The notes below the pieces were generated by a model. That model had not been told where the DNA came from. It saw only the letters and a program-made list of their open reading frames with translations, and did not search any database. This document shows positions 1 through 64,000 of a DNA stretch of 64,000 bases, piece after piece. The position numbers were made by a program, and so were the translations under genes. How positions within the stretch are numbered: position 1 is the stretch's first letter; every line of letters begins with the position of its first letter. The stretch covers positions 75,415 to 139,414 of the forward strand of contig CAWIGO010000007.1 of assembly GCA_963835625.1 (NCBI GenBank), written 5' to 3'. This DNA is from an uncultured Verrucomicrobiae bacterium. Its GTDB lineage: Bacteria > Verrucomicrobiota > Verrucomicrobiia > Limisphaerales > UBA11358.

Positions 1-279
1 CTGTCCAACATTCTTCAGCTCGCCCGCCAGCGTCCGGTGGTCATTCAAAGCCTTTTTCCCGCCATTAACGGCGAAGAGCCGTCGCCGGAGGAAATCGGGC
101 AATATGCGCAGCGGCTCAAGGAACTGAAGGACAACAACGCGCAAATTCCGCTGGTGCAAATTTATTCCGCCACGCGCCCCATGACTCACGCGGAATGCGG
201 GCATCTGCCGTTGAAGACGCTTTCCAACATTGCCCAGACCGTAAGGCAGGTCGCTGGTTTGAAAGCGGAAGTTTTTTAA
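1..279 (+). CDS. 3' end of a gene that starts upstream of the window; tentatively the C-terminus of a radical-SAM-family enzyme
   Basis: Frame 1 is open from base 1 to the TAA at 277-279. The ORF track shows only the part from an internal Met at 37. The tail ...IPLVQIYSATRPMTHAECGHLPLKTLSNIAQTV... resembles, from memory, the C-terminal region of COG0731-type radical SAM proteins. The family call is weak. Confidence 0.35.
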   Translation: MSNILQLARQRPVVIQSLFPAINGEEPSPEEIGQYAQRLKELKDNNAQIPLVQIYSATRPMTHAECGHLPLKTLSNIAQTVRQVAGLKAEVF

Positions 280-479
280 AAACGCGCCTGAACGCGTCCT
301 TCCGAATCTCCCTTGCCGCAAGGGAACACAAAGAATTGAACCGCGGATTTCCGGGAGGGACGGCGTGTCGCCGTTCCCTGATTTCAGGCACCTTCAGCGC
401 GGTTGCGCTTCGTGGTTCACTCGGCATCTCCACGTCTTTGCGTTGAGAAAACCCGTGTTTTTCCGCCGGGCAGACTTGA

Positions 480-1475
480 TTACGACACAGAGTAAGTGGA
501 AATGGACCGCATGTATTGTGCGCGTTCGAAGGCGCTGGGTGCGGGGCACTTTTTCTGGCTCAGACTGCCCTTGAGTTGCGTGACGGATTCATATTCGTGC
601 TCCTCCATCCACGCGACGAGTTCGCGTTCGATGATGCTGATTTGCCCAACGCCGTTCCGGATCAGCACGGAGCAGAGCATTGTCACGTCCGCACCGGCCA
701 TGAGCATTTTCAAAACGTCGGTTGCGCGATGGATGCCACTGGTGGCCGCCAGGCTGGTCTGGAGACGACCGTAAAGGATGGCAATCCAGCGCAGAGGAAG
801 GCGCATGGCCATCGGCGTGCTCAACAAAATGTTGGGTTTGACCTCAAGCGTATCCAGATCAATGTCCGGCTGGTAAAACCGGTTGAACAGCACCAGCCCA
901 TCCGCGCCGGCCTCATTAAGCCGCTTGGCCATGTGGGCAAAATTGGTGAAGAACGGACTGAGTTTCACCGCCACCGGAATCGTGACTTCGGATTTCACCG
1001 CTTTCAGAATTTCAAGATAACCTTCTTCAATCTTTTCCGCCGGAACACCCATGTCAGTGGGAATTTGGTAAATGTTCAATTCCAATGCGTCTGCGCCCGC
1101 CTGCTGGATCAGTTTCGCGTAGTGCGTCCAGCCGCCTGCGGACGAGCCGTTCAAGCTCGCGATGATGGGAATGCGCGTGGCTTTCTTCGCCTTGGCAATG
1201 TGTTTGAGGTATTCCTCTGGACCAAGGCGATATTCCTCGGATTTCGGAAAGTAGGAGAGCGCCTCCGCGAAACTTTCAGTGCCTTGCTCGAGATGGTGGG
1301 CCAGTTCAAGACGGTCCTGGCGCAGTTGCTCCTCGAACAGGGAATAAAGCACCACCGCCGACGCGCCGGCGTCTTCCATGTTTCTGATGCCGTCAATTTC
1401 CTCCGATAGCGGCGAGGCCGACGGCACCAGTGGTGTGCGCAGTTTCAAACCGAGATAAGTCGTTGTTAGATCCAT
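480..1475 (-). CDS. dihydroorotate dehydrogenase-like flavoprotein (class-1 DHOD/DHPD TIM-barrel family)
   Basis: 331-aa ORF with family-typical strands (IPIIASLNGSS, ADALELNIY, PVAVKLSPFF, GADGLVLFNRF, ATSGIH). It lies directly downstream of PFOR on the same strand. Confidence 0.8.
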   Translation of the reverse strand: MDLTTTYLGLKLRTPLVPSASPLSEEIDGIRNMEDAGASAVVLYSLFEEQLRQDRLELAHHLEQGTESFAEALSYFPKSEEYRLGPEEYLKHIAKAKKATRIPIIASLNGSSAGGWTHYAKLIQQAGADALELNIYQIPTDMGVPAEKIEEGYLEILKAVKSEVTIPVAVKLSPFFTNFAHMAKRLNEAGADGLVLFNRFYQPDIDLDTLEVKPNILLSTPMAMRLPLRWIAILYGRLQTSLAATSGIHRATDVLKMLMAGADVTMLCSVLIRNGVGQISIIERELVAWMEEHEYESVTQLKGSLSQKKCPAPSAFERAQYMRSISTYSVS

Positions 1476-1491
1476 AAGCTATTTCCAATGT

Positions 1492-1579
1492 AGAAGGCAG
1501 AAGATAGAATGAAGAAATAAATGCTGATCTCTCCGCCCGCTGGCTGGTTTCTGCATTCTTCCTTTTTCATTCTGCCTTT
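1492..1579. repeat. imperfect inverted repeat built from GGCAGAA/GAATGAA-type heptamer-like units
   Basis: AAGGCAGAA (1494-1502) is the exact reverse complement of TTCTGCCTT (1570-1578). The inner GAATGAAGAA and TTTTTCATTC segments can pair in several registers. It lies in the 109-nt nifJ to DHOD-like spacer. Confidence 0.8.
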
Positions 1580-1584
1580 CGGGT

Positions 1585-5253
<3,669 letters not shown>

Positions 5254-5257
5254 AAAA

Positions 5258-8018
5258 TTAAAGAACGTATTCAGCGGTGGAACCGTGATTGTCAGCGTCC
5301 TGTGCGACTTTGAACCCGGCTTCTTTGCTCACGTGAATCATCGCGTGGTTGTCAGGGGGAATGTGCGCGAAAATGCGGTCGAGCTTTTCATCGCGCCCAA
5401 TTTGCACGAGACGTTTGAGCAACTCGGTGCCGAAACCCTGTTTCTGCCAACGGTCACTGATTAAAAGCGTGAATTCCGCCTCGTTCAGACCGCGCGCCTT
5501 GCTCAACCGACCCACGCCAAGAATTTCCAATTGGCCGGTTTGCGGATCCTTGCGTTCGACAACGAGCGCGATTTCGCGGTCGTAATCGTTGAAGCAAATG
5601 CGCGTCAACCGTTCGTGCGCGATGCGCTGGTCCAGTTTGAGCGGGTTGGAAAACCGGTTGATAAACACTTTCTTCGGAAAGTGTTTCGTGAAACTTCACC
5701 AGCAACGGCTCGTCTTCGGGACGGATCGGACGGACCATGACCGCCGTGCCGTTTTTCAATTTCCACGGCGCCATATATTGCGTCGGATACGGACGGATGG
5801 CGAGCCGGGGCAGTTTATCTTCCGTCGTCTTCAAGTCGTGCAAGATGACACGGGCGTCCAGCGCGACGAGGTCCTCGGCGGAGGCGAACATCGGATTGAT
5901 GTCAATTTCCTTGATCCAACGCTGTTCGGCAACGAGCTGGCTGAAGCCGACCATCAGTTTTTCCAGCGCAATGAGATCTACTGACTTGCGGCCGCGAACG
6001 CCTTTGAGCGCTTGATAAATTTTGGTCGTCTCCATCATGCGGCGGGCGAGCGTGGTGTTCAACGGAGGCAGGGCGAGGGCTTTGTCCTTGAACACTTCGA
6101 CGAGCTGGCCGCCCATGCCGAAGAGAAGCACCGGCCCGAACTGCGGGTCAATGCTGCTGCCGAGGATGATTTCGTAGCCTTCGCTCAGCTTGATCATCTT
6201 TTGCACGGTCACGCCCTGGAAGTGCTGCGCGCCGGCCTTCTCGGTGCAGGCGGTCTTGATTGCGTTGAACGCCTTGCAGACCTCGGCCTCGTCCTTCAAG
6301 TTCAACTGCACGCCGCCCACGTCGGTCTTGTGGGTGATGGTTTCGGAATAAAGCTTCAGCACCGTCGGGAAACCGATTTCCCTGGCCAGTTTGGCCGCCT
6401 GGGCTTCCGTCTTGGCAACCTTCGTGATCACCGTCGGAATATTGTAGCAGGCGAGCAATTCCTTGGATTCGGCCTCGGTGAAGATTGTGCGGCCAGCTTT
6501 CTTCACCGATTCAATCAAGGTTGCGGCCTTGGCACGGCCCGATTCGAGATCGGCGGGATGGGCGGATGGCACCGGGGTTTCGTAGAGCGCCCGGAGGTTG
6601 TCCGCGTAGCGCCACATGGAAGTGAACACTCGTGCGGCGGTGTCGGGATACAGGAAGGTCGGAATACCCGCGGCGTTGAGGCTCTGTACACCTTCGGCAA
6701 CGTCCTTGCCGCCCATCCAACTGGCGAGCACGGGCTTGCCTTCGATGTGGCCGAACGCCTTCAATTTTTCCGCAGTGCCGGTGCAGTCAGTCATCGCTTG
6801 CGGCGTCAGAATCACAAGCAAGCCGTCGCTGTTCGGGTCTCGGCCCGCAATTTCCAGCGTCTTGGCGTAAACCTCCGCGCTGGCGTCGCCGAGGACGTCA
6901 ATGGGATTGTTGTGCGACCAGGCAAAAGGAAGAATTTTATTCAGTTCTTCGATGGTGCTTTTGGATACTTCCGCCAGCGCGCCGCCAGTGGTCAGGAGCG
7001 CGTCGGTGGCGAGCACACCCGGCCCGCCGGCGTTCGTAATCATGGTCATGCGGTTGCCCCGGGGCCGGGGTTGTCGGTCCAACACTTCCGACAGGTAGAA
7101 CAGGTCGGAGATGTCGTTCACGCGCAGCACGCCGCAACGCTTGAAAGCGGCTTCAAGAACGTCGTCGCTCCCGGTCAGCGAACCGGTGTGAGAAGCGGCC
7201 GCCTTGGCGGCGCCTGCGGTGCGGCCGGGTTTGATGACGATGATCGGCTTGGTCAGCGCGACTTCGCGGGCGGCGGACAGGAACGCGCGGGCGTCGCCGA
7301 TGGTTTCCATGTAAATGACGATGCTCTTGGTGTTTGGATCGTCGCCAAGATAATAAATCAGGTCGCCCCAGCCGACATCCAGCATGGAGCCGATGGAGAT
7401 GAACGCGCTGAAGCCGACGTTTTCCTTCAGACTCCAGTCGAGAACCGCGGTGCACAGCGCGCCGCTTTGGCTGAGGAACCCGACATTGCCGGGCTTGGCA
7501 ATGGTGGCGGCGAACGTGGCGTTCAACCCGATCCCCGGCATCATGACACCGAGGCAGTTCGGGCCGACGATGCGCATCCCGCCCCGTCGCGCCTCGGCGA
7601 GAATCTGTTGTTCAAGCTTGGCGCCTTCCGCACCGGTTTCCTTGAAGCCGGCGGAAATAATGACAGCGCCCGGCACACCCGCTTCGACGCACTCATGGAT
7701 GAGGTTCGGCGCAGTTTTCGCCGGCGTGCAGATAACCGCCAGGTCCACCTTTCCCGGTACGGAGGCGATATTGGGATACGCCTTTACACCCAACACGGAG
7801 GAACGCTTCGGGTTGACCGGATAAACGACCCCGGCAAACCCGCCGCGGCCGAGGTTTTGAAACACCGTGCGTCCGACGGTGCCCGGGTTTTCCGTCGCGC
7901 CGATGACCGCGACGACTTTGGGTGCAAAAATGGAATCCAGCGGATGTTTGCGGGCCCGCAAAATGTCATGAGTGGGTTCGGAATGTTGTAAGGTCGGGCT
8001 TGTTGTTGCGGTCTGCAT
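5258..8018 (-). pseudogene. Pat-like protein acetyltransferase (NDP-forming acyl-CoA-synthetase-like domains plus a C-terminal GNAT domain) with the reading frame broken near 5660-5670
   Basis: ORF 5454-8018 carries the CoA-binding, ligase and ATP-grasp parts ([24 protein letters not shown]). It stays meaningful up to ...[12 protein letters not shown] and then becomes Arg/Pro-rich nonsense. The GNAT domain ([35 protein letters not shown]...WQKQGFGTELL) continues in the +1 frame as ORF 5258-5668. The break could be a real pseudogene, a split gene or an assembly indel. Confidence 0.7.
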
Positions 8019-8429
8019 GAAATATCAAAGTCTCAAAATTGGTTTAAATCGTAATCTCAAATTTATCAGCGGCAACCAAACTCATCCAGCTTTAATAAAC
8101 TGCTGGTTCCAGACCGTTTCGGCTTCGCTGACTTTGGCAAATCCTTTCCCTTTTTTGTGTTGATGGCATCCATCCCGGCGCAACAAGAGAATTTTTCAGA
8201 CTGCCAGTAAAATAGGCATTTTTGCAATTTCCGGTTTTCGCCAGTTGATACGCTTGCCGGATCATGTTCCCAACATGAAAGCTGTCACACACGATTACAT
8301 ACTCGTGGGGACCTGCATATGGACGCGGAATTCGCCGGCGTTGGTGGCTGAAAAATCACGTTCCGATTTCAATCTCAATCAAATCATTGGCCGTCCGCTT
8401 CTTGCGGATGCCCGCCATTGCCACCGCGT

Positions 8430-9485
8430 TCAATAGGCGGGCAATTGCGCGCGGTAATCGGTGGGGGATTGGCCTAGAAGCTTTTTGAACACGCGGTTGA
8501 AATGCGTGAGCGATTGGAATCCAACTTCAAATGCGATTTCACTGACGCGCAGGTTGGGATTGAGCAGCAGATTTTTCGCTTTCTCGATGCGCACGCGCGA
8601 AAGATAGTCGGTGAAATTGACCCCGGTGACTTTTTTGAACATTTTGCAAAAGTAGAAGGCGCTCATGTTGACCGCTTTGGCGACCTGGCCGAGCGAAAGT
8701 TTTTCAGACTGATGTTCGCAAATGTAATCCTTGGCGCGCATGATGACCGGCGATTCGGCGTTTTCCTGCTGGATGATGACCTGATTGCTCACCATTGCCA
8801 GGTGCTGGGCAAAAATGGCGAGCAGTTTCACCACCGACTCCTGTTGTTTGGGCGACAGCACCTTGCCGGAAAAGTAGGCCTTCTTCAAAACATCCCGTTC
8901 CACGTCCGAACCCCATTCGGCGACTTGTTTGGCGACCTGCTCAAACTGCGCTCTGCCCGGTTTTTTGCGGAAGACCTGTCCGGTTTGGAGAAATCCAATC
9001 AACCGGTCGCTCAATCGCACCGGCACGGCCGTTTCGCAGAGCCCGGCGAAACAAATGATGGTCCACGGTTCGGTCGGGGCGTTTTCACAAAGCCGCTCGC
9101 GCACCTGCAAACACGCCGCGCAGGCGCGGCTTTTCCGCGCCATCAAGGCGCAAAACGGATTTTCATTCCGCCGGCCATGGTACGGCAGTTGCCACGTTTC
9201 AACCGGCTGCAACGACACCGGCAGTCCAGTCATGTCGCCAAAGGCGCGCTCGTATTCCTGGTAGATTTTTGAACCGAGGAGCGCCTCGATCAACGCGTGG
9301 TTGCCGTTGCCGTTACCACTGCCATTCGGAGCGACAACGGGGGTTTTGTCTTTGGAAACAAATCTTTTTACTGGAACAAAGCCTGTGGTTTCCGTCCGAA
9401 ATCGTGGTGCGGCGGAAAAACCCCGGCGCAAAGCAGGTGAAGCAGAATGACCGCCCGGGCCTTGCTTAGCAAATATTGTCTGCAC
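8430..9485 (-). CDS. AraC-family transcriptional regulator with an N-terminal PocR-like sensory domain
   Basis: The C-terminus is an AraC/XylS double HTH (LSLGQVAKAVNMSAFYFCKMFKKVTGVNFTDYLSRVRIEKAKNLL...FQSLTHFNRVFKKLLGQSPTDYR). It is preceded by a Cys-containing PocR-like region (NPFCALMARKSRACAACLQV). Confidence 0.85.
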   Translation of the reverse strand: MQTIFAKQGPGGHSASPALRRGFSAAPRFRTETTGFVPVKRFVSKDKTPVVAPNGSGNGNGNHALIEALLGSKIYQEYERAFGDMTGLPVSLQPVETWQLPYHGRRNENPFCALMARKSRACAACLQVRERLCENAPTEPWTIICFAGLCETAVPVRLSDRLIGFLQTGQVFRKKPGRAQFEQVAKQVAEWGSDVERDVLKKAYFSGKVLSPKQQESVVKLLAIFAQHLAMVSNQVIIQQENAESPVIMRAKDYICEHQSEKLSLGQVAKAVNMSAFYFCKMFKKVTGVNFTDYLSRVRIEKAKNLLLNPNLRVSEIAFEVGFQSLTHFNRVFKKLLGQSPTDYRAQLPAY

Positions 9486-9672
9486 GACAGCAATTTAACC
9501 GAAGGACACAATTATCGCAATTATTTTTTCATCCGATTGCATGTAAGGGAAAACCACCAAATAACGGGGAAATCCGGTGGCAATGCATGATTCTTTTCCG
9601 GTAACCGGTGTATTTTAACATTTCGGATTTTGCGTGTTCGTTTTAGGGTTTGCATGTCCACGCTGGGCAAAT

Positions 9673-10839
9673 GTGAAAACATTGCATAAATATCTGACGT
9701 ATCAGGTGATCGCTTCATTGTTGTTGACCGTGGCGGTATTCACCTTTGTGTTGTTGCTCGGCAACGTGCTCAAGGAAATCCTCACGTTGATTATCAACGG
9801 TCAAGTGCGCCCTGGCACAATGTTCGAAGCAATCGGCTTGTTGATTCCATTCGTCTGGGTATTTGCGCTGCCGATGGGTTTGCTCACCGCGACACTGCTG
9901 GTGTTCGGTCGTTTCAGCGCTGATCAAGAACTTACCGCTGTGCGCGCCAGTGGCATCAGTTTGTTGTCACTGATCACGCCCATTTTGCTCCTGAGTTTGC
10001 TTTGCTGCTGCATGAGCGCCTGGATCAACATGGACATTGGCCCCCGTTGTCGCGTCGCTTACAAAAATTTTCTCTTCCGCGCGCGTTCCGAACTGGTGAA
10101 CGTCCGATTGCCTGAAGGCCGGTTCATCCGCGATTTTCCGGGTTATATTTTTTACGTGGAAAAAAATCGCGGCGGCAATTTGCAGGGCGTGATGATCTTC
10201 AAACTCGAGAATGGAACAAACGTGGAAACAACCTTGCGCGCGCCGCGCGGCCAGTTCGAGACGGACGCGAAAAACAAACAACTCGTTTTGCATTTGTTCG
10301 ACGCCCGCAGTGTGACGTTAAGCGGGTCACATGTGGGAATTGCCTCATTCCCGATGTTGACGTTGAACTTCGACCTGAACGCGGCGACGAACCAAATTTC
10401 CAAACCCAAAATCAGCGACATGACGTTCTGGCAATTGCAGGATGAACTGCGCGACCTGGAACAACGATTCCACCTGCCGCCTGTCGCTTCTGCATCGCCG
10501 CCGGAATTACAAGCGCAACTTCGCGAGGTCGCGAAGCAACGAACCGATTTGACCGAGCCGATTCACGTGGAAATGCATCGGCAAATCGCGTTTTCCTTCG
10601 CATGTTTCGGGTTTACGCTCATTGGCATTCCGCTGGGCATTCGCGTGCACCGGCGCGAGACGAACGTTGGCGTTGCCATGGCGCTCGTGCTGGTGCTGAT
10701 TTACTACAGCTTCGTCATCCTTGGCGAATCATTATCCGCACGTCCGGAATTTGCGCCGCATTTGATTTTCTGGGTGCCGAATTTCATTTTTCAGGCCGTC
10801 GGCGCGGTGCTGCTCTGGCGCGCCAATCGCGGGATTTGA
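9673..10839 (+). CDS. LptF/LptG (YjgP/YjgQ) family LPS export permease
   Basis: The ORF track starts at 9634. An in-frame GTG at 9673 gives the family-typical N-terminus [12 protein letters not shown].... The layout is three N-terminal TM segments, a periplasmic beta-jellyroll-like middle, and C-terminal TM segments. The start codon is uncertain. Confidence 0.8.
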
Positions 10840-10924
10840 ATGGCGAAGTTAGAAACCGACGCTTTTATTTTATATGAACAACCAAACGGAATTAAACTTG
10901 TGCCAATACTCGGGACTGACTCCT

Positions 10925-11809
10925 TTACAAGTGGCGGAACATGGAAAGCTCCAACCACCAGCGTTGCGGCCGCCAGAGTGAGGGCCAGTAACGGCGGGCG
11001 TGCTTTTTCAATTCCCGATAATAACCGGCGTAGTTATCGCTGGTCTTTGCCGCAGCATGGTAATTAGTGCAAGCCAGCACACGATCAATGTTGACGAAGT
11101 CGAAGTGCCGGGCGATCCGCACCCAATAATCGAAGTCCATCGTGAGGTGCAGCGATTCATCCAGCCAGCCGGTTTTTTCAAAGACTTCACGCCGCCAGAA
11201 AATTGCCGGTTGATGCATCTCGTAACCTCTCCAAAATTGTAGTAATCGGCACCGATTCTGGTAACGCCCTTTTAACAGAACCGGCGGTGTGCCATCCTCA
11301 TGCACTCGATAACAATGTCCGACCAAGACATAATGGCCGCAGCCTTTGGCCAGCGTCTGTTCCACGGTCAACAGCGCGCCGGGCAAAAAATAATCATCGC
11401 TGTTTAACCAGCAGAGGATCTGCCCAGTGGCCTTGGCGAAACCTTTGTTGATGGCGTGGTTCTGTCCGCAGTCTTTTTCGCTGCACCAGGAAGCGAGCCA
11501 CGGTTCATACTTGCGGATGACTGCGACGCTCCCATCCGTGCTGCCGCCGTCAATGATGATGTATTCAATATCGGGATAGCCTTGCAACAGAACCGAGCGG
11601 ATGGTCTGTTCCAGAAAACTTCCCTGGTTGAACGAAGGGGTGATGATGCTGATTTTCGGCAACTCCGAAACATAACCGCTTGATATGGAGGTGGCTTCCG
11701 TCCACGGCCATCCGGTTTTACCGGCGGGCGCGGGCGGAAGTTCTTCGAGCGTTAAGACCGGGTTGGATTTTTTGGGCATGAGTTGATTCCAATCCAATAT
11801 TTGAGTCAA
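10925..11809 (-). CDS. family-2 glycosyltransferase
   Basis: Shows the GT2 signature ISIITPSFNQGSFLEQTIRSVLLQGYPDIEYIIIDGGSTDGS followed by WLNSDDYF. Confidence 0.85.
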   Translation of the reverse strand: MTQILDWNQLMPKKSNPVLTLEELPPAPAGKTGWPWTEATSISSGYVSELPKISIITPSFNQGSFLEQTIRSVLLQGYPDIEYIIIDGGSTDGSVAVIRKYEPWLASWCSEKDCGQNHAINKGFAKATGQILCWLNSDDYFLPGALLTVEQTLAKGCGHYVLVGHCYRVHEDGTPPVLLKGRYQNRCRLLQFWRGYEMHQPAIFWRREVFEKTGWLDESLHLTMDFDYWVRIARHFDFVNIDRVLACTNYHAAAKTSDNYAGYYRELKKHARRYWPSLWRPQRWWLELSMFRHL

Positions 11810-12097
11810 CAGTTACGTTTTATCCTCGACGTTGAAAGGGTCAGTCCTAAGTATTGACACAAAAGTGCAGCAAACTGATCCGTCGCCAAAAATCGTTGTT
11901 TACTTATTCTTTCGATAGACCTTGCCAATCGCCGCTTGGTCAATGGGTTTGACAATCAGTTCATCAATGTCCAAATGCGGCAGGCGGCTACGGAGGACAC
12001 CATCCTATGCTCGAACCCTTCAAGTGTCGGTTCCGAGCGAAATTTTTCCAGACCGGCCTGCCATCCGTAGCCCGGAACATCAGTTCCGAGCGAAGGA

Positions 12098-12173
12098 TGG
12101 TGGAGCCGAGGGGATTCGAACCCCTGACCTGCTGATTGCGAACCAGCCGCTCTACCAACTGAGCTACGACCCC
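12098..12173 (-). tRNA. tRNA-Ala (anticodon CGC), CCA encoded
   Basis: I folded the reverse complement by hand: GGGGTCG TA GCTC AGTTGGTA GAGC G GCTGG TTCGCAA TCAGC AGGTC AGGGG TTCGAAT CCCCT CGGCTCC A CCA. It forms a full cloverleaf with a G3:U70 alanine identity pair and anticodon loop TT-CGC-AA. Confidence 0.93.
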
Positions 12174-12261
12174 AGCCCTGCCGTTCGTGCGACAACAGCT
12201 TTTGCACAAAAACGCGCGCCGTGCAATTGTTAAGTGAATCCCGACAGACAATTAACGACTC

Positions 12262-12311
12262 CGTTCCGCCCGGCGGAACGTGAGCACGCGATCCCGCATT
12301 GCGGGATCGGT
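12262..12311. repeat. two adjacent GC-rich hairpins; the second carries the CCCGCATTGCGGG core
   Basis: The first hairpin is CGTTCCGC-ccg-GCGGAACG (12262-12280). The second is GATCCCGC-att-GCGGGATC (12290-12308). The 20-mer TCCCGCATTGCGGGATCGGT (12292-12311) recurs exactly at 50763-50782. Confidence 0.85.
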
Positions 12312-12349
12312 GTTGGCAATCGCCGCTGCGTCTGTTACTTTCCGCGCGC

Positions 12350-13261
12350 ATGTCCGACGCAGCTGCGGCAGCGCAAACGCCCTCAAAGGCGCAGGTTTTT
12401 CTCCGCCGGTTAATCACCTCGGTGATTCTCTGGACGGTGATCATCGCCGCTTTGTTCTCCGGCAACGCGTTGATTTCAAATGGCGTATTCATTCTCATCA
12501 TTGTCTTTCTCGCGCTGGCCGGTCTCATGGAATTTTATGGACTCGCCGAAAAATGCGGCCTTGTTTGCTTCAAATGGTGCGGCCTGCTCGGCGGCGTGCT
12601 GCTGATGGTCGGGACATTTTTGAATTTGACCGGCCATCTTGGCACTTCGGGTTCGCCGGCGCGCGTCAACGATTTTGAAACGGGCTTTCTCATTTTATTC
12701 GTGCTCGGTTTGTGTCTGCGACAATTATTGTCAAAGTCCAACGCGGTGGGAATTGCGGCCATTGCGACGACGCTCTTCGGTCTCATGTATGTGCCGTGGC
12801 TGTTGAACTTCATCCAAAAAATCAATTTTTTCCCCGGCGTGGACGGCAAATTCTTTCTGCTCTACTTCGTATTGGTCACAAAGTTCAGCGACACCGGCGC
12901 GTATGTCGTCGGCTCGCTCATCGGCAGGCACAAGATGATGCCGCGCATCAGCCCTGGCAAAACCTGGGAGGGCTTTGGCGGCGCGATTTTATTTTCGACG
13001 GTGGCGAGCATCGTGTTCGTGTTTTTTTTTGGCGATAAAATGGCGGGCATGAATTGGTTTCACGCCGTTGTGCTCGGCGTTTTGTTTGGTTTGACCGCCG
13101 TCGTCGGCGATTTGATTGAGTCGCTATTCAAACGCGAAGCCGGCGTAAAAGATTCAGGCAATTTTTTCCCCGGCATCGGCGGCATTCTCGATTTGCTCGA
13201 CAGTCTTTTGTTCAACGCGCCCATCATGTATCTCTATTTACGGCACATCCTGATCCAATGA
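12350..13261 (+). CDS. cdsA: phosphatidate cytidylyltransferase (CDP-diglyceride synthase)
   Basis: Multi-TM protein with the C-terminal CdsA signature (SDTGAYVVGSLIGRHKM.PRISPGKTWEG...GDLIESLFKREAGVKDSG..FPGIGGILD..DS). I chose the ATG at 12350 over the track start at 12299, which lies inside a hairpin repeat. Confidence 0.9.
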   Translation: MSDAAAAAQTPSKAQVFLRRLITSVILWTVIIAALFSGNALISNGVFILIIVFLALAGLMEFYGLAEKCGLVCFKWCGLLGGVLLMVGTFLNLTGHLGTSGSPARVNDFETGFLILFVLGLCLRQLLSKSNAVGIAAIATTLFGLMYVPWLLNFIQKINFFPGVDGKFFLLYFVLVTKFSDTGAYVVGSLIGRHKMMPRISPGKTWEGFGGAILFSTVASIVFVFFFGDKMAGMNWFHAVVLGVLFGLTAVVGDLIESLFKREAGVKDSGNFFPGIGGILDLLDSLLFNAPIMYLYLRHILIQ

Positions 13262-13346
13262 AGAATGCAGAATGCAGAATGCAGAATGGAATTCCCGTAC
13301 TGCGCGGTGAAAAATTTCTTCATTCTTCATTCTGCCTTCTGCCTTT
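13259..13346 (+). repeat. heptamer hairpin: (GAATGCA)x3 tract paired with a downstream TTCATTC/TGCCTTC tract
   Basis: The left arm is aaGAATGCAGAATGCAGAATGCAGAATGg (13261-13289). The right arm is TTCTTCATTCTTCATTCTGCCTTCTGCCTT (13317-13346). By hand alignment they pair over about 24 positions with a few mismatches. It lies between cdsA and dxr. Confidence 0.85.
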
Positions 13347-14495
13347 ATGAAGAATGTCGTTTTACTCGGCTCGACCGGTTCCATCGGCACCAGCACCGTC
13401 AAAGTCGCCGAGGATTTGCCGGATCGCATCCGGCTGCTTGGCCTGGCTGCGGGCAATAACGCCGAGTTGCTTCTTGAGCAAACCCGCAAGCACCGGCCCG
13501 AGGCAATTTGCATCGGTAATCCGGAAAAAGCCCGCAAGCTGGGAAAATTCTTCGGCGCAACAACGCAGGTTTATTCAGGCGATGAAGGTTTAATCAAGCT
13601 TGCCACGTTGCCGTCGGCGGACATCGTGTTGATTGCGATCGTTGGCACGGCGGGATTAAAACCTGCGCTCGCCGCGATTCGCGCCGGCAAGGACATCGCC
13701 GTCGCGTCCAAGGAAATCTTGGTCATGGCCGGTGAAATCGTCATAGAAGAAGCGCGCAAACACGGCGTCCGCGTTCTCGCCGTGGACAGCGAACATTCGG
13801 CGATTTTTCAATGCCTCGATGGAAAGCCTTCGAGTTCGGTTCGCAGACTTTGGTTGACTGCTTCCGGCGGGCCGTTCCGCGACAAAAAAATCTGGCCGAA
13901 GGAAAAATTTCCAGAAATCACGGTCGAGCGCGCGCTCAAACATCCGTCGTGGGTCATGGGCCGCAAAGTCACCATTGATTCGGCGACGCTGTTCAACAAA
14001 GGGCTGGAGATGATCGAAGCGCGCTGGCTGTTCGATGTTGGCATCGAGCGCGTCGGCGTGCTGGTGCATCCACAGAGCATCGTTCATTCAATGGTCGAGT
14101 TTGTGGACGGCTCGATGCTCGCGCAGCTTTCAACGCCGGACATGTGTTTGCCGATTCAATACGCATTGACGTATCCCGATCGCGCGCCGAGTGAGCGGGT
14201 GCAGACCAATTTCGCAAAACTTGGCAATCTGACGTTTGAAGAGCCGGATGAGGAACGTTTTCCGGCGCTGAATCTGGCGCGCAGGGCAGGGGAGGTGGGC
14301 GGCACGTTGCCGGCGGTGTTGAACGCGGCGAATGAGATCGCAGTCGAAGCATTCGTAAATCACAAAATCAATTTCCCGCAAATTACGGAAACCGTCCGGT
14401 GCACAATGAACCGGCACAAAACCGTTCTGCATCCGACACTCGGACAAATTTTGGAGGCCGACGCGTGGGCGCGGCGCGAAGCGGCGGCGGTTTGA
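13347..14495 (+). CDS. dxr: 1-deoxy-D-xylulose-5-phosphate reductoisomerase
   Basis: The N-terminus is LGSTGSIGTSTVKV, with later motifs AVDSEHSAIFQCL, LTASGGPFR, HPSWVMGRKVTIDSATLFNKGLE.IEA.WLF. Confidence 0.95.
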   Translation: MKNVVLLGSTGSIGTSTVKVAEDLPDRIRLLGLAAGNNAELLLEQTRKHRPEAICIGNPEKARKLGKFFGATTQVYSGDEGLIKLATLPSADIVLIAIVGTAGLKPALAAIRAGKDIAVASKEILVMAGEIVIEEARKHGVRVLAVDSEHSAIFQCLDGKPSSSVRRLWLTASGGPFRDKKIWPKEKFPEITVERALKHPSWVMGRKVTIDSATLFNKGLEMIEARWLFDVGIERVGVLVHPQSIVHSMVEFVDGSMLAQLSTPDMCLPIQYALTYPDRAPSERVQTNFAKLGNLTFEEPDEERFPALNLARRAGEVGGTLPAVLNAANEIAVEAFVNHKINFPQITETVRCTMNRHKTVLHPTLGQILEADAWARREAAAV

Positions 14496-14553
14496 CAGTC
14501 GCGCGCAAAGATTGCAGGTAAGGTTTTCCCTGATATATTTCTTCTGCTTTAAC

Positions 14554-15972
14554 ATGACTGTTTTAAGATACGTTTTTATCGCGTTTGAAGTGGTGTTGCT
14601 TTTCAACCTGCTCATCGGCGTCCACGAGTTGGGACATTTTCTCGCGGCGAAATGGCGCGGTTTAAAAATCGAGCGCTTCGCCATCTGGTTCGGCAAGCCG
14701 GTTTGGAAACAGAAAATCGGTGGGGTCGAATATGCGCTGGGCTGGATTCCGGCGGGCGGTTACGTCGCATTGCCACAAATGGCGACGATGGAAGCCATCG
14801 AAGACAAAAGCGAAACACCTGTCGAGACGCTGCCGAATGTTTCCGCGCTGGACAAAATCGTCGTCGCATTCGCCGGGCCGCTATTCAGTTTTTTGCTGGC
14901 GATTGTGTTTGCATTTGTCGTTTGGGGGGTTGGTAAGCCGGGCAATGAAGCAGACAATTCCACGACGATTGGCTGGGTTGACCAAACCGGTCCGGCGTGG
15001 AAAGCGGGTTTGCGTCCGGGCGACACGATTTTGGAAATTGACGGGCAGCCGGTAAGACATTTCACATCGTCCACACAGGACAGCGTGCCGTGGCGCATTA
15101 TGACCAGCGAAGGCACAAACATTGCCATTAAATATCTTCGCGATGGTAAAGAAGCAATGGCTTACGCAAAACCATATCATCGCCCGACCAAATGGTATGA
15201 ACGCAAGGCGCTCCGGCAAATTCTCGTTGCACCTGTGGTGAAGGCAATTGTCTATGAAGTGGCGAGCAACAGTCCGGCGGCATTGGCCGGCATAACCAAT
15301 GGCGATGAAATCATCGCATTGAACGGTGAAAAGATTTACAGCCCATGGGCTGTCACCTCCGCGGAAGATTCCATGAGCAACAGTCCGGTGCGGCCCATTG
15401 CATTCACCGTGAAGCGTGACAACAAGCAGTTTGATCGCACACTGCTCGCCGTAAAACCGATTCAGCCCGCGAATAGCGCTCCGATGCTTGGCATCTTGTC
15501 ATGGCAAAGTGACACAAAAGTTTCGCTCGTTTATCCGAGTCCGTTGGAACAAATCAAAAGCAGTGCCGGAATGATTTATAATACGTTTAGCGCATTGTTC
15601 GCGCGTAAGAGCGAGATTGGTGTGCAGCAACTCGGTGGCGCGGTGATGATTGTTCGTATCTACGGCAATCTTTTTGAAAGCGAAAACGGATGGCGTCGTG
15701 TGTTGTGGTTCAGCGTCATCCTCAATGTAAATCTTGCGCTGATCAATCTGCTGCCGTTGCCGATGCTTGATGGCGGCCATATTTTACTGTCACTGCTTGA
15801 GGTCATCCGTCGGCGCCCTATCAGCGCGCAAACTTTAGAGTCCATTCAAACCAGCTTTGCCTTGCTGTTGATCGGCTTCATGCTTTACATCGCATTTTTC
15901 GATACAGGCGATTGGCTGCGCAGCGCGCGGGACAATCACGAGCAACCAATCATTTTTGCGCCAGCCAAATAA
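14554..15972 (+). CDS. rseP: RIP (site-2) zinc metalloprotease RseP
   Basis: Has HELGHFLAAK (HExxH) in TM1, a PDZ-like middle region, and the C-terminal NLLPLPMLDGGHIL motif. I chose the ATG at 14554 within the longer track ORF. Confidence 0.9.
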   Translation: MTVLRYVFIAFEVVLLFNLLIGVHELGHFLAAKWRGLKIERFAIWFGKPVWKQKIGGVEYALGWIPAGGYVALPQMATMEAIEDKSETPVETLPNVSALDKIVVAFAGPLFSFLLAIVFAFVVWGVGKPGNEADNSTTIGWVDQTGPAWKAGLRPGDTILEIDGQPVRHFTSSTQDSVPWRIMTSEGTNIAIKYLRDGKEAMAYAKPYHRPTKWYERKALRQILVAPVVKAIVYEVASNSPAALAGITNGDEIIALNGEKIYSPWAVTSAEDSMSNSPVRPIAFTVKRDNKQFDRTLLAVKPIQPANSAPMLGILSWQSDTKVSLVYPSPLEQIKSSAGMIYNTFSALFARKSEIGVQQLGGAVMIVRIYGNLFESENGWRRVLWFSVILNVNLALINLLPLPMLDGGHILLSLLEVIRRRPISAQTLESIQTSFALLLIGFMLYIAFFDTGDWLRSARDNHEQPIIFAPAK

Positions 15973-15976
15973 TTCC

Positions 15977-17767
15977 ATGCGCTACTGCGAATCCCCGTTT
16001 TTTTACCACCGGCGAAAAACCCGTGGAATTGTCATCGGTGATCCCAAGAACGGCGGTGTCATCATCGGTGGCGATCATCCGGTCGTCATGCAGTCCATGA
16101 TTACGTGCGACACGATGGACACCGCCGAGTGCGTGAAGCAAACGCTCGACCTCGTCGCCGTCGGCTGCCAAATCGTCCGCATCACCGCGCCAACCGTGAA
16201 GGACGCGGCGAATCTGCAGAGCATTGTCGCCGAGCTTCGCAGGCGCGGCTGTAACGTACCAATCGTTGCCGACATCCATTTCAAGCCCGAAGCCGCCATG
16301 GAAGCGGTGAAGTGGGTCGAAGTCGTGCGTGTCAATCCGGGCAACTACGCCGATTCCAAGAAATTCGCAATCAAGGAATACAGCGATGAACAATACGCCG
16401 CCGAGTTGAAGCGCATTGAGGAAAAATTCACGCCTCTGGTCATCGAGTGCAAACGATTGAAGCGCGCGTTGCGCATCGGCACCAACCACGGCTCGCTTTC
16501 CGACCGCATCATGAACCGTTACGGCGATACGCCGCTCGGCATGGTCGAGAGCGCGTTGGAATTCGCCCGCATCTGCCGCAAGCACGACTTCCATAACTTC
16601 AAGTTCTCGATGAAAGCGAGCAATCCCAAGGTGATGATCGAATGTTATCGGCTGCTCGTCGCGCGTCTGAACGAACTTGGCGCGGACTGGAATTATCCGA
16701 TTCATCTCGGTGTGACCGAGGCGGGCGGGGGCGAGGACGGGCGGATCAAGTCCGCTATCGGCATCGGCTCCCTGCTGTGCGACGGTCTGGGCGACACGAT
16801 TCGGGTTTCGCTCACGGAAGATTCACCGCGCGAAATCGAGGTCTGCCGCGATTTGCTGGCACAAATACCCGCATTGTCGAATTCAGAATTCAGGATTCGG
16901 GATTCAGAATTTCCATTCGACCCCTTCCGCTTTGAGCGTCGAAAAACGCCGGAAGTTTCTCTGAACGAAAATTTCAAATGCGGCGGCGAACAACTCATCC
17001 GCGTCGTCGTTGCCCGCGCCACGTGGGACAAGGTTGCCTCGAAGATTCGCCCGAAGGACGACGTGAAACCGGAGGCAGTCTATGAAGACTTGAATGTCGC
17101 GGAACTCGACCCAACAAAAGATTTCGAAATTAACCCCGACTCTGCGTCGGGGCTCGTCACCGTCAAAGACGGTGTCTCGCTGCCTGTGATTACTGCTTTT
17201 CGTCTGCTCGCTGCGAAGCTAAAACGCCTTGGCCGGAACAATCCCATTCTGCTCAAGGATTGCCTCAACTTTGAGCCGGCGCCGCTGGAGCCGAAGATTG
17301 CCCTGTTGCGGACATCGGTCGTCATCGGTTCGCTGCTGGCGGACGGCATCGGCGATGCGATTTTGATTCGCGTGGAATCCGGCGGAGGACAATCACTGCG
17401 GCTGACTTACAACATTTTGCAGGCAGCGGGCTGTCGTTCGTTCAAGACCGATTATGTCGCGTGCCCGTCGTGCGGACGGACACTGTTCAACCTGCAGACC
17501 GTGACGGCGCGCATCAAGGCGCGCACGGAGCATCTCAAGGGCGTTAAAATCGCCATCATGGGCTGCATCGTGAATGGCCCGGGCGAAATGGCCGACGCGG
17601 ATTTCGGCTACGTGGGCGGCGCGCCCGGCAAGATCAACCTCTACGTTGGAAAAACGCCGATCAAATTCAACATCCCCGAAGCCGAAGCCGTGGAACGCCT
17701 TGTGGATTTGATTCGCGAACACGGGAAATGGGTTGAGCCGGAAGCTAAAGTTGAATCACTAAAATAG
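15977..17767 (+). CDS. ispG: 4-hydroxy-3-methylbut-2-enyl-diphosphate synthase, long form with an insertion domain
   Basis: Has the N-terminal TIM-barrel part (VRITAPTVKDAANL, VADIHF, VRVNPGN) and the C-terminal 4Fe-4S part (YVACPSCGRTLFNL...IMGCIVNGPGEMADADFGYVG). The ATG at 15977 lies 5 nt after the rseP stop. Confidence 0.93.
   Translation: MRYCESPFFYHRRKTRGIVIGDPKNGGVIIGGDHPVVMQSMITCDTMDTAECVKQTLDLVAVGCQIVRITAPTVKDAANLQSIVAELRRRGCNVPIVADIHFKPEAAMEAVKWVEVVRVNPGNYADSKKFAIKEYSDEQYAAELKRIEEKFTPLVIECKRLKRALRIGTNHGSLSDRIMNRYGDTPLGMVESALEFARICRKHDFHNFKFSMKASNPKVMIECYRLLVARLNELGADWNYPIHLGVTEAGGGEDGRIKSAIGIGSLLCDGLGDTIRVSLTEDSPREIEVCRDLLAQIPALSNSEFRIRDSEFPFDPFRFERRKTPEVSLNENFKCGGEQLIRVVVARATWDKVASKIRPKDDVKPEAVYEDLNVAELDPTKDFEINPDSASGLVTVKDGVSLPVITAFRLLAAKLKRLGRNNPILLKDCLNFEPAPLEPKIALLRTSVVIGSLLADGIGDAILIRVESGGGQSLRLTYNILQAAGCRSFKTDYVACPSCGRTLFNLQTVTARIKARTEHLKGVKIAIMGCIVNGPGEMADADFGYVGGAPGKINLYVGKTPIKFNIPEAEAVERLVDLIREHGKWVEPEAKVESLK
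16879..16913 (+). repeat. five tandem heptamers (GAATTCA GAATTCA GGATTCG GGATTCA GAATTTC) inside ispG
   Basis: Read directly from the sequence. The units are built on the GAATTC palindrome, so the tract is self-complementary. It is translated in-frame as SNSEFRIRDSEFP. Confidence 0.9.
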
Positions 17768-17799
17768 TGAAATCATAGTAATTTCGGCAGCCAAAACGC

Positions 17800-17828
17800 T
17801 TGCTCCAATGCACCTGCTTTCATAAAGT
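17800..17828 (+). promoter_or_regulatory. candidate sigma70-like promoter for yajC-secDF
   Basis: TTGCTC (17800-17805), a 17-nt spacer, then TAAAGT (17823-17828), about 20 nt before the yajC ATG. This is a pattern match only. Confidence 0.3.
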
Positions 17829-17848
17829 GAGCGACCGTTTTTCAATTT

Positions 17849-18199
17849 ATGCACCTAAACGAAATTCTGGCACAGACGGCATCGTCGCAATCCGGACAAT
17901 CACAACAGCCAACAGGCTTTCAAGCTCTCTTTGGCAGCCCCCTTACCTTGTTGGTTTTGATGGGGGTAATGATGTATTTTCTTCTGTTTCGGCCACAGCA
18001 GCAGCAGCGCGCCCGGCACGCGGCATTGCTCAAAAACCTCAAATCGGGCGACAAGGTGGTCACAGCCGGCGGCATCATCGGCATTGTCATCACCGTGAAG
18101 GACAGCACCGTTTCGCTCCGGTCGGCTGACGCCAAAATGGAAATCACCAAGTCTTCCGTAGTGGAAATTATTGAATCCGGCGGCACGACTGAATCGTAG
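17849..18199 (+). CDS. yajC: preprotein translocase subunit YajC
   Basis: 116-aa protein with a single TM and a YajC-like core (FLLFRPQQQQRARHAALLKNLKSGDKVVTAGGIIGIV). It sits directly upstream of secDF. Confidence 0.85.
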   Translation: MHLNEILAQTASSQSGQSQQPTGFQALFGSPLTLLVLMGVMMYFLLFRPQQQQRARHAALLKNLKSGDKVVTAGGIIGIVITVKDSTVSLRSADAKMEITKSSVVEIIESGGTTES

Positions 18200-18206
18200 G
18201 CTGACG

Positions 18207-20715
18207 ATGAAAAAAAACGATTTCTGGAAATTCATCTTTGTTGTCTTCATCATTTGCTGGTCGCTTTATCAGATTTACCCGCCAACGTCGCGCGACCTGG
18301 TGCAGCAATTTTCATCGCGCGCGGTCAAGCGGGACGCCGCGTTCAAGGACATTTTGCAACGGCTTGAGCCGTTGCAAAAGGCGCGCCCCGACCGCGAGTT
18401 CGCCAATTTGCGCGAGGCCATCGGCACGAATGACATTCGGCCCTACTTTCCGTTCGTCAACGCGGAGAACGAGTTGTATCCAACGACGTTCGTTTTGAAC
18501 CAACTTCAGCGCGATGCATCCGGACGCATCAAACTCGGGCTCGATTTGCAGGGCGGCACGTCCTTTCTCGTCGAGATGGAAACGAACAAGCTGTCCAATC
18601 CGTCGGACGCAGGCGGGGCGCTTTCGCAGGCGGTCGAGGTATTGCGCAAACGCATTGACCGTTTTGGCGTGGCCGAGCCGGTCATTCAACCGGCGGGCGG
18701 CAATCGCATTTTAATTCAGTTGCCCGGCCTGTCCGAGGCCGACAAGGAAAGCGCCAAGGAACAAATCCAAAAAGCCGCGTATCTCGAATTCCGGATGGTG
18801 AAGGATGACAGCGATGAGATCATCAATAACAATGAACCGATTCCGCCGGGTTACGAACTGCTCAAGCACGTGGAATTGCAACCAAATGGTCCGCCTCACA
18901 TCGAGCAGGTCATCGTAAAGAAAAAGCCTGAGAATGGTCTGGCCGGCGACATCATAAAAAGTGCGATGGTGGTGCGCGGCAATTTAGGGGAACCGCAAAT
19001 TGATTTCACGCTCAATGACAACGGCGCGAAAAGATTTGCAGAGGTCACGCGCAACAACGTTAACCACCGGCTGGCCATCGTTTTGGACGGCCAGTTATAT
19101 TCAGCGCCCAATATCAAGAATGCGATCGAGACCGGCAACGGAATGATCGACGGGACGCTATACCATCCAGGCGGCATTGGAACTGGCGAACGTCCTCCAA
19201 AATCCGCTGCGCGCCCCGTTGAAAATCGATTATTCCAGCGACGTTGACCCGACGCTCGGCAAAGACTCGATTCGCAGCGGCGTTCGCGCGTCCATCGCCG
19301 GCGTTGTTTTGGTTTCCGCGTTCATGCTGTGTTATTATTTGCTCTCGGGCATCGTCGCAAACATCGCGCTGGTCACGAACATCATCATCCTGCTCGGCGT
19401 CATGTGTTCCATCGGCACGACGCTCACCTTGCCGGGCATCGCGGGCGTGGTGCTCACCGTCGGCATGGCGGTGGACGCGAACGTGCTGATTTACGAACGC
19501 ATCCGCGAGGAACTGGCCAAGGGCAAATCCCTGCGGGGCGCAATCGCCGCCGGTTACGCCCGGGCGTTCAGCACGATTTTCGATTCGCACGTCACCACGC
19601 TCATCGCCTCGGTCATCTTGATTTTTATGGGCACCGGTGAGGTCAAAGGCTTCGGCGTGACGCTGACCATTGGTGTGGCGGCAAGTTTGTTCACCGCGCT
19701 CGTGGTGACGCGGCTGATTTTCAACTGGCTGCTCGACCACGATTGGATCAAGTCGCTCCGGATGTTCCATCTCATTCGCGCCACCAAGCTCGATTTCATG
19801 AGACTGGCCAGGCCCGCATTCGTTTTGTCGTGGGTGATTATTCTCGTCGGCTTGATCTACGGCTATCATCGCGGTTCGAGGGTGTTCGGAGTGGACTTTT
19901 TGGGTGGTGACAGCACGACGTTCAGTTTCCAGCAAAGAATTGACGTGGAACAGATCCGCGCCGCGCTCGTGCAAACCGGTGAAAAGGATTCGCAAATCCA
20001 ATATCAAAAGGACGTGGCCGGCGGCACTGAAACGCTCCGCGTGACAACCTCAATCGGCTCTGCCGAAAAAGTCGAGCAGGCGCTCGCCGACAAATTTCCG
20101 CAGGCGAAGTTCAAAGTCGGTAGCCAACAGCGCGTCGGCGCGGTTGTCGGCAGGGAGATTCTGCAATCGGCCATTGTTGCTTGTTTGCTGTCGCTCTTCG
20201 GTATTTTGGTTTATGTCGCGTTCCGTTACGAATTTTCGTTCGCTGTCGGCGCGGTCGTCGCGGTCATTCACGATGTGTTCATGACCATTGGCTGTTACTG
20301 CATTGCCAATGGTGTTTCGGGCCGCGAATTCAACGCCACCGTCGTTGCGGCGGTTCTGACCATCATCGGCTTCTCCACCAATGACACCATCGTGATTTTT
20401 GACCGCATCCGCGAAGATCTGAAACTCGGCGTGCGCGGCTCGTTCAAGGAAATCATCAATCAAGCGGTGAATCAGACCTTGAGCCGAACACTGATCACCA
20501 GCGGCACGGTGTTTTTGGCCACGATGTCGCTCTATCTTTTCGGCGGCGGCGTCATCAACGACTTCGCGTTCACGTTCCTCATCGGCATCATCACCGGCAC
20601 GTATTCGAGCATCTACATCGCCAGCGCGTTCGTGTGGTGGTGGCACAAAGGCGAACGCCCGAATATCGGCGCGTCGCAAGTGACGATACAAAACGCGGCA
20701 CCGGCGAAGGTCTGA
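18207..20715 (+). pseudogene. secDF: fused protein-export membrane protein SecDF with the frame broken at about 19146-19150
   Basis: The SecD frame (ORF 18171-19247; LDLQGGTSFLVEM, IVLDGQLYSAPNI) loses homology after ...ETGNGMI. The next frame reads (S)TGRYTIQAALELANVLQNPLRAPLKI..., followed by the SecD TM bundle and a complete SecF (ORF 19177-20715). One extra nucleotide explains the break. It may be an assembly indel rather than a true pseudogene. Confidence 0.7.
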
Positions 20716-20727
20716 TGATTCAAAACC

Positions 20728-21705
20728 ATGCCCGGTTTCATTGAAATCACCCCGTGGCATTGGGCGGGCTTCATTCTTTGTGTCCTGGTTTTTCTCGCGC
20801 TCGACCTGGGCGTATTTCATCGCCGCGCGCGCGTCATCGGATTTGGCGAAGCACTTGCCTGGAGTGCGTTGTGGTTCGCGCTGGCCATGCTTTTTGCCGG
20901 GGCCATGGCGCATTGGCGCGGTCGCGAGGAAGCGACTGAATTTGTCGCCGGCTACGTCATCGAACTTTCACTTTCGCTGGACAACATTCTATTCATCGCG
21001 CTCATCTTCGCGTGGTTTCGCGTGCCGCTGGAATTTCAACATCGGCTGCTCTTTTGGGGTATCCTCGGCGCGCTGGTGATGCGCGGCGCGATGATCGCCG
21101 TCGGCGCGGCGCTCATTCACCAATTCGACTGGGTGCTTTACGTGTTCGGGGCATTTCTCATCTTCGCCGGCGCAAGGATGTTTTTCTCAAAGCAGGAAAC
21201 GGTGCATCCGGAAAAAAATCTCGCGCTGCGACTGGCGCAAAAACTCTTTCCCGTCTCTCAAAATTTCGACGGCCAGAGGTTTTTCACGCGATTTAATGGC
21301 CGTTTTGCGCTCACACCGCTGGCCTTGGTGCTGTTGTTGGTCGAAACAACCGATTTGATTTTTGCAACGGATTCCATTCCGGCGGTGTTTTCCGTGACGC
21401 GTCAGCCTTTCATCGTTTTTACCTCGAACATCTTTGCGATTCTCGGCCTTCGCTCGCTGTATTTCCTGCTCGCCGGTGCGCTCGGCAACTTCCGCTATTT
21501 GAAAATTGGACTCTCAATTGTGCTCGCTTTTGTCGGCGCAAAAATGCTGGTCGAGCCGCACGGCCCGCCGTCCCGCTGGTTTCAAATTGAAATTCCGACA
21601 AACATTTCGTTGCTCGTTGTGGCTGCAATCCTTTTGATTTCTATCACGCTTTCCGTTTCCGCCGCGCGTAAAGAAAAGTTGAATCGTGAATCGTTAAACC
21701 GTTAA
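20728..21705 (+). CDS. TerC-family integral membrane protein
   Basis: Polytopic membrane protein with the TerC-type motif YVIELSLSLDNILFIALIF and a second repeat, TDLIFATDSIPAVF. The last 9 codons (KLNRESLNR) are encoded by a heptamer repeat. Confidence 0.85.
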   Translation: MPGFIEITPWHWAGFILCVLVFLALDLGVFHRRARVIGFGEALAWSALWFALAMLFAGAMAHWRGREEATEFVAGYVIELSLSLDNILFIALIFAWFRVPLEFQHRLLFWGILGALVMRGAMIAVGAALIHQFDWVLYVFGAFLIFAGARMFFSKQETVHPEKNLALRLAQKLFPVSQNFDGQRFFTRFNGRFALTPLALVLLLVETTDLIFATDSIPAVFSVTRQPFIVFTSNIFAILGLRSLYFLLAGALGNFRYLKIGLSIVLAFVGAKMLVEPHGPPSRWFQIEIPTNISLLVVAAILLISITLSVSAARKEKLNRESLNR

Positions 21706-21750
21706 ATCGACGCAAACGATTCAACGATTCAACGTTTTGACGATTTAACG
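21681..21750 (+). repeat. AATCGTT/AACGATT-family heptamer inverted repeat spanning the terC stop
   Basis: The left arm is GAATCGTGAATCGTTAAACCGTTAAATCG (21681-21709). The right arm is AACGATTCAACGATTCAACGTTTTGACGATTTAACG (21715-21750). CGTTAAATCG (21700-21709) is the exact reverse complement of CGATTTAACG (21741-21750). Alternative registers are possible. Confidence 0.85.
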
Positions 21751-21756
21751 CATCAG

Positions 21757-23490
21757 ATGAAATTTCACTGGTCGCTCGCGCCACCGCAACCTCTGCTCGC
21801 CGGTCAACTGGCCGCGCAACTCAAAATCCCGCCGCTGCTTGCCCAATGCCTGCTGAATCGCGTCCCGCAGATGGCGGGAGAGCCGGTTGCCATCCGGGAT
21901 TTTTTGCAGCCGCGCCTGAAAAATCTCGCCGACCCGTTTTTGCTGCCGAACATGAACGCCGCCGTCGGGCGATTGCTTCATGCTCGCGGGCAAAACGAAC
22001 CACTCGTGATTTTTGGCGATTACGATACGGACGGCGTCACTTCCACTGCGCTGCTCGTTGAAGTTTTGCGCACGCTTGGCTGGAAGGTGGATTTTTATTT
22101 ACCGAACCGCATGGACGAAGGCTACGGCTTGAGTCAGGACGGCGTCGAAAATTGCCTCAAAAAATTTCCTGTAACACTCCTGCTGGCCGTGGACTGTGGT
22201 TCCACCGCCGTTGGAACCATTTCATGGCTGCGCAAACGCGGCGTGGATGTGATTGTTCTCGATCATCATCAAATTTCCTCGCCCGCGCCGGAGGCCGTTG
22301 CGCTGGTCAATCCACAACTCTCAACTTTCAACTCTCAACCATCAACCGTTTTTGCCGAACTCTGCTCCGTTGGTCTCGCTTTCAAACTCGCGCACGCCCT
22401 GGTCAAACGCGGACGCGAAATAAATCTGCCCGGCGCGGCGGAATTCGATTTACGCCCGCTGCTCGATTTGGTCGCGCTGGGCACCATCGCCGACCTCGTG
22501 CCGCTCATCGGCGAAAACCGCATTCTTGTTTCCGCCGGTTTGCAGCGGCTGAACACGACAAAACGGCCTGGTTTGATTGAGCTCAAACGGGTCGCGCAGT
22601 GCCCGCAAATACTCGGCACTTACGAAGTCGGTTTTCAACTGGCACCACGCTTGAACGCCGCCGGTCGGCTCGAATCAGCCGAGGAATCGTTGCGCCTGCT
22701 CCTGGCGCGCGATCTGGCCGAAGCGATGCCCATCGCCCAAAATCTGGATTCGCGCAATCGCGAACGCCAAAAAATCGAGCGTGACATCGTCGAGGAAGTT
22801 GTCGGCATGGTACGCGCGAAGTTTGATCCGGAAAAAGACTTCGTCATCGTCGAAGGACAATTGCTCTGGCACATCGGTGTTGTCGGCATCGTCGCGTCGC
22901 GTGTGTTGCAGGAGTTTTACCGGCCCACCATCATCATCGGTGGCGAGGGTGACGAATGGCGTGGTTCGGGACGCAGCATCGCGGGTTTCGATCTGGCCGC
23001 CGCGTTGCGCGAATGCGACGATTTGCTCGTGCGACACGGTGGGCACGCAATGGCCGCGGGCTTGAGCATTCATCCGGACAAAATTGACGCGCTGCGGGAG
23101 CGATTGAATGAATTGGCGCGCCGCGCATTGAAACTGGAGGATTTGCAACCGTCATTGCGCCTCGATGCGGAAGTCGGCCTGGACGAAATGAATTTTGAAA
23201 CGCTGAACGAGCTGGCGCGTTTGAAACCGACGGGGCAGGGGAATCCCGGCGTGCAATTCTGCGCGCGCAATCTCACCCACGCGCGTCCGCTCCAGCGCAT
23301 CGGCGCGGACAGGCGGCATGTCAAGATGTGGGTTACGGAAGGCGCAGCCACACTCGAGGCTGTTTGGTGGAACGGCGGTGAAGCATCCTTGCCGGTTGGA
23401 AAATTTGATCTGGCGTTCGCGCCGCAAATCAACGAGTTCAATGGCCGCCGCACGGTGCAATTGAAAGTTTTGGATTGGCGGGCGGCGTGA
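21757..23490 (+). CDS. recJ: single-stranded-DNA-specific exonuclease RecJ
   Basis: Has DHH motifs (IFGDYDTDGVTS, LLAVDCGS, VIVLDHH) and the DHHA1 motif (GGHAMAAGLS). Confidence 0.93.
   Translation: MKFHWSLAPPQPLLAGQLAAQLKIPPLLAQCLLNRVPQMAGEPVAIRDFLQPRLKNLADPFLLPNMNAAVGRLLHARGQNEPLVIFGDYDTDGVTSTALLVEVLRTLGWKVDFYLPNRMDEGYGLSQDGVENCLKKFPVTLLLAVDCGSTAVGTISWLRKRGVDVIVLDHHQISSPAPEAVALVNPQLSTFNSQPSTVFAELCSVGLAFKLAHALVKRGREINLPGAAEFDLRPLLDLVALGTIADLVPLIGENRILVSAGLQRLNTTKRPGLIELKRVAQCPQILGTYEVGFQLAPRLNAAGRLESAEESLRLLLARDLAEAMPIAQNLDSRNRERQKIERDIVEEVVGMVRAKFDPEKDFVIVEGQLLWHIGVVGIVASRVLQEFYRPTIIIGGEGDEWRGSGRSIAGFDLAAALRECDDLLVRHGGHAMAAGLSIHPDKIDALRERLNELARRALKLEDLQPSLRLDAEVGLDEMNFETLNELARLKPTGQGNPGVQFCARNLTHARPLQRIGADRRHVKMWVTEGAATLEAVWWNGGEASLPVGKFDLAFAPQINEFNGRRTVQLKVLDWRAA
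22314..22348 (+). repeat. five tandem TCAAC-nn heptamers inside recJ
   Basis: The units are ACAACTC TCAACTT TCAACTC TCAACCA TCAACCG, translated in-frame as PQLSTFNSQPSTV. Confidence 0.85.
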
Positions 23491-23491
23491 T

Positions 23492-23569
23492 GGTCCAGGG
23501 TCCGAAGTCTGAAGTCCAAAGCGGTCGCGAACATTTTAGACTTTGGACTTTGGACTTTGAACTTTAGAC
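23492..23569 (+). repeat. GTCCAAA/TTTGGAC heptamer hairpin between recJ and ispD
   Basis: The left arm is GTCCAGG GTCCGAA GTCTGAA GTCCAAA (23493-23520). The right arm is TTTAGAC TTTGGAC TTTGGAC TTTGAAC TTTAGAC (23535-23569). Unit-by-unit pairing uses several G:U/U:G wobbles on the + strand. Confidence 0.9.
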
Positions 23570-23577
23570 TGGTTCCC

Positions 23578-24261
23578 ATGGTTTCAGCCATTCTGGTCGC
23601 TGCCGGCAAAGGTGTCCGCATGGGTGCGGATGTGGACAAATTATTTCTGGAAGTCGCCGGGCGTCCGGTCATGGCGCACACGTGGCTGCGGTTCGATGAG
23701 GCAAAGTGCATCGATGAAATCATTCTCGTCGTGCGCGACGGAATGCAGGTGGCTTTCAAGGAACTGGCGGCGAAATTCCTTTTTAAAAAACCGTTCCGCA
23801 TCGTCATTGGCGGAGCGGAACGGCAGGATTCGGTCTGGAACGGTTTGGAAGCATTGCCGCCAACGGCGAAAATCGTGGTGATCCACGACGCAGCGCGGCC
23901 TTGCACGAGCGGAGAATTGATCGCGGCGACGGTCAAGGCGGCGGACGAAACCGGCGCGGCGGTGGCGGCGCAGCCGGTAACGGACACAATCAAGGAATCC
24001 GCCGACGGCAAATTGATTCGGTTCACGCTCGACCGTTCGCTATTGTGGGCGGTGCAAACGCCGCAGACGTTTCGTGTGGAGGTCATTCGCCGCGCGCTGA
24101 CGGAAGCGCGCCGCCGCAAGCTCGTTTTCACGGATGATACGGCGGCGTGCGAATTGATCGGCCAGCCAGTCCGGCTTGTGTCGAGCATCGCGCCCAATCC
24201 CAAGATTACGATGGCGGGTGATTTGCCATTCGTCGAAATGCTGCTGCGAAATAAAACTTGA
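23578..24261 (+). CDS. ispD: 2-C-methyl-D-erythritol 4-phosphate cytidylyltransferase
   Basis: The ATG at 23578 gives MVSAILVAAGKGVRMG... (P-loop-like AAGxGxRMG) and later VVIHDAARP. The track start at 23557 lies inside the upstream heptamer hairpin. Confidence 0.9.
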   Translation: MVSAILVAAGKGVRMGADVDKLFLEVAGRPVMAHTWLRFDEAKCIDEIILVVRDGMQVAFKELAAKFLFKKPFRIVIGGAERQDSVWNGLEALPPTAKIVVIHDAARPCTSGELIAATVKAADETGAAVAAQPVTDTIKESADGKLIRFTLDRSLLWAVQTPQTFRVEVIRRALTEARRRKLVFTDDTAACELIGQPVRLVSSIAPNPKITMAGDLPFVEMLLRNKT

Positions 24262-24300
24262 TTCGAAATTTTGCGCGCCTGTGCTAACTTTCCTCCCTTT

Positions 24301-25620
24301 ATGAAACGACGTTTGATTTACGGATTTGTGATTATGGTGCTGACGGTGAATGTGATCGTCGGCGCGCGAATTTATTTGAGTTCGGCCCACGCGGCGGAAC
24401 GGAAAGATTCGGCTGAACCAAACCTGGAACTTTTTGCCGGCGTGCTGGAAAAAGTCCGGACGGAATACGTGAACGGCCAGAACTTGACGTATCGCGACTT
24501 GGTTTACGCGGCGCTCAGGGGCGTGACAGGTTCGCTCGACCCGCACAGCGAGTTCATGGACCCGGACGAATATCGGGAATTGCAAAGTGACACGGAAGGC
24601 GCGTTCGGAGGACTCGGCCTGATGGTGACGATGAAAGACAATTTTGTTACAGTAGTCACGCCGATGGAGGATACACCGGGATTTCGCGCGGGTATTTTGT
24701 CCGGCGACCGCATTGTCAAAATCAACGGCAAGAGCACGGAAAGAATGTCTTTGCAGGATGCGGTGAAACAACTCCGCGGCGAACCGGGCACGCAAGTGAC
24801 CGTGACCATTCAACGGCCTTCGTCGGGCATGGTGAAGGATTTCACGCTCACCCGCGCGACTGTCAAGATGGACATGGTCAAGGACATTAACGGCAAAAAG
24901 GAGTTTCCGCTGGGTGGTGACAAAATCGGCTACGTCCGCATCACGGAATTCGGCGACAAGACAGACGACGAACTCGAAACCGCGCTGAATAAATTAAAAG
25001 AACAGGGCATGAAGGCGTTGATTCTTGATTTGCGCTGGAATCCCGGTGGTTTGCTCGACGAGGCGGTTGAGGTTTGCAGCGAATTTTTACCCCGTGGAGA
25101 ACTTGTTGTGACCACCGAAGGACGCGATCCGGGTCAAAATACAATCCGGCGCGCCGTGGGTCACGGCGATGTATTGAAAGGCATGCCGATTGTCGTGCTC
25201 GTGAATTTGGGCAGCGCGAGCGCGTCGGAAATTGTCGCCGGCTGTTTGCAGGATTTGCGTCGCGCCGTCATTCTCGGCGAAAAAACCTTCGGCAAAGGTT
25301 CTGTGCAAAGCATTTTCCCTTTCGACGATGGTTCCGCGCTTAAGCTGACCACAGCCAAATATTACACGCCCAGCCACAAGGTCATTCAGGAACACGGCAT
25401 CACGCCCGACATCACCGTCCCCATGAGCGATGAAGAAGAAGCCGCGTTGATATTCAAACGCGCGCCCGGCGGTCCTGAGTCGCTTCGTCCGGAAGCTCGC
25501 GCCCGTGTCGAAAGCATTCAAGACGTGCAACTCGAACGCGCCGAGGATTTGCTCAAGGGCATGTTGCTTTACAGTGCGCTCAATGACGCGGCCAAGCCCG
25601 GGAAAATCGCGGTGAAATAG
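24301..25620 (+). CDS. S41-family carboxy-terminal processing peptidase
   Basis: Has an N-terminal TM or signal segment, a PDZ region (GILSGDRIVKINGKS), and the catalytic region LILDLRWNPGGLL...VNLGSASASEIVAGCLQD...GEKTFGKGSVQ. Confidence 0.9.
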   Translation: MKRRLIYGFVIMVLTVNVIVGARIYLSSAHAAERKDSAEPNLELFAGVLEKVRTEYVNGQNLTYRDLVYAALRGVTGSLDPHSEFMDPDEYRELQSDTEGAFGGLGLMVTMKDNFVTVVTPMEDTPGFRAGILSGDRIVKINGKSTERMSLQDAVKQLRGEPGTQVTVTIQRPSSGMVKDFTLTRATVKMDMVKDINGKKEFPLGGDKIGYVRITEFGDKTDDELETALNKLKEQGMKALILDLRWNPGGLLDEAVEVCSEFLPRGELVVTTEGRDPGQNTIRRAVGHGDVLKGMPIVVLVNLGSASASEIVAGCLQDLRRAVILGEKTFGKGSVQSIFPFDDGSALKLTTAKYYTPSHKVIQEHGITPDITVPMSDEEEAALIFKRAPGGPESLRPEARARVESIQDVQLERAEDLLKGMLLYSALNDAAKPGKIAVK

Positions 25621-25695
25621 CGTGAATCATTGAATCGTTGCATCGGCTTGCAGCTCATGACCGTTCACGATTTAACAATTCTACGATGTAACGAC
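25621..25695 (+). repeat. AATCGTT-family imperfect inverted repeat between ctp and tsaD
   Basis: The arms are CGTGAATCATTGAATCGTTGCATCGG (25621-25646) and CCGTTCACGATTTAACAATTCTACGATGTAACGAC (25661-25695). It is the same unit family as 21681-21750 and ends at the tsaD ATG. Confidence 0.7.
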
Positions 25696-26784
25696 ATGAC
25701 AATCCTCGCCTTTGAAACTTCCTGCGATGAAACCAGCGCCGCCGTTGTGCGCGATGGTAAAATACTGTCCAGTGTTGTTTCTTCACAAATCGAATTACAC
25801 GCCGAATACGGCGGCGTGGTGCCGGAGCTGGCCGCGCGCGAACATTTGCGGAACCTGATTCCCGTCGCGCAAGCCGCGTTGCGCGAAGCAGGCGTGCAGC
25901 CGGAACAACTCGACGCCGTCGCCGCCACGCAAGGGCCGGGATTGCCGACCGCATTGCTCATCGGGTTCAAAGCCGCGCAAGCCGTCGCGTTTGCCTTGCG
26001 GAAACCATTCGTCGGCATCAACCATCACGAAGCGCATTTGTATTCGCCATGGATTTCCACTTCCAAAGTGCTGCCGGCATCCTGCCGGCAGAACAATTCA
26101 GTCTGCCAGCAGGATGCTGGCAGCATGCTTGGCTTCGCCGATTTCGGCTCCTTTCAACCCAATATCTCGCTCATTGTCAGCGGCGGCCACACGATTTTGG
26201 CTTTGGTTGAATCCGAATTAAAACATCGCGTACTGGGTTCGACGGTGGACGATGCCGGCGGCGAATGTTTTGACAAGGCCGGAAAGTTGATGGGGCTGGC
26301 GTATCCCGCCGGCCCGGAGATTGACCGGCTGGCAGAGCAGGGGAATCCCAGGGCATATGACTTCCCTCGACCGTTGCTGAATGATGCCAGCGACGACTTC
26401 AGTTTCAGCGGATTGAAAACGTCCGTGCGCTATTTTTTGCGCGACAACCCGAATTTATTGAATGACAAACGGCGGCTATGCGATTTGTGTGCGAGCGTCC
26501 AGGCGGCAATTGTGGACGTTCTCGTTGCAAAAACAATTCGTGCAGCAAAACGAAACCACGTTCGTTGTGTGACCGCGTCCGGTGGCGTGACGTGCAATCG
26601 CGCATTGCGACGTGAGTTAGCGCGAGCTTGCAAACGCGAAGGTTTCGCGCTGCGGCTTGCAGAGAAAAGTCTCTGCACTGACAATGCCGCGATGATTGGT
26701 ATTTTAGCCGAGCGAAAATTACTGGCCGACGTCGAGCCGACATCACTCGATCAGGAAATCAATCCAAGTTGGGAGTTGGCATGA
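25696..26784 (+). CDS. tsaD: tRNA N6-adenosine threonylcarbamoyltransferase TsaD
   Basis: Starts MTILAFETSCDETSAAV, then GINHHEAHL, LIVSGGHT, and ASGGV..N..LR near the C-terminus. It carries an in-frame hairpin insertion (see repeat 26071-26123). Confidence 0.92.
   Translation: MTILAFETSCDETSAAVVRDGKILSSVVSSQIELHAEYGGVVPELAAREHLRNLIPVAQAALREAGVQPEQLDAVAATQGPGLPTALLIGFKAAQAVAFALRKPFVGINHHEAHLYSPWISTSKVLPASCRQNNSVCQQDAGSMLGFADFGSFQPNISLIVSGGHTILALVESELKHRVLGSTVDDAGGECFDKAGKLMGLAYPAGPEIDRLAEQGNPRAYDFPRPLLNDASDDFSFSGLKTSVRYFLRDNPNLLNDKRRLCDLCASVQAAIVDVLVAKTIRAAKRNHVRCVTASGGVTCNRALRRELARACKREGFALRLAEKSLCTDNAAMIGILAERKLLADVEPTSLDQEINPSWELA
26071..26123. repeat. 21-nt-arm GC-rich inverted repeat inside tsaD
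   Basis: CTGCCGGCATCCTGCCGGCAG (26071-26091) pairs with CTGCCAGCAGGATGCTGGCAG (26103-26123). The reverse complement of the second arm differs from the first at 2 of 21 positions. The loop is AACAATTCAGT. It encodes LPASCRQNNSVCQQDAGS in-frame. Confidence 0.9.
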
Positions 26785-26818
26785 GGCAGAGGGACGCGTG
26801 TCCCTACCTGTTGAATTT

Positions 26819-26845
26819 CACAGGAGAGGCCTGTGTTACTTTTTT
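26819..26845 (+). terminator. weak intrinsic-terminator-like hairpin plus T-run after tsaD (overlaps the last codons of the convergent aminotransferase)
   Basis: CACAGG-agagg-CCTGTG (26819-26835) is followed by TTACTTTTTT (26836-26845). Confidence 0.35.
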
Positions 26846-28011
26846 AGACTGCGCACAAATTTCTCAATTCGTTCCAGGCCTTTTTCGATGTTTGCCATGC
26901 TCGTCGCGTAGCTCAAACGGATGTAATCATCCGCGCCGAACGCGATGCCGGGCACGGCGGCGACCTTTTCCGCGTCGAGGAGTTTGGCGCAGAAATCGGA
27001 CGATTTGAGGCCGGTCCGGGAAATGTTCGGGAACAGGTAAAACGCGCCCTTCGGATTCACGCACGAAAGGTCGGGAATGGAATTTAATTTCGCGTGCGCG
27101 AACCGGCGGCGCCTGTCGAATTCGGCAAGCCACGTCTTCAAATGCTCCATCGAACCGGTGATCGCGGCCAGCGCGCCCTTCTGCGCGAACGAAGTCGGAT
27201 TGCTGGTGGTGTGGCTTTGAATCGCGTCAATTGCTTTCGCAATCGGTTCCGGCGCAGCGAGGAAACCGAGACGCCAGCCCGTCATGCTCCAAGCCTTGGC
27301 GAAACCGTGAACGATGACGGTGTGCGCCTGATGCGCAGGCGAGAAGCTGGCGACGCTCTTGTGCACCGCACCGTCGTAAAGCAGGTGCTCGTAAATTTCG
27401 TCGCTCATGATAAGCACACCCTTTTCGACGCAAACGTCGCCGAGTGCCTTGACTTCCGTCGGCGAATAAACGCTGCCGGTCGGGTTGCTCGGCGAATTCA
27501 AGATGAAAAGCCGCGTGTTGGGCGTGATCGCAGCGCGGAGTTGCGCGGGTGTGACTTTGAATTCGGTCTTGTCGGTGGTTTGCAGGATCACCGGTTTCGC
27601 GCTCGCGAGCTTCACCATTTCCGGATAGCTCAGCCAATAGGGCGCGGGAATGAGCACTTCATCGCCCTCCTGGCACGTCGCCAGAATGACGTTATAACAC
27701 GAATGTTTGCCGCCACAGGAGACGATGATTTGCGACGGTTTGTAAGTGAGACCATTTTCGCGTTTGAATTTGTCGGCGATGGCTTGTCGCAATTCCGGGA
27801 TGCCGCTGGACGGCGTGTATTTTGTGAACCCGGCGGCGAGCGCCTTGGCGGCGGCGTCCTTGATATGTTGCGGCGTGTCGAAATCCGGTTCACCGGCGCC
27901 AAAGACGACGACGTCCTCGCCCGCTGCTTTCATGGCCTTGGCCTTGGCGTCAATGGCCAGCGTGAGCGAGGGCGATAGCGACGCCGCGCGCTGAGAAATA
28001 CGATAATTCAT
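26836..28011 (-). CDS. class-I PLP-dependent aminotransferase (aspartate aminotransferase-like)
   Basis: Has GEPDFDTP, the NSPSNPTG motif, and the Lys-containing HGFAKAWSMTGWRLGF. Confidence 0.88.
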   Translation of the reverse strand: MNYRISQRAASLSPSLTLAIDAKAKAMKAAGEDVVVFGAGEPDFDTPQHIKDAAAKALAAGFTKYTPSSGIPELRQAIADKFKRENGLTYKPSQIIVSCGGKHSCYNVILATCQEGDEVLIPAPYWLSYPEMVKLASAKPVILQTTDKTEFKVTPAQLRAAITPNTRLFILNSPSNPTGSVYSPTEVKALGDVCVEKGVLIMSDEIYEHLLYDGAVHKSVASFSPAHQAHTVIVHGFAKAWSMTGWRLGFLAAPEPIAKAIDAIQSHTTSNPTSFAQKGALAAITGSMEHLKTWLAEFDRRRRFAHAKLNSIPDLSCVNPKGAFYLFPNISRTGLKSSDFCAKLLDAEKVAAVPGIAFGADDYIRLSYATSMANIEKGLERIEKFVRSLKK

Positions 28012-28119
28012 ATTAAACCGGCGGAAAGGTTACGAAGGGGGCGCTGAAGCACAAGAACGGAAATTGAAACAGACGCGAAGGCAGGCAGTCCGCAGAGGGC
28101 GCAAATTTTACCAATGGAA

Positions 28120-28285
28120 GCACGCCCCCCTCATCCCGGCCTTCTCCCCCAGGAGAAGGAGAACCATTCACCGGCCCATGGAATGTTGTGCGGCGGAGCC
28201 GGCGGGAGAGTCGTCAAGCAAACAGAGAACGGCTACCAACTGTTCCCTCTCCTTGGGGAGAGGGTCAAGGCGAGGGAGGTCGTAA
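28120..28285. repeat. complex ~170-nt GC-rich repeat element with two internal 8-bp hairpins
   Basis: The hairpins are CCTTCTCC-ccca-GGAGAAGG (28140-28159) and CCCTCTCC-ttgg-GGAGAGGG (28244-28263). The flanking C-rich and G-rich ends are partly complementary. The element fills the glgP to aminotransferase spacer. Both ORFs the track places here are Pro/Gly/Arg-rich nonsense. Confidence 0.7.
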
Positions 28286-28318
28286 AAACTAATTCAACGG
28301 TTCCCTGTCACATTTTTT

Positions 28319-30496
28319 TCACTTCGCCAGGTAATATTTCCGGGTGTATTCCTTGACCATGCGGTCGGTGGTGAATTGCGACACGAGCGTGACCATTGCG
28401 CGGCGGATGCGCTGAATCCACTGGCGCGGGATGCCTTGTTCGTCGCGGTCGAAAAACATCGGAATGACCTGTTCGGTGAGCGTCTGGTAAAGATGGGCGC
28501 TGTCCACGCGATCCTGTTCCCTGACATTATTTGGGTTTGAATCGCCGCCGATGGCAAAACCATTTGTGCCGTCGTAACCTTCGCGCCACCAGCCGTCGAG
28601 GATGCTGAAATTCAGGCAACCATTGCAGCCGGCCTTCATGCCGCTGGTGCCGGACGCTTCCAGCGGGCGGCGCGGGTTGCTCAGCCAGACGTCGCAGCCG
28701 GAAACCATCTGCCGCGCGACGTGGACATCGTAATTTTCGACAAACACGAGATAGCCCGCCAGCTCGCTGCGTTTGCTCAACTCAATGATTTGTTGGATGA
28801 ACCGTTTGCCTTCGTCGTCGCGCGGATGCGCCTTGCCGGCGAAAATAAATTGCACCGGACGCTGTTTGTCGTGCACGAGTTTCACGATGTTGTCGAACTG
28901 CTGGAAAATCAGCGGCGCGCGTTTGTAGGTGGCGAAACGCCGCGCGAAGCCAATGGTCAGCGCGTCAGGATTCAGCAGGTGTTCGAAGCGAATGAAATCG
29001 CCCGATCCCAGCATCCGGCTCTGGTGCGACAGACGGCGGCGGACGAATTCAATCATCTCGCGCCGCAGTTTGTAGCGCAACGCCCAAAGCTCCTCATCGG
29101 AAACGAACGACGCATCGGCCATTTTTTTCCAGAATTCAGGGTGGTGAATCGCCGATGCCCAATCGTGTCCATATTTTTCGTCCCACATCTTGACCACGCC
29201 CTCTCTCTTGTTCTTCATTTTTTCCCGCCAGAACTGGCGCACCGAACCTTTCATCCAGCCGAGCAGGTGAATGCCGTTGGTGATGTGGCCGATAGGAACT
29301 TTTTCGACGGGTGTGCCGGGGTAGAGGCCCTGCCACATGTGGCGGCTGACCCGGCCGTGCAGTTCGCTCACGCCGTTGGCGGCGCGCGACATTTTGAGCG
29401 CGAGCACGGTCATGCAAAATGGCTCGTGCGCGTTTTCGGGATGCACGCGGCCCAGCGGCATGATGTCCTGAAACGGCACGGGCAATTGCTGCTGGTAAAG
29501 CAGGAACGCGTAATCCATCAATTCGGGAGCGAAGCTGTCATGTCCGGCTTCCACCGGCGTGTGTGTGGTAAAAACACACTGTTCCTTCGTTGCGGCAAGC
29601 GCGTCGGTAAAATTTTGTCCGGCGGCCAGTTTTTCGCGGATCAATTCCAGCGTCAGGAAGGCCGCGTGACCCTCGTTTATGTGAAAGACCGACGGTTGCA
29701 CGCCAAGCTTGCGCAGCAGGCGGACTCCGCCGATGCCGAGCAAAATTTCCTGCATGACGCGTATTGTGTTGTCACCGCCATAAACGCGCGCCGTCAAATC
29801 GCGGAAATGCTCGGCGTTTTCCGGAAGATTCGTGTCGAGCAAATACACCGGCACGCGCCCGACGTTCACGCGCCAGGCCTGAAAGAAGACGCGGTTCATG
29901 TCAATTTCCACCTCGCACACGAGCGTCTGGCCGTTGGCGTCCAGCACGGGTTCGAGCGGCGCGTTTTGGGGATGAATCAATGAATAATATTCGGTCTGCC
30001 AATAGTTCGTATCAATGGTCTGTTGAAAGTAACCTTCGCGGTAAAACAAACCGACGCCGACGAACCCAAGGCCAAGGTCGCTGGCGGATTTCGCGTGGTC
30101 GCCGGCCAGGATGCCGAGGCCGCCCGCCGAAATCGGCAGCGACTCGTGAAAACCAAATTCGGCGGAAAAATACGCGACGGGATTTTGGAGCAATTGCGGT
30201 GCATTCACGTGCCCCCACGTGCTTTTGCAGGTGAGATACTCCTCGAAATCATGCAGCACCGCGCGCGCGTGCTGCTCAAAATCGGCGTCCTGCAGGAGCA
30301 CGCGCAGTTCGTATTCCGAGACTTCGCGCAAAATGGCGGCGGCGTTGTGATAAAGATTTTGCCAGTTGCGCGGCGAGAGTTCCTGAAATAAATCCTGCGC
30401 CTCCTGATCCCAGCTCCACCACAAATTGCGGGACAACTTGTTCAACCCAGCGACCAGTTCGTCCAATTCCGCAAGCGCCAGCGGTTTTTTCGTCAT
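28319..30496 (-). CDS. glgP: alpha-glucan phosphorylase (GT35; short GlgP type with a DUF3417-like N-terminus)
   Basis: The N-terminus contains LSRNLWWSWDQEAQDLF. Later motifs are GGLGILAGDH, HINEGHAAF, and the PLP-lysine region EASGTSGMKAGCNG. Confidence 0.9.
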   Translation of the reverse strand: MTKKPLALAELDELVAGLNKLSRNLWWSWDQEAQDLFQELSPRNWQNLYHNAAAILREVSEYELRVLLQDADFEQHARAVLHDFEEYLTCKSTWGHVNAPQLLQNPVAYFSAEFGFHESLPISAGGLGILAGDHAKSASDLGLGFVGVGLFYREGYFQQTIDTNYWQTEYYSLIHPQNAPLEPVLDANGQTLVCEVEIDMNRVFFQAWRVNVGRVPVYLLDTNLPENAEHFRDLTARVYGGDNTIRVMQEILLGIGGVRLLRKLGVQPSVFHINEGHAAFLTLELIREKLAAGQNFTDALAATKEQCVFTTHTPVEAGHDSFAPELMDYAFLLYQQQLPVPFQDIMPLGRVHPENAHEPFCMTVLALKMSRAANGVSELHGRVSRHMWQGLYPGTPVEKVPIGHITNGIHLLGWMKGSVRQFWREKMKNKREGVVKMWDEKYGHDWASAIHHPEFWKKMADASFVSDEELWALRYKLRREMIEFVRRRLSHQSRMLGSGDFIRFEHLLNPDALTIGFARRFATYKRAPLIFQQFDNIVKLVHDKQRPVQFIFAGKAHPRDDEGKRFIQQIIELSKRSELAGYLVFVENYDVHVARQMVSGCDVWLSNPRRPLEASGTSGMKAGCNGCLNFSILDGWWREGYDGTNGFAIGGDSNPNNVREQDRVDSAHLYQTLTEQVIPMFFDRDEQGIPRQWIQRIRRAMVTLVSQFTTDRMVKEYTRKYYLAK

Positions 30497-30572
30497 AGTT
30501 TTTGAAATTCCTTAATGGGCCGGCTCAATGGCCGGTTGCTGGCGATGACAGTAAGGGCGCGTGTAAAATTCA

Positions 30573-30593
30573 GCAAATGAAATTTTCATTCGC
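30573..30593. promoter_or_regulatory. 21-bp AT-rich palindrome (candidate operator) in the glgP / ABC-2 divergent spacer
   Basis: GCAAATGAAA-T-TTTCATTCGC: the 10-nt arms are reverse complements with one mismatch. It lies 42 nt upstream of the ABC-2 ATG. Confidence 0.35.
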
Positions 30594-30634
30594 AATTTGA
30601 TTTTACATGGATAAATTCCAACCACAGTCGGCGA

Positions 30635-31435
30635 ATGAAAAAATACTGGCACGTCATCGGCATCGGGATTCAAAACAACCTGACGTATCGCTTCAATTAT
30701 CTGACGCGGACGCTGTTCGGCTTCATCCCGCTATTCGCCATGTTGTCGCTCTGGCGCACGATTTACGCGGCGAAGGGCGCGGCGATTTCCGGTTACACGC
30801 TGTCGGAGATGATTTCCTATTATCTGCTCGTCGCCGTTGTGGACGCGCTCACGGCGGTGAACGAGGACGACTGGCAGATCGCCGCCGACATTCGCGAAGG
30901 CAACATCAGCCAATTCCTGCTCAAGCCGATTGATTATTTGTGGTATCGGCTGTGTCTGTTTTTTTCCGGGCGCGTCGCGTATATGGCCGTGGCCGTCGTG
31001 CCGCTGGCGATTTTCGTTTTTTGTCTGCGCGATTATTTTATTTTCCCGCCAGACGGCCCGGCGCTGGCGGCCTTCCTGATTTCGCTGGCGCTGACGGCGC
31101 TGCTGCAATTTTTCATTTCCTACGCGATGGCGATGCTGGCGTTTTGGGTGCTGGAAATTTCCACGTTCATTTTCATTTTGTTCGCCTTTGAATACATCGC
31201 CAGCGGGCATTTGTTCCCGCTCGATTTGCTGCCGGCGGCGTTGCAACACGCGCTCTTCTTCACGCCATTTCCGTCCATGCTTTACATGCCCATTGGCATT
31301 TACATGGGTAAAATCGCCGGTGCGGACCTTGCGCGCGGCCTGTTCGCGCAACTGGGTTGGGTGTTGATTGGTTATGCGCTCGCGCGATTCGCATGGCGGC
31401 GTGGAATCAAGAAATACGCCGCGTTTGGAGGGTGA
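30635..31435 (+). CDS. ABC-2 family transporter permease
   Basis: 266-aa six-TM protein whose N-terminus (YWHVIGIGIQNNLTYRFNYL...) is typical, from memory, of the COG4587/PF06182 family. There is no ATPase gene next to it. Confidence 0.7.
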   Translation: MKKYWHVIGIGIQNNLTYRFNYLTRTLFGFIPLFAMLSLWRTIYAAKGAAISGYTLSEMISYYLLVAVVDALTAVNEDDWQIAADIREGNISQFLLKPIDYLWYRLCLFFSGRVAYMAVAVVPLAIFVFCLRDYFIFPPDGPALAAFLISLALTALLQFFISYAMAMLAFWVLEISTFIFILFAFEYIASGHLFPLDLLPAALQHALFFTPFPSMLYMPIGIYMGKIAGADLARGLFAQLGWVLIGYALARFAWRRGIKKYAAFGG

Positions 31436-32299
31436 ATGAGTCCAAAGTCCAAAGCCCAAAGTCCGAAGTTATCTGATGTGCCCCCTGCCACGTGTCACAC
31501 GTCACTTATCACGCGCTATCTCACGATTTATGCCGCGCTGTGGAAAACTTCCGTGACGCGCGAAATGTCATTCAAAGGCAATTTCGTTCTCTGGATCGTG
31601 GTCGAATTGCTCTGGTTCGGGCTGCAACTCGCTTTCGTCGGTGTACTTTTCAGCCAAACCAACACCATCGGCACATGGACAGTGTGGCAGGTGGTGCTGC
31701 TCACCGGCACGAGCAATTTCATCCAGGAAATTTACCAGGCGTTCCTTCTCGTGAACTGCACGAACCTCTCGGAACTCGTCCGCACGGGTAAAATGGATTT
31801 TTTACTGCTGCTGCCGGTCAACACGCGCTTCCTCGTTTCGACGCGGCAGGTGGACCTGCCGTCATTTGCCAATGCGGCGTTCGCCGTTTGCGTCATGTTT
31901 TTTGCGGCGGGCAAACTGCATTTGCACCCAACTACCGCGCAGTTGCTCGCCTTTGCCGCCTTGTGTGTCATCGGTCTTTTGGTGCATTACTCGCTGATGT
32001 TCATGCTCGCCTCGGTGAGTTTTTGGACCGTGCGCGCGCAAGGCATCGTGTGGGGCTACTACAATCTGTTCAACATCGCGCGGATGCCGGATGAAGCGTT
32101 TCGCGGCGCGTTCAAGGCCGTGTTCACCTTCGCCCTGCCGGTGTTGCTCGTGTCCAACGTGCCCGTGCGCGTGCTGGCGGACAAATTAACTTCGCCGTCC
32201 GCATGGCTGGTGCTGCTCGGCCTGGCTGTTGTCTGGGCGCTCATCTCCGAATGGTTCTGGCGCTTCTCCATCCGCCGTTACACCAGCGCGAGCACGTGA
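31436..32299 (+). CDS. ABC-2 family transporter permease (second subunit)
   Basis: Its ATG directly follows the upstream TGA. It is a polytopic protein (REMSFKGNFVLWIVVELLWFGLQLAF...), COG3694-like. The first ~11 codons (MSPKSKAQSPK) are encoded by a GTCCAAA heptamer tract, so the true start could be further downstream. Confidence 0.65.
   Translation: MSPKSKAQSPKLSDVPPATCHTSLITRYLTIYAALWKTSVTREMSFKGNFVLWIVVELLWFGLQLAFVGVLFSQTNTIGTWTVWQVVLLTGTSNFIQEIYQAFLLVNCTNLSELVRTGKMDFLLLLPVNTRFLVSTRQVDLPSFANAAFAVCVMFFAAGKLHLHPTTAQLLAFAALCVIGLLVHYSLMFMLASVSFWTVRAQGIVWGYYNLFNIARMPDEAFRGAFKAVFTFALPVLLVSNVPVRVLADKLTSPSAWLVLLGLAVVWALISEWFWRFSIRRYTSAST
31440..31467 (+). repeat. four tandem GTCCAAA-family heptamers at the 5' end of the second ABC-2 permease ORF
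   Basis: The units are GTCCAAA GTCCAAA GCCCAAA GTCCGAA, read directly and encoding SPKSKAQSPK. The upstream TTTGGA (31424-31429) can pair with TCCAAA (31441-31446) across the stop/start junction. Confidence 0.85.
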
Positions 32300-32312
32300 A
32301 ACTTCGCATTCC

Positions 32313-32387
32313 GCAGGAGTCGAGGTGACGAGACTTAAATCCAGAATTCGGAATTACCAGAGCGAGCCTCCCCACGCCGACTCCTGC
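32313..32387. repeat. inverted repeat with 10-nt perfect arms downstream of the ABC-2 genes
   Basis: GCAGGAGTCG (32313-32322) is the exact reverse complement of CGACTCCTGC (32378-32387). The arms extend to 13 of 15 matches. The loop contains CCAGAATTCGGAATTACC (GAATTC-type units). Confidence 0.75.
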
Positions 32388-32443
32388 AAACGGGTCCAAA
32401 ATTTAAAATTGTCTTCGCCCTCATCAATTTTTATTTTTCGCCC

Positions 32444-33235
32444 ATGAAACGAATCTTCCCGTTGTTACTTCCCATTGTCGCGGCATTCGCCTGCTTGACC
32501 GTGCCGGAATCATTTGCCCGGAACACGAATGAAACCGGCACAAATACTTCATCGGTCCAGGTCACAAACGAAGTTGTCCAAAACACCGCCATCATTCCCG
32601 TGCCGCGCGATCCGAAATGGGTGGCCCGGCACGAAGGTTTTGTGCGGGAAGCACAGAACGGCGGCGTGGATATTTTGTTCCTGGGCGATTCCATCACGGA
32701 CGGATGGCGCAACCGGGGTTCGAATGTCTGGAATAAATATTACGCGCCGCGTCACGCCGCCAACTTTGGCGTCAGCGGCGATCGCACCCAGCACGTTCTC
32801 TGGCGCATGGACAACGGCGAACTCGACGGCATCAAGCCCAAGGTGGTCGTGCTTATGATTGGCACCAACAACACCGGCAAGGAAAAGGACACCGGCAAAA
32901 TCCGCAACACCGTCCCGGAAACCATCGCCGGCGTGCAGGCGGTCGTTCGGGAATTGCGCGCGAAGCTGCCGGACAGCAAAATCCTGCTGTTGGCCATTTT
33001 CCCGCGCGGCACGCTGGACGATCCGCAACGCGCCCAGGTCGCCTTGGTCAACACCGTCATTGCCAGGCTCGACGACGGCAAGATGGTGAGGTATCTCGAC
33101 ATTGATCCGAAATTTCTCGAAGCCGACGGCACGCTGCCAAAGAATATCATGCCGGATTTGCTCCACCCCAACGAACGCGGCTACCAGATCTGGGCCGCAG
33201 CGATGGAGCCGACCTTGGACGAAATGTTGAGGTGA
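32444..33235 (+). CDS. secreted SGNH/GDSL-type hydrolase (PAF-acetylhydrolase-Ib-like)
   Basis: Has a signal peptide and SGNH blocks: FLGDSITDGW (block I), GVSGDRT (II), MIGTNN (III), DLLHPNERGY (V). Confidence 0.85.
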   Translation: MKRIFPLLLPIVAAFACLTVPESFARNTNETGTNTSSVQVTNEVVQNTAIIPVPRDPKWVARHEGFVREAQNGGVDILFLGDSITDGWRNRGSNVWNKYYAPRHAANFGVSGDRTQHVLWRMDNGELDGIKPKVVVLMIGTNNTGKEKDTGKIRNTVPETIAGVQAVVRELRAKLPDSKILLLAIFPRGTLDDPQRAQVALVNTVIARLDDGKMVRYLDIDPKFLEADGTLPKNIMPDLLHPNERGYQIWAAAMEPTLDEMLR

Positions 33236-33245
33236 TGGGGAGGGG

Positions 33246-34394
33246 TTATTTGTTCGCCAGCGCCTTGGCGACAGCTTGCTCCAATTCTTTACCGCGCAAA
33301 TCCTTGCCGATGATTTTCCCTTCGCCGTCGAGCAGGAAGGTCGCCGGGATGCTTTCAATCCCGTATTTCATGGCCAGTTTATTGTCCCAGGCCTGTCCAT
33401 CGAAGTATTGCTGCCAGGTCATGTTTTTCTGTTTGATAAAGCTTTCGAGCTTTTGCTGGTCTGCATCCAGGCTGACACCGATGATCTCGAAGCCCTGCGC
33501 ATGATGTTTCTGGTAAGTTGCCTGCACATTAGGCAACTCAGCCACACACGGCCCGCACCAGGTCGCCCAGAAATCAATCAACACCACCTTGCCCTTGTAA
33601 TTGGCGATGGAAAGCGGTTTGCCCGCCGTGTCCTTCTCGTTGAAGTCGGGGAATTTCGTCCCCTTCACCAAGCCAGCTTGGATTTTTTTCGCCGCCTCTT
33701 CTTTTTGCCGCATTTCCGGCGTGACGACAGGCTGTGTCATCAATTTGTAATCCTTGGGAACGTCGAAGGCCGAGGCATCAACAGATTCTTCTTTGACTGA
33801 CACCAGGGTGGAAGTAAGTTTCTGTCCGTTCACTTCCATTTGTGTTTTTACCACCATGCCCGGCAGCGCGCAGACGGCTGGCGACGTGTCTTTGGACATT
33901 TGGGCGACGGGCGAATTGCTCAGCTTGTCCATTTGAACCTTGATCCTGGCGTAATTCGGAAAGTTCTTTGCCACCCAAACGGTCTGGTTTGCGCCATCGG
34001 GACTCGACCAGGTGTAAATTTCCGTGCTGTAATCGCCCACCTTCTCGGTTTTGCCCGTGTCATGGAATTTTGGCGGTTCGGCGTTCGCGGCGGCGCCATT
34101 AGCCCGCGCCTTTTTCATGTTCTCGGCCGTTTGCTTGATCTCCGCGCCGGAAATTTTTATCATCACCTTTTGTCCATGCATCAGTGTGACCGAATCGCCC
34201 GTGTTCACATCCATGATCGTGCTGATGGCGCCTTGCGGAGTGGCGGGCATGTCCACGCGGATTTTGTCACCTTTGATTGTGGTTGTGGTATTGCCGTTAA
34301 TCATCGCGCTCTCAATCTTTTGCTCCAGAACAAGATCAGCGCGCGCGGTAACAATGGTAAAGACAAGGGCAACGAGGACAAAAATTCGTTTCAT
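33246..34394 (-). CDS. TlpA/ResA-like thiol:disulfide oxidoreductase with an N-terminal beta-rich domain
   Basis: Has a signal peptide. The C-terminal thioredoxin fold contains VVLIDFWATWCGPCVAELP (CxxC). Confidence 0.85.
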   Translation of the reverse strand: MKRIFVLVALVFTIVTARADLVLEQKIESAMINGNTTTTIKGDKIRVDMPATPQGAISTIMDVNTGDSVTLMHGQKVMIKISGAEIKQTAENMKKARANGAAANAEPPKFHDTGKTEKVGDYSTEIYTWSSPDGANQTVWVAKNFPNYARIKVQMDKLSNSPVAQMSKDTSPAVCALPGMVVKTQMEVNGQKLTSTLVSVKEESVDASAFDVPKDYKLMTQPVVTPEMRQKEEAAKKIQAGLVKGTKFPDFNEKDTAGKPLSIANYKGKVVLIDFWATWCGPCVAELPNVQATYQKHHAQGFEIIGVSLDADQQKLESFIKQKNMTWQQYFDGQAWDNKLAMKYGIESIPATFLLDGEGKIIGKDLRGKELEQAVAKALANK

Positions 34395-34475
34395 GATGAG
34401 ACAATGTTGCTTCAGCTTTCAGTGAAAGAAAAGCAGAAAATAAGGTGAAAGGAAATCATAGCTTCCGCGATTCCA

Positions 34476-34835
34476 TTAGTGCGTTTCGTCGCCATTCTCC
34501 AATAATCGGGCGAAGTAAAAACACCCAAGCGTGATGAGAATTGAAATCGTTGTGATGAGAGTTGCCTGCGTGCCGGGACGTTTAAGCTCGTTGGACCAGT
34601 CCTCAATTAAAAGGCCCATTTTGCCGTAAAGCATCCCCATCTGCCGCGTTTGGGCCTTATTGTATCCCAGCATGGAGAGGTCATTCGACACATCCGGAGA
34701 ACGCGTCCCCGTCCAATAAACAAGGCACGCACTGCTGATTCCGAGCACCAGCACGATAACGCCAATCATCTTGAGCCGTCGCGCACGCCGCTTGGACGAT
34801 GAATCCGGACCGGATGTTTTGTCATTCACGGACAT
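34476..34835 (-). CDS. small hypothetical membrane protein (two predicted TM segments)
   Basis: 119-aa ORF with two hydrophobic stretches (MIGVIVLVLGISSACLVYW and ATLITTISILITLGCFYFA). I recognised no motif. Confidence 0.45.
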   Translation of the reverse strand: MSVNDKTSGPDSSSKRRARRLKMIGVIVLVLGISSACLVYWTGTRSPDVSNDLSMLGYNKAQTRQMGMLYGKMGLLIEDWSNELKRPGTQATLITTISILITLGCFYFARLLENGDETH

Positions 34836-34848
34836 ATTGCAAAGTGTT

Positions 34849-34909
34849 CCGGCAACGCGCTCAATTGGTCGAGGATAAATTCTTTGAAGGAGGCGTCAGC
34901 CATGTTTGG
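34849..34909 (+). repeat. leader repeat L1 (CCGGCAACGCGC...AAATTCTTTGAAGGAG...CATG), recurring at 38390-38448; the 12-mer alone also occurs at 36977
   Basis: L1 (34849-34909) and L3 (38390-38448) align by eye over about 60 nt with scattered substitutions. CCGGCAACGCGC occurs at 34849, 36977 and 38390. The last two sit about 10-20 nt after a GH28 stop, and the first sits upstream of the first copy. Confidence 0.8.
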
Positions 34910-34992
34910 CAGAATCTACGTAAATCTGGCGGGCATCCAATGATATTCCGTCTCTCCGAACAGCGCTCGCAGCGCTCACCCGCGGCTTTCGG

Positions 34993-35020
34993 TTGAGTTT
35001 GAATCAATTTGTGTTATGCT
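34993..35020 (+). promoter_or_regulatory. candidate promoter of GH28 copy 1
   Basis: TTGAGT (34993-34998), a 16-nt spacer, then TATGCT (35015-35020). The same -35 hexamer, spacing and a TATATT -10 are conserved upstream of copy 2. Confidence 0.4.
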
Positions 35021-35037
35021 GCCTTATTATCACACCC

Positions 35038-36960
35038 ATGAAACTAACGGCTGTCTTTATTTCAGCCTGGCTGGTTTTGGCCGGTTGGGTTCACGCCGCC
35101 AATCCGGCGATGCCAACCATTTCGACCAATATTTATAATGTCACTAATTATGGCGCCATCGGCGACGGGGTGAAGGATAACACGACCAACATTCAAAACA
35201 CCATCAACGCGGCGAACGCGGCGGGCGGCGGCATCGTCGAGATTCCAGCGGGCACGTTTTTGAGCGGGCCGATCACGCTGACCAACAACATCAATCTGCA
35301 GGTGGACACCAACGCGATGCTCCAGATGCTGCCTTTGGGAACTTATCCCGGCGGCACAACGAACGCGCAAACTTTCATCTATTGCAATAATGTTCATGAC
35401 GTGGAAATCAGCGGTTGGGGCAAGATTGACGGTCAGGGCGCCGCTTGGTGGACGTATTTCAACACTAACAGCACAATCGTTCGGCCCATGATGCTCAACT
35501 TGTATTCCGCCAACCGGCTTTTTATTCATGACATCACCTTCCAGAACCCGCCGTATCATCATTGCGGCCTGCGGAACAACGGCGGCAACATCACCATCAG
35601 CAATTTGACCGAGAACACTGTTTCACCTTCGCCCAACACCGACGGGCTTAATTTCGTCGGGACCAATTGCATCATTGAGAATTGCCACATCAGCGTTGGC
35701 GACGACAACATCGCCATGGGCTCAACCGGCCCGATCAACGACCTGCTCATCACCAATTGCACTTTTGGCACCGGGCACGGCGTTTCCATCGGCAGCGGTA
35801 TTTCCGTGGGCATATCGAACCTGACCGTCATCAACTGCACGTTCAACGGATCGGATTATGGCATCCGCATGAAGTCCGACACCAACATCGGCGGCATGGT
35901 GCAGAACCTGAATTATCTCAACCTCGGCATGACCAATGTCAAAGATGGGGCGATAACCATTTACAGCTACTACAACGAAACCGGAACGCCCACCGGCATC
36001 ACTCCGACGACCGCCGCCGGGGAAGTCATTAGCCCCGTCAACAGCGCGACCCCCGTTTGGCGCAACATCACCTTCAGCAACCTGACTGCGACCGTGAGCA
36101 GCAGCGGAGTTGCGGGCATCATTTGGGGACGAACGGAATTGCCCGCCACCAACATCATCATGAGCCATGTCAACATCACCGCCTCGAAAACCTTCGACAT
36201 TTACAACGCGCAAGGCATCCAGTTTCTGGATTCGAAAATCACCACCGGCAGTGGCAAGACCTTCACCATTTGGAACGCCAACGTCACCGTCAGCAACACC
36301 GTGCCCGCGACCAACCTCGTCACCTTCGACGGGCTGGGCGGCAACACCAACGACTCGCTGGCGCTTTACAACGCCAGCGCTTCCATGACCAGCACCGACG
36401 CGTTTGGCGCCAACCCCATCACGTTGAGCGGGAGCGTGCTGACCAACACCGGCAACCTGACCTTCTCCAGCAAAGAAGCGATAAACTTTGCACTGGGGAC
36501 GAACAACTCCGCCATTGTGGTTGCCGGCAATCTGAACCTGAGGGGCACGCTCAACATCACGAATGCCGCCGGCTTCACCGCCACCAATTACATTCTGTTC
36601 ACCTACACTGGCAGTTTGACCAACACCCCGGTTCTCGGCGCAAAACCAATCATCAACAGTTACCTTTACCGCCTCGATACCAACACCGCCGGGCAGGTGA
36701 AGCTCGTGGTCACCGCGCCGTCGCCACCAAACTTTGGGAACATCCAGGTTGCGAACGGCGGCGGAAGTTTTGTGATGAGCGGCACCGGTGGCGTGACCAA
36801 CGGCACTTACTATGTGCTGACCTCAACCAATGTTGCGTTGCCGTTGAGTCAATGGACGCCTGTTGCTACCAATCCATTTGACGCCAGCGGCAACTTCACC
36901 TTCACCAACACGCCCGCTGCAAACGCCCCGCAGATGTTTTACCTATTGCAACTGCCGTGA
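35038..36960 (+). CDS. secreted glycoside hydrolase family 28 (polygalacturonase-like) with a C-terminal beta-strand-repeat extension
   Basis: The ATG at 35038 gives the signal peptide MKLTAVFISAWLVLAGWVHA. GH28 catalytic blocks are present: SPNTDG, GDDNIAMG, GTGHGVSIGS, GIRMKS. About 200 extra C-terminal residues have a repetitive G/T/N-rich beta-strand pattern and end in ...MFYLLQLP. Confidence 0.85.
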   Translation: MKLTAVFISAWLVLAGWVHAANPAMPTISTNIYNVTNYGAIGDGVKDNTTNIQNTINAANAAGGGIVEIPAGTFLSGPITLTNNINLQVDTNAMLQMLPLGTYPGGTTNAQTFIYCNNVHDVEISGWGKIDGQGAAWWTYFNTNSTIVRPMMLNLYSANRLFIHDITFQNPPYHHCGLRNNGGNITISNLTENTVSPSPNTDGLNFVGTNCIIENCHISVGDDNIAMGSTGPINDLLITNCTFGTGHGVSIGSGISVGISNLTVINCTFNGSDYGIRMKSDTNIGGMVQNLNYLNLGMTNVKDGAITIYSYYNETGTPTGITPTTAAGEVISPVNSATPVWRNITFSNLTATVSSSGVAGIIWGRTELPATNIIMSHVNITASKTFDIYNAQGIQFLDSKITTGSGKTFTIWNANVTVSNTVPATNLVTFDGLGGNTNDSLALYNASASMTSTDAFGANPITLSGSVLTNTGNLTFSSKEAINFALGTNNSAIVVAGNLNLRGTLNITNAAGFTATNYILFTYTGSLTNTPVLGAKPIINSYLYRLDTNTAGQVKLVVTAPSPPNFGNIQVANGGGSFVMSGTGGVTNGTYYVLTSTNVALPLSQWTPVATNPFDASGNFTFTNTPAANAPQMFYLLQLP

Positions 36961-37036
36961 ACCTTGGCGCGCAACTCCGGCAACGCGCTCGTTGGAACAG
37001 AATCCGCACGCGCTGAACATCGCCCGCAGTCTTTGG

Positions 37037-37064
37037 TTGAGTTGGAATCCACTTTTGCTATATT
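37037..37064 (+). promoter_or_regulatory. candidate promoter of GH28 copy 2
   Basis: TTGAGT (37037-37042), a 16-nt spacer, then TATATT (37059-37064), inside the conserved block GGTTGAGTT.GAATC. Confidence 0.4.
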
Positions 37065-37083
37065 GTCGGCTCCGATTACGCCT

Positions 37084-38379
37084 ATGAAACAAAAGATTGC
37101 CTTGATTTCCGCCGGGCTGGCTTTGGCCGGTTGGGTTCACGCCGCCAGTCCGGCGATGCCGACCATTCCGACCAATATTTATAATGTCACAAATTATGGC
37201 GCCATCGGCGACGGGGCGAAGGATAACACGACCAACATTCAAAGCGCCATCAACGCAGCGAACGCGGCGGGCGGAGGCATCGTCGAGATTCCGGCGGGCA
37301 CGTTCCTGAGCGGTCCCATCACCCTGCTCAGCAGCATCAATCTGCAGGTGGACACCAACGCGATGCTTCAGATGCTGCCTTACGGAACTTATCCCGGTGG
37401 CGACACCAACGCGCAAACTTTCATCAGCTGCAATGGGGTTCATGACTTGGAAATCAGCGGCTGGGGCAGGATTGACGGTCAAGGTGCCGCCTGGTGGAAG
37501 GAGTTTCGCACCAACCACGTAATCGTCCGCCCCATGATGCTCAACTTGTATTCCGCCAACCGGCTTTTCATCCACGACATCACTTTCCAGAACCCGCCCG
37601 GCCACCATTGCGGGCTGCGCAAGAACGGCGGCAACATCACCATCAGCAATCTGACCGTGAACACTGTTTCACCTTCGCCCAACACCGACGGGCTGAATTT
37701 CGTCGGCACCAATAGCATCATTGAGAATTGTCACATCAGCGTTGGCGACGACAACATCGCCATGGGCGCCACCGGCCCCATCAACGATCTGCTCATCACC
37801 AATTGCGTCTTCGGGTTCGGCCATGGCGTGTCCATCGGCAGCGGCGTGCGCGATGGTGTGTCGAACCTCGTGGTTGCCAACTGCTCGTTCAATGGCGGCA
37901 CGTTCGGCATACGTATGAAGGCCGACACCAACAGTGGCGGCCTGGCTCGGAACCTTTTCTACCACGACATCACCATGACCAACGTGCAGATGCCCATTCT
38001 CATTTACAGCTATTACAAGACCGCAGGCGGTGCCAGCAAGATCAGCCATTTCACCCCCACCCAGGCCGCCGCTTTCGCCGCTGAGCCTGTCACCGACACC
38101 ACACCGGTCTGGCGCGACATCACCTTCAGCAACATCACCGCCGCCGCCACCGTCGCCGGCGGTGCCATCTGGGGACGCCCCGAAATGCTCGTGTCCAACG
38201 TCAGCTTTGTTCATGTGGACATCACCGCACCCGGCCCCTTCAACATCTATAACGCGCGTGGCATCCGGTTCCAGGACTGCCATATCCGGCTCAAGGACGG
38301 CGATACGTTCACGCTGTACAACGCCGACGTCGTTGTCACCAACACCGTGAATCGTCCGTCTGCCGCCGGGCAAAAATAG
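37084..38379 (+). CDS. secreted glycoside hydrolase family 28, tandem paralog lacking the C-terminal extension
   Basis: The ATG at 37084 gives the signal peptide MKQKIALISAGLALAGWVHA. It has the same GH28 blocks (SPNTDG, GDDNIAMG, GFGHGVSIGS, GIRMKA). It is visibly near-identical to the upstream copy over roughly the first 250 residues and much more diverged after that. Confidence 0.85.
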   Translation: MKQKIALISAGLALAGWVHAASPAMPTIPTNIYNVTNYGAIGDGAKDNTTNIQSAINAANAAGGGIVEIPAGTFLSGPITLLSSINLQVDTNAMLQMLPYGTYPGGDTNAQTFISCNGVHDLEISGWGRIDGQGAAWWKEFRTNHVIVRPMMLNLYSANRLFIHDITFQNPPGHHCGLRKNGGNITISNLTVNTVSPSPNTDGLNFVGTNSIIENCHISVGDDNIAMGATGPINDLLITNCVFGFGHGVSIGSGVRDGVSNLVVANCSFNGGTFGIRMKADTNSGGLARNLFYHDITMTNVQMPILIYSYYKTAGGASKISHFTPTQAAAFAAEPVTDTTPVWRDITFSNITAAATVAGGAIWGRPEMLVSNVSFVHVDITAPGPFNIYNARGIRFQDCHIRLKDGDTFTLYNADVVVTNTVNRPSAAGQK

Positions 38380-38389
38380 GCACGCCGTC

Positions 38390-38448
38390 CCGGCAACGCG
38401 CCCAACAGGTCAGGACAAATTCTTTGAAGGAGTCGTATGCATGCTTCG
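38390..38448 (+). repeat. leader repeat L3 (a truncated third copy of the GH28 unit junction)
   Basis: See L1. Similarity ends where the AT-rich segment begins (about 38450). Confidence 0.75.
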
Positions 38449-38467
38449 GTCAAGTTTTAGTTAAAAC

Positions 38468-39409
38468 TTATTTATTGGTGCTACTGAATTGATCAAATGC
38501 CGCACCAATCAATAATTCTTCACCGTCATCAATAACCTTTTTGTAGTCCATAATCGGCTTGTTTTCGTTGGGAATAGTTTCGCCTTCGGGAAGGTGCACA
38601 TAAGTATTAATTAATCCCACTGCAACTGAAGCCGATATCTCCAAAGAGCCGCATTTATTTTTAATTATTAAATGCCGCCGTCCATCCACTTGAATGCCCT
38701 CAAAAAAAACTTTAAAATCCCAATCAGCATTTTTTTGAAATTTAACTTCTGCGACATTTATTTCTCCTACATCGAGACTTATCATTGTTGGCAGGCCATG
38801 GTAGTCTGAAACAACTTTGTCAGCATTTAGCACTGCTGCATTTCCCAGTTTTCTAGTAAGTGATGTGATGGCATAATCATAATAAACTATGTTGTCTTGA
38901 TACCCAGATTGCAGAGCATTCAAATGTTTTTCACGTTGAAGTTTCGATTGAATTCTGGACGTTGTAGCTCTGCGTCTCAAATTGTCTGCCCAAGCGTTCA
39001 AATCTCCAACCTGCGAATCAACAACTTCAAATTGTCTATTGTTGTCGATGATCCGCTGCCTCAAATCTAAACTAATAAATGAATTTGTTGCTAATTCATT
39101 TAGAAGACTTTGATGCTGTCGCTGAAGAGTTGATTGGTTGGAGTTGACAGTTGAGAGCTGATTCGTCAGGTAATTGATTTGTCTTGTGAGCTCTTGTTTG
39201 TCTGATTTGGCCTGATTGTCTTTCTGAAGACTGTTGATTTGATTTAACACAAACAGTCCTAACGTCAGCCATAAAACACGTTTTCTCCAATTTTTGTGGG
39301 TAATAGTTCTACCATCATCGAAATGATATTTGAGCCGGTATTCCCACCAAATTAAAACGACCGCAAGAATGATCAGCGAAATACCGAGAATGTAGGAAAT
39401 CCAATTCAT
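38468..39409 (-). CDS. hypothetical membrane-anchored protein (AT-rich ORFan A)
   Basis: 313-aa ORF with N-terminal hydrophobic segments (ISYILGISLIILAVVLIWW, VLWLTLGLFVLNQI). These are followed by a Q/N/S/T-rich probable coiled coil and then a globular C-terminal part. I recognised no motif. My hand counts of 60-nt lines give about 25-43% G+C, against about 52-58% in the flanks. Confidence 0.55.
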   Translation of the reverse strand: MNWISYILGISLIILAVVLIWWEYRLKYHFDDGRTITHKNWRKRVLWLTLGLFVLNQINSLQKDNQAKSDKQELTRQINYLTNQLSTVNSNQSTLQRQHQSLLNELATNSFISLDLRQRIIDNNRQFEVVDSQVGDLNAWADNLRRRATTSRIQSKLQREKHLNALQSGYQDNIVYYDYAITSLTRKLGNAAVLNADKVVSDYHGLPTMISLDVGEINVAEVKFQKNADWDFKVFFEGIQVDGRRHLIIKNKCGSLEISASVAVGLINTYVHLPEGETIPNENKPIMDYKKVIDDGEELLIGAAFDQFSSTNK

Positions 39410-39461
39410 TTAACTTTTCTGCGCTTCCTTCGCCCAAGTGTCCTTGAGCGTGATGGTGCGG

Positions 39462-41219
<1,758 letters not shown>

Positions 41220-41234
41220 TTTTCAGTGCGCGCT

Positions 41235-41762
41235 TCAGCCTTTGAGGTTTTGATTTTTTGCGCGTGATTCCAGAGCGAGCTTTTTTTTGAATTTCAACAA
41301 CGCCGCCTGAAGTTTTGAATCCGCGACCGCGAGAATTTGCACCGCCAGCAGTCCGGCGTTGCGCGCCGCGCCGATGCCGACCGTGGCCACCGGCACGCCC
41401 GGCGGCATTTGCACGATGGACAGCAGCGAGTCGAGGCCTTTCAACGATTTGCTTTCAATCGGCACGCCGATGACGGGCAGGGTGGTGAACGCCGCCGTCA
41501 CGCCCGGCAAATGCGCCGCGCCGCCCGCCCCGGCGATGATGACGCGGAGGCCGCGTTCGTGCGCTTTGCCGGCGTATTGCTCCAAATCGCGCGGTGTCCG
41601 ATGCGCGGAGACGACTTTCGATTCGCAGGGAATTCCAAATTGCGCGCACACGTCAGCGGCGGATTTCATCGTCGGCCAGTCCGAATCGCTGCCCATCAGA
41701 ATGCCGACCAGAGGTTTGCCGGATTTGCTTGCTTTCATTCGCCGGGAGTCTAGCGGATTCAA
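41235..41762 (-). CDS. purE: 5-(carboxyamino)imidazole ribonucleotide mutase
   Basis: Contains [33 protein letters not shown]. The start could instead be the internal ATG at 41738. Confidence 0.92.
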
Positions 41763-41785
41763 AGCCGGAAGTCATCACTTCTTGT

Positions 41786-41817
41786 CTTTTGCGGCTTTGC
41801 ATCTTTGCGGCTTTGCG
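41786..41817. repeat. direct repeat CTTTGCGGCTTTGC x2 (CGCAAAG-type units) in the purE/pgsA divergent spacer
   Basis: The sequence cttTTGCGGCTTTGCatcTTTGCGGCTTTGCg was read directly. A related GCGCAAAGGGCGCAAATAACGCA occurs at about 62757-62785. Confidence 0.75.
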
Positions 41818-41841
41818 TTAAAAGTTCGCGCTGGCTGTACT

Positions 41842-42432
41842 ATGACCACCGCAAATAAAATCACAATTCTGCGAATTCTGCTGATCCCGTTTTTTGTCGT
41901 CGAACTGATTTATTACATCGAGACCGGCAACGAAATTCATCACTTGTCGGCGGTCCTTTTGTTTGCGGTCACGGCAATTTTGGATGGTGTGGACGGTTAC
42001 ATCGCGCGCCGTTACAACCAAAAAAGCGAGCTTGGCGCCATTCTCGATCCGCTTGCGGACAAATTGCTGCTCATGTCGGGCATCATCACGTTGAGCTTCA
42101 ATCATGGGCCATATCTTACCCAGATTCCATTGTGGTTCACGGGCACCATCATCGGGCGCGATTTACTGGTGCTCATCGGCATTGTCGTGGTTCGATTCAC
42201 CGTCGGCAAAGTCATCGTGCGCACGCGCATCATCGGCAAAATCGCGACGGTGCTGCAGATGACCGTCGTGATTTGGATTTTGATGAAATGGAATGAAGGC
42301 CGGGGCGCGCACTGGCTCGAGGTTTGGATGATTGGCGCGGCGGTGTGCACGGGGGTGTCGGGACTGCTTTACGTTTGGGATGGTGTGAAACAACTCGGCT
42401 CGCATCCGGCGAGTCTGGCAAGCGAGCCATAG
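41842..42432 (+). CDS. pgsA: CDP-alcohol phosphatidyltransferase (PgsA-like)
   Basis: The ATG at 41842 gives MTTANKITILRILLIPFFVV.... The CDP-alcohol motif is DGVDGYIARRYNQKSELGAILDPLADKLL. The 5' part of the track ORF (41359-41841) is antisense to purE and I discarded it. Confidence 0.75.
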   Translation: MTTANKITILRILLIPFFVVELIYYIETGNEIHHLSAVLLFAVTAILDGVDGYIARRYNQKSELGAILDPLADKLLLMSGIITLSFNHGPYLTQIPLWFTGTIIGRDLLVLIGIVVVRFTVGKVIVRTRIIGKIATVLQMTVVIWILMKWNEGRGAHWLEVWMIGAAVCTGVSGLLYVWDGVKQLGSHPASLASEP

Positions 42433-42442
42433 ATGAACACAG

Positions 42443-42461
42443 ATCCCGCAATGCGGGACGG
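42443..42461. repeat. CCCGCAATGCGGG hairpin core (inverted copy)
   Basis: GATCCCGCAATGCGGGACG is the exact reverse complement of the 19-mer CGTCCCGCATTGCGGGATC at 50761-50779. Confidence 0.85.
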
Positions 42462-42574
42462 GTGAATGTTTTCCAGAAAAGTGCACAATGGAACTTCCCA
42501 TTTGACAGGCGCAATGTGAAGGCGGAGAGTCTACCTGCAATAAAGGCGAATTAACCAAATAACCAATAACGATT

Positions 42575-43054
42575 ATGGCAATTCCAGTCGGCTCAAAAGC
42601 TCCTGATTTCACTCTCAAATCCAAGCAGGCATCCGGCTTGGTAGACGTGAAACTCAGCAACAACTTCGGCAAAAAGAACACCGTGCTGCTCTTTTTCCCG
42701 CTCGCGTTCACGAGCGTTTGCACAAAGGAAATGTGCGACCTCACCGCCGGCCTCAAAGCGTATGCCGGCCTGAATGCGGACATTATTGGCGTCAGCGTGG
42801 ACAGTCCGTTTGCGCAGGAGGCATGGGCGCAAAGGGAAAAAATCGGCATCACACTCACCAGCGATTTGAACAAGGAAGTGAGCAAAAAATATGACGTCAT
42901 GCTTCCGATGCTCGCAGGCATAGGAGACGCATCGGCGCGCGCGGCGTTCGTGATTGATAAAAACGGCGTCGTTCAATACAGCGAACAAACGCCGACGCCG
43001 AAAGACTTGCCTAATTTCGAATTAGTCAAGAGAACGCTGGCGAAGTTGAAGTAA
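42575..43054 (+). CDS. peroxiredoxin (AhpC/TSA/redoxin family)
   Basis: Contains VGSKAPDFTL and the peroxidatic-Cys context FFPLAFTSVCTKE. Confidence 0.88.
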   Translation: MAIPVGSKAPDFTLKSKQASGLVDVKLSNNFGKKNTVLLFFPLAFTSVCTKEMCDLTAGLKAYAGLNADIIGVSVDSPFAQEAWAQREKIGITLTSDLNKEVSKKYDVMLPMLAGIGDASARAAFVIDKNGVVQYSEQTPTPKDLPNFELVKRTLAKLK

Positions 43055-43120
43055 ATTGGGGGGGCGAAGGGCCTCTGTCCTGAAAATCAGGGTCGCCGAC
43101 ACGGTGACCTTCCCATGTTT

Positions 43121-44060
43121 TTACAATTTTGGTGGAATCGCTGTGGAAGAAATCCACTCACTAATCGGTTGCAGGCTTCCACATTCCGGGCAGGACGTTG
43201 CGGAATACTGAACTCCGCAGTTGGGGCAAACGCCCTGCGTTTGGAACGTGTCAAAAGGTTTCCGGCATTTGCCGCATACCCAGAATGTACCTTGCGGCGG
43301 CGGAGTTTTGCAGTTTGGACAGGCAAATCCGTCGCGGCGCGGTGCAGCGGCCACGCGGGCCAACCCGCGTGCGTGCATCAAACTGCCCCAACAATTCAGT
43401 AAAATGAAGGTGCACAAAATGCCGAGCCAGACGCCTTGGGTTGGATCACTCGAAAAAAATAGAAGCAACACTGCCATCCCGATCAGCACTGCCACTCCGA
43501 TGAATCCGATGATGCTCGCCACCAAAAGACTATTGGCGCGCCCAAACATAAACCAAAGCAGTGACCGCAAAATCTGCCCGCCATCAAGCGGATAAACCGG
43601 CAGCATGTTGAAAACGAGCAAAACGGTGTTCATGGTACCAAAGCATCTGGGCAAAAATATAGGCATTAGGTATCGTTTCCTGCCAACCGGCTGAATGCAC
43701 CAGCCACCAGATGATTGAAAGAACGGGAAAGAGAGCCACGTTTACCAACGGTCCCGCGGCGATGCTCCAAAGTTGTGCGCCGGGACGTTGCGGCGGAGAA
43801 ACGTAAGCCACGCCACCAAGCGGCCAGAGGATGATGTCACTGGTTTTTCCACCCACCTGCCGGCATGCCAGTTGATGGCCGAATTCGTGTATTAGCACAA
43901 TCAGGAACAATGCCAGACATTCCAGCACGCTCCAGATCGGGGAAGAATAACCTTCTGCCTGTTTGAGGAAATACACGACGGCAAAAAACCACGACCAGTG
44001 CAGATACACATCAATTCCGAAAAGCCGGAACAAACGAATGGAACCCTGGCGCGTTGGCAT
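43121..44060 (-). pseudogene. M50-family (site-2-protease-like) metalloprotease with a C-terminal double zinc-ribbon; frame broken at about 43631-43640
   Basis: ORF 43584-44078 has HEFGHQLACR (HExxH) and stays meaningful to ...NAYIFAQMLWY. The +1 frame (ORF 43121-43666) continues MNTVLLVFNMLPVYPLDGGQIL (the second M50 motif), more TM segments, and four CxxC pairs (CPNC, CGKC, CPNC, CPEC). The ATG at 44060 is preferred over the TTG at 44078. Confidence 0.7.
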
Positions 44061-44187
44061 TGTTGCTGAAAGATACAATAATCGTCCTCACGGAACAAGT
44101 TTTGGCGCATTTTTGTTTCCGATTCGTCACACAGCTTTAACCGAAGTGTCATTGTATTTAGTGGAAGCCCATTTTATAAAAATAGGC

Positions 44188-44568
44188 ATGGCATCTTGTG
44201 TTTTGATTGTGGACGACGAGTGCGATTTTGTTGAACTGGTGCGATTTCGACTTGCCGGGCTGGGTTGCGAATTCATTGTGGCCAACGATGGCGTGCATGC
44301 ACTCAGCCAGGCGCGGCAGTTCAAACCCGATCTGATTTTGCTCGATATTCTCCTGCCAGACCTCGACGGCCTGTCCGTCTGCGAAATTTTGCGCCGTCAG
44401 CCGGCCACGCAAAAAATCCCCATCATTTTCGTAAGTGCGCTTTCCGGCGACGTGACCAAACGCACCGTGGCGATGCACGCCGAGGATTTTTTCACCAAGC
44501 CGCTCGATTTCGTGCGACTCGAGCACCGCATCACCGACTTGTTGCGCTGCGAACCTGTGGCAAAATAA
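44188..44568 (+). CDS. single-domain response regulator (receiver only)
   Basis: The ATG at 44188 gives CVLIVDDE...PDLILLDILLPDLDG...IIFVSA...KP, a canonical REC domain. The upstream part of the track ORF is antisense to the M50 gene. Confidence 0.85.
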   Translation: MASCVLIVDDECDFVELVRFRLAGLGCEFIVANDGVHALSQARQFKPDLILLDILLPDLDGLSVCEILRRQPATQKIPIIFVSALSGDVTKRTVAMHAEDFFTKPLDFVRLEHRITDLLRCEPVAK

Positions 44569-44591
44569 TTCCCGTCGAGTCCAGTTATTAT

Positions 44592-44647
44592 TTGGTGGGT
44601 GCGCCGTTGCTGCGGCGCACGGCAGTGCGGCAGCACCGCCCTACCAA
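44592..44647. repeat. nested GC-rich hairpin element TTGGTGGG...CCC(T)ACCAA with two inner hairpins
   Basis: The outer arms are TTGGTGGG (44592-44599) and CCCTACCAA (44639-44647, one bulge). The inner hairpins are GTGCGCCG-ttgctg-CGGCGCAC and GGCAGTGC-ggca-GCACCGCC (one mismatch). Confidence 0.8.
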
Positions 44648-44716
44648 CCAGACACTGTGCTTCACTTGACACGTTCATGCTTCATCTTCATTTTCATTGC
44701 TGGTTGAAGGAATTAA

Positions 44717-47662
<2,946 letters not shown>

Positions 47663-47668
47663 GCAATG

Positions 47669-47691
47669 GGAACGCCGGAGGCCGGCGCTCC
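47669..47691. terminator. GC-rich hairpin between convergent acnA and the M16 peptidase (possible bidirectional terminator; no U-run)
   Basis: GGAACGCCGG-agg-CCGGCGCTCC pairs at 9 of 10 positions. Confidence 0.3.
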
Positions 47692-47699
47692 AATCAGCC

Positions 47700-50258
47700 C
47701 TAAGTTTTCTCCGGCTTCACGATGGAAACCACGAACGCATCCGGCTTGAGGTATTTCTGCGCGGCGGCCTTGATTTGTTCGAGCGTGACGGCTTCGTATT
47801 TCGCGTCGTCCAGTTCCGCGCGCCGGTAGCCGAGGCCGTAAAGTTCGTCGAGCGCGGTCAGGGACGCGAGATCGCCGAGATCCTGCCGCGCGATTTTCTT
47901 CTGGCCGATGATTTTGGCCTTCGCACGTTTGAGTTCCCCGGCGGTCAAGCCTTCGGTGCGGAGCAATTCAGCTTCCTTGAGCAATTCCGTTTCGACCTGC
48001 CCGGCCTTCGACGGTTCGGTGCCGGTATAAAAAGCAAAATAACCGGGCACGAGTCCGGCAAAATTCTGCGCTCCGACGTAATATGCCAGGCCCAATTTGT
48101 CGCGAACACGCAGAAACAGCCGCGAGCCGAGGTCGCTGCAGGATTCCTGGATCAATTCCAGCGCGTAACGGTCGTCGCTGTGCATCGTTGTTCCAGGAAA
48201 CCCGATGACGAGCACGGCCTGTTTTTTGTCACGAACTTCTTCGACGCGTTTCGGTGAATTCAAGGTAGGGCGCGTTGTCCCTAACGCGCCGCCGGACGGC
48301 TCGCTGGGGACAGCGAGCCCTACCTGTTTCCAATTCGCAAACGCCTTTTCGACGGCGGCTTTGACTCCCGTCGTTTTTACGTCGCCGTAAACGGCAAGAA
48401 CGCAATTGTTCGGCGCGGTCAATTTTTTGTGAAACAATTTCAGGTCGGAGGCCTGGAATTTCGAGACGGTTTCTTCCGTGCCGAGCGGGTCAAGGCCGTA
48501 ACCGACATTGCCGAACATTGTGCGGCACATGGCGACGCTCGCGCTTTTGAGCAAATCGTCCTTGCGCGCGCGGATGCCGGCGATTTGCACCTCGCGTTCG
48601 CGTTCCAAGTCGCCTGCGGGAAAAGTCGGGTTCAGCAAAACGTCGGCGAGCAAATCCAGGCCGGTGGCGAAATCGCTGCTCAACACCTCGACATTCACGC
48701 CAAAGCTGTTGTTGCCGCCGTAACTGTCAATGCTGCCGCCCACGGATTCGATTTCCGTGGCGACTTTCCCGGCGGTGCGGCGCTTGGTGCCCTTGAGCAG
48801 CATTTTGGCAAGCAATTGCGTGATGCCGTTGTTCCCGGCGGTCTCGGCCAGCACGCCGCCTTTGAACGCGGCTCGAAATTCGACGAATGGCAGACGATGA
48901 TCCTCCTTTACGAGCAGGCACAAACCGTTCGCCAATTCAATTTTTTGAATCGCTTGGTCACTGCTCACCTCAACGTCAGCCGAAATTTTCGGCGCGGCGC
49001 CGTCCGGCAGCAGCGCGTAAAGCGTGCGGTTTTCCGGCGTAAGATATTCGCGCGCAACACGTTGAATGTCGCCTGGCGTGACTCGTTTGACGGCGGCAAG
49101 ATAGCGCTCGGAAAAATTCAAATCATTTGCCGCCATCCAATTTGCGCCGAGGTTTTGCGCCTGGCCTTCCATCGTCTTGCGCATGGCAAGCGTGGCGGAA
49201 ATGAACTGTTTGACGGCTTTGCCCAGTTCTTCAGATGACACGGGCGACGATTTCATTTTTTCGACTTCAACGAGCATGGCGTCGCGCGCGGCGGGAAATT
49301 TATCCGCATCGGCGATGGCGCTCATGCCAAACAATCCCGAATTGCCGGGATTGTAAGTCCACGCGTCAACGTGATGCACGACGCCTTGTTTCTCACGCAC
49401 TTGCTGGAAAAGCCGCGAGCTGCGGCCGCCGCCGAGCAGCACGGCAAGCACGCCGAGAATCGGCACGTCGGGATGGCGTAGTTCGGGAATGTGCCACGCA
49501 AAATGCAGATGGCCAAGTTCAATGGGCGCTTCCTCAACGATTTCGCGCGGCGCGGTTTGTTTTGGTTCGCTGGGTAGAACCATTGGCGGAGTCGCGCGCG
49601 ATTTGGTTTTCGCATAAGACTCGCGGATTTGCGCGATCACGTCCTCGTTTTTCACATCGCCCGCGACGACATAGAAAACGTTGTTCGGCGCGTATTTTTC
49701 GCGGTAGTAGCCGTGGATGTCGTCGGGCTTCAGTTCGTTGAAAATGTCGGGATAGCCGATGACGGTGAAACGATACGGACTGCGCGTATAGGCGGTCTCG
49801 AACAGACGGCGGCTCGAACGAAGTCCAGGATCGTCCTGGCCCATGTCCATTTCGCGGCGGATGACATCCATTTCCTTCGCGAGTTCGTCCGGCGGCAGCG
49901 TCGCGTGCTGCATGATGTCGCAAAGGATGTCGATTGCCGTGTGCGCGCCGGTGTTCGGCACGTCAATGTGATAGACCGTGCGGTCGAAGCTCGTGTAGGC
50001 GTTCATGCAACCGCCGGCTTCCTGCACTTCCTGATCAATCCGGCTGCCGGGTCGCGTGGTCGTGCCCTTGAACAGCATGTGTTCGAGCACGTGCGACAGT
50101 CCCGCGCCGAGCCATTTGCCTTCGTGGATGCTGCCGGCCATGCACCACGCCTGCGCCGACACGACCGGCGCACTGTGATCCTCGCGCACGATGATGGTCA
50201 GGCCGTTTTCGAGCGTGGTGAGCGTGATACCGGGTGGAAACGAGGGGATTTCACTCAT
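47700..50258 (-). CDS. M16-family zinc peptidase, double-length (two insulinase-like halves)
   Basis: Has HVLEHMLFKGT (the HxxEH inverzincin motif) near the N-terminus. The second half repeats the M16 fold without the motif. It carries an in-frame GC-rich hairpin element (48264-48324). Confidence 0.9.
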   Translation of the reverse strand: MSEIPSFPPGITLTTLENGLTIIVREDHSAPVVSAQAWCMAGSIHEGKWLGAGLSHVLEHMLFKGTTTRPGSRIDQEVQEAGGCMNAYTSFDRTVYHIDVPNTGAHTAIDILCDIMQHATLPPDELAKEMDVIRREMDMGQDDPGLRSSRRLFETAYTRSPYRFTVIGYPDIFNELKPDDIHGYYREKYAPNNVFYVVAGDVKNEDVIAQIRESYAKTKSRATPPMVLPSEPKQTAPREIVEEAPIELGHLHFAWHIPELRHPDVPILGVLAVLLGGGRSSRLFQQVREKQGVVHHVDAWTYNPGNSGLFGMSAIADADKFPAARDAMLVEVEKMKSSPVSSEELGKAVKQFISATLAMRKTMEGQAQNLGANWMAANDLNFSERYLAAVKRVTPGDIQRVAREYLTPENRTLYALLPDGAAPKISADVEVSSDQAIQKIELANGLCLLVKEDHRLPFVEFRAAFKGGVLAETAGNNGITQLLAKMLLKGTKRRTAGKVATEIESVGGSIDSYGGNNSFGVNVEVLSSDFATGLDLLADVLLNPTFPAGDLEREREVQIAGIRARKDDLLKSASVAMCRTMFGNVGYGLDPLGTEETVSKFQASDLKLFHKKLTAPNNCVLAVYGDVKTTGVKAAVEKAFANWKQVGLAVPSEPSGGALGTTRPTLNSPKRVEEVRDKKQAVLVIGFPGTTMHSDDRYALELIQESCSDLGSRLFLRVRDKLGLAYYVGAQNFAGLVPGYFAFYTGTEPSKAGQVETELLKEAELLRTEGLTAGELKRAKAKIIGQKKIARQDLGDLASLTALDELYGLGYRRAELDDAKYEAVTLEQIKAAAQKYLKPDAFVVSIVKPEKT
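48264..48324. repeat. GGTAGGG...CCCTACC nested hairpin element inside the M16 peptidase gene
   Basis: The layout is GGTAGGG, then the hairpin CGCGTT-gtccct-AACGCG, then CCGCCGGACGG, then the hairpin CTCGCTG-ggga-CAGCGAG, then CCCTACC. On the sense strand it reads VGLAVPSEPSGGALGTTRPT. Confidence 0.9.
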
Positions 50259-50296
50259 AGAAACGAATGCAAAAAATCCGCGGTGTGCGCGTGAGT

Positions 50297-50725
50297 TTAT
50301 GCACTGGTAGGCTTGGGTTCGGCAGATTCACTTGCCAGTTTGCCCTGCGGCCAAAACGGTTTGCGGAAGGCATCGGTAAAATCGTAGCCGTTCTGGAAAT
50401 CATCGCGGCTGTCCTTCTCGGTTTTGGCGAGCAGGCCGATTTCCACCATATTGAAAACGATTTCGCCGAAGTCGCGGCAATTGCGCACACCCCATTCCTC
50501 AAACACGGTCATCGTCATCGGGCCGAATTGCTGAAGCGCAAACTGCCGGATGCCGTCGAGCAATTTCTGGCCGCTGACGTGGCGGATTTGCCCTCGAGTT
50601 GCCTTGCCGACGAGCTTTTGCGTGTAGTCCAGCGCCTCGCGGACGAACGTGTAGGCATCGCGATGGTAACGCGAATCCTTCGCCAGGATTTGCTCCACGG
50701 CTTCGTCAAAATTGATTTCTTGCAT
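50297..50725 (-). CDS. conserved hypothetical protein, Minf_1886-like (Verrucomicrobia/Planctomycetes-restricted family; recalled from memory)
   Basis: The ATG at 50725 gives MQEINFDEAVEQILAKDSRYHRDAYTFVREALDYTQK...HVSGQKLLDGIRQFALQQFGPM.... The longer track start (50770) runs into the hairpin repeat at 50742-50798. Confidence 0.5.
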   Translation of the reverse strand: MQEINFDEAVEQILAKDSRYHRDAYTFVREALDYTQKLVGKATRGQIRHVSGQKLLDGIRQFALQQFGPMTMTVFEEWGVRNCRDFGEIVFNMVEIGLLAKTEKDSRDDFQNGYDFTDAFRKPFWPQGKLASESAEPKPTSA

Positions 50726-50741
50726 TTTTAAGATTTCCAAC

Positions 50742-50798
50742 TTGGTGGGGCGAGCGTCCTCGTCCCGCATTGCGGGATCGGTAGCCTCGCCCCACCAA
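50742..50798. repeat. nested hairpin element with a perfect 13-bp outer stem (TTGGTGGGGCGAG/CTCGCCCCACCAA) and a CCCGCATTGCGGG inner hairpin
   Basis: The outer arms at 50742-50754 and 50786-50798 are exact reverse complements. The inner hairpin is TCCCGC-att-GCGGGA at 50763-50777. Confidence 0.92.
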
Positions 50799-50800
50799 AA

Positions 50801-50929
50801 TTATTTTGCCTGTTGAACAATTGCCGCTGGCGGATGGGCGGTGCGATATGCCTTGACCATCCAACCTGTCAGCAACAGCCCTAAAACGATACAGAGAACC
50901 AGTTGTTCCTGTTTCGTCAGGCGATTCAC
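50801..50929 (-). CDS. possible small single-TM protein (about 42 aa, GTG start)
   Basis: Only the distal part of the 72-aa ORF looks protein-like: (V)NRLTKQEQLVLCIVLGLLLTGWMVKAYRTAHPPAAIVQQAK. The call is weak. Confidence 0.3.
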   Translation of the reverse strand: MNRLTKQEQLVLCIVLGLLLTGWMVKAYRTAHPPAAIVQQAK

Positions 50930-51000
50930 CAGAAGAAGGTAACTTAATAAGGGCGTTCCGGCAAGCGGGTGTTGCTGTGGCGGTGGTCTGTGACCGCCGC

Positions 51001-51028
51001 AAAAAATGACGGCGCTCATAGAGCGCCG
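51001..51028 (-). terminator. canonical-looking intrinsic terminator on the minus strand with no obvious upstream gene
   Basis: On the minus strand the hairpin GGCGCTC-tat-GAGCGCC (plus one further C:G pair) is followed by tcaTTTTTTg (plus-strand A-run at 51001-51006). Confidence 0.35.
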
Positions 51029-51091
51029 CCACGATGAAAACGGCTTTAATCTTGCGACGGCGGCTCAATGTTTGTTAGCCTGCGCCGCTTT

Positions 51092-51847
51092 ATGGCAGCG
51101 ATTGGCCGATTTCAGAAGGGCAACGAGATTTTTTACGCCAAAGTCGTGGACGGTGAATTATTCCGGCTGCGCGGCGATGTTTTTGGTTCGCCGTCATTTG
51201 ACCGCAGACCCACTTTACGCAAAGGTGTGAGGACATTGGTTCCCGTCGTGCCGTCCAAAATCATCGCCGTCGGACTCAATTATGCCGATCACGCGCGCGA
51301 AATCGGAAAACCGCCGCCCAAGGAGCCATTGTTTTGGTTCAAAGCCACCACGTCGTTGATTCCCGATGGCGGGAAAATTGAGATTCCCTTTTCGCATCAT
51401 CGCACGGATTACGAAGCGGAACTGGCCATCATCATTGGCCGCAAGATTCGCAACGTCACGTCCACGTCGGCAACGCGCTACATTTTCGGTTACACCACGG
51501 CGCAGGACATCAGCGATCGCACCATTCAGAAATCCGAGGCGCAATGGGCGCGCTGCAAGTCATTCGATACTTTCACGCCTCTCGGTCCGCTTGTGGAAAC
51601 GAATGTTGATCCGCGCGATTTGACCATTCAACTATTCCAAAATGGCCAGTTGCGCCAAAACTCGAGCACGAACCAGATGATTTTCAAACCCGCCGAGCTT
51701 GTGAGTTTTGTTTCGACAAACATGACCTTGCTGCCCGGCGACGTGATTCTGACCGGCACGCCGGGCGGCATCGGGCCGATTCAAAGTGGCGACCAGCTCG
51801 AAGTGCGGATTCAAGGCTTGGCTCCTCTCGTCAACACGGTGAAATGA
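51092..51847 (+). CDS. fumarylacetoacetate hydrolase (FAH) family protein
   Basis: Contains KIIAVGLNYADHARE, IPFSHHRTDYEAELAIIIG, and PGDVILTGTPGGIG. The start is either 51092 or 51068. Confidence 0.88.
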   Translation: MAAIGRFQKGNEIFYAKVVDGELFRLRGDVFGSPSFDRRPTLRKGVRTLVPVVPSKIIAVGLNYADHAREIGKPPPKEPLFWFKATTSLIPDGGKIEIPFSHHRTDYEAELAIIIGRKIRNVTSTSATRYIFGYTTAQDISDRTIQKSEAQWARCKSFDTFTPLGPLVETNVDPRDLTIQLFQNGQLRQNSSTNQMIFKPAELVSFVSTNMTLLPGDVILTGTPGGIGPIQSGDQLEVRIQGLAPLVNTVK

Positions 51848-51852
51848 TTTTG

Positions 51853-51917
51853 AACCGCGGAGACGCCGGGACGCAGAGCAAGAATAAAAATCTTCATGTC
51901 TTGGTGTCTTTGTGGTT
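51853..51917 (+). repeat. strand-specific long hairpin between the FAH gene and proS
   Basis: AACCGCGGAGACGCCGGGACGC (51853-51874) pairs with GTGTCTTGGTGTCTTTGTGGTT (51896-51917). I counted 22 consecutive pairs by hand, 8 of them G:U. On the opposite strand these would be C:A mismatches. Confidence 0.85.
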
Positions 51918-51931
51918 AAAATTTGAAGAAC

Positions 51932-53668
51932 ATGAAGTGGTCACAAACCCTGATTCCGACTCTCCGTGAAGCGCCGGCTGACGCGGAAATCCTTTCGCAC
52001 AAGCTCCTGCTTCGCGCCGGGCTGGTTCGCAAACTTGCCGGCGGCGTTTATACTTTTCTGCCGCTCGGCTTGCGCGCCCTGCGCAAGGTGGAACAAATCG
52101 TCCGTGAGGAAATGGACCGTGCGGGCGCGCTTGAACTGCTCATGCCCGCGCTCCAGCCGCCGGAAATCTGGCAGCAAAGCGGCCGTTACGAAACTGCACG
52201 CAATGTTTTGTTCAAGGTGAAAGACAGCGCCGGCCGCGAATGGGTTCTAAGCCCGACGGCTGAAGAGGTCATCACCTTGCTGGCCGCCGCCGAGATCAAT
52301 TCCTATCGGCAATTGCCGAAAAATTTTTATCAAATCAGCGTCAAGTTCCGCGACGAAATTCGCCCGCGTTTTGGGCTGATGCGCGCGCGAGAATTTATCA
52401 TGAAGGACGCGTACAGCTTTGACGTGAGTGATGAGGCGGCGCAGGCCACCTATCAAAAAATGTACGAAGCTTACTCGCGCATTTTCACGCGGTGCGGGCT
52501 GAAAACGTTTCCCGTTGAGGCCGACACCGGCGTCATCGGCGGCAAATTCTCGCACGAATTCATGGTGCCCGCCGAGACCGGCGAGGATGAGGTTGTTTAT
52601 TGTGAGGGTTGTGGTTACGCGGCGAACATCGAAAAGGCGACGAGTGGTGTGCCAGAGTCCAAAGTCCAAAGTCCAAAGTCCAAGGTCGAAAAGTTTGCCA
52701 CACCGGGTGTGACAACCATCGAAGCGCTTGCAAAAGCACCTTACAACGTTCCCGCCGAATGCCAAATCAAGACACTCGTTTATATCGTCGAAAGCAAACC
52801 TGCGCTGATTTTGCTTCGTGGTGATGATCAATTAAACGAAGCCAAGCTTGCGGGCGCGCTCGGCACGCCGACGTTTCGCTCGGCGACGCCGGAGGAAATT
52901 AGTAATGCGATGGGCGCGCATCCGGGCAGTTTGGGCGCAGTTACGAGTACTTTAAAAAAGTCGGACATTCCGATTTACGCCGACGAACATTTGCGGGGCG
53001 CAAATGGCATGACAACGGGCGCAAACGAAGATGGTTTCCACCTCCGCAACGTTTCCATCGAACGCGACATCAAAGTGACGCAGTGGTTTGATTTGCGCGT
53101 CGTGCAAACGGGCGAACCATGCGCGAAATGTCCCGATAAATCGGGACTGAAAATCCGCCGTGCGATAGAAGTCGGCCACGTGTTCAAGCTCGGCACGAAA
53201 TACAGCGAGAAATTGGGTGCAACATTTTTGGACGAATCCGGCGCGCGCAAGCCCGCCGTCATGGGCTGCTATGGCATCGGTGTCACGCGGACATTGCAGG
53301 CGGTCGTCGAGCAATGCAATGACAAGGACGGCATCATCTGGCCGGCCAGTGTCGCGCCCTACACGGTTTGCATCACGCCATTGAACGTTGCGCCGGACAG
53401 TCAGGCAATGAAACTGGCGGAGAAAATCCACGATGAACTCACCACGCGCGGCGTGGATGTGATACTGGACGACCGCGATGAACGTCCCGGCGTGAAATTC
53501 AAAGATTCCGAACTAGTCGGCTTTCCCATTCGCATCGGCATTGGTGAAAAATCACTGGCGAAGGGCGAAGTGGAAATCAAACCGCGCGGCGGTTCGTTGC
53601 AATCCGTGAAAGCCGGCAGCGCGGTGGAAGCGGTGATGAAATTACTCGGCGAAAACAGCCGGGGTTAA
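51932..53668 (+). CDS. proS: proline--tRNA ligase (bacterial type with an editing insertion)
   Basis: Starts MKWSQTLIPTLRE, then FRDEIRPRFGLMRAREFIMKDAYSF, SHEF, and GCYGIGVTR. It carries a GTCCAAA heptamer tract encoded as SKVQSPKSKV. Confidence 0.95.
   Translation: MKWSQTLIPTLREAPADAEILSHKLLLRAGLVRKLAGGVYTFLPLGLRALRKVEQIVREEMDRAGALELLMPALQPPEIWQQSGRYETARNVLFKVKDSAGREWVLSPTAEEVITLLAAAEINSYRQLPKNFYQISVKFRDEIRPRFGLMRAREFIMKDAYSFDVSDEAAQATYQKMYEAYSRIFTRCGLKTFPVEADTGVIGGKFSHEFMVPAETGEDEVVYCEGCGYAANIEKATSGVPESKVQSPKSKVEKFATPGVTTIEALAKAPYNVPAECQIKTLVYIVESKPALILLRGDDQLNEAKLAGALGTPTFRSATPEEISNAMGAHPGSLGAVTSTLKKSDIPIYADEHLRGANGMTTGANEDGFHLRNVSIERDIKVTQWFDLRVVQTGEPCAKCPDKSGLKIRRAIEVGHVFKLGTKYSEKLGATFLDESGARKPAVMGCYGIGVTRTLQAVVEQCNDKDGIIWPASVAPYTVCITPLNVAPDSQAMKLAEKIHDELTTRGVDVILDDRDERPGVKFKDSELVGFPIRIGIGEKSLAKGEVEIKPRGGSLQSVKAGSAVEAVMKLLGENSRG
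52657..52691 (+). repeat. five tandem GTCCAAA-family heptamers inside proS
   Basis: The units are GTCCAAA x3, GTCCAAG and GTCGAAA. The tract is flanked by GGTGTG (52645) and CACACC (52703) arms and is translated as SKVQSPKSKVEK. Confidence 0.9.
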
Positions 53669-56067
53669 ACCGCCTTCCTTTTATTGGTGGTGACGGTTTT
53701 ATCGAGACAGTCGCGGACAATTTTGACGAGTTCGGCGTGGGTGTAGGGTTTTTGGAGATAACGCGCGTTCATTTTTGCGAGCAATTCCGGGCTGACTTCG
53801 TTGGCGGTGTAGCCGCTGGTAAAGATGATCTTCAGATGCGGATGATTGACGAGCAATTGTTCCGCGAGGTTCACGCCGGAAATGCCTTCGGGCATCACGA
53901 TGTCAGTCAGAAGCAAATCTATTTTGTTTGCCCGTTGCCGCCACTGATTGAGCGCTTCCTTGCCGGATGAGGCTTCGAAGATTCGGTAGCCGCAATCTTT
54001 AAGGATGTTGCGCGCCATTTCGCGCAAAACGGGTTCGTCTTCGACAATGAGAATGGTTTCCGTGCCGCCGGGTGTGGACTTCGGCGGAACGGTTTCTTCT
54101 TTTTGGGACGCGGGAGTTTTTTCGCGGGCGGGAAAATACACGTCGAACGTCGCGCCTTTGTTGGGTTCACTGTTCACTTCGATCCAGCCTTCATGTTGTT
54201 TGATGATGCCGTAAGCGGTCGCAAGGCCGAGACCCGTGCCTTTGCCGACGTCTTTTGTCGTAAAAAATGGCTCAAAGATGCGGGGCAATGTGGATGAATC
54301 CATGCCGATGCCCGTATCGGTGACGCGCAGGCGGACGAATTGGCCGGCACGCGCGTCGGCATGTGACTTGACATAATCATCATCAATGGTCACGGTGTTG
54401 ATGCCGATGACAAGCTTGCCGCCGTCTGGCATGGCGTCGCGGGCATTGACAGAAAGATTCATGATGATTTGTTCGATCATGCCTGTATCGCCTTCAACCA
54501 GTGGCAATTCAGACGGCGGAAGGAATTCAAACTTGATGGTTTCACCGAGAAGATCTTCCAGCATTTTGGTCATGTTGCCGATGACTTCGCGTAAATCGAG
54601 CAACTTGGATTGAATCACATTTTTGCGGCTGAACATCAGCAGTTGACGCGTCAAGCCCGCTGCGCGTTCAGCGGCAAAATAGACAGCCTGAAGTGGATCC
54701 AGCATGTCATGGGGCAACGTTGGTTTGGCCAACAGTGCGCCGGAATGTCCCTGGATGATCGTAAGCATGTTGTTGAAGTCGTGCGCAACGCCTGCGGCAA
54801 GCTGGCCGACCGACTCCATTTTTTGTGACTGGCGCAATTGCCCCTCAAGTTTCAGACGTTCAGTAATGTCCTCGACGTAGCAATGCACGACGCGGCTTGG
54901 CAACACAGGATGAAACAACCATGAAAAAGTGCGGCCATTTGTTTGTGTTTCCAAACGCATTTCACTCCGCCCGATTGCGAGACATTCGCGAATGATGCCG
55001 TTGATTTCAACTGGCAAGACATCACGCGGATGATTTTTTCGTACAGACGACGCGAGTTGCTGCGCGGCATCATTGAAATAATTAATCGTTCCATTTGCGG
55101 CGAATTCCATTGTCGCAGCCGGACTCAGTTTTGCGAATGCAGCAAGTTTTTCCATTTCAGCTTCCGCGCGTTTGCGTTCAATCGCTATGCCCAACGTTGT
55201 CGCCATGGCCGTGAGAAATTGCATCTCGTCCGCCGTGAAATCGCGTCGGCGCGGTGTGTGAACTCCGATCACGCCGAAGGGCTGCCCGCGTGTTGGAATG
55301 GCGGCAGTAATGCCTCCAATAATACCGTGCTCGATGAACAATGGTGTCGCTGCGAATTGTGTTTCGATGCGGAGATCGGGTACGACAACCATTTCGCCAA
55401 AATTCAGCGTCAAGCTGGGCTGCGAGTAATTGTCGGCGGGTATTTTGGTTTCGCCCACGCAGCCGCGTTTCCAGCCGGCGCCCGCCCGCAGCAACAATTC
55501 ACCATCGGATAACCGTTCCCAAATGGCGCTGTATTCCGATTCGAGGGTGTGTGCGACGAGCAGGGCGGCCTGGTTCAGCAAAGCCGTCAAATCATTTTGG
55601 GTCAGCGCGAATTGTCCGAGTGTGGCGATGGCCGTCTGTTGGAGCGCGCGTTTGAACAAGACTTTTTCCGCCTTTTCGCGCTCATTGATGCGCTGTTGGA
55701 GCGAGTCGGCCATATTGTCGAAAGCTTCCGCGAGCTGGCCGAATTCGTCTTCTGCAGGCTCCAATTCGGTGCGGGCACTTAATTCTCCTTTTGCAAAACG
55801 TTGCGCGGTGTCAGACAGCATGCGCACCTGCCGCAAAATGAAGTGTTCCCCGCCGAACCATGCCGCTCCCAGCGCCAGCAAACCCACGGCGAAACTGGTC
55901 CATGGCACACTTGTGGCGTACGGTTTCAGCCAGTCTGGCGCGAATTGCCAGAACCACGACTGGTTGACGATGTATGTCAGCACCAGCGCCGGCGCGATGG
56001 CGATAAACACACTGGCCACCAACTCCATTCGCACGGTGGAAAACTTTTTTCCAAATTTCTTTGTCAT
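53665..56067 (-). CDS. hybrid sensor histidine kinase/response regulator (TM-HAMP-GAF-PAS-HisKA-HATPase-REC)
   Basis: Has an H-box ([12 protein letters not shown]), the N/G boxes of HATPase ([24 protein letters not shown]), and a C-terminal REC domain (ILIVEDE...[11 protein letters not shown]...KP). Its stop overlaps the proS stop (TTAA at 53665-53668). Confidence 0.9.
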
Positions 56068-56128
56068 TTGTTCGGCTCTGAAACTGTGTTGAGAGTGTAG
56101 TGTAGCCGCGTCCTTTCAAAAAGCCATT

Positions 56129-56791
56129 TCATCTTGGGGTGGTTTGATTTTCGTTCAGCAACGCCTTCGCCCGGCCTTTTGGCAACCGGCCAAGGTGGAA
56201 AATCAAAAAGCCGTGCAAAAACTCCCGCAGTTCGATGGTTTGGGCGTCGGTCAATTTCAATCGCGCACACGCAGGCCAATGACCTTGAACCAAAACTTGA
56301 ATGATTTTTTTTGCACCGGGCGAGAGTCTGGTTTTTTCCAAATTCGGCTTCAAACCGAGTTCGTGGAGCAGTTTCAATTCAAAGGTGAAAACCGTTTGCG
56401 GCTTTGCGGGTTGTTCACAAAGATGGCAAAAAAAACCGAGCGTTAAATCGTAAACGGCGGGCAAGGGCGTCTCGGTTTCCGTCGCTTGTTCGACAAACGC
56501 CGTGGCGTAGGCAGCTTGATGCAGCAGCAGAACATTCCGCCGCAACGCGCTGTGCGTTTCGCGCAAGCTGACTTCGCGGAGTATGTGCAAATCGGAACGC
56601 CGGCTGCGGCTGAAGGAAAAATCGGCGAGATAGAACAAATCCAGCCTGCCGAGAAACGGTGATTTGGGGCGATGCGCACCCTTGGCAACGGTGGCGATTC
56701 GGCCAAAGTTCGGCGTGAGCCAGTGGACGATAAGGCTGGTTTCTGTGAGTGATCGCGTGCGCAGAATCAAGCCGGTTGCAGATTCAATCAT
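56129..56791 (-). CDS. recO: DNA repair protein RecO
   Basis: The ATG at 56791 gives MIESATGLILRTRSLTETSLIVHWLTPNFGRIATVAKGAHR.... It overlaps the upstream stop as ATGA. The N-terminal 54 residues of the track ORF are discarded. Confidence 0.85.
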   Translation of the reverse strand: MIESATGLILRTRSLTETSLIVHWLTPNFGRIATVAKGAHRPKSPFLGRLDLFYLADFSFSRSRRSDLHILREVSLRETHSALRRNVLLLHQAAYATAFVEQATETETPLPAVYDLTLGFFCHLCEQPAKPQTVFTFELKLLHELGLKPNLEKTRLSPGAKKIIQVLVQGHWPACARLKLTDAQTIELREFLHGFLIFHLGRLPKGRAKALLNENQTTPR

Positions 56792-57450
56792 TGAATTTTT
56801 GGTGGCGTCCCGTGTTCCGGAAAAATCGAACCGAGACTGACAATGTATTTGATGCCTTCGGCAACGGACATGTCGAGTTTGGTGACTTTTTCCTCCGGTA
56901 CAAGAATGAGAAAACCGGATGTGGGATTCGGTGTTGTAGGCACAAAGACGCAAACCACTTTTCCCTTCATCTTTTGCTGCACTTCGTTGTGCTGTTCGCT
57001 CGTAATGAAACCAATGGTGTGCGTGCCTTCGCGCGGAAATTCCACAAGCACGACGGTTTTGAACGAGCCTTTTTTGCCGGTTGTGAACGCCTCGTTGACC
57101 TGCCTGATGGCGCCGTAAAATTTATTCAGCAACGGCACGTGCATCAACACGCGTTCCACCCATTCGATCATTTTTTTACCGAAATAATTCCGTGCCAGCT
57201 GGCCCGCCGCGCTGATCAGCAAAATCGCCACCATCAAGGCAACGAGACTCCAATACCAATGCATCGGACCCTCGCCGTTATTTCGATGCGTGATGGTTTT
57301 GGGAATGAAAATAAGCAACGTGTCAGTGACGTTGGAGATGGTGAAGAACAACCAAACCAAAAGCGCGATTGAAATCACTCCTGGCAGGACAATAACCAAA
57401 CCGGTCGCGAAATTCGCCCGCCAACGGGCGAAGAAGCTTTTCTGTTCCAT
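56788..57450 (-). CDS. DUF502-family membrane protein
   Basis: Has two N-terminal TM segments, then a conserved core (PLLNKFYGAIRQV...VVLVEFPREG.HTIGFIT...VFVPTTPNPTSGFL). Confidence 0.8.
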   Translation of the reverse strand: MEQKSFFARWRANFATGLVIVLPGVISIALLVWLFFTISNVTDTLLIFIPKTITHRNNGEGPMHWYWSLVALMVAILLISAAGQLARNYFGKKMIEWVERVLMHVPLLNKFYGAIRQVNEAFTTGKKGSFKTVVLVEFPREGTHTIGFITSEQHNEVQQKMKGKVVCVFVPTTPNPTSGFLILVPEEKVTKLDMSVAEGIKYIVSLGSIFPEHGTPPKIQ

Positions 57451-57470
57451 GCGCCAAGTTTAAGGTCGCA

Positions 57471-57965
57471 TCAGAGTTTGCTCAAGGGAAAGCGGCGGGT
57501 GATTTCACGCAACAGGCGGTTTTCTTCGCGCTTCATTTTGCATCGCGCGGTGGCGCGCAAATCATCGTGGCCAAGCAGGTGCAGAACCCCATGAACGATA
57601 TAACGCGCGGTTTCCGATTGCCAGCTCACACCAAACTTTCGTGCCTGCAAAACCGCCTCGTCCATGCACACGAAAATTTCGCCGTGCAAGGTAGGGCGCG
57701 CTCTCCGCAGCGCGCCGGACCTGGCGGCGGGCAGGGGACTGCCCGCCCTACCTTCCGTGTGGTAATCAAATGTAATCACGTCCGTTGAACCTTTGTGATG
57801 GAGAAATTTTTCGTTCAACCGTGTTATTTCCTGGACGGCAACGAGATGGATGCCAAGTTCCGCCTTTTCGATCTTCAAATCAGTGAGCAATGCAGTGGTG
57901 ATCTGTTTCAGCAAACGCCGGTTGATTTTCCGCACGCGCTGGCGGCTGGCGATGGTGACGTTCAT
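57471..57965 (-). CDS. ybeY: rRNA maturation endoribonuclease YbeY
   Basis: Has the zinc motif HGVLHLLGHDD. An in-frame 63-nt GC-rich hairpin element encodes ...GRAGSPLPAARSGALRRARPT.... Confidence 0.9.
   Translation of the reverse strand: MNVTIASRQRVRKINRRLLKQITTALLTDLKIEKAELGIHLVAVQEITRLNEKFLHHKGSTDVITFDYHTEGRAGSPLPAARSGALRRARPTLHGEIFVCMDEAVLQARKFGVSWQSETARYIVHGVLHLLGHDDLRATARCKMKREENRLLREITRRFPLSKL
57690..57752. repeat. GGTAGGG...CCCTACC nested hairpin element (63 nt) inside ybeY
   Basis: The layout is GGTAGGG, then the hairpin CGCGCT-ctccgc-AGCGCG, then CCGGACCTGGCGGC, then the hairpin GGGCAG-ggga-CTGCCC, then GCCCTACC. The architecture is the same as at 48264-48324. Confidence 0.9.
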
Positions 57966-58002
57966 TTTATCGGAGGGCGGAGTTCCACGGCGCCCTGCTC
58001 AT

Positions 58003-58992
58003 TCATGGGCTCGCAGCTCGTCCCTCCTCCGGAGTTTTTCCCGTGCGATGCTCTTCGTAAGCCGCGATGATGCGCTGTACGAGCGGGTGGCGGACGACGT
58101 CGCGTTTGCCGAGCTCGACAATGGCGATGCCTTCGGTGTTTTTGAGCACACGATGCGCTTCGAGCAGGCCGGAATGTTTGTGCGGCGGCAAATCAATCTG
58201 CGTTTCATCGCCGGTGATGACTGCCCTTGAGCCGTGGCCGAGGCGCGTGAGAAACATCAACATTTGCTCGGTCGTCGAATTTTGCGCCTCGTCCAAAATG
58301 ACGAAGGCGTTGTTGAGCGTGCGCCCGCGCATGTAAGCCAGCGGCGCAATTTCAATCGTCCCGCGCTCGGTATGCTTTTGAATTTCCTCGGCAGGCAGCA
58401 TGTCGTGCAACGCATCGTGCAGCGGACGAAGATACGGCGTGATTTTTTCGTAAAGGTCGCCGGGCAAAAATCCGAGTGCTTCGCCGGCCTCAACCGCCGG
58501 GCGCGTCAGAATCAACCGGGAAACTTTTCCGTCACGCAACGCGGCGAGCGCCATCGCCACCGCCAGATACGTCTTGCCCGTGCCTGCCGGGCCGACGCCG
58601 AACGTAACGTCATGCTTCCGAATCGCGTCGAGATATTTTTTTTGGCCGACGGTTTTGGCCGTGACACCAGGCTTGCGCTCGTGCGTCAAAATCCGGTCAT
58701 TGACCAATGCCTTGAGCGTTTCGGCGCCCTCGTGTTTCACAACGTTGAGCGCGTGGATGAATTCGCGATTCCGCACCGGAGAGCCGGTTTCAAGCAAACT
58801 TTCGAGCGAAACGAAAAGCTGTTTTGCGCGTTCAATTGCGTCAGCCGGACCTTTCAGTTTGATCCAGCCTTCGCGCGCCGTGGCTTTGACGCCAAGTTCG
58901 GTTTCCAGCGACTGAAGATTGCGCGGTTCGTGATTGAAAAGCCGCTGTGCGGCGCGCGCATTCTCGAAATGAAGAGTTTCGGATGCCATCAA
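58003..58992 (-). CDS. phoH: PhoH-family ATPase
   Basis: Has Walker A (GPAGTGKTYLAV), ILTRPAVEAGE.LGFLPG, and Walker B (FVILDEAQN). It is adjacent to ybeY, as in many bacteria. Confidence 0.9.
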   Translation of the reverse strand: MMASETLHFENARAAQRLFNHEPRNLQSLETELGVKATAREGWIKLKGPADAIERAKQLFVSLESLLETGSPVRNREFIHALNVVKHEGAETLKALVNDRILTHERKPGVTAKTVGQKKYLDAIRKHDVTFGVGPAGTGKTYLAVAMALAALRDGKVSRLILTRPAVEAGEALGFLPGDLYEKITPYLRPLHDALHDMLPAEEIQKHTERGTIEIAPLAYMRGRTLNNAFVILDEAQNSTTEQMLMFLTRLGHGSRAVITGDETQIDLPPHKHSGLLEAHRVLKNTEGIAIVELGKRDVVRHPLVQRIIAAYEEHRTGKTPEEGRAASP

Positions 58993-58995
58993 AAA

Positions 58996-59481
58996 TTATT
59001 TTGCCAGTTCCGCGCGAAGTTTCCCGGCCAGTTCATTCAACGCCTGCGGCAAAACAGTCGTGTTCGCGATTACTGGCATAAAATTTGTGTCGCCGTTCCA
59101 GCGTGGCACGACGTGAACATGCAAATGTTCTGTGACGCCTGCGCCGGCAACCTTGCCGAGATTGATGCCGATGTTGAAACCGTCGGGCTTCATCACCTGT
59201 GTCAGCGCATTGACGCAACGGCGCGTGAGTTTCCATAAATCGCCGAGTTCTTCATCCGTCAAACCGTTCAAGTCGGCGACTTGTTTGTAAGGCACGACCA
59301 TCAAATGCCCGCCATTGTAGGGATACGTATTGAGCAATGCGAAACAGGTGCGGTCGCGCGCGATGACACGGTTGGCCTCGTCGTCCGAGGACTGCGCGAT
59401 GCGCGTGAACAGGCTCGCGTCGGACTGCGGCTTGGGCGCGAGGATGTATTCGATCCGCCACGGTGCATGCAGTGATTCCAT
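58996..59481 (-). CDS. HIT-family nucleotide hydrolase/transferase
   Basis: Has the histidine triad HLHVHVVPR. Confidence 0.88.
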   Translation of the reverse strand: MESLHAPWRIEYILAPKPQSDASLFTRIAQSSDDEANRVIARDRTCFALLNTYPYNGGHLMVVPYKQVADLNGLTDEELGDLWKLTRRCVNALTQVMKPDGFNIGINLGKVAGAGVTEHLHVHVVPRWNGDTNFMPVIANTTVLPQALNELAGKLRAELAK

Positions 59482-59571
59482 GAGGAAAAGTTAAAACTCG
59501 CGGCGAATAAGGAAAGCAAGAAAACAGGAATCTTTTCCCAACTTCCTGCTTTCATTATTCAAATCCGTTTG

Positions 59572-60747
59572 TCATGGGAACAAACTCAAAATCGCCGCTG
59601 CCGCACGTTCGCTTGCGCCCGGACCGCCGAGCTGCGAAACGATTTCCGCCAGCCGTTTCTTGATTTGAGCGCGTCGTGATTCGTTTTGCAGAAGCTCCAG
59701 TGCGGCGTGCGAAATATTTTCCGGCGTGGCGGTATTTTGGACGAATTCGGGGAAAACTTCCTCGTTCGCCAGCAGGTTCGGCATCGTGAGTGATTTCACC
59801 GTCACAATGCGTTTGCCGATTTGATAAGTGAGCCAGGAAGTTTTATAAAGTGTCACCGTCGGCACGCCAAAAAAGGCGCACTCCATCGTCACCGTGCCGG
59901 TGGAGGCGATGGCCACGTCGGCTTCGGCCAATGCCTTGGGCAGTTCACCGACTTGAATTTCCACGTCCGGTTGAAGCATGGACAGCCTGTTCGCGATGAT
60001 TTTCAAGGCTTTATTGGGCAAAACCATTTTCACACGGCTCGCTGGCAATTTTTCTTGAATCAATTTCAATGCGCCAATCATCACCGGCAAATGCCGGCGC
60101 AATTCATCGGGGCGGCTGCCGGGCAAAAGTAAAATTGTCGGGGCTGTAGCTTCGACTTTGGACTTTCCACCCTCCGTAGCAGAGCTACTGCGGAGGACGG
60201 GTGGGCTTTGGACTTTGGACTTGTCGAATCGCCCGACCATCGGATGTCCGACAAATTCCACGCGCAACTTCGGCACCCGTTTCGCATACCAGTCTTTTTC
60301 AAAAGGGAAAATGCTCAGGAGCAAATCGTAATCCGCCGCCATTAAATTTGCCCGCCCTGGTCGCGACGCCCAAACCTGCGGCGAGACAAACTGGATGATT
60401 TTCGGGTTCCATTTCGAAAAGAGATTGTTGCGGACATATCCCTTGATTGCGTGGCCGAAGCGCAGATTGAATCCGCCGAAATCCACGCCGATGAAGGCAT
60501 CCGGCTGGCGTTCAATCGCCAGCGCAAGCAGTTGGTTGAACAACCGCCGGAACTTGAAATAATTTTTCAACACATCGGACATGCCGATGACCGAGTGCTG
60601 TGTCAGGTCAAACGCCAACTCGACTCCCGCCGCCGCCATGCGTGAACCACCCGCACCAAAGAATTTTGCGTCCGGCAACTGACTATGCAGCGCGGAAACC
60701 AATTCCGCCGCGAGCAAATCACCGCTCGCCTCACCGGCGATGAGCAT
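59572..60747 (-). CDS. lpxB: lipid-A-disaccharide synthase
   Basis: The ATG at 60747 gives MLIAGEASGDLLAAEL.... The later LLPGSR..E motif is present. The track start (GTG at 60765) is also possible. It contains a composite repeat insertion at 60151-60220. Confidence 0.9.
   Translation of the reverse strand: MLIAGEASGDLLAAELVSALHSQLPDAKFFGAGGSRMAAAGVELAFDLTQHSVIGMSDVLKNYFKFRRLFNQLLALAIERQPDAFIGVDFGGFNLRFGHAIKGYVRNNLFSKWNPKIIQFVSPQVWASRPGRANLMAADYDLLLSIFPFEKDWYAKRVPKLRVEFVGHPMVGRFDKSKVQSPPVLRSSSATEGGKSKVEATAPTILLLPGSRPDELRRHLPVMIGALKLIQEKLPASRVKMVLPNKALKIIANRLSMLQPDVEIQVGELPKALAEADVAIASTGTVTMECAFFGVPTVTLYKTSWLTYQIGKRIVTVKSLTMPNLLANEEVFPEFVQNTATPENISHAALELLQNESRRAQIKKRLAEIVSQLGGPGASERAAAAILSLFP
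60151..60220. repeat. composite insertion inside lpxB: TTTGGAC heptamers on both sides of a palindromic GC-rich core
   Basis: The left side is TTCGAC TTTGGAC TTTCCAC (60151-60170). The core is CCACCC-TCCGTAGCAGAGCTACTGCGGA-GGACGGGTGG. The right side is TTTGGAC TTTGGAC (60207-60220). On the sense strand it encodes KSKVQSPPVLRSSSATEGGKSKVE. Confidence 0.85.
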
Positions 60748-60809
60748 AAATTGTTTTGGCTTCACGCTTGATTTTGTAGCGGAATTATCCTCTTCGCATG
60801 TAGATCAAC

Positions 60810-61685
60810 TCAATTGGCATATTCTCCAATATGTTGCCAAGACGGATATTTGAAAATTGGTTTTGCCCACGGGAAAACCAATTCGTTTGTGGTTGGCAAT
60901 TTATAAAAATGACATTGTCCATTAAATGCGGACATTACAAAATTCGTGTCACTAAAAAATCCATTTACCACTATTTCTTCAGGACGCCTGTAAAAAACCT
61001 GTAAGATTGGAATGTTGTTTTTTGAAACAATTTCCATTGCGTTAGAACTATAATTCCTATCCCAATCTAAAGGAATTTTGCCATCAATGTCGCTATTCAT
61101 TTGAAACACTTCCGAATTAGATTGCATCAGAAATGTTTTGGTCTGCTGTTTATAATAAAGACCAGCTCTAATATAAAGACGATGGTTTTTAAGAAATGGG
61201 TTAAAAGGTGGCCATTGCATATCATTTATGACCAAAGTTAGTGAAGGATGAATACGCCCTTGTTTCAGATCAGCTACTTGATACGTAAAATTTTGAGAGC
61301 CAAACAAGATGTGAACTTCTTTACAACCTTTTGAAAGTTCAGGAGGTTCCCAAGTTTGATTTGAGGACTGATTTTTAAAGTGTTCAAAAGTAAGCCATCC
61401 TCCAAATGAAAAAACGAGTCCAAGAAGCGCCCAAATAATTGCCAGTTTTTTTGGATATTTTTTGAACCGGCAAAACGATAACACCGCAATTGGCAATAAA
61501 GCTAAAGAGCCAAATAGGGCCCATTCCCAATGTGCTAAAATCCAAAATCCAAACCCAATAATAGTAACAATACCAGGGCCGATTTCTCCAATAGTCTTGA
61601 GAAAAGGGATTACTTTGCCAGTGGGAAGATTTTCGATGCTTCCTTTTTCAACGTCTCTCTTAAAGTTGCATTTCCCTTTTTTCAT
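60810..61685 (-). CDS. hypothetical polytopic membrane protein (AT-rich ORFan B)
   Basis: 291-aa ORF with about 3 hydrophobic segments between residues ~35 and 105, followed by a W/F/Y/N-rich soluble part. I recognised no motif. Hand counts give about 30-40% G+C. Its ATG overlaps the upstream stop as ATGA (61682-61685). Confidence 0.55.
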   Translation of the reverse strand: MKKGKCNFKRDVEKGSIENLPTGKVIPFLKTIGEIGPGIVTIIGFGFWILAHWEWALFGSLALLPIAVLSFCRFKKYPKKLAIIWALLGLVFSFGGWLTFEHFKNQSSNQTWEPPELSKGCKEVHILFGSQNFTYQVADLKQGRIHPSLTLVINDMQWPPFNPFLKNHRLYIRAGLYYKQQTKTFLMQSNSEVFQMNSDIDGKIPLDWDRNYSSNAMEIVSKNNIPILQVFYRRPEEIVVNGFFSDTNFVMSAFNGQCHFYKLPTTNELVFPWAKPIFKYPSWQHIGEYAN

Positions 61686-62713
61686 TTGCTTTGCTGAACC
61701 TGCCGCGTGATTTCAAAGGCCAGGTCGAGTGCGCGTTTGGCAGATTCGCCGCTGACCATCGGTGTTTGTTTTTCGCGGACGCAGTTGACGAAGCTTTGCA
61801 GTTCGAGTTTGAGCGGTTCGTCTTTGGCAATCGGCACCGGTTCGCGGACGATGCGTTTGCCGCTGAATTCGCTGACGATGGTGGAATTCTTGCCGACGCC
61901 GAGTTTCGCGGCCAAAACTTTTTTTAGAAGCGAGCTTTCCTCCTCACTGTCGCGGGCGATGCGATAAATGAAACCCTCCTGTGCGCGATAATCGAGCGAG
62001 ATGTAGCAGGGATTGGTCGGGCCGCTGAACACGCGGATTTTCCGCATCCGCTCCGGGCTGACGCGGCTAGCCGTGAGGTTGGCGACGCAGCCGTTGGCGA
62101 AACGCAGCCGCGTATTGGCAATGTCCTCGGACTTGCTCAAAACTGGAATGCCGACGGCGTCCACGCTCGTCACGGGCGATTTGACGAATGCCAGCACGAC
62201 ATCGAGGTCGTGAATCATCAGGTCGAGCACGACACCGATGTCGGTCGAGCGGGCAGGGTAGGGCGACAGGCGGTGTGCCTCGATGAAGCGCGGCTCGGTG
62301 GCGACCTGCTCGAGATATTTGAATACGGGATTAAATCGTTCGACGTGTCCGACTTGCAGGACGCAATTTTTTTGCCGGGCCAGTTGAATCAATTCAGCAG
62401 CTTGCGTGGTGTCGTCGGTCATCGGTTTTTCGACAAGGACGTGTTTGCCCTGCGACAATAAAGTTTTTGCCAATTCAAAATGCGTAACGGTCGGCGTGAC
62501 AATGTTCAGTGCGTCGCTGGCGGCGGCGGCTTCGGCGACGGACCTGAAAATGCGCGCGTTGTGTTTGGCGGCGATTTTGCGGGCCGTGTCGGTATTGGCG
62601 TCAAAAATTCCGGCGAATTCGATCTGCCCTGTTGTAGCGAGTTCGGCGTAAATGCGGGCATGTTCCTTGCCGAGCGAGCCGACACCGAGGACGGCCACGC
62701 GAAGTTTGTTCAT
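61682..62713 (-). CDS. Gfo/Idh/MocA-family NAD(P)-dependent oxidoreductase
   Basis: The ATG at 62713 gives MNKLRVAVLGVGSLGKEHARIY (Rossmann GxGxxG), then EKPM and an alpha/beta C-terminal domain. It is upstream of lpxB in the same transcriptional direction. Confidence 0.85.
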   Translation of the reverse strand: MNKLRVAVLGVGSLGKEHARIYAELATTGQIEFAGIFDANTDTARKIAAKHNARIFRSVAEAAAASDALNIVTPTVTHFELAKTLLSQGKHVLVEKPMTDDTTQAAELIQLARQKNCVLQVGHVERFNPVFKYLEQVATEPRFIEAHRLSPYPARSTDIGVVLDLMIHDLDVVLAFVKSPVTSVDAVGIPVLSKSEDIANTRLRFANGCVANLTASRVSPERMRKIRVFSGPTNPCYISLDYRAQEGFIYRIARDSEEESSLLKKVLAAKLGVGKNSTIVSEFSGKRIVREPVPIAKDEPLKLELQSFVNCVREKQTPMVSGESAKRALDLAFEITRQVQQSK

Positions 62714-62869
62714 GGTTGCCACAGGGCGAGTTTGCCATTGAAAACGCCTCACGCCAAGAGCGCAAAGGGCGCAAATAACGCAGGTTTCTAGCCTGTCCGT
62801 CGCCGTTGCGGTTGTTCGCTGACAGCCAGGCTGGCCGGCGTGCAGGCGAGACGCCTGCGCTACTTTATA

Positions 62870-62890
62870 TTTGGACTTTGAACTTTGAGC
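62870..62890 (+). repeat. three TTTGGAC-family heptamers upstream of plsY
   Basis: The units are TTTGGAC TTTGAAC TTTGAGC. They are preceded by the hairpin GCAGGCG-aga-CGCCTGC (62842-62858). Confidence 0.8.
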
Positions 62891-62912
62891 TGTGTGCCCA
62901 TAAAGTGTTGCC

Positions 62913-63551
62913 GTGCCGATTTTGAGCTATTTCATCATCGTTGTCGGGGCTTATCTGCTCGGCTCGATTCCGACGGGTTATTTGGTCGGGCGCGCCAAGG
63001 GCATTGACATTCGCACTGCCGGCAGTGGCAACATCGGTGCGGCGAACGTCTTCCGCAGCGTTGGCAAAACAGCGGGTGTGTTTGCGCTCATCATTGATGG
63101 ATTAAAAGGTTACGCCGCCTGCACCTGGCTTTGTGATTGGATACTGACGCTTCTGGGCGTTTCAACAATGGACATGGAACTTTACCGGATTTTCGCGGGC
63201 ATTGCGGCGGTGCTCGGTCACAATTACACCTGCTGGCTAAAATTCAATGGTGGCAAGGGAATTTCGACCAGCGGAGGGGTTTTCTTCGCGCTTGCGCCTC
63301 TGGCGACAGGCGTCGCGTTGGGCGCGTGGATTGTTGTGTTCGCATTGAGCTGCTATGTATCAGTGGCTTCCATCGCGGCAGCGGTGGCATTGCCTGCGAT
63401 AATTTGGTTGATGCCGAATAGTTTGACATTGCGAATCGTCACGACAGTCCTCGGGTTGCTGGCCATTTTCAAGCACCGTGGAAATATCAGACGCTTGCTG
63501 AACGGAACAGAACATCGCATCGAATTTAAAAAGAAGGAGGCCGCACCATGA
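62913..63551 (+). CDS. plsY: glycerol-3-phosphate acyltransferase PlsY
   Basis: The GTG at 62913 gives MPILSYFIIVVGAYLLGSIPTGYLVGR..GIDIR..GSGNIGA.NV, then FKGGKG and HR.NI.RL. Confidence 0.92.
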   Translation: MPILSYFIIVVGAYLLGSIPTGYLVGRAKGIDIRTAGSGNIGAANVFRSVGKTAGVFALIIDGLKGYAACTWLCDWILTLLGVSTMDMELYRIFAGIAAVLGHNYTCWLKFNGGKGISTSGGVFFALAPLATGVALGAWIVVFALSCYVSVASIAAAVALPAIIWLMPNSLTLRIVTTVLGLLAIFKHRGNIRRLLNGTEHRIEFKKKEAAP

Positions 63552-64000
63552 AAGTTACCGTGCTCGGCGCGGGCTCATGGGGAACGGCACTGGCCAAGGT
63601 GCTTCACGAAAACGGCAATGGCGTGACGCTATGGGATATTGACACTGCCTTGCTGGACGAAATCCGACGCGGGCGCAGTGAGCGTTACCTGCCCGGCGTG
63701 CCATTGCCAACAAACTGGAAGGTTGAAGCGGATTTTGAAAAGGCGGTTGGCGGGGCTGAATGTGTGGTGATGGCAGTTCCGTCGAATGTCTTCCGGCAGG
63801 TGGCCGTGAAGTTGAAAGGCCATCCAGCCATTTTCGTAAGTGTTACGAAAGGCATTGAATTTGAGACTGGGGAGACGATGAGCCGCATCCTGTGCGAGCA
63901 GGCTCCGGCGAATCGCGTGGCTGTGCTTTCGGGGCCGAGCTTCGCGCGCGAAGTCGCATTGGGTATTCCAACTGTGGTGGTTTGCGCCAGTGAAAACGAT
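63548..64000 (+). CDS. gpsA: NAD(P)H-dependent glycerol-3-phosphate dehydrogenase, 5' part (runs off the window)
   Basis: This gene is not in the ORF track because no stop lies in the window. My own translation from the ATG at 63548 (ATGA overlap with the plsY stop) reads MKVTVLGAGSWGTALAKVL...SERYLPGVPLP...VTKGIE...LSGPSFAREVALGIPT.... Confidence 0.9.
   Translation, partial: MKVTVLGAGSWGTALAKVLHENGNGVTLWDIDTALLDEIRRGRSERYLPGVPLPTNWKVEADFEKAVGGAECVVMAVPSNVFRQVAVKLKGHPAIFVSVTKGIEFETGETMSRILCEQAPANRVAVLSGPSFAREVALGIPTVVVCASEND

Follow-up and report, generated by a model that had tools for sequence, protein, structure and literature searches.

A small AT-rich gene that lies directly behind glnS in the 64,000-nucleotide stretch of DNA analyzed here (the window) belongs to a family, family A below, whose members in related genomes are likewise placed behind other essential genes; it is therefore best viewed as an old, hitch-hiking accessory gene and not as a freshly imported orphan. 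The gene is accessory, and sequence comparison indicates that it has occupied the glnS stop codon since before the split from the nearest family-bearing relative, with no recent import. A preliminary description of this DNA had proposed a promoterless foreign cassette translationally coupled to glnS. The gene is indeed cassette-like over long time scales, accessory and without a spacer in front of it, but it is not a recent import, and its coupling to glnS is broken in the assembly. On balance, an account in which this tail-riding accessory gene has behaved as a cassette over long times, among decayed integrative units at the ends of essential genes, has about an even chance of being correct. 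The features of the window are listed in Table 1.

Table 1. Features of the window referred to in the text.
Feature	Position	Strand	Basis and remarks
5′ fragment of tfoX-like gene, first copy (MADASFKEFILDQLSALPE...), upstream of GH28 paralogue 1	34846..34903	-	Repeat comparison
5′ fragment of tfoX-like gene, second, partial copy, between the two GH28 paralogues	36974..36998	-	Repeat comparison
Terminator-like hairpin, 11 base pairs then TTTTTG	38377..38404	-	Consensus scan and fold only; 64-91 nt past family-A stop codon
Degenerate 5′ fragment of tfoX-like gene, third window copy	38387..38442	-	Repeat comparison; intact TfoX_N gene in L011
8+2+8 A/T palindrome overlapping family-A stop codon	38452..38469	.	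Sequence; not conserved, probably incidental
Family-A gene ("ORFan A")	38468..39409	-	ORF call, homologues, alignment, AlphaFold, dN/dS
TAA/ATG junction, ancestral-frame glnS stop abutting family-A start	39407..39412	-	Sequence, frame translation, equivalents in L001, L005, L009, L092
Conserved GlnRS C-terminus segment, out of frame with the rest of assembled glnS	39410..39472	-	Frame translation, alignment
glnS ORF as assembled, 585 aa, ending ...NSQPSTGA*	39462..41219	-	ORF call; Pfam tRNA-synt_1c and its C-terminal domains
7-nt tandem repeat, AGTTGAG (+) / CTCAACY (coding strand), 4.1 copies	39471..39500	.	Tandem Repeats Finder; alignment with L017, L013
ORFan B, second AT-rich membrane-protein gene, 291 aa	60810..61685	-	ORF call, composition, junction

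The family-A ORF begins with ATG and encodes 313 aa. Its G+C content is 38.1%, and in 300-nt windows the value is 0.36-0.45 inside the gene and 0.53-0.63 in the flanks. The GC3 of the gene is 0.358 compared with a mean of 0.669 (sd 0.049) for the 42 other genes of the window (z = -6.3), and the whole window contains two AT-rich islands of this kind, the other at 60.8-61.7 kb. Neither the protein nor its C-terminal domain searched separately has a match at or above cut-off in Pfam, NCBIfam, PHROG, or PADLOC; the best Pfam match has an E-value of 0.018 and 15 bits against a cut-off of 25, and the others are weaker. The gene was correctly described as an AT-rich ORF of this length without a recognized motif. 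It is no ORFan, since an exhaustive search returned 113 family representatives (E <= 1e-3); a word-indexed search returned six homologues and a profile search of the same database one further protein. The homologues are 20-60% identical and share conserved motifs in the alignment. Family A is a rare, uncharacterized family of about 110 sequence clusters, and every member with readable context comes from an environmental Verrucomicrobiota-like genome. dN/dS among family-A genes is 0.10-0.22, and the segment is a genuine protein-coding gene under selection. It holds a single ORF, and domain searches found no recombinase in it or nearby, in agreement with the initial observation that the locus has no integrase. 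The same four collections gave neither a toxin-antitoxin domain nor a nuclease family match for the protein, which is encoded by a lone gene and not by a two-gene module. A free-standing homing endonuclease ("intronless homing") was rejected, given the missing nuclease match and a model that combines a hairpin in the membrane with a coiled coil and a beta domain. Rfam returned no match in the region or in the arrays of the relatives described below.

AlphaFold models built from the alignment reached a pLDDT of 91.9 (whole protein) and 91.8 (C-terminal domain), and they support the N-terminal transmembrane segments, coiled coil, and globular C-terminus that had been read from the sequence. The predicted layout is a two-helix membrane hairpin (residues ~3-60), an antiparallel coiled-coil stalk (residues 61-108 and 137-194) whose tip carries the conserved residues N109, R117, D136, and N138, and a C-terminal domain (residues 199-312) formed by a beta-meander and a C-terminal helix. 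The net charge is +3.35 in the loop between the two helices and +0.27 in the stretch past the second membrane helix (49 sequences), which under the positive-inside rule would place both stalk and domain in the periplasm. A sequence-profile search of the PDB returned nothing significant. Foldseek found no structural relative of the full model in the PDB and BFVD, and the model of the C-terminal domain matched the PDB with a best E-value of 0.16 and TM-scores of 0.32 or lower. The ORFan label given at the outset was corrected by the sequence searches, which gave family A; the structure searches gave no relative. Membrane-anchored bacterial PH-domain proteins were considered solely for their seven-strands-plus-helix topology; a PH-like fold (YdbS/YdbT-like) was rejected, with PH-domain TM-scores of 0.24-0.29 and no bPH match in Pfam. 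The architecture, the patchy distribution, the fast evolution, and the toxin-antitoxin neighbors are the four features that hint at a putative envelope-located conflict factor, acting for instance in phage or competitor exclusion. The toxin-antitoxin modules themselves are neighbors of family A in relatives and not part of the gene.

The minus strand at the start of the gene reads ...AAAAGT TAA ATG AAT TGG, with the TAA at 39410-39412 and the ATG at 39407-39409. Translation shows that this TAA closes the frame of the conserved GlnRS C-terminus, as had been claimed in calling the right boundary exact. However, the assembled glnS stops in a different frame at 39462-39464, 52 nt before the family-A ATG. 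The shift comes from one extra 7-nt unit in the tandem repeat at 39471-39500; the TAAATG abutment therefore holds in the ancestral frame only, and stop/start coupling is broken in the present assembly. This frameshift lies 60-90 nt upstream of the junction and is unrelated to it. In two relatives with an empty site (L017 and L013), the 7-nt motif aligns in frame. A chimeric junction with a cassette-borne glnS end was rejected, because CTCAAC is in frame at both empty sites and the break amounts to a single extra unit. In the window and in L001, L005, and L009, family A adjoins the 3′ terminus of a conserved gene and leaves its ancestral coding sequence undestroyed. The stop/start-coupled position behind an essential gene, with no promoter-sized spacer, is repeated in the relatives as it was described for the window. 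Because there is no such spacer and the start abuts or overlaps the anchor's stop codon, the most likely mode of expression for family A is as the last part of the anchor mRNA, by translational coupling or re-initiation.

The left boundary had been placed at a truncated third "GH28 leader" repeat and a palindrome overlapping the family-A stop codon. Both elements are real, but they are not an insertion scar of the gene, because the "GH28 leader" is the 5′ fragment of a tfoX-like gene, which also lies 3′ of family A in relatives (L002/L101 and L009/L010); in L011, the TfoX_N gene is intact. In the window, 38387-38436 is 86% identical to 34846-34896, and 36974-36998 is a partial copy. When the 3′ flanks of five loci were compared, the tfoX fragment was the sole common element. 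The palindrome, AAGTTTTA-GT-TAAAACTT (38452-38469), shares 2 nt with the stop codon, is conserved in no homologous locus compared, and lies in a region whose predicted folding is no more stable than that of shuffled sequence (z = 0.21). An 8+2+8 hairpin made entirely of A and T is unremarkable in AT-rich DNA and is probably incidental, and the proposal of an attC site or transposon end was rejected for want of conservation in relatives. The terminator-like hairpin further downstream is a candidate end of the glnS/family-A transcript.

Family A was found at the glnS stop codon in four other Verrucomicrobiota-like metagenomic lineages. The distance from stop to start is -4 to 0 nt in the glnS-linked loci (the window, L001/L101, L005, L009/L010, and L092) and 6-24 nt in the ligA-linked loci (L093, L102, L105, and L006), and in the ftsY-linked locus L095 the gene starts 10 nt past a copy of the ftsY end. 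With dxr, the anchor genes number four, and the clades of the family are anchor-specific; members in L100, L107, and L108 have a conserved upstream region of their own. Conversely, the synteny check proposed for the region behind glnS found the segment absent from all 80 reference loci fetched, including those of relatives with GlnRS 72-87% identical, and at least 13 close reference relatives lack the gene. One such empty relative (L011) has a GlnRS 87-88% identical to those of the window and L001, whereas these two are only 84% identical to each other. Empty and occupied glnS ends both exist, and the downstream flank of the glnS end is different in every lineage. The window and L101 have the synteny pgsA-purE-glnS-familyA-GH28 in common, and their flanks agree on either side of the gene; over its first 211 nt, family A is as similar between them as glnS.

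Within the glnS clade, GlnRS is 84% and family A 59% identical between the window and L001, and the values are 77% and 39% between the window and L009. dS between family-A orthologues is 1.2-2.3, so synonymous sites are saturated. The GC3 of family A is 0.36-0.43 compared with 0.56-0.81 for the anchor genes (eight loci, with the anchor at 0.70 or above in seven), and its G+C is ~38-42% across hosts of 53-62%. Because dS exceeds 1 and GC3 is nevertheless 0.36-0.43 everywhere, the low G+C must be maintained. Two further loci (L091 and L109) provide a distant member with 50% G+C in a 62% G+C genome and a member of host-like G+C, which suggests that the composition of the family is an offset from the host and not a fixed value. 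The most likely reason, at the level of conjecture, would be codon de-optimization that holds the dose of a membrane protein low where its gene has no control over its own transcription. No match to family A was found in INPHARED phages, PLSDB plasmids, or IMG/VR, and a phage or plasmid origin was rejected on these grounds.

Four loci contain an array of small cassettes with family A as the last unit; copies of the anchor's 3′ end (68-172 nt) stand between the cassettes, which include toxin-antitoxin pairs in three of the four. For instance, ftsY in L095 is followed by three cassettes, behind each of which the ftsY end is repeated over 68-73 nt (97%, 97%, and 86% identical), and then by family A. 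The order in L096 is dxr, a PemK cassette, a dxr-end copy, HicBA, a second dxr-end copy (~91% identical), and family A. In L006, ligA is followed by HicBA, a 172-nt ligA-end copy (86% identical), family A, and a fragment of a second ligA type. L092 has unannotated ORFs, ~70 nt of the glnS end, TAAATG, and family A, and the rest of glnS is not upstream; the ORFs are called unannotated because Pfam and NCBIfam did not confirm a zeta-toxin-like reading of one of them. In L009/L010, a 1.05-kb unit is also bracketed by direct repeats of 22 nt from the glnS end (21/22 identical). These arrays were recovered from independent samples. They were found solely through searches with family A, so its constant distal position may partly reflect sampling. 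The window has no distal copy of the glnS end (searched with up to 7 mismatches in 30 nt), and the cassette status of its gene therefore rests on the relatives. None of the 80 family-less glnS loci has a duplicated glnS end. Neither an integrase nor an autonomous parent element was detected in the surroundings of any locus fetched, and mobility genes nearby are limited to a RAYT gene in L101 and an IS fragment in L096. A comparison of the HicBA modules of L006 and L096, made for signs of the same cassette at different anchors, was uninformative (31-34% identity). The 93-nt repeats flanking purE in L101 resembled a further duplicated gene end but proved to be a palindromic REPIN/MITE-like element near the RAYT gene.

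The account that we favor would explain these arrangements as follows. Over longer times, family A would be a cassette, with sister clades behind ligA, ftsY, and dxr. The copies of the anchor 3′ end that flank it or part it from later cassettes may be the footprint of Campbell-type integration at that end, through a recombinase supplied in trans or through homologous recombination; homologous recombination is favored by the length of the repeats (68-172 nt, above the 8-60 bp typical of att sites) and by their variable left ends. The units would then be decayed integrative elements (CIMEs) stacked through tandem accretion, and family A would be the oldest and most distal unit in each stack. A bolder version, which we regard as quite unlikely, gives the role of founding "landing pad" in an undescribed integrase-less cassette-capture platform to the family-A gene, or to its AT-rich DNA plus the last 70-170 nt of the anchor, and makes the protein a new kind of envelope conflict factor with a dose fixed through codon de-optimization. 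Recombination would take place at the 3′ end of the essential gene, new toxin-antitoxin cassettes would enter on the proximal side, and all units would be expressed from the transcript of the essential gene. If true, such a platform would be a functional analogue of the integron built on housekeeping genes.

Several other explanations draw on the same observations. Recent arrival of a promoterless orphan cassette from an AT-rich donor, placed at the glnS stop codon, would fit the extreme GC3 of the gene, its absence from the closest reference relatives, and the missing curated family match. This reading is largely refuted and keeps only a slim probability: 113 family representatives exist, four other lineages have the gene at the same position with similar composition and common synteny, which is the finding that the preliminary description had itself set against its proposal, dS between orthologues is above 1 with no drift of GC3 toward the host value, and phage, plasmid, and viral collections contain no match. 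Constant G+C of ~38-42% in hosts of 53-62% could also be the composition of a reservoir, if the sites were repeatedly re-seeded from unsampled AT-rich mobile DNA (small integrative elements, plasmids, or phages of Verrucomicrobiota with ~40% G+C) whose attachment sites match particular anchors. Every copy on a chromosome would then have integrated independently and relatively recently, the interspersed occupied and empty genomes would be expected, the anchor-specific clades could reflect att specificity, and the flanking repeat in L009 and the duplicated anchor ends elsewhere would be its traces. Re-seeding is unlikely, as no reservoir copy is present in the phage, plasmid, and IMG/VR collections, divergence of the family follows host divergence in the glnS clade (L001 and L009 against the window), the window and L101 have both flanks in common with a gene start as similar as glnS, and the members in L091 and L109 depart from the supposed reservoir composition.

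At the other extreme, family A could be the non-mobile, ancestral, lineage-specific last gene of a glnS operon that was lost in most descendants, with the arrays as unrelated toxin-antitoxin insertions. The synteny between the window and L101, the purifying selection, the anchor-specific clades, and the absence of a repeat around the gene in the window are all in line with such a history. It is very doubtful in view of the four anchors and the members with their own upstream region, the 22-nt direct repeat that brackets the gene in L009/L010, the ~70 nt of glnS end that accompany it in L092 with the rest of glnS absent upstream, the second ligA type represented 3′ of it in L006, and the absence of duplicated glnS ends from the family-less loci. 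Integron cassettes and sedentary chromosomal integrons resemble family A in having promoterless single ORFs of unknown function, toxin-antitoxin-rich arrays, and expression from an upstream promoter, and an integron-type cassette or an array remnant without integrase (CALIN) would account for one promoterless ORF of ~1 kb with toxin-antitoxin cassettes adjoining it in relatives, as in chromosomal integrons; by eye, the window junction GTTAAAT even fits a GTTRRRY core. However, that motif is missing in L001, L005, and L009, comparison of the flanks of five loci and folding gave no attC or conserved attC-like imperfect palindrome at the 3′ end of family A (the 18-nt palindrome is confined to the window), and the cassettes are separated by coding 3′ ends of the anchor instead of attC. 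The arrays begin with glnS, ligA, ftsY, or dxr, with no attI or IntI at their head, and no locus has an integron integrase, which makes this origin highly improbable. A spurious ORF in AT-rich noncoding DNA, which the lack of a curated match might suggest, is refuted by homologues of 20-60% identity with conserved motifs, dN/dS of 0.1-0.2, and confident alignment-based AlphaFold models.

The closest parallel to the favored account is provided by integrative elements that insert at housekeeping-gene 3′ ends, lose their integrase in decaying to CIMEs, and accrete in tandem, such as ICESt1/ICESt3-type elements at fda and IMEs at guaA, trmE, rpsI, rplL, and others (PMC5704250). In both cases, a conserved housekeeping gene is targeted at its 3′ end and kept intact, several units without integrase stand in tandem, and toxin-antitoxin modules are common as cargo; in relatives of the window, as in the known elements, direct repeats contain the gene end. 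Like CIMEs, the family-A segment and the arrays of relatives have no integration or transfer genes. The units described here differ in being minimal (0.6-1 kb, with one gene or one toxin-antitoxin pair) and in having repeats of 68-172 nt with variable left ends in place of att sites of typically 8-60 bp (PMC5704250). Moreover, no integrase-bearing parent of matching specificity was found in the loci fetched, the distal unit is always the same AT-rich family, the simplest loci have its start on the anchor stop codon, the host phylum is Verrucomicrobiota, and the window copy lacks a distal repeat. In Neisseria, minimal mobile elements (Saunders and Snyder, 2002, via PMC1797815) are likewise short accessory cassettes of one to three genes without mobility genes of their own. 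As here, they lie at fixed sites beside conserved genes; they are present, absent, or alternative between strains and are thought to move by homologous recombination in their flanks. The present loci differ in having one conserved flank (the anchor gene) and a variable other side, and duplicated anchor ends do not belong to the features of minimal mobile elements; natural transformation is also not known for the host organisms of family A.

In the orphan toxin/immunity arrays downstream of rhs and cdiA, a 3′ fragment of the main gene precedes each displaced cassette, as in the arrays of family A, and those arrays arise by recombination with incoming DNA that leaves newer units proximal and older ones distal (PMC3967940). 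The repeated fragment of rhs or cdiA belongs to the toxin gene itself, and exchange alters the toxin tip (PMC3967940), whereas the fragment repeated here comes from the end of an essential enzyme gene that is unrelated to the cassettes and seems to act only as a recombination site.

Phage "morons" and superinfection-exclusion membrane proteins are small, membrane-anchored, accessory, fast-evolving, and AT-rich compared with their surroundings, and in these respects they resemble family A. Unlike morons, family A has no prophage context, no match in phage collections, and no promoter/terminator pair of its own.

A "foreign" composition stably kept in a gene long resident at its locus provides a clean counter-example to the routine reading of a G+C outlier as recent transfer. 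If the favored account is correct, the stop codons of essential genes in these Verrucomicrobiota act as docking points for minimal integrase-less cassettes, and the known accretion of integrative elements would extend to an extreme, miniaturized form in a phylum that has received little study. Such islets could then be sought systematically through core genes whose 3′ ends are duplicated. Family A has a confident predicted fold without a structural relative, and it is therefore a candidate for a new envelope or defense component. On present evidence, none of this amounts to a categorically new mechanism.

The second AT-rich island of the window holds ORFan B. BLASTP and hhalign were both negative for homology between its product and the family-A protein, and no homologue or curated match (Pfam, NCBIfam, PHROGs, PADLOC) was found for it. 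The gene has 36% G+C and a GC3 of 0.30 (z = -7.5), and 44 nt separate it from lpxB downstream. In the sequence ATGA, its start codon overlaps the TGA stop of a MocA-type oxidoreductase gene, so the pattern noted for both genes, an AT-rich ORF that starts at the stop of the gene upstream, is seen here as well.

The AT-rich gene that begins at the end of glnS, called ORFan A in the preliminary description and here the family-A gene, is a real, selected gene of a rare protein family. A word-indexed search of 5.8 billion proteins returned six homologues (33-55% identity), and an exhaustive HMMER search of 1.84 billion cluster representatives returned 113 at E <= 1e-3, 59 of them at E <= 1e-10; the gene is thus not the orphan it had been taken for. 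Family members are mostly ~300 aa long with a layout common to most, and pairwise dN/dS is 0.10-0.22. The family alignment contains the conserved motifs LATN..(I/V)...R..I...FE......DLN.W, GD...S.Y.GLP, AEIK.Q.N..W.F and YK..ID..L..LIA, and no Pfam, NCBIfam, PHROG or PADLOC model matched the protein at cut-off. With the family alignment, AlphaFold models the full protein at pLDDT 91.9 as helices 3-29, 36-108, 114-127 (short) and 137-194, followed by a C-terminal part of seven strands (199-285) and a helix (286-312); the domain-only model reached pLDDT 91.8 and pTM 0.83. Net charge in 49 family members is +3.35 in the loop between the two hydrophobic helices vs +0.27 after the second helix, and by the positive-inside rule the stalk and C-terminal domain would therefore face the periplasm. 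A profile search of the PDB found no sequence relative. Foldseek found no structural relative of the full model in the PDB (best E-value 0.04, TM-score <= 0.17) or in BFVD, nor of the domain model in the PDB (best E-value 0.16, TM-score <= 0.32).

The anatomy first described for the locus (reading frame, low G+C, TAA-ATG junction, palindrome and third "GH28 leader" copy) was borne out. The family-A frame has 38.1% G+C (0.36-0.45 in 300-nt windows inside it, 0.53-0.63 in the flanks), and its GC3 is 0.358 vs a mean of 0.669 (sd 0.049) for 42 other window genes (z = -6.3); the only comparably AT-rich stretch elsewhere in the 64 kb is ORFan B, at 60.8-61.7 kb. On the minus strand the junction reads ...GCGCAGAAAAGT TAA ATG AAT TGG, in which the TAA (39410-39412) ends the frame coding the conserved GlnRS C-terminus. 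The glnS frame breaks inside a 7-nt tandem repeat (4.1 copies, 39471-39500). Because cassette-less relatives have the same CTCAAC motif in frame, the shift is explained by one extra heptamer, and the TAAATG abutment therefore holds in the ancestral glnS frame but not in glnS as assembled. At the glnS 3' end (39462-39500), the extra unit of the (CTCAACY)x4 repeat removes the last ~20 conserved GlnRS residues; either real slippage, perhaps even of a phase-variation kind, or an assembly error could account for the frameshift. The remaining long genes of the window appear intact.

Features of the window and of the loci fetched for comparison (L numbers); R1-R3 are copies of the 3' end of the anchor, the essential gene that precedes the family gene
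Feature	Locus	Position	Strand	Remark
Family-A ORF	window	38468-39409	-	313 aa, ATG start
Palindrome	window	38452-38469		8+2+8, A/T-only
glnS as assembled	window	39462-41219		stop at 39462-39464, frame different from conserved C-terminus
ORFan B	window	60810-61685	-	291 aa, GC3 0.30, z = -7.5
tfoX 5' fragment (~57 nt)	window	34846-34903; 36974-36998; 38387-38442
GH28 paralogues	window	34993-38379		polygalacturonase-like, tandem, ~78% identical; order swapped vs syntenic L101
tfoX-related	L011	8508-8563; 10353-10748		second, 56-nt fragment and intact TfoX_N gene
glnS anchor	L001-L004, L101			glnS stop overlapped by 1-4 nt
glnS anchor	L005			ATGA overlap with glnS stop
glnS anchor	L009/L010			TAA-ATG at glnS stop; unit is family gene, 12 nt, ~63 nt tfoX 5' fragment
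glnS anchor	L092			TAA-ATG behind glnS-end fragment; order: two unannotated ORFs, ~70 nt of glnS end, family gene
ligA anchor	L093, L102-L105, L006			spacers 6-24 nt
ligA array	L006-L008			ligA, HicBA, 172-nt ligA-end copy, family gene, ZBD/HhH fragment
ftsY anchor	L095			ftsY, two ORFs, R1, Uma2, R2, Phd-ParE, R3, 10 nt, family gene
dxr anchor	L096			dxr, 58-aa ORF and PemK, R1, HicBA, R2, ~100 nt, family gene
Own conserved upstream region	L100, L107, L108			further clade
Distant member	L091			upstream of nusA
Anchor-end copies	L095	4617-4706		open reading frame
Anchor-end copies	L096	5096-5233; 5719-5901		open reading frames
Anchor-end copies	L006	4312-4473		open reading frame
Direct repeats	L049	3041-3109; 8778-8846
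Direct repeats	L087	3680-3762; 4801-4882
Direct repeats	L020	10339-10403; 10678-10742
RAYT gene	L101	8018-8900		= L002 2000-2500
REPIN/MITE-like element	L101	4364-4456; 5006-5098		93 nt, palindromic
PIN/Phd pair	L102	5985-6730		convergent
AT-rich 5' half of ligA	L102	2939-3739		0.40-0.48
Acido-Lenti-1 RNA	L102	578-622	-
Acido-Lenti-1 RNA	L102	725-770	+

The left boundary had been described as coinciding with the palindrome and with the truncation of the third leader repeat. The palindrome there is missing from all homologous loci, and its region has no folding advantage over shuffled sequence. The "GH28 leader" turns out to be a tfoX-like gene's 5' end (MxDxSFKEFxLDQLxALPE); its third copy (38387-38436) is 86% identical to 34846-34896, and the three window copies are spaced by two diverged GH28 paralogues (78% identical, 2046-nt unit). 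Since this fragment also stands after the family gene in L002/L101 and L010, it already trailed that gene before the lineages split. The GH28 units were added beyond it, and the left boundary is therefore no insertion scar of the family gene. A terminator-like hairpin (38404-38377, then TTTTTG) overlaps the end of the tfoX fragment. As a dispersed repeat, the fragment both separates the two GH28 paralogues and adjoins the intact TfoX_N gene of L011, a pattern hinting that gene 5' ends may also be recombination or accretion sites in the window lineage.

The family gene is accessory and is found repeatedly at essential-gene stop codons. The host, judged by its glnS, is a Verrucomicrobiota bacterium; among the references it matches a peat metagenome-assembled genome best (GlnRS 84-87% identical). 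In four more metagenomic lineages a family member sits right at the stop codon of glnS. Gene order is pgsA-purE-glnS-familyA...GH28 in both the window and L101; over their first 211 nt the two family genes are ~80% alike, equal to glnS itself, and the remainder is 65% identical. No family member lies within 5 kb of glnS at any of 80 reference loci, including at least 13 with GlnRS 72-87% identical, and the DNA after glnS at these loci has ordinary G+C and differs between lineages. Empty and occupied genomes are interspersed: GlnRS of the empty L011 is 87-88% identical to that of the window and to that of L001, and the identity between the window and L001 themselves is 84%. In a neighbour-joining tree, members cluster largely according to anchor. 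The gene is probably expressed as the tail of the anchor transcript. The idea of a promoterless cassette coupled to an essential gene was right in spirit, the coupling being a recurrent habit across the whole family.

Relatives have duplicated anchor ends and arrays of cassettes. The L009/L010 unit is flanked on both sides by the glnS end GGGCGAA(A/G)GAAGCGCAGAAAAT (21/22 identical). In L095, R1-R3 are ftsY-end copies of 68-73 nt (97%, 97% and 86% identical) that end exactly at a stop codon, and the L096 copies (116-133 nt) are ~91% identical to the dxr end. The ligA-end copy of L006-L008 is 86% identical and the ZBD/HhH fragment comes from a different, L102-like ligA, a layout that would be expected if a circle of ligA 3' part and family gene recombined with the resident ligA. 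Arrays were found again in independent samples. In all four, the family gene lies at the distal end, and the anchor-end copy beside it is 86-91% identical to the resident end in the three where they are comparable. No integrase was found in L009/L010, L095, L096, L006-L008 or L092, no duplicated glnS end at the 80 family-less glnS loci, and no distal repeat of the glnS end for the window copy. The start codons of the anchor-end copies in L095, L096 and L006 overlap or closely trail the preceding cassette-gene stop, so translational coupling could conceivably run from unit to unit along the arrays. Direct repeats near glnS in other reference loci (65-83 nt, 87-99% identical, 0.3-5.7 kb apart) may be further cassette-type structures.

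These footprints suggest that the family gene behaves as a cassette through recombination at the anchor 3' end. For integrative elements whose targets are housekeeping-gene 3' ends, decay into CIMEs that lack an integrase and stacking by accretion have been described (PMC5704250), and the family-A loci show a matching pattern; however, their units are minimal, the repeats exceed the usual att length and the left ends are variable. RecA-type homologous recombination of excised circles of anchor end and cassette is therefore an equally good mechanism. Accretion itself is known, and what would be new here is its miniaturised, integrase-less form at essential-gene ends, together with an uncharacterised protein family.

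The low G+C had been taken as a sign of foreign origin. At eight loci the family gene has a GC3 of 0.36-0.43 vs 0.56-0.81 for its anchor (>= 0.70 in seven), and synonymous sites between family-gene orthologues are saturated (dS 1.2-2.3; dS for glnS between the window and L001 is 0.95). A foreign signature would be expected to decay over such a span, so the bias is maintained and does not come from a recent donor. Continual re-seeding from an unsampled AT-rich reservoir is the rival to a bias kept by selection on dose; no family-A match was found in phage, plasmid or viral-contig collections. An offset from host G+C seems a better description of the composition than a value fixed by a donor, since a distant member has 50% G+C in a 62% G+C genome and one other member equals its host. 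We prefer dose control by rare codons: for a membrane-protein gene without control of its own transcription, codon de-optimisation would keep the dose low. Architecture, fast evolution, patchiness and toxin-antitoxin neighbours hint at a possible envelope role in conflict, e.g. excluding phage or competitors.

ORFan B had been said to show the same pattern, and at the level of observation it does, with low GC3 and an ATGA overlap with the upstream gene, which encodes a MocA-type oxidoreductase; lpxB lies 44 nt downstream. Its protein, read by eye, has some three predicted membrane helices and a C-terminal part rich in beta structure. A search of 5.8 billion proteins returned no homologue of ORFan B, and comparison with family A showed no relationship. 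Among the comparison loci, L101 has a RAYT (REP-associated tyrosine transposase) gene 230 nt after the family gene, with REP-like hairpin repeats on its flanks, and a REPIN/MITE-like element on both sides of purE; the RAYT gene and this element are missing from the window. In L102, the family gene behind ligA is directly followed by a toxin-antitoxin pair, and that ligA has an AT-rich 5' half in a genome of ~57% G+C; two matches to Acido-Lenti-1 RNA, both exceeding the Rfam gathering score, lie distant from the family gene.

Follow-up and report, generated by a model that had tools for sequence, protein, structure and literature searches.

Intragenic REPs are documented exceptions, most numerous in Opitutus terrae (PMC3733652), where GTAG REP dimers (GTAG-17 to GTAG-20) encode 20-30 amino acids inside about 70 ORFs (Di Nocera, De Gregorio and Rocco 2013, PMC3733652). 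The elements described here resemble those of O. terrae, which belongs to the same phylum, in the GTAG/GTGG tag, a GC stem of 6-9 bp, the arrangement as inverted dimers with short spacers, the location of dimers within known genes, in which they encode 15-30 residues, and the use of the TAG of the tag as a stop codon (PMC3733652). They also resemble the REPIN-RAYT systems of Pseudomonas and Enterobacteria, whose REPs pair up in inverted orientation to give one larger hairpin (Nunvar et al. 2010, PMC2817692; Bertels and Rainey 2011, PMC3116915), whose single-copy RAYT gene is flanked by its own REPs, and whose copies are inherited vertically and persist for long periods (PMC3116915, PMC2817692). 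Finally, the palindromic elements of Rickettsia (RPE) are likewise palindromes that lie in frame in genes whose proteins are functional, at surface sites that permit insertion; they differ by a CGTC tag, by the greater length of several of them, by their occurrence in Alphaproteobacteria and in that no dedicated transposase is known (PMC3733652).

Here we describe two translated REP doublets of an uncultured Verrucomicrobiae bacterium, found in a stretch of 64,000 nucleotides that was analysed as a whole and is termed "the window" below. The host genes and the parts of both elements are as follows:

47700-50258, minus strand: host gene of a two-unit M16 (pitrilysin-type) zinc peptidase, 852 aa
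48264-48324, no strand: REP doublet (REPIN-like) in the M16 peptidase gene, 61 nt, 74% GC, encoding M16 residues 645-666
48264-48290, plus strand: left REP unit of the M16 copy, GGTAGGGCGCGTTGTCCCTAACGCGCC, GTAG tag and 8-bp hairpin; model R1 41.1 bits, E 4.5e-6
48291-48297, no strand: spacer GCCGGAC of the M16 copy, 7 nt, joining the two units
48298-48324, minus strand: right REP unit of the M16 copy, read on the minus strand as GGTAGGGCTCGCTGTCCCCAGCGAGCC, 9-bp stem and TCCC loop; R1 31.7 bits, E 2.6e-4
57471-57965, minus strand: host gene ybeY (rRNA maturation RNase), 164 aa
57690-57752, no strand: sister REP doublet in ybeY, 63 nt, 81% GC, encoding YbeY residues 72-92
57690-57716, plus strand: left REP unit of the ybeY copy, GGTAGGGCGCGCTCTCCGCAGCGCGCC; R1 40.9 bits
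57726-57752, minus strand: right REP unit of the ybeY copy, read on the minus strand as GGTAGGGCGGGCAGTCCCCTGCCCGCC; R1 41.5 bits

An earlier note, drawn from this DNA alone, had described a nested hairpin element at 48264-48324 with a sister copy at 57690-57752, and the sequence is as it described. Both elements consist of two inverted 27-nt units, separated by a spacer of 7 nt (M16) or 9 nt (ybeY), and within each unit a GC-rich hairpin follows a GGTAG tag. All four units of the window carry GGTAG without change, in the place of the unpaired 5' GTAG/GTGG tag of REPs, and the stems measure 8-9 bp, within the 5-13 bp of REP stems; the inner stems of the M16 copy, given as 6 and 7 bp in the earlier note, are actually 8 and 9 bp long. 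Since the halves of the M16 copy are inverted copies of one 27-nt unit, a single long hairpin is open to it as an alternative fold. The motif pair GGTAGGG...CCCTACC with a gap of 35-60 nt occurs twice in the window versus not once in 100 shuffles. The folding energy amounts to -49.3 kcal/mol for the M16 element (z = -7.8) and to -47.1 kcal/mol for the ybeY element (z = -4.0), and at -46 to -49 kcal/mol the element hairpins rank among the most stable of the window. The two copies had been said to share a plus-strand orientation, which holds in that the GCGCG-type unit lies left on the plus strand in both, but orientation is weakly defined for a near-palindrome.

The covariance model R1, built from units of other genomes only, with none from the window, detects exactly the four units described, at 31.7-41.5 bits, with no other strong match in the window, and its matches fall as plus/minus pairs, which is the inverted-dimer arrangement of a REPIN. 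An Rfam search of the window brought one tRNA alone to the gathering score and nothing at the element. A pattern scan of species genomes yielded at least 120 loci; among those listed, 93 of the 120 are Verrucomicrobiota by title and 6 further loci come from other PVC groups, and several loci among the matches listed carry 2-4 copies. All 131 listed elements have GGTAGGGCG, a stem, a TCC-type loop, the complementary stem and CGCC, with GGTAG invariant throughout, and a unit identical to the right unit of ybeY is present in loci of other genomes. Four of the eight stem pairs change on both sides (127 cells), a level reached by none of 500 shuffles; the 97% of cells that are paired in the 73 units from other genomes are an inflated figure, the alignment having been pre-filtered for at least 7 paired bases.

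Cognate RAYT genes, flanked by GGTAG units of the family, are found in other genomes of the Verrucomicrobiota/PVC (L166, L159, L157 and L092). These genes have HUH and Tyr motifs, and in L166 and L092 their stop codon comes from the TAG within the tag. Pfam Y1_Tnp scores the flanking transposase genes weakly (18.8-25.4 bits), and their identity was settled by the NCBIfam RAYT model REP_Tyr_transpos (NF047646; cut-off 80), which gives 84.7, 82.2, 76.6 and 77.7 bits, respectively. A tblastn search with nine published RAYT/Y1 sequences found no RAYT in the 64-kb window. The earlier note had classed the element as a REP/MITE-type repeat and had named a total of only two copies as an argument against itself. 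That argument does not apply, as further copies exist in other genomes, and the REP half of the label is borne out by the spread of the family, by its cognate RAYTs and by its intragenic copies.

The MITE half is not. A MITE in the classical sense, derived from an IS by deletion, with terminal inverted repeats, moved by a DDE transposase and leaving target-site duplications, would be short, palindromic, multi-copy and non-coding by itself, as these elements are; it is nevertheless an extremely improbable identity, because long terminal inverted repeats are lacking, no target-site duplication is found at either copy (flanks tcaa...tgtt in M16 and gcaa...ttcc in ybeY) and no consistent flank in the 131 listed copies, the units take the form of hairpins with a GTAG tag, and the genes that accompany them encode RAYTs. 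Two further candidates were rejected: an intrinsic terminator, since the sense strand after the hairpins reads TTGAATTC and TTGCACGG in place of a T-run and translation goes on, and a Rickettsia palindromic element, since the termini are GGTAG/CTACC and not a CGTC tag.

Apart from the two strict doublets, the 64 kb of the window contain three variants:

44594-44645, no strand: diverged relative GGTGGG...CCCTACC, intergenic between a response-regulator gene and aconitase; right unit R1 17.9 bits
50744-50796, no strand: GTGG-tagged doublet GGTGGGG...CCCCACC, in a stretch without a Pfam-supported gene
50976-51031, no strand: second GTGG-tagged doublet GTGGCGG...CCGCCAC, in the same Pfam-less stretch

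The 120-aa ORF at 50706-51068 that spans the latter two is without Pfam support; it is therefore treated as probably non-coding and adds no further intragenic case. TsaD, also encoded in the window, carries another REP family. Relatives contain 11 units of the strict family in 852 kb, and given this sparseness, current mobility in the source lineage is doubtful. Whereas REPINs of Pseudomonas and Enterobacteria are overwhelmingly extragenic and high-copy, a large share of the present elements is translated, and copies of the strict family are few in the source lineage.

Unlike the extragenic location that characterizes REPs, both copies reside within coding sequence. In-frame read-through had been proposed in the earlier note, and both copies indeed lie inside long minus-strand ORFs with the translations given there: QVGLAVPSEPSGGALGTTRPTL forms residues 645-666 of the M16 peptidase and GRAGSPLPAARSGALRRARPT residues 72-92 of YbeY. 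The M16 site is the linker of the second M16 unit, joining its N domain to its C domain, and it aligns with the interdomain linker of structure 3HDI; an exact-sequence database look-up of the window's M16 protein gave no match. The YbeY element sits between beta strands 63-67 and 92-100, in a loop that varies in length among solved YbeY structures, and in the AlphaFold model pLDDT falls below 50 at residues 71-88 only. The element is translated as a floppy loop, predicted to be disordered in YbeY. The claim that the two copies are decoded in different frames holds on the sense strand at the 5' end (G GTA GGG versus GGT AGG G) but not at the 3' end, where a length difference of 2 nt between the copies brings both to CGC CCT ACC TTG. 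The TAG in GGTAGGG always closes one frame per strand, and hence the two frames seen are the two possible ones.

Sorting the family into intergenic and coding copies, as had been suggested, places about 15-28% of the copies elsewhere inside real genes: among the 131 listed copies, 20 lie at least 80 codons deep in ORFs and 37 at least 50 codons. Pfam domains occur on both sides of the element in HrpA, MurC/MurB, NuoG, GlnRS and a kinase-FGE protein, and in other genes the units are read in differing frames or on either strand (GRAGSPLPA, VGRVTPCAP, GAHGVTRPT). The idea of an adaptation to survive inside genes drew no support from its own check for stop-codon depletion: 3.15 of six frames are open per element, compared with 2.93 in mononucleotide and 3.29 in dinucleotide shuffles, and frame openness follows from the GC content of 72%. 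Intragenic lengths, taken from GGTAGGG through CCCTACC, show no excess of multiples of 3 (10/37), and the insertion boundaries are accordingly not sharply defined.

The inserted peptide might itself be selected as a functional loop or linker motif, with the hairpin being incidental, and among the 120 closest YbeY orthologues about 69 do share a GRAGSPLPA..RPT-type peptide. We regard this as very improbable, since substitutions in the element show no preference for third-codon positions, the unit is read in other frames and strands elsewhere, unrelated peptides occupy the same site in orthologues and the loop is predicted to be disordered.

Comparison of orthologues indicates what is preserved instead. 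The M16 element is identical to that of the window at 61/61 positions in L205, 60/61 in L204 and 59/61 in L207, lineages whose M16 genes are 81-82% identical in DNA to the window gene (binomial P for the element's excess 5e-6 to 3e-4). This identity stops at the element ends, with mismatches against L205 at 5/21 positions of the left flank and 9/24 of the right flank. In ybeY, third-codon identity amounts to 81-95% in the element versus 54-66% in the flanks, and orthologous copies show compensatory pairs. The sharp edges of the M16 copy, the conserved third-codon positions and compensatory changes of ybeY and the stability of the hairpins would all fit intragenic doublets that are functional themselves and under purifying selection, be it as mRNA hairpins that pause ribosomes at the edge of a domain or govern mRNA processing or stability, or as a DNA site for a host factor. 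Such a function, which would complement the REPIN identity and not replace it, is a tentative possibility: sister lineages at 87-89% protein identity hold arrays of heptamers without any hairpin instead, the M16 copy of L206 is decayed and most ybeY pairs show no excess conservation of the element.

Short-tract gene conversion or recombination, with other genomic copies or with related strains, could produce the same near-identity in place of selection. The L201 ybeY is a mosaic, 75% identical to the window overall, yet 62/63 in the element with identical adjacent flanks, while the M16 gene on the same contig is 93% identical, and templates could exist given that REP families are multi-copy. 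For the M16 copy, however, identity ends exactly at the element, as the flank mismatches to L205 show, and no second copy of the two M16 units was seen in the window or in the 852 kb of relatives; L195 offers a near match to one unit. Recombination is a rather unlikely substitute for selection, although some of the identity between lineages may stem from it, as in the mosaic ybeY of L201.

Both protein loops hold other REPIN families or heptamer arrays in orthologues. In the M16 sister lineages at 87-89% protein identity, the whole cassette has been swapped for the heptamer arrays, and a neighbour-joining tree of M16 orthologues shows the types of occupant interleaved; owing to the poor resolution among sequences of about 80% identity, we rely on the close clade at 85-94% identity only. 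The empty site that was to be sought is not seen in simple form among M16 orthologues, since the interdomain linker is exchanged as a whole, like a cassette, and no unoccupied orthologue displays an insertion event. Distant ybeY relatives have a short loop without any element. Heptamer arrays are also present in other genes of the window. Tandem 7-nt units are known from the cyanobacterial STRR heptanucleotide repeats, which, like the arrays here, comprise many families and which are mainly intergenic; the likeness concerns the arrays in orthologue loops and other window genes only and is unrelated to the REP doublet itself. It is conceivable, though we would not expect it, that the translated doublets are nucleic-acid modules, and no passive passengers, held nearly unchanged by selection while the host gene diverges by about 18%, and that the loops are cassette sites at which REPIN families and heptamer arrays are swapped between close lineages.

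Taken together, it is highly probable that both elements are REPINs of a GTAG family of the Verrucomicrobiota/PVC, presumably mobilised by RAYTs, tolerated in loops, old and constrained as nucleic acid. Each is made of two inverted GTAG-tagged units (GGTAG and GGCG-stem-loop-stem-CGCC) and a short spacer, and the family extends through Verrucomicrobiota into neighbouring PVC phyla. If the REP/RAYT systems studied so far are a guide, a single-copy RAYT, an HUH/Y1 enzyme related to the TnpA of IS200/IS605, may recognise the folded single-stranded hairpin beside the GTAG tag and copy the element in trans. Intragenic copies would survive only where the frame is open and the protein tolerates about 20 extra residues rich in Gly, Ala, Pro, Arg and Ser, such as presumably the linker between the domains of M16 unit two and the beta-hairpin loop of YbeY with its predicted disordered peptide. 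Both copies are probably old and vertically inherited. Their upkeep would occur at the nucleotide level, since tags and GGCG/CGCC clamps do not vary, stem substitutions come as compensatory pairs and drift is seen in the spacer, which points to a constraint on nucleic-acid structure and not on the peptide.

Intragenic, translated REP doublets are already known as a kind, since Di Nocera et al. (2013) reported intragenic copies in O. terrae. The GTAG-18 element of that species reads VGPALAAG, with the same Val-Gly (GTAGGG-type) start as here, which hints at a link as far as the peptide alone can indicate (PMC3733652). In contrast, the stem and loop sequences differ, the peptides GRAGSPLPA, VGLAVPSEP and GAHGVTRPT are absent from the table of PMC3733652, and the hosts M16 and ybeY are absent from its gene list. 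Neither the conservation of orthologous intragenic copies at the level of nucleotides nor a succession of different occupants at a single site across many lineages is reported there. What goes beyond it, as read from sequence comparison, is an M16 copy retained at 59-61 of 61 positions between genes of about 81% identity, and the use of the same loops by other REPINs or heptamers.

REPs are extragenic by name, and Verrucomicrobiota appear to be the group in which they most often enter proteins; the window adds two essential-type enzymes, as well as TsaD with its other family. Accordingly, when genes of this phylum are annotated or its protein families aligned, inserts of low complexity (GRAGSPLPA...RPT, for instance) should be read as repeat DNA and not as protein motifs. 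An element identical at 61/61 positions within a host gene of 82% identity stands out, and if selection is responsible, intragenic REPINs would amount to a clean natural experiment on the role of REP hairpins, because the surrounding codons serve as an internal control for the neutral rate.

Two inverted GGTAGGG...CCCTACC pairs occur in the window, compared with none in 100 shuffles. The two sequences reported in the earlier note match the DNA exactly, and both elements are read through, each within a minus-strand gene:

48264-48324, in the minus-strand gene of a two-unit M16 peptidase (852 aa), residues 645-666: left unit GGTAGGGCGCGTTGTCCCTAACGCGCC, spacer GCCGGAC, right unit GGCTCGCTGGGGACAGCGAGCCCTACC
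57690-57752, in minus-strand ybeY (YbeY, 164 aa), residues 72-92: left unit GGTAGGGCGCGCTCTCCGCAGCGCGCC, spacer GGACCTGGC, right unit GGCGGGCAGGGGACTGCCCGCCCTACC

Each doublet consists of one 27-nt unit paired in inverted orientation, with the layout GGTAG, GGCG, variable stem, TCC-type loop, complementary stem and CGCC. The four stems all differ (GCGCGTT, GCTCGCTG, GCGCGCT and GCGGGCAG), and each faces its own complement; the hairpins noted earlier are present, with stems of 8 and 9 bp rather than the slightly shorter lengths first given. Both doublets fold much more stably than shuffled controls (z = -7.8 for M16 and -4.0 for ybeY) and rank within the top three 64-nt stretches of the window by fold stability. 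Since a GTAG-tagged REP dimer, or REPIN, is defined by a conserved GTAG beside a GC-rich hairpin in two facing units, the window element is a translated GTAG-REP doublet, and the earlier assignment to REP elements was right.

The most stable 64-nt fold of the window (-48.5 kcal/mol) is a third translated hairpin doublet, of a different family (TGCCGGCATCCTGCCGGCA), at 26069-26125 in tsaD (25630-26784), where it forms residues 147-166 and cuts the Pfam TsaD match in two. The same family fills the ybeY loop in two loci from other genomes, L023 and L026. The stretch between the M16 and FAA-hydrolase genes (50297-51068) contains two ORFs that match no Pfam family, together with GTGG-tagged doublets at 50744-50796 and 50976-51031; at least the 120-aa ORF, which bears both of these doublets, is unlikely to be a true gene. 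The peptidase M50 gene (43121-44078) is split into overlapping ORFs (43121-43666 and 43584-44078), while L201 and L203 carry a single gene of 296-305 aa, pointing to a frameshift, pseudogene or sequencing error in the window.

An exact pattern, GGTAGGGCG N36-60 CGCCCTACC, searched in one genome per species, matched at least 120 stretches. By title, the 120 listed comprise 93 from Verrucomicrobiota, 6 from other PVC bacteria, 17 from other taxa and 4 unnamed; the Verrucomicrobiota among them include Opitutaceae, Limisphaerales, Chthoniobacterales, Udaeobacter, Akkermansia, Prosthecobacter and Pelagicoccus. All 131 elements among the matches listed share the GGTAG-unit architecture. Among 73 distinct units, a set limited to those with 7 or more paired bases, the four inner stem pairs vary on both sides in 127 cells, a count reached by 0 of 500 shuffles and by no slid register. 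With a covariance model built from these foreign units, the four units of the window score 41.5, 41.1, 40.9 and 31.7 bits, and the next-best match there reaches 17.9 bits. The other taxa include several bins from gut co-assemblies that bear the label Bifidobacterium or Klebsiella. Bifidobacterium, Bifidobacteriaceae or Klebsiella bins with family units (L093, L094, L108, L114, L124, L160, L172 and L199) mostly carry GGTAGGGCGCGTCACTCCGTGCGCGCC, the unit of the Akkermansia locus L100, and these contigs may therefore be mis-binned. Four tandem GGTAGGG doublets with a period of about 90 nt form a BIME-like cluster in L130 (6351-6686).

Published RAYT sequences (PMC3733652 supplement) served as tblastn queries. 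In L166, L159, L157 and L092 the search found RAYT-like genes bordered immediately by GGTAGGG units; these genes contain the HUH motif (MPDH[ILV]H) and the catalytic Tyr region, and score 84.7, 82.2, 76.6 and 77.7 bits, respectively, against NCBIfam NF047646 "REP-associated tyrosine transposase" (cut-off 80 bits). The RAYT reading frames of L166 and L092 end at the TAG within GGTAGGG. No RAYT was found in the 64-kb window. In three loci of relatives, M16 has as its neighbour another RAYT-like gene (70.9 bits on NF047646):

L005, 518-1294
L008, 3930-4709
L023, 1193-1963

This gene is bordered by REP doublets of a different family (TTGGAGCGCCGG...), whose peptide (AGSETGAP) occupies the M16 linker in other orthologues, and itself seems to bear a REP-like insert (ERRLPARR..CRRPALQ).

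Copies inside genes are common: among the matches listed, 20 of 131 elements are flanked on each side by 80 or more open codons, and 37 by 50 or more. Pfam scans of ten of the longest ORFs spanning an element show that most are genuine genes whose domains lie to either side of the insert (HrpA helicase, MurC/MurB fusion, NuoG, class-I Glu/Gln tRNA synthetase, kinase-FGE protein); an FtsX permease and a DEAD helicase were likewise seen. This agrees with Di Nocera et al. 2013 (PMC3733652), who describe GTAG repeats from PVC bacteria and term O. terrae "highly enriched" in them, so that the phenomenon is already known; their table lists neither the present sub-family nor these host genes. The window doublet thus adds a member to a family, and an instance to a phenomenon, that the literature already records for Verrucomicrobia.

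The idea that the element is adapted for coding is unsupported. Elements among the matches listed have on average 3.15 open frames of six, between the values for mononucleotide (2.93) and dinucleotide (3.29) interior shuffles, and hence show no sign of stop-codon depletion. The TAG in GGTAGGG always closes one frame per strand, leaving GGT AGG and G GTA GGG as the only possible 5' frames; other copies among the matches listed use them 21 and 16 times. The M16 and ybeY copies do differ in frame at the 5' end, as had been noted, but not at the 3' end, where their last codons are alike (CGC CCT ACC TTG).

Both insertions lie in loops. The YbeY insert is flanked by strands 63-67 and 92-100; confidence in the AlphaFold model is good overall (mean pLDDT 84.5) but drops below 50 at residues 71-88. 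The same loop spans 8-18 residues in solved YbeY structures, and in more distant relatives it is short and plain (FDYASPASALQGEIF in L030, FDYSEGTKGVSGEIF in L043). The M16 site aligns to the linker joining the N and C domains of 3HDI, about 18 residues long there versus 26 in the window protein.

The M16 doublet is identical to those of L205, L204 and L207 at 61/61, 60/61 and 59/61 positions, whereas the genes share 81-82% DNA identity (binomial P = 4.6e-6, 4.9e-5 and 3.4e-4); divergence starts at once beyond the doublet, and the L206 copy is decayed (53/61). In ybeY, third-codon identity is 81-95% in the element versus 54-66% outside. Across seven orthologous copies, pairing is retained in 95% of cells, both partners differ in three pairs, one stem position is C-G, A-U or U-A, and the spacer drifts; most ybeY pairs show no excess similarity of element over gene. 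The pattern is read here as either real nucleotide-level constraint or element-limited homogenisation. The ybeY gene of the close relative L201 (1807-2301) is a recombinant mosaic, given 75% DNA identity to the window against 93% for M16 on the same contig, with a nearly identical centre that includes the element.

The occupants of these sites change among lineages. The best 120 YbeY proteins comprise about 69 loops of the GGTAGGG type, 20 of the GTAGCGCAGGC, 13 of the GGTTTGGAG and 2 of the GGAGGGCAG type, 8 short loops and 8 outside all classes; the three alternative types are hairpin doublets in DNA too. In M16, everything between TGGAAA and AAACG[CT]GTC varies: the linker holds the present doublet, REP-type peptides (VGRVTPCAP, AGILPA..RRQDAGA, PASGPAR..AGSETGAP, GTGVPPV..HTGATPVP) or heptamer arrays. 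Within the close clade the doublet is kept at 94, 91 and 85% protein identity, and relatives at 89% and 87% carry (CAGAAGT)x4.5 and (CTCAACT)x4 in its place.

Heptanucleotide tandem arrays of 3-6 copies (units such as CAACTCT, CCAAAGT, GATTTCG and GAATTCA) also occur in the window, at 16879-16911, 22315-22346, 31439-31469, 39471-39500, 40803-40835, 45306-45332, 52652-52691 and 60202-60222. In seven genes, aconitase, ProRS and LpxB among them, translation runs through the arrays in frame and yields peptides like PESKVQSPKSKVEK and QLSTFNSQPST; the M16 linker of orthologues is filled with similar heptamers, CTCAACT being one. A keyword search retrieved no papers on in-frame heptamer arrays in Verrucomicrobia. 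Heptamer arrays also form the arms of intergenic inverted repeats at 1494-1578, 13257-13345 and 23493-23569, e.g., (AATGCAG)n ... (TTCTGCC/TTCTTCA)n; these fold into long hairpins, and the genes on either side share a strand.

Of these results, the contrast in conservation and the cassette-like exchange of occupants at fixed loops merit follow-up.

Follow-up and report, generated by a model that had tools for sequence, protein, structure and literature searches.

Repetitive palindromes (REPs) tagged with GTAG or CGTC were defined by Di Nocera, De Gregorio & Rocco (2013, BMC Genomics 14:522; PMC3733652). Intragenic GTAG REPs are most numerous in Opitutus terrae (Verrucomicrobia; families GTAG-17/18/19), where dimers lying within genes encode ~15-30 aa, e.g., VGPALAAGREQRARLPAAGERPPY; ~70 intragenic cases were tabulated, YbeY is absent from the table of O. 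terrae hosts, and REPs showed no simple correlation with tyrosine transposase genes (PMC3733652). In the REPIN-RAYT system (Bertels & Rainey 2011, PMC3116915), two inverted REPs pair into one long hairpin, modules number in the hundreds per genome and persist for long in a lineage, and the RAYT, usually single-copy, is flanked by the same REPs. TIRYT genes, by comparison, encode Y1 transposases and lie between terminal inverted repeats of unrelated sequence (PMC3733652). The Rickettsia palindromic elements (RPEs) are the classical in-frame case, selfish DNA residing in coding genes (PMC3733652, its refs 13, 14, and 49).

We analyzed a 64,000-nt stretch of DNA, called the window throughout, from an uncultured Verrucomicrobiae bacterium whose genome is a 23-contig draft of 2.34 Mb (55% G+C, 93% complete, 4.4% contamination). 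Inside its ybeY gene lies a 63-nt element that is most probably a head-to-head dimer of GTAG-tagged REPs, REPIN-like in layout; the whole is best explained, in our judgment with good confidence, as a tolerated REP dimer riding as an in-frame passenger in a permissive loop of YbeY. Since intragenic GTAG REP dimers have been known from Opitutus terrae since 2013, the ybeY case is a further example of a described habit. What is new here is that the dimer has been retained across species while its modules change less than synonymous sites do, and that different elements turn over at one site.

The family to which the dimer belongs has the defining traits of GTAG-type REPs: a terminal GTAG tag, an adjoining palindromic stem-loop, and high-copy dispersed inverted dimers. 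As in the published GTAG REPs (PMC3733652), the terminal head stands beside a stem-loop of 6-10 bp, many copies are head-to-head dimers with short spacers, intergenic copies lie just downstream of ORFs, and dozens are in frame inside known genes; the present family differs in a head extended to GGTAGGG, in its stem sequences, and in its host, an uncultured peat-type Verrucomicrobiota lineage and not Opitutus. It resembles the REPIN-RAYT system (PMC3116915) in the pairing of two inverted REPs into one long hairpin, in the hundreds of modules per genome, and in long persistence in a lineage, but no RAYT flanked by the same REPs was found here, the ~154 exact-head modules comprise 75 types with no one master sequence, and a large share of the copies is intragenic. 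With the RPEs it shares palindromes in frame in still-functional housekeeping genes that tolerate the added segment, whereas the RPEs are set apart, by description, as longer (RPE-1) or of CGTC type (RPE-4/6) and as belonging to an alphaproteobacterial endosymbiont (PMC3733652).

Anatomy of the Element in ybeY

The features of the ybeY locus and of the sister copy in the window are as follows.

57471..57965, minus strand: ybeY coding sequence, 164 aa, with a Pfam match; no other YbeY gene in the genome
57561..57593, minus strand: metal-binding motif HGVLHLLGHDD (H125, H129, D135), conserved in all 36 aligned relatives
57690..57752, no strand assigned: REP dimer, head-to-head, 63 nt, terminal inverted repeat GGTAGGG / CCCTACC
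57726..57752, minus strand (gene sense): REP module 1, GGTAGGG-CGGGCAG-TCCC-CTGCCCG-CC; GTAG head, 9-bp stem, 4-nt loop
57717..57725, no strand assigned: inter-module spacer, 9 nt; diverges between species about as neutral sites do
57690..57716, plus strand (head on the plus strand): REP module 2, GGTAGGG-CGCGCT-CTCCGC-AGCGCG-CC; 8-bp stem
58003..58992, minus strand: phoH-like gene, directly upstream of ybeY
58996-59481, same strand as ybeY: HIT gene
56788-57450, same strand as ybeY: DUF502 gene
48264..48324, no strand assigned: sister copy, a REP dimer of 61 nt; lies in the variable linker between the domains of an M16 peptidase and is in frame with it
47700..50258, minus strand: M16 peptidase ORF, two-unit, 852 aa; hosts the sister dimer, entered in codon phase 2

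On the plus strand, positions 57690-57752 read GGTAGGGCGCGCTCTCCGCAGCGCGCC-GGACCTGGC-GGCGGGCAGGGGACTGCCCGCCCTACC, 63 nt that resolve into two inverted 27-nt modules, each a GTAG head plus a hairpin of 8-9 bp, flanking the 9-nt spacer. Translated in the minus-strand frame of ybeY, the element yields GRAGSPLPAARSGALRRARPT, 21 residues rich in Gly, Arg, Pro, and Ala that occupy YbeY positions 72-92 between DVITFDYHTE and LHGEIFVC; tryptic peptides predicted over the insert and its junctions include ...FDYHTEGR, AGSPLPAAR, and PTLHGEIFVCMDEAVLQAR. The mRNA-sense strand is predicted to fold into a 7-bp outer stem around two hairpins (-47.6 kcal/mol, z=-2.8), and the plus strands of both window copies fold into one long hairpin each (-50 to -52 kcal/mol). 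The pattern GGTAGGG-N30-60-CCCTACC has two matches in the window against 0.00 expected from shuffles.

An earlier, sequence-only reading of this DNA had reported the 63-nt GGTAGGG...CCCTACC element inside ybeY, and its sequence and position are exactly as described there; the other descriptive statements, a perfect-ended nested hairpin included, hold as well. Its picture of a dispersed palindrome in frame in a compact RNase likewise stands, although the identity of the element as a GTAG-type REP dimer had been missed and an implied rule, that copies in coding sequence are selected for lengths divisible by 3, fails against the census given below. The same reading placed the sister copy at 48264-48324 in another frame, and this is borne out: the copy enters its ORF in codon phase 2, versus phase 0 in ybeY, and is read one base later (CAG GTA GGG, giving Q-VGLAVPSEPSGGALGTTRPT, i.e., Q-VGLAV...TTRPT). 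Although the M16 dimer measures 61 nt, the linker is only 8-9 residues longer than the ~20 residues usual among relatives, so some of the original linker was lost. In the orthologous M16 linkers of two relatives (L122 = G016, L123 = G004), decayed REP dimers of the form GGCAGGG...CGCGCCCTGCC are seen, and in a third (G003, L124) a different long inverted repeat, GCGCCGGTCTCCGACCCGGC...GCCGGGTCGGAGACCGGCGC.

A Dispersed Family of GGTAGGG Dimers

Perfect-ended GGTAGGG/CCCTACC copies number 75-79 genome-wide, versus 1 for the reversed control, and 79 span 51-121 nt. With one head mismatch allowed, ~190 hairpin modules occupy 121 loci, 85 of them dimers and 36 singles, spread over contigs. The GGTAGGG head (positions 0-6) is invariant in 156-162 of 162 dimer ends, stems measure 8-10 bp, and loops measure 1-8 nt; 30 types fall into two main size classes and all are self-complementary, a descriptive statement because modules were selected for pairing. 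Module 1 of the ybeY dimer has only two exact copies in its own genome. The RPEs are not known to share sequence with the GGTAGGG family. As a separate observation, two contigs of the genome (C21:12220-13623 and C23:11116-12519) carry the same xseA with the same 52-nt REP dimer, which means that the assembly is redundant there or that the bin contains a second strain.

The family has sharp boundaries, and the DNA that abuts them is biased: 134 of 162 dimer ends have A or T at position -1, and A/T richness extends over positions -1 to -6. Direct repeats of 1-2 nt, A..A or T..T, occur at dimer ends in weak excess (44 and 18 of 81). A model in which target-site duplication keeps the reading frame was considered and rejected because no duplication of fixed length that could explain frame keeping is present at dimer ends.

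The family extends to relatives. The pattern GGTAGGG-N37-67-CCCTACC occurs 75 times in the own genome and 1-40 times in most genomes of the genus (controls, 0-4), and is present in 5 of 16 other families sampled in the order. The exact 27-mer of module 1, with C or T allowed at one loop position, recurs in at least 118 stretches of GTDB genomes, whose titles name Verrucomicrobiota, Limisphaerales, "subdivision 3," Udaeobacter, and Kiritimatiellae, many of them from peat (SPRUCE, palsa); by a rough figure, 21 of 51 dimers at these loci lie in long ORFs. The own genome shares 77-80% nucleotide identity with named MAGs, which together with those titles points to a Verrucomicrobiota MAG. Some records titled "uncultured Klebsiella" or "Bifidobacteriaceae" (L152, L160, L163, and others) also contain the REP module. 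They are 72-77% identical to the own genome over kilobases, so their names look wrong and we do not claim spread beyond Verrucomicrobiota.

Placement of the copies was judged against gene calls from an in-house ORF and codon-usage caller (1893 genes, 85.6% coding), which recovered the known genes around ybeY. Among the 85 dimers, 42 are intergenic, 11 lie over an ORF end, and 32 (~38%) are inside ORFs. On the GTAG-REP trait of being mostly extragenic and near ORF 3' ends the picture is mixed: 49% of dimers fall in the 14% of DNA that is non-coding (p=5e-24 versus random placement), many of them 0-10 nt from a stop codon, yet 38% of dimers are in ORFs. In co-directional (tandem) spacers the element is typically found 0-10 nt past the upstream stop codon, and convergent spacers are over-represented among the intergenic copies; REPs typically show both of these features.

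At least sixteen dimers are robustly intragenic, with at least 60 codons of positive coding score on each side; the M16 peptidase and YbeY are among their hosts. Ten hosts are named by an NCBIfam equivalog (IleS, RecG, LigA, UvrC, MutY, MnmE, TrpE, TilS, MnmA, and XseA), with matches that run across the insert or stand on both its sides, and all of these except TrpE are counted among the DNA-repair or RNA-related hosts that are also frequent for published GTAG REPs (PMC3733652). Only two entry phases are used, phase 0 (GGT AGG G.. = GR...) and phase 2 (xxG GTA GGG = xVG...); the third would read TAG, and its absence is partly built into ORF-based detection. Thus, even a small (2.3-Mb) genome of free-living type can have about one-third of its REP dimers inside genes.

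The ybeY copy measures 63 nt, an exact multiple of 3, and the sequence-only reading by implication took copies within coding sequences to be enriched for such lengths, naming a lack of enrichment as what would refute it. The census contradicts the implied rule: the three length classes modulo 3 hold 5/6/5 of the 16 robust intragenic dimers and 9/18/13 of 40 intergenic ones (chi-square p=0.78), i.e., only 5 of 16 intragenic copies are multiples of 3. Divisibility by 3 was therefore rejected as a family rule, and the 63 nt seen in ybeY are no trait of the family as a whole. The reading frame is kept by the junctions and the surrounding linker, not by element length. The value that our analysis adds to the published record lies in this census, with ~38% of dimers in ORFs and 16 robust hosts among housekeeping genes, in the rejection of the 3n-length idea, and in the module conservation and element turnover described below.

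Proposed Origin and the Search for a Mobilizer

We posit that the dimer entered an A/T-rich patch encoding a surface loop, in a single event or in a few. Such an insertion would have survived because its phase avoids the TAG in GGTAGGG, the net change in length came to a multiple of 3, and the loop can accommodate extra residues; the dimer would then have stayed on as a passenger whose 21 added residues play no role in YbeY at the peptide level. By analogy, we assume that a Y1 (RAYT-type) transposase spread the family.

The only Y1_Tnp (PF01797) gene of the genome (C2:7852-8307) encodes an IS200-like protein of 151 aa. It lies between inverted copies of a 28-nt repeat, GACAATAGCCCGGCGTTTnAACGCCGGG (C2:7730-8490), an arrangement like that of TIRYT genes. 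GACAATAGCCCGGCGTTTnAACGCCGGG has no copies in the genome beyond these two and bears no relation to the GGTAGGG family, so this gene is not the obvious mobilizer. In the own genome (93% complete), no GGTAGGG modules flank the Y1_Tnp gene and no transposase-like gene lies between neighboring REP loci. Among relatives, none of the 49 Y1 loci examined, a subset of their many Y1 genes, is REP-flanked, and none of 80 loci carrying ybeY module 1 contains a Y1 gene. With no REP-flanked Y1 gene found, transposase-mediated spread is an analogy and not a finding.

Turnover in the YbeY Loop

The insertion site was surveyed in 37 genomes of the same order (the own genome being G000) and, for closer relatives, in metagenome contigs. 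Outgroup families have a loop of 8-12 residues at the insert position, and within the genus the loop is a mosaic of different elements. The same GGTAGGG dimer is found at the same YbeY site in G022 and, with decayed ends, in G006; G011 and G016 carry other GTAG-type dimers with heads GTAGGACAGGC..., G001 and G004 carry other inverted-repeat elements, and several species carry tandem 7-nt arrays. Among the metagenome contigs, L069, which shows 89% amino-acid identity and is the sister of the own genome (support 99/98), has the same dimer. L070, L071, L072, L073, L074, and L081 have the dimer at the same codon position of ybeY, and module 1 is identical at this site in L070, L072, and L073.

Our preferred reading requires one or a few insertions followed by descent, and the closest carriers agree with it: their 9-nt spacer shifts stepwise (GCCAGGTCC, GCCAAGCCC, GTCAAACCC, GCCAAACTC), which fits descent from a single insertion, and the sisters G000 and L069 both carry the dimer. 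Elsewhere, the record looks different. At least five unrelated element types, plus the 7-nt arrays, are found at exactly one position across lineages, and the M16 linker shows the same pattern. Two contigs, L083 and L086, have ybeY genes that are ~99% identical outside the loop yet contain wholly different inverted-repeat elements at the same codon position, with ~40 nt of extra divergence just downstream of the element; this pair indicates a recent element replacement, perhaps an allele replacement by recombination. The single-gene YbeY tree is poorly resolved and too weak for counting events, but carrier G006 groups with non-carriers in it. Part of the carrier distribution may therefore reflect repeated insertion or recombination instead of one old event. 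Taken further, these observations could mean that the site is a true hot spot of insertion or replacement, or is subject to allele exchange, with repeated independent arrivals in place of one inherited ancient insertion; given the stepwise spacers and the shared dimer of the sister pair, we consider this possible but doubtful.

The 7-nt arrays in the YbeY loop consist of 3-4 tandem copies, always give a loop of 17 aa, and are seen in many relatives. Their units vary by lineage (GCGGAAT, TCGGAAT, GCGGAAA, CCCCAGA, AGCCAGA, and GCCGGAC) and apparently change in concert. The window of the own genome has nine period-7 arrays of 3.6-5.7 copies. The loci concerned are listed here.

7-nt arrays in the YbeY loop of relatives: L007, L009, L010, L012, and L014 (G003, G018, G009, G012, and G010, respectively); L080, L082, L085, and L088-L090
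Period-7 arrays in the window, among the nine: 13257-13288, 16879-16911, 22315-22339, 23535-23570, 31439-31469, 39471-39500, 40803-40835, and 52652-52691

In L069 and L073, the loop of REP module 2 itself contains a nested segment of 30 nt, CCGGTCTTCGCAAGGCTTCGCCCAGGCGAGG, which keeps the frame and lengthens the insert to 31 aa. A motif like CCGGTCTTCGCAAGGCTTCGCCCAGGCGAGG is also part of a composite element on a contig of the own genome (C7:32937-33054) and probably represents another small repeat family.

Conservation of the Modules

Between G000 and L070, 0 of 54 module positions have changed, versus 36% of 4-fold sites (P=2.5e-11). The modules are likewise slower than 4-fold sites in comparisons of G000 with L072, L073, and L081 (P 3e-14 to 3e-7), 4-fold divergence across these comparisons being 36-56%. 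Where stems do change, the changes are paired (CAG..CTG to CTG..CAG; GCGCGCT..AGCGCGC to GCGCGAT..ATCGCGC) and alter the peptide, replacing S,L by C,Q and GALRRARPT by GAMGTSRPT or GAHGVTRPT. Modules are thus either nearly fixed or pair-changed at the cost of residues, and the conserved thing is the palindrome, not the peptide. In some lineages, decay is evident in both the ybeY and the M16 copies, with heads turning from GTAG to GCAG, GCGG, or GTGG and stems becoming mismatched.

We infer that the palindrome is kept either because a DNA or RNA hairpin is under constraint or because copies elsewhere in the family serve to correct it. Under a purely passive passenger, conservation of the modules above synonymous sites is without explanation, and passive tolerance does not explain the turnover of elements at a fixed codon position either; both bear on how REPs are maintained.

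A stronger view is that the intragenic palindrome functions as a nucleic acid and is kept by selection instead of being merely tolerated: a host factor could bind or cut the DNA or mRNA hairpin, for instance in mRNA stability or translation pausing or as a domesticated Y1 nuclease. The unchanged modules beside 4-fold sites that differ by 36-56% and the compensatory stem changes made in spite of altered amino acids speak for such a role, as do the scarcity of donors for simple copy correction (module 1 having two exact copies here), the recurrence of the exact 27-mer across many Verrucomicrobiota genomes (118 or more stretches), and the intergenic copies placed directly past stop codons, like RNA 3' hairpins. 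Yet the ybeY and M16 copies are visibly decaying in several lineages, close relatives have unrelated elements or none in the same loop, a search of Rfam returned no RNA family (the best match is at chance level, E=0.95), and neither a binding factor nor a cognate transposase was found. We rate a selected nucleic-acid function as rather unlikely.

A broader proposition joins constraint with turnover: surface loops of housekeeping proteins in this lineage would be landing pads at which palindromic families and 7-nt arrays interchange, and the intragenic hairpins would be selected as nucleic acid. It draws on the swaps between ~99% identical alleles, on 0/54 module changes against 36-56% at 4-fold sites, and on the identical 27-mer across Verrucomicrobiota, and we offer it as speculation that is probably wrong in this full form. 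If it were true, REP hairpins would be functional DNA or RNA motifs in coding sequence, or a built-in source of variation in protein loops.

YbeY with Its Insert

Apart from its insert, ybeY is an intact gene. It stands in a co-directional HIT-PhoH-YbeY-DUF502 cluster; phoH next to ybeY is the usual neighborhood. The product matches Pfam YbeY PF02130 (E=3.4e-26, 92 bits), the only YbeY match in the own genome (93% complete), and a 36-sequence alignment shows all 14 invariant residues to be present, including H125, G126, H129, G132, and D135. At the third metal-ligand position, all 36 relatives have Asp135 whether or not they carry an insert. This position (codon 135, 57561-57563) is Asp throughout the order (HGVLHLLG[YH]DD), whereas a His stands there in the enzymes from E. 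coli, Aquifex, and S. aureus (HGxxHLxGYDH).

The AlphaFold2 model of YbeY (mean pLDDT 91, pTM 0.86) depicts the insert as a disordered beta-hairpin loop that links strands 63-67 and 92-100, with residues 72-81 below 50. Foldseek aligns the model to 1oz9, 1xm5, and 7y7o with TM 0.75-0.84; in the last of these, S. aureus YbeY, the connecting segment at the insert position is naturally ~20 residues long. The ortholog alignment and structure model, both proposed as checks in the sequence-only reading, thus place the insert in a surface loop and leave the motif and the YbeY fold intact. Across seven insert-bearing relatives, the ybeY core has dN/dS of 0.12-0.25 at dS of 0.2 to >1, so the gene is under purifying selection with the insert in place, and conservation of the frame suggests that the element is translated through.

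Such retention invites the idea that the insert was domesticated as an Arg-rich flexible loop that helps YbeY, an RNA-binding enzyme, to bind rRNA or the ribosome. The peptide is indeed basic (ARSGALRRARPT) and has stayed in frame in species separated by dS ~1. This idea is nevertheless improbable: the residues change (S,L to C,Q; GALRRARPT to GAMGTSRPT or GAHGVTRPT) where the DNA hairpin stays, copies of the same repeat family elsewhere are translated in different phases, the loop in relatives is either filled with unrelated sequence or only 8-12 aa long, and AlphaFold2 gives the insert no structure.

That ybeY is a pseudogene, or its insert an assembly artefact made at a repeat, is hardly credible: the assembly is a 23-contig draft with 4.4% contamination and the related contig L094 breaks at the element, but the ORF is open with an intact motif, the gene is single-copy, dN/dS is 0.12-0.25, and the same structure occurs independently in at least nine other assemblies. 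The sequence-only reading had named a pseudogene with a second, intact copy elsewhere as the finding that would overturn it; a single ybeY match and the dN/dS values led us to reject this possibility.

For the tolerated dimer, then, the YbeY locus offers a well-dated example of selfish palindromic DNA within an important RNase gene that leaves the gene unbroken. It also bears on annotation: odd loops rich in Gly, Arg, and Pro, as well as spurious "hypothetical proteins," are accounted for in Verrucomicrobiota MAGs by inserts of this kind, and REP inserts are not to be read as pseudogenes or novel domains. Contig L094 (Ga0116128_1019527) has the 3' half of a 91%-identical ybeY, which starts within the REP insert; the sequence on its 5' side is unrelated and encodes another REP-like peptide, so the contig was either rearranged or assembled as a chimera at the repeat.

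Follow-up and report, generated by a model that had tools for sequence, protein, structure and literature searches.

ORF B, a gene lying between a Gfo/Idh/MocA oxidoreductase gene and lpxB, is best read, with moderate confidence, as a recently acquired accessory gene that occupies a variable slot embedded in an operon, would be expressed from that operon and probably encodes a conflict protein. The window referred to below is the whole 64,000-nucleotide stretch of DNA that was analysed. The features on which the argument rests are as follows.

38468..39409, minus strand: ORFan A, a second low-GC cargo gene (313 aa; G+C 0.38, GC3 0.36)
59572..60765, minus strand: lpxB, lipid-A-disaccharide synthase (Pfam LpxB, E 2e-79), the downstream conserved flank of the slot
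60766..60809, minus strand: 44-nt spacer separating the GTG of lpxB from the stop codon of ORF B
60810..61685, minus strand: ORF B coding sequence (291 aa; from the ORF list, composition, homologues and family alignment)
60813..61367, minus strand: C-terminal beta-rich domain, aa 107-291 (the best-matching stretch in nearly all homologues; from alignments and AF2)
61368..61577, minus strand: three predicted TM helices, aa 37-106 (AF2 helices 37-51, 53-73 and 79-106)
61578..61685, minus strand: K/R-rich N-terminal tail with a predicted cytoplasmic location, aa 1-36 (8 K/R in 36 residues; low pLDDT)
61682..61685, minus strand: ATGA stop/start overlap (TGA of the Gfo gene and ATG of ORF B)
61682..62752, minus strand: Gfo/Idh/MocA oxidoreductase (Pfam GFO_IDH_MocA, E 1e-25), the upstream conserved flank and the operon's first gene

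The ATG of ORF B (61685-61683) overlaps the TGA of the Gfo gene (61684-61682) in the sequence ...AGCAAATGAAAAAAGGG, in agreement with the overlap recorded in the first-pass annotation. The Gfo gene product resembles UDP-GlcNAc 3-dehydrogenase (GnnA-like; NCBIfam NF040723 at 203 bits, below the cut-off of 450), and the divergent gene upstream of it is plsY. On the other side, lpxB starts with the GTG at 60765, as in spacer-bearing relatives, and its N-terminus VKPKQFMLIAGE aligns with those of the relatives. lpxB had been placed about 60 nt downstream of ORF B; this is accounted for by the first in-frame ATG, which is 62 nt away, while the distance to the GTG is 44 nt. The terminator scan detected no terminator-like site in this spacer, and a weak sigma-70-like match is present in the region (60813..60784). 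The counts of promoter- and terminator-like sites around ORF B did not exceed those in shuffled sequence. The description of the gene as promoterless held in this sigma-70 scan, which is uninformative for Verrucomicrobiota.

ORF B is compositionally foreign at synonymous sites. Its G+C and GC3 are 0.361 and 0.298, respectively, against 0.54-0.58 and 0.62-0.69 in the five neighbouring genes, which bears out the earlier contrast of an AT-rich segment (about 30-40% G+C) with flanks in the mid-50s. Among about 50 mechanically called ORFs of the window, only ORF B (0.30) and ORFan A (0.36) have a GC3 below 0.46. When the ORF B protein was recoded in host codon usage, derived from six host genes, the expected G+C was 0.49 against the observed 0.36, so that amino-acid content accounts for only part of the drop. 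Composition set by amino-acid content alone, a counter-explanation that the first-pass annotation had named, is ruled out by the GC3 and the recoding.

The gene order around the site is conserved in relatives, with plsY divergent and Gfo, lpxB and HIT following one another in the opposite direction, and both Gfo and lpxB are present in 64 loci. Neither tblastn nor the profile gave a match to ORF B in any of 80 related loci or in the rest of the window, and no paralogues were detected; the gene is therefore not one conserved at this position across the order, the other counter-explanation named earlier. The closest relative (L001; 89% and 82% identity for Gfo and LpxB, respectively) has only an 85-nt spacer at the place of ORF B. 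The GC3 of 0.30, the absence from all 80 loci and this spacer together point to a foreign origin and a recent gain.

The Gfo-lpxB distance exceeds 350 nt in 24 of the 64 loci, and the content of these gaps differs. According to mechanical ORF calls, the longest ORF lies on the operon strand in 22 of the 24 gaps, and 22 are GC-poorer than the surrounding locus. Pfam identified Y1_Tnp, Eco57I/N6_Mtase (a type IIG restriction-modification enzyme), D12 methyltransferase with DUF7687/7690, EVE+HNH, HNH, GIY-YIG, HicA, DUF3368 and HEAT repeats among the cargo, and the other cargo consists of low-GC genes without an assigned family. IS200-like Y1 transposases occupy the slot in seven relatives (L005, L013, L014, L025, L026, L029 and L033), and hairpin/MITE-like spacers are present in four (L001, L011, L015 and L021). 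The question of whether lpxB directly follows the oxidoreductase in relatives thus has a mixed answer: the two genes are directly coupled in some and separated by other cargo in others.

The overlap itself is older than the insertion. The Gfo gene ends in ATGA in 28 of 78 loci; Gfo genes of relatives end in the same AGCAAATGA, and its ATG is the lpxB start in about 16 relatives, including L003, L004, L009 and L035. The possibility that the insertion created the ATGA is ruled out by this ancestral state, and the idea of a gene spliced precisely onto the end of a conserved gene had to be given up, the ATGA being the conserved Gfo end. Unrelated cargo also starts at the Gfo-stop overlap in L020 (244 aa, G+C 0.39), L079 (EVE-HNH) and L031. 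The cargo start lies within 10 nt of the Gfo stop in about 9-10 of approximately 23 occupied slots, and 10% of the co-directional gene pairs in the window have a gap of 4 nt or less.

As in hotspots flanked by core genes, the Gfo|lpxB junction has conserved flanks and a differing content that includes known defence genes. It is not more variable than the neighbouring junctions: gaps longer than 350 nt were found in 22%, 38% and 40% of loci at plsY|Gfo, Gfo|lpxB and lpxB|HIT, respectively. A uniquely targeted site is ruled out by this comparison. Since the adjacent junctions are about equally variable, "slot" may mean any tolerated intergenic site in the clade.

The window holds a second case. 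The ATG of ORFan A directly abuts the ancestral-frame glnS stop (TAAATG; TAA at 39410-39412), and the recurrence pointed out in the first-pass annotation is therefore real. glnS has a putative frameshift within 39472-39500. ORFan A had no family match in Pfam, NCBIfam, PHROGs or PADLOC. A relationship between the two proteins was ruled out (blastp best E 0.15, no family-profile match), as had been judged by eye. In relatives, the post-glnS slot contains AIPR, RelA_SpoT or DUF6988 genes. The content of both slots varies among relatives; it consists of single, co-oriented genes poor in G+C, and several of these belong to recognised defence or toxin types.

The position of these starts could also be a product of mechanism and not of selection, with ORF B as the passenger of a site-specific mobile system, either IS200/RAYT acting on REP-like hairpins or an integron-like cassette. 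We regard this as unlikely. It would fit the transposases in the same slot of seven relatives, the hairpin spacers of four others, the unrelated cargo starting exactly at NTGA in at least four lineages, the closeness of so many cargo starts to the Gfo stop compared with the gene pairs of the window, the abutment of a stop codon by ORFan A as well, and a TGAA at each end of the insert that contains ORF B. However, a repeat of only 4 nt has no significance, and lpxB also starts with GTGAA where relatives have other spacers. ORF B has no terminal or subterminal inverted repeats and no direct repeats beyond chance, no transposase or integrase adjoins it, a typical attC site is longer than the 44-nt 3' spacer, and other junctions nearby are equally variable.

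The architecture of the ORF B protein agreed with the earlier description of a 291-aa protein with about three TM segments and a C-terminal domain rich in W, F, Y and N. AF2 gave three helices, and the charge distribution is in agreement with them. No start codon other than the ATG of the tail precedes the first TM helix, and the low pLDDT of aa 1-36 in the AF2 model is consistent with disorder. Five K/R residues are located in loop 73-81, which fits the positive-inside rule. The predicted topology is N-in and C-out, which would place the C-terminal domain on the extracytoplasmic, periplasm-facing side; a family member with the order TIR-TM-domain (P0056) supports the outside placement.

The sum of W, F, Y and N in the C-terminal domain is 23.8%, compared with 9.6-11.6% in Gfo and LpxB. 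Its motifs are WxPPELPxGC, NNRLYV, LPxxWDRNxxSNAFEIV, PVLQVxY and, at the C-terminus, KPIFKYPSWxHxGEYA. The domain-only AF2 model had a pLDDT of 86.3 and a pTM of 0.83. Foldseek searches of PDB and BFVD (full-length model) and of PDB (domain-only model) yielded nothing at E<0.07, and the best query-normalised TM-score for the ORF B models in PDB and BFVD was at most about 0.2. The recurrent weak matches, namely the beta-domains of SdgB/TarM/Asp1 and a polymorphic-toxin/immunity complex (8owu) that overlapped over 52 residues, were rejected as noise. A sequence-profile search of the PDB with ORF B also gave no match.

By its sequence, ORF B belongs to a large family of membrane-anchored proteins, undescribed so far. 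An exhaustive HMMER search of 1.84 billion representatives, clustered at 50% identity, yielded 575 cluster representatives at E<=1e-3, of which 118 reach E<=1e-10, and the label "ORFan" was accordingly dropped. The closest homologue in this search is only 35-40% identical, so that purifying selection on ORF B is not measurable. A word-indexed homology search of 5.8 billion sequences returned only ORF B itself, in one copy; the same type of search with the family alignment as query returned only 9 proteins, all unnamed, and the contig index contained no record of the exact ORF B sequence. Word-indexed homology searches can mislabel such genes as orphans. Nothing significant was found for ORF B in Pfam, NCBIfam, PHROG or PADLOC; the best sub-threshold matches were DUF4131 (E 0.046), SLATT_1 (E 0.44) and phrog_10911 (E 0.25), with none from PADLOC. 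All family members that were looked up are metagenomic or environmental "hypothetical proteins".

The part shared by the family is a C-terminal, beta-rich domain of about 180 aa. ORF B scores 230 bits against the family profile and keeps the invariant residues E218, Q229, Y232, F278, Y280 and P281. The domain forms the C-terminal end in 123 of 162 proteins, is tandemly duplicated in some members, and is preceded by 0-4 hydrophobic segments, mostly 1-3. Pfam gave no match in 148 of the 150 members scanned. TIR_2 (E 5e-10) was found in P0056 alone among the 150, a weak Wzy_C (O-antigen ligase) match occurs in one member, and Pfam detected no TIR domain in ORF B. Family members are GC-poorer than their own contig in 37 of 40 loci (mean difference 7.8 points). 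They are solitary, standing between housekeeping genes (his, folD, DAHP synthase, recG and dnaE, and not LPS genes) or adjoining IS1595 transposases (3) and integrases (2). Neither a consistent partner nor a clear defence enrichment was found among their neighbours, which are mostly housekeeping genes, and Pfam gave no match for the neighbours of 401 aa (L099), 396 aa (L132), 317 aa (L137) and 261 aa (L125). One member is encoded on an IMG/VR viral contig, and tblastn found no match among INPHARED phages or PLSDB plasmids.

The location of ORF B between a GnnA-like dehydrogenase and lpxB, its membrane anchor with a predicted periplasm-facing domain and the Wzy_C match in one family member could be taken as signs of a housekeeping-type envelope factor recruited into the lipid A operon, for example in lipid A/LPS assembly or modification. 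We consider such a role improbable, more so than a mobile-element origin, since none of the 80 relatives with this operon has ORF B, its position is taken elsewhere by restriction enzymes, nucleases, toxins and transposases, the family occurs beside unrelated housekeeping genes, and the composition of ORF B is foreign. An ancient resident repeatedly lost in relatives, or a non-functional remnant or spurious ORF, is largely refuted and very improbable: it would suit the single exact copy among 5.8 billion sequences and the distance of the closest homologue (35-40% identity), but a gene long resident in a 55% G+C genome would not have a GC3 of 0.30, relatives have other genes or a directly coupled junction at the site, the frame is intact over 291 codons of stop-rich AT DNA (the chance of an 876-nt open frame in 36% G+C DNA is about 1e-9 by our own estimate from base frequencies), all of the invariant family residues are kept, and the domain model has a pLDDT of 86.

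The preferred reading of ORF B as acquired cargo would run as follows. The ancestral state was an lpxB whose start codon is the ATG overlapping the Gfo stop, and in many relatives this junction has been opened and filled with differing genes that are GC-poor and co-oriented (for transposases, restriction enzymes and nucleases, toxins and others). ORF B would be a recent acquisition and no native part of the lipid A operon. In the source genome, the incoming gene would begin at the former lpxB ATG and reuse the coupled start, while lpxB would have been displaced 44 nt downstream onto a GTG start. The use of the old lpxB ATG suggests transcription from the operon promoter together with termination-reinitiation coupling to Gfo, and we infer from the junction that ORF B may be expressed through the host operon by translational coupling. 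The product would be anchored by three TM helices, with a K/R-rich tail in the cytoplasm and a beta-rich domain of about 185 aa facing the periplasm. It is probably an envelope-level conflict protein, which is the least certain step; it may bind or block an incoming agent from outside, leading to phage exclusion, toxin immunity or sensing. The observations counted for a conflict role are the one TIR-TM-domain fusion and the defence-type genes in both slots of relatives. The defence link for the family is weak, with a TIR in 1 of 150 members and no PADLOC match for ORF B.

A wider proposal can be put forward only tentatively, and we hold it to be doubtful. Limisphaerales-type Verrucomicrobiota might possess operon-embedded "tail-gate" slots that capture promoterless, leaderless single genes, many of them for defence, at stop/start junctions, with host-coupled expression and swapping between strains; the ORF B domain might then represent a novel extracytoplasmic fold for sensing or blocking an external threat such as phage or toxin, wired in some members to a cytoplasmic TIR effector. 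If true, tail-gate capture would be a mode of accessory-gene acquisition distinct from islands, integrons and prophages. In this clade, which is uncultured and ecologically abundant in soil and peat, genes for accessory functions and defence can be single, leaderless and located at the ends of essential genes and not in large islands. If this is general, such genes would be missed by island-based defence-discovery pipelines, and conserved stop/start junctions would be cheap markers for finding new defence genes. Apart from this proposal, ORF B offers a way into a sizeable unnamed family of at least 575 clusters, all environmental, with a confidently predicted beta domain that has no relative in PDB or BFVD.

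Several known systems share features with this arrangement. Integron gene cassettes and CALINs are promoterless foreign single genes in one orientation, expressed from an upstream host promoter, and each cassette ends on its 3' side in an attC site, an imperfect inverted repeat about 57-141 nt long. ORF B is similarly promoterless, single, compositionally foreign and in operon orientation, whereas the repeat search detected no attC-like imperfect inverted repeat downstream of it, no attI, integrase or array adjoins it in the window, and its insertion point is a protein-coding stop/start junction. The sole local hairpin (13+13 nt) is within the coding region at 60855-60883, the 3' spacer being 44 nt, and Rfam gave only a spurious Xist match in the ORF B region.

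REP/RAYT (IS200-like Y1) elements are found in the same Gfo|lpxB slot of at least seven relatives, with hairpin spacers in others, while ORF B has no Y1 transposase domain, flanking hairpins or REP-like repeats. Prophage moron and Sie proteins are small AT-rich accessory gene products with an N-terminal membrane anchor and an outward-facing domain. ORF B resembles them in its AT-richness, N-terminal anchor and predicted outward domain, and one family member is on a predicted viral contig; in contrast to them, it is not in a prophage, and it showed no sequence or structure match to known Sie proteins or BFVD structures.

Defence hotspots flanked by core genes have been described as cDHS1 and cDHS2 of Pseudomonas aeruginosa (PMC10250203) and as integration hotspots of E. 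coli (PMC10121019). They comprise 1-224 kb (median 26 kb) and contain whole systems, which in E. coli are mostly carried by mobile elements (PMC10250203, PMC10121019), and Abi is among their known defence genes (PMC10250203, PMC10121019). Like these hotspots, the Gfo|lpxB slot is fixed between conserved genes, its content varies and deviates in G+C, and it mixes defence genes (restriction-modification, nucleases and toxins) with genes of unassigned function. Unlike them, the slots described here are 0.4-3 kb in length and usually hold a single gene, they are situated within an operon or at its tail with co-oriented cargo, and this cargo, without a leader of its own, often starts at or within a few nucleotides of the upstream stop codon.

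The reported feature is a real gene on the minus strand, a 291-codon ORF (ORF B) whose ATG (61685-61683) overlaps the TGA (61684-61682) of the upstream Gfo/Idh/MocA gene (Gfo) in the sequence AGCAAATGAAAAAAGGG, as the first-pass annotation had described. The distance from the ORF B stop to the lpxB GTG is 44 nt, and the LpxB N-terminus VKPKQFMLIAGE agrees with those of relatives. The operon on the minus strand runs Gfo, ORF B, lpxB, HIT, phoH and ybeY, with plsY located upstream of Gfo and divergent. Gfo resembles UDP-GlcNAc 3-dehydrogenase (GnnA type), the function of which is summarised in PMC5644692. Because the score of Gfo is under the NCBIfam cut-off, this putative identity is a lead only.

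Features of the window considered in this part.
60810..61685, minus strand, ORF B, 291-codon ORF
60765 (GTG start), minus strand, lpxB, Pfam LpxB (E 2e-79)
38468..39409, minus strand, ORFan A, a second low-GC single gene after glnS, 313 aa, GC3 0.36

The G+C content drops from about 0.55 to 0.33-0.39 within bounds that are exactly those of ORF B, and GC3 is 0.298 in ORF B versus 0.62-0.69 in five neighbouring genes. Recoding of the protein with host codon usage gave an expected G+C of 0.49 versus 0.36 observed, so the anomaly is largely synonymous and amino-acid content alone does not explain it. ORF B is foreign in composition, as first proposed. ORF B and the 38.4-39.6 kb region (ORFan A) are the only two regions below 43% G+C in the whole window, and the same two genes are the only ones with GC3 below 0.46 among about 50 mechanically called ORFs. 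Their products are unrelated, in agreement with the lack of mutual similarity noted at first reading.

Among 5.8 billion proteins, a word-indexed search matched only ORF B itself. When 1.84 billion cluster representatives were scanned exhaustively with HMMER, 575 proteins reached E<=1e-3 and 118 of them E<=1e-10; the best foreign match was at 4e-38 and 35% identity, and the label of ORFan has to be withdrawn. The conserved portion corresponds to residues ~107-291 and includes the motifs WxPPELPxGC, NNRLYV, LPxxWDRNxxSNAFEIV and PVLQVxYxxP, and KPIFKYPSWxHxGEYA at the C-terminus. E218 is invariant among 150 sequences, and ORF B retains all of the invariant positions. ORF B is an intact member of a large undescribed family. 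Ten relatives were looked up; they and the other proteins in their clusters come only from metagenomes (JGI, ENA, Logan) and carry either no name or "hypothetical protein". ORF B gave no match to Pfam, NCBIfam, PHROG or PADLOC models, and 148 of 150 family members had no match at all in a Pfam scan.

AlphaFold2 with the family alignment predicted helices at residues 37-51, 53-73 and 79-106 followed by an all-beta domain, and the domain-only model had a pLDDT of 86.3 and a pTM of 0.83. Foldseek found nothing significant in the PDB (best E 0.13-0.17, query-normalised TM-score <=0.21) or among the BFVD viral structures (best E 0.07, query-normalised TM-score <=0.18), and a sequence-profile search of the PDB was empty. 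The positive-inside rule predicts an N-in, C-out topology because eight K/R residues lie in the N-terminal tail and five in the loop 73-81. The hydrophobic segments that precede the domain range from 0 to 4 in 162 family proteins (37, 42, 41, 41 and 1 proteins with 0, 1, 2, 3 and 4 segments, respectively). At most 6 residues separate the end of the domain from the C-terminus in 123 of these proteins, and 26 have two or three separate domain matches, some being clear tandem duplications. The metagenomic member P0056 (646 aa) consists of an N-terminal region, a TIR_2 domain (aa 210-330, E 5e-10), a single TM helix at about aa 355-375 and an ORF B-type domain. This layout would independently place the domain outside the cytoplasm and hints at a transmembrane sensor-effector arrangement.

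A metagenome scan for the family returned 54 loci. Forty of them have flanks longer than 1.5 kb, and in 37 of those the family gene has a lower G+C than the contig around it, by a mean of 7.8 points, GC3 included. The members are solitary and lie between housekeeping genes (e.g., hisA, folD, DAHP synthase, recG, dnaE and proBA); others adjoin IS1595 transposases (3 loci), integrases (2) or an ORF6N antirepressor-like gene. One is on a predicted viral contig of 42.7 kb, IMG/VR UViG_3300014204_000316 (L099, identical to L142), flanked by a DNA methyltransferase-like gene and a DnaB-type helicase. Searches of INPHARED phages and PLSDB plasmids gave no match, and PADLOC on 99 neighbours of family members showed no clear defence enrichment. 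This profile is that of a frequently transferred accessory gene and does not fit an operon partner of lipid A genes. A mechanically called ORF of roughly 400 aa without a Pfam match directly follows the family gene in L099 and L132.

Using the Gfo protein as the query, we collected 80 loci from Verrucomicrobiota MAGs (70-89% identical), labelled mostly Limisphaerales, Pedosphaera or generic Verrucomicrobiota and many of them from peat and soil. Nine (L010, L019, L022, L028, L037, L049, L055, L056, L060) carry a Verrucomicrobiota-type operon under ill-fitting titles (Bifidobacteriaceae, Bifidobacterium, Akkermansia muciniphila, Candidatus Acidoferrum, Angelobacter, Sulfotelmatobacter) and are probably mislabelled bins. 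No relative of ORF B was found in any of the 80 loci. In the closest one, L001 (Gfo 89%, LpxB 82%, HIT 93%), Gfo and lpxB are spaced by 85 nt.

The ATGA had been read as the product of a precise splice, and here the relatives point elsewhere. Among 78 loci with a complete Gfo end, Gfo terminates in ATGA in 28, GTGA in 4 and TTGA in 7, and such an NTGA overlap is the lpxB start in about 16. In L003, L004, L009 and L035, Gfo ends in ...QQSK* with the sequence AGCAAATGA, of which the embedded ATG starts lpxB (ATGAACCCAAAA, MNPK...). Because relatives end Gfo in NTGA and start lpxB there, the ATGA is the ancestral lpxB coupling site, taken over by ORF B, whose low-GC DNA begins immediately past it; by this comparison the start codon pre-dates ORF B.

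The position is also variable across the clade: in 24 of 64 loci, 0.4-3.1 kb of sequence separates the two genes, and its content differs. The longest ORF has the orientation of the operon in 22 of the 24 gaps, and in 22 the G+C is below that of the locus itself. Several unknowns are found in addition to the cargo listed below. Unrelated cargo also starts at the NTGA overlap in L020, L079 (EVE-HNH) and L031. The L020 gene (244 aa, G+C 0.39, GC3 0.35) starts at the Gfo ATGA. Expansion was seen at 22% of plsY-Gfo, 38% of Gfo-lpxB and 40% of lpxB-HIT junctions, and the Gfo-lpxB slot is not uniquely hot.

Cargo of the Gfo-lpxB and glnS slots in related loci.
Gfo-lpxB: IS200-like Y1 transposase, 150 aa, RAYT-like (MAHTFTHLLTHIIFSTKDR...); L005, L013, L014, L025, L026, L029, L033
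Gfo-lpxB: Eco57I-type IIG restriction-modification enzyme; L034
Gfo-lpxB: D12 methyltransferase with DUF7687/DUF7690; L047
Gfo-lpxB: EVE-HNH; L062, L079
Gfo-lpxB: HNH; L012
Gfo-lpxB: GIY-YIG; L014
Gfo-lpxB: HicA; L018
Gfo-lpxB: DUF3368 protein and low-GC HEAT-repeat protein; L006
Gfo-lpxB: shared 150-198-aa protein (MNFHRPSKSPRDPLNR...) without Pfam match; L007, L028
Gfo-lpxB: unnamed low-GC family without Pfam match, motif …KYGIVAM[IV]DALGVRNAT[IV]E…; L020 (7053-7787), L018 (7010-7615)
glnS: 254-aa unknown, overlap TAATG
glnS: 75-aa ORF, G+C 0.55; L144
glnS: AIPR (PF10592; Abi-type protein), start 142 nt past the glnS stop
glnS: DUF6988 protein, start 15 nt past the glnS stop
glnS: RelA_SpoT-domain protein, start 3 nt past the glnS stop

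In L001 (5274-5358), L011, L015 and L021, the Gfo-lpxB spacer is 80-270 nt long and bounded by terminal inverted repeats (GGAGACGACGTGAGGAGTCTC...GAGACTCCTCACGTCGTCTCC in L015; TTAACGCAGAGGCGCAGAGA...TCTGCGCCTCTGCGTTAA in L021 and L011); these spacers look like REP or MITE-type elements. A 30-codon ORF in L001 (5268-5361) opens at the Gfo ATGA and closes on a stop that overlaps the lpxB GTG (GTGA), and one of roughly 60 codons in L010 (about 7033-7216) starts 4 nt past the Gfo stop and also ends overlapping the lpxB GTG. These ORFs may keep translational coupling across the spacer, or may be coincidental.

ORF B bears no signature of a mobile element. No inverted or direct repeats beyond chance flank it, its region holds no real RNA family, and promoter-like and terminator-like sites are no commoner than in shuffled sequence. 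TGAA is present at either end of the insert, but a match of four nucleotides carries no significance, and lpxB likewise starts with GTGAA in relatives whose spacers differ. Straddling the ORF B stop, a short way upstream of lpxB, is a weak sigma-70-like match (TTGAGT-18-GATAAT, 60813..60784, minus strand), and a 13+13-nt hairpin (60855-60883, minus strand; 92% complementary, 3-nt loop) lies within ORF B at its 3' end; neither exceeds what chance would give.

The recurrence of a low-GC gene after a conserved gene is real and is seen across the clade. In six relatives with GlnRS 85-90% identical (L143-L149, cargo at about 5815-7232 in each locus), five different genes follow glnS, co-oriented and mostly GC-poor. 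The four larger ones have G+C of 0.40-0.46 versus 0.51-0.57 for their loci, the 75-aa ORF of L144 being the exception, and for four of the five the start is no more than 15 nt past the glnS stop. For comparison, 3 of 30 (10%) co-directional pairs in the window have a gap of 4 nt or less. The glnS 3' position is a second variable slot. In the window, the main glnS ORF ends at 39462, 52 nt upstream of ORFan A, and encodes 585 aa versus 597-641 aa in relatives. The canonical GlnRS C-terminus (...NRTITLRDTWAKEAQKS* in relatives) is encoded in frame +1 beyond four tandem (T)CTCAAC units (39472-39500), and within 39410-39505 (minus strand) glnS accordingly appears frameshifted, either as a real truncation or through a sequencing or assembly error at the short repeat. 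The ATG of ORFan A abuts the ancestral glnS stop with zero spacer (TAAATG).

Of the earlier interpretation, the foreign gene and its recurrence stand, while the orphan status and the ATGA made by precise splicing do not. ORF B itself is nothing unusual: it is an accessory gene that was acquired into a variable slot. Overlapping stop/start codons are known to couple translation, and ORF B would be transcribed along with the operon and translated via termination-reinitiation at the ATGA. Its domain would face the periplasm and might take part in conflict at the envelope, by phage exclusion, toxin immunity or sensing. Such a conflict role is doubtful, its basis being the slot company, a single TIR fusion, one viral contig and accessory behaviour. 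Two aspects merit follow-up. One is that the family, which has no name, contains a confidently predicted domain for which neither PDB nor BFVD offers a relative; the other is that the clade as a whole tends to park lone foreign genes at the stop/start junctions of conserved operons.

Like integron cassettes, the slot cargo is promoterless, but neither attC nor an integrase was seen here. The hotspots of E. coli lie for the most part on mobile elements (PMC10121019). Compared with defence hotspots, the slots described here are miniature and operon-embedded, and their cargo is single, co-oriented and often leaderless.
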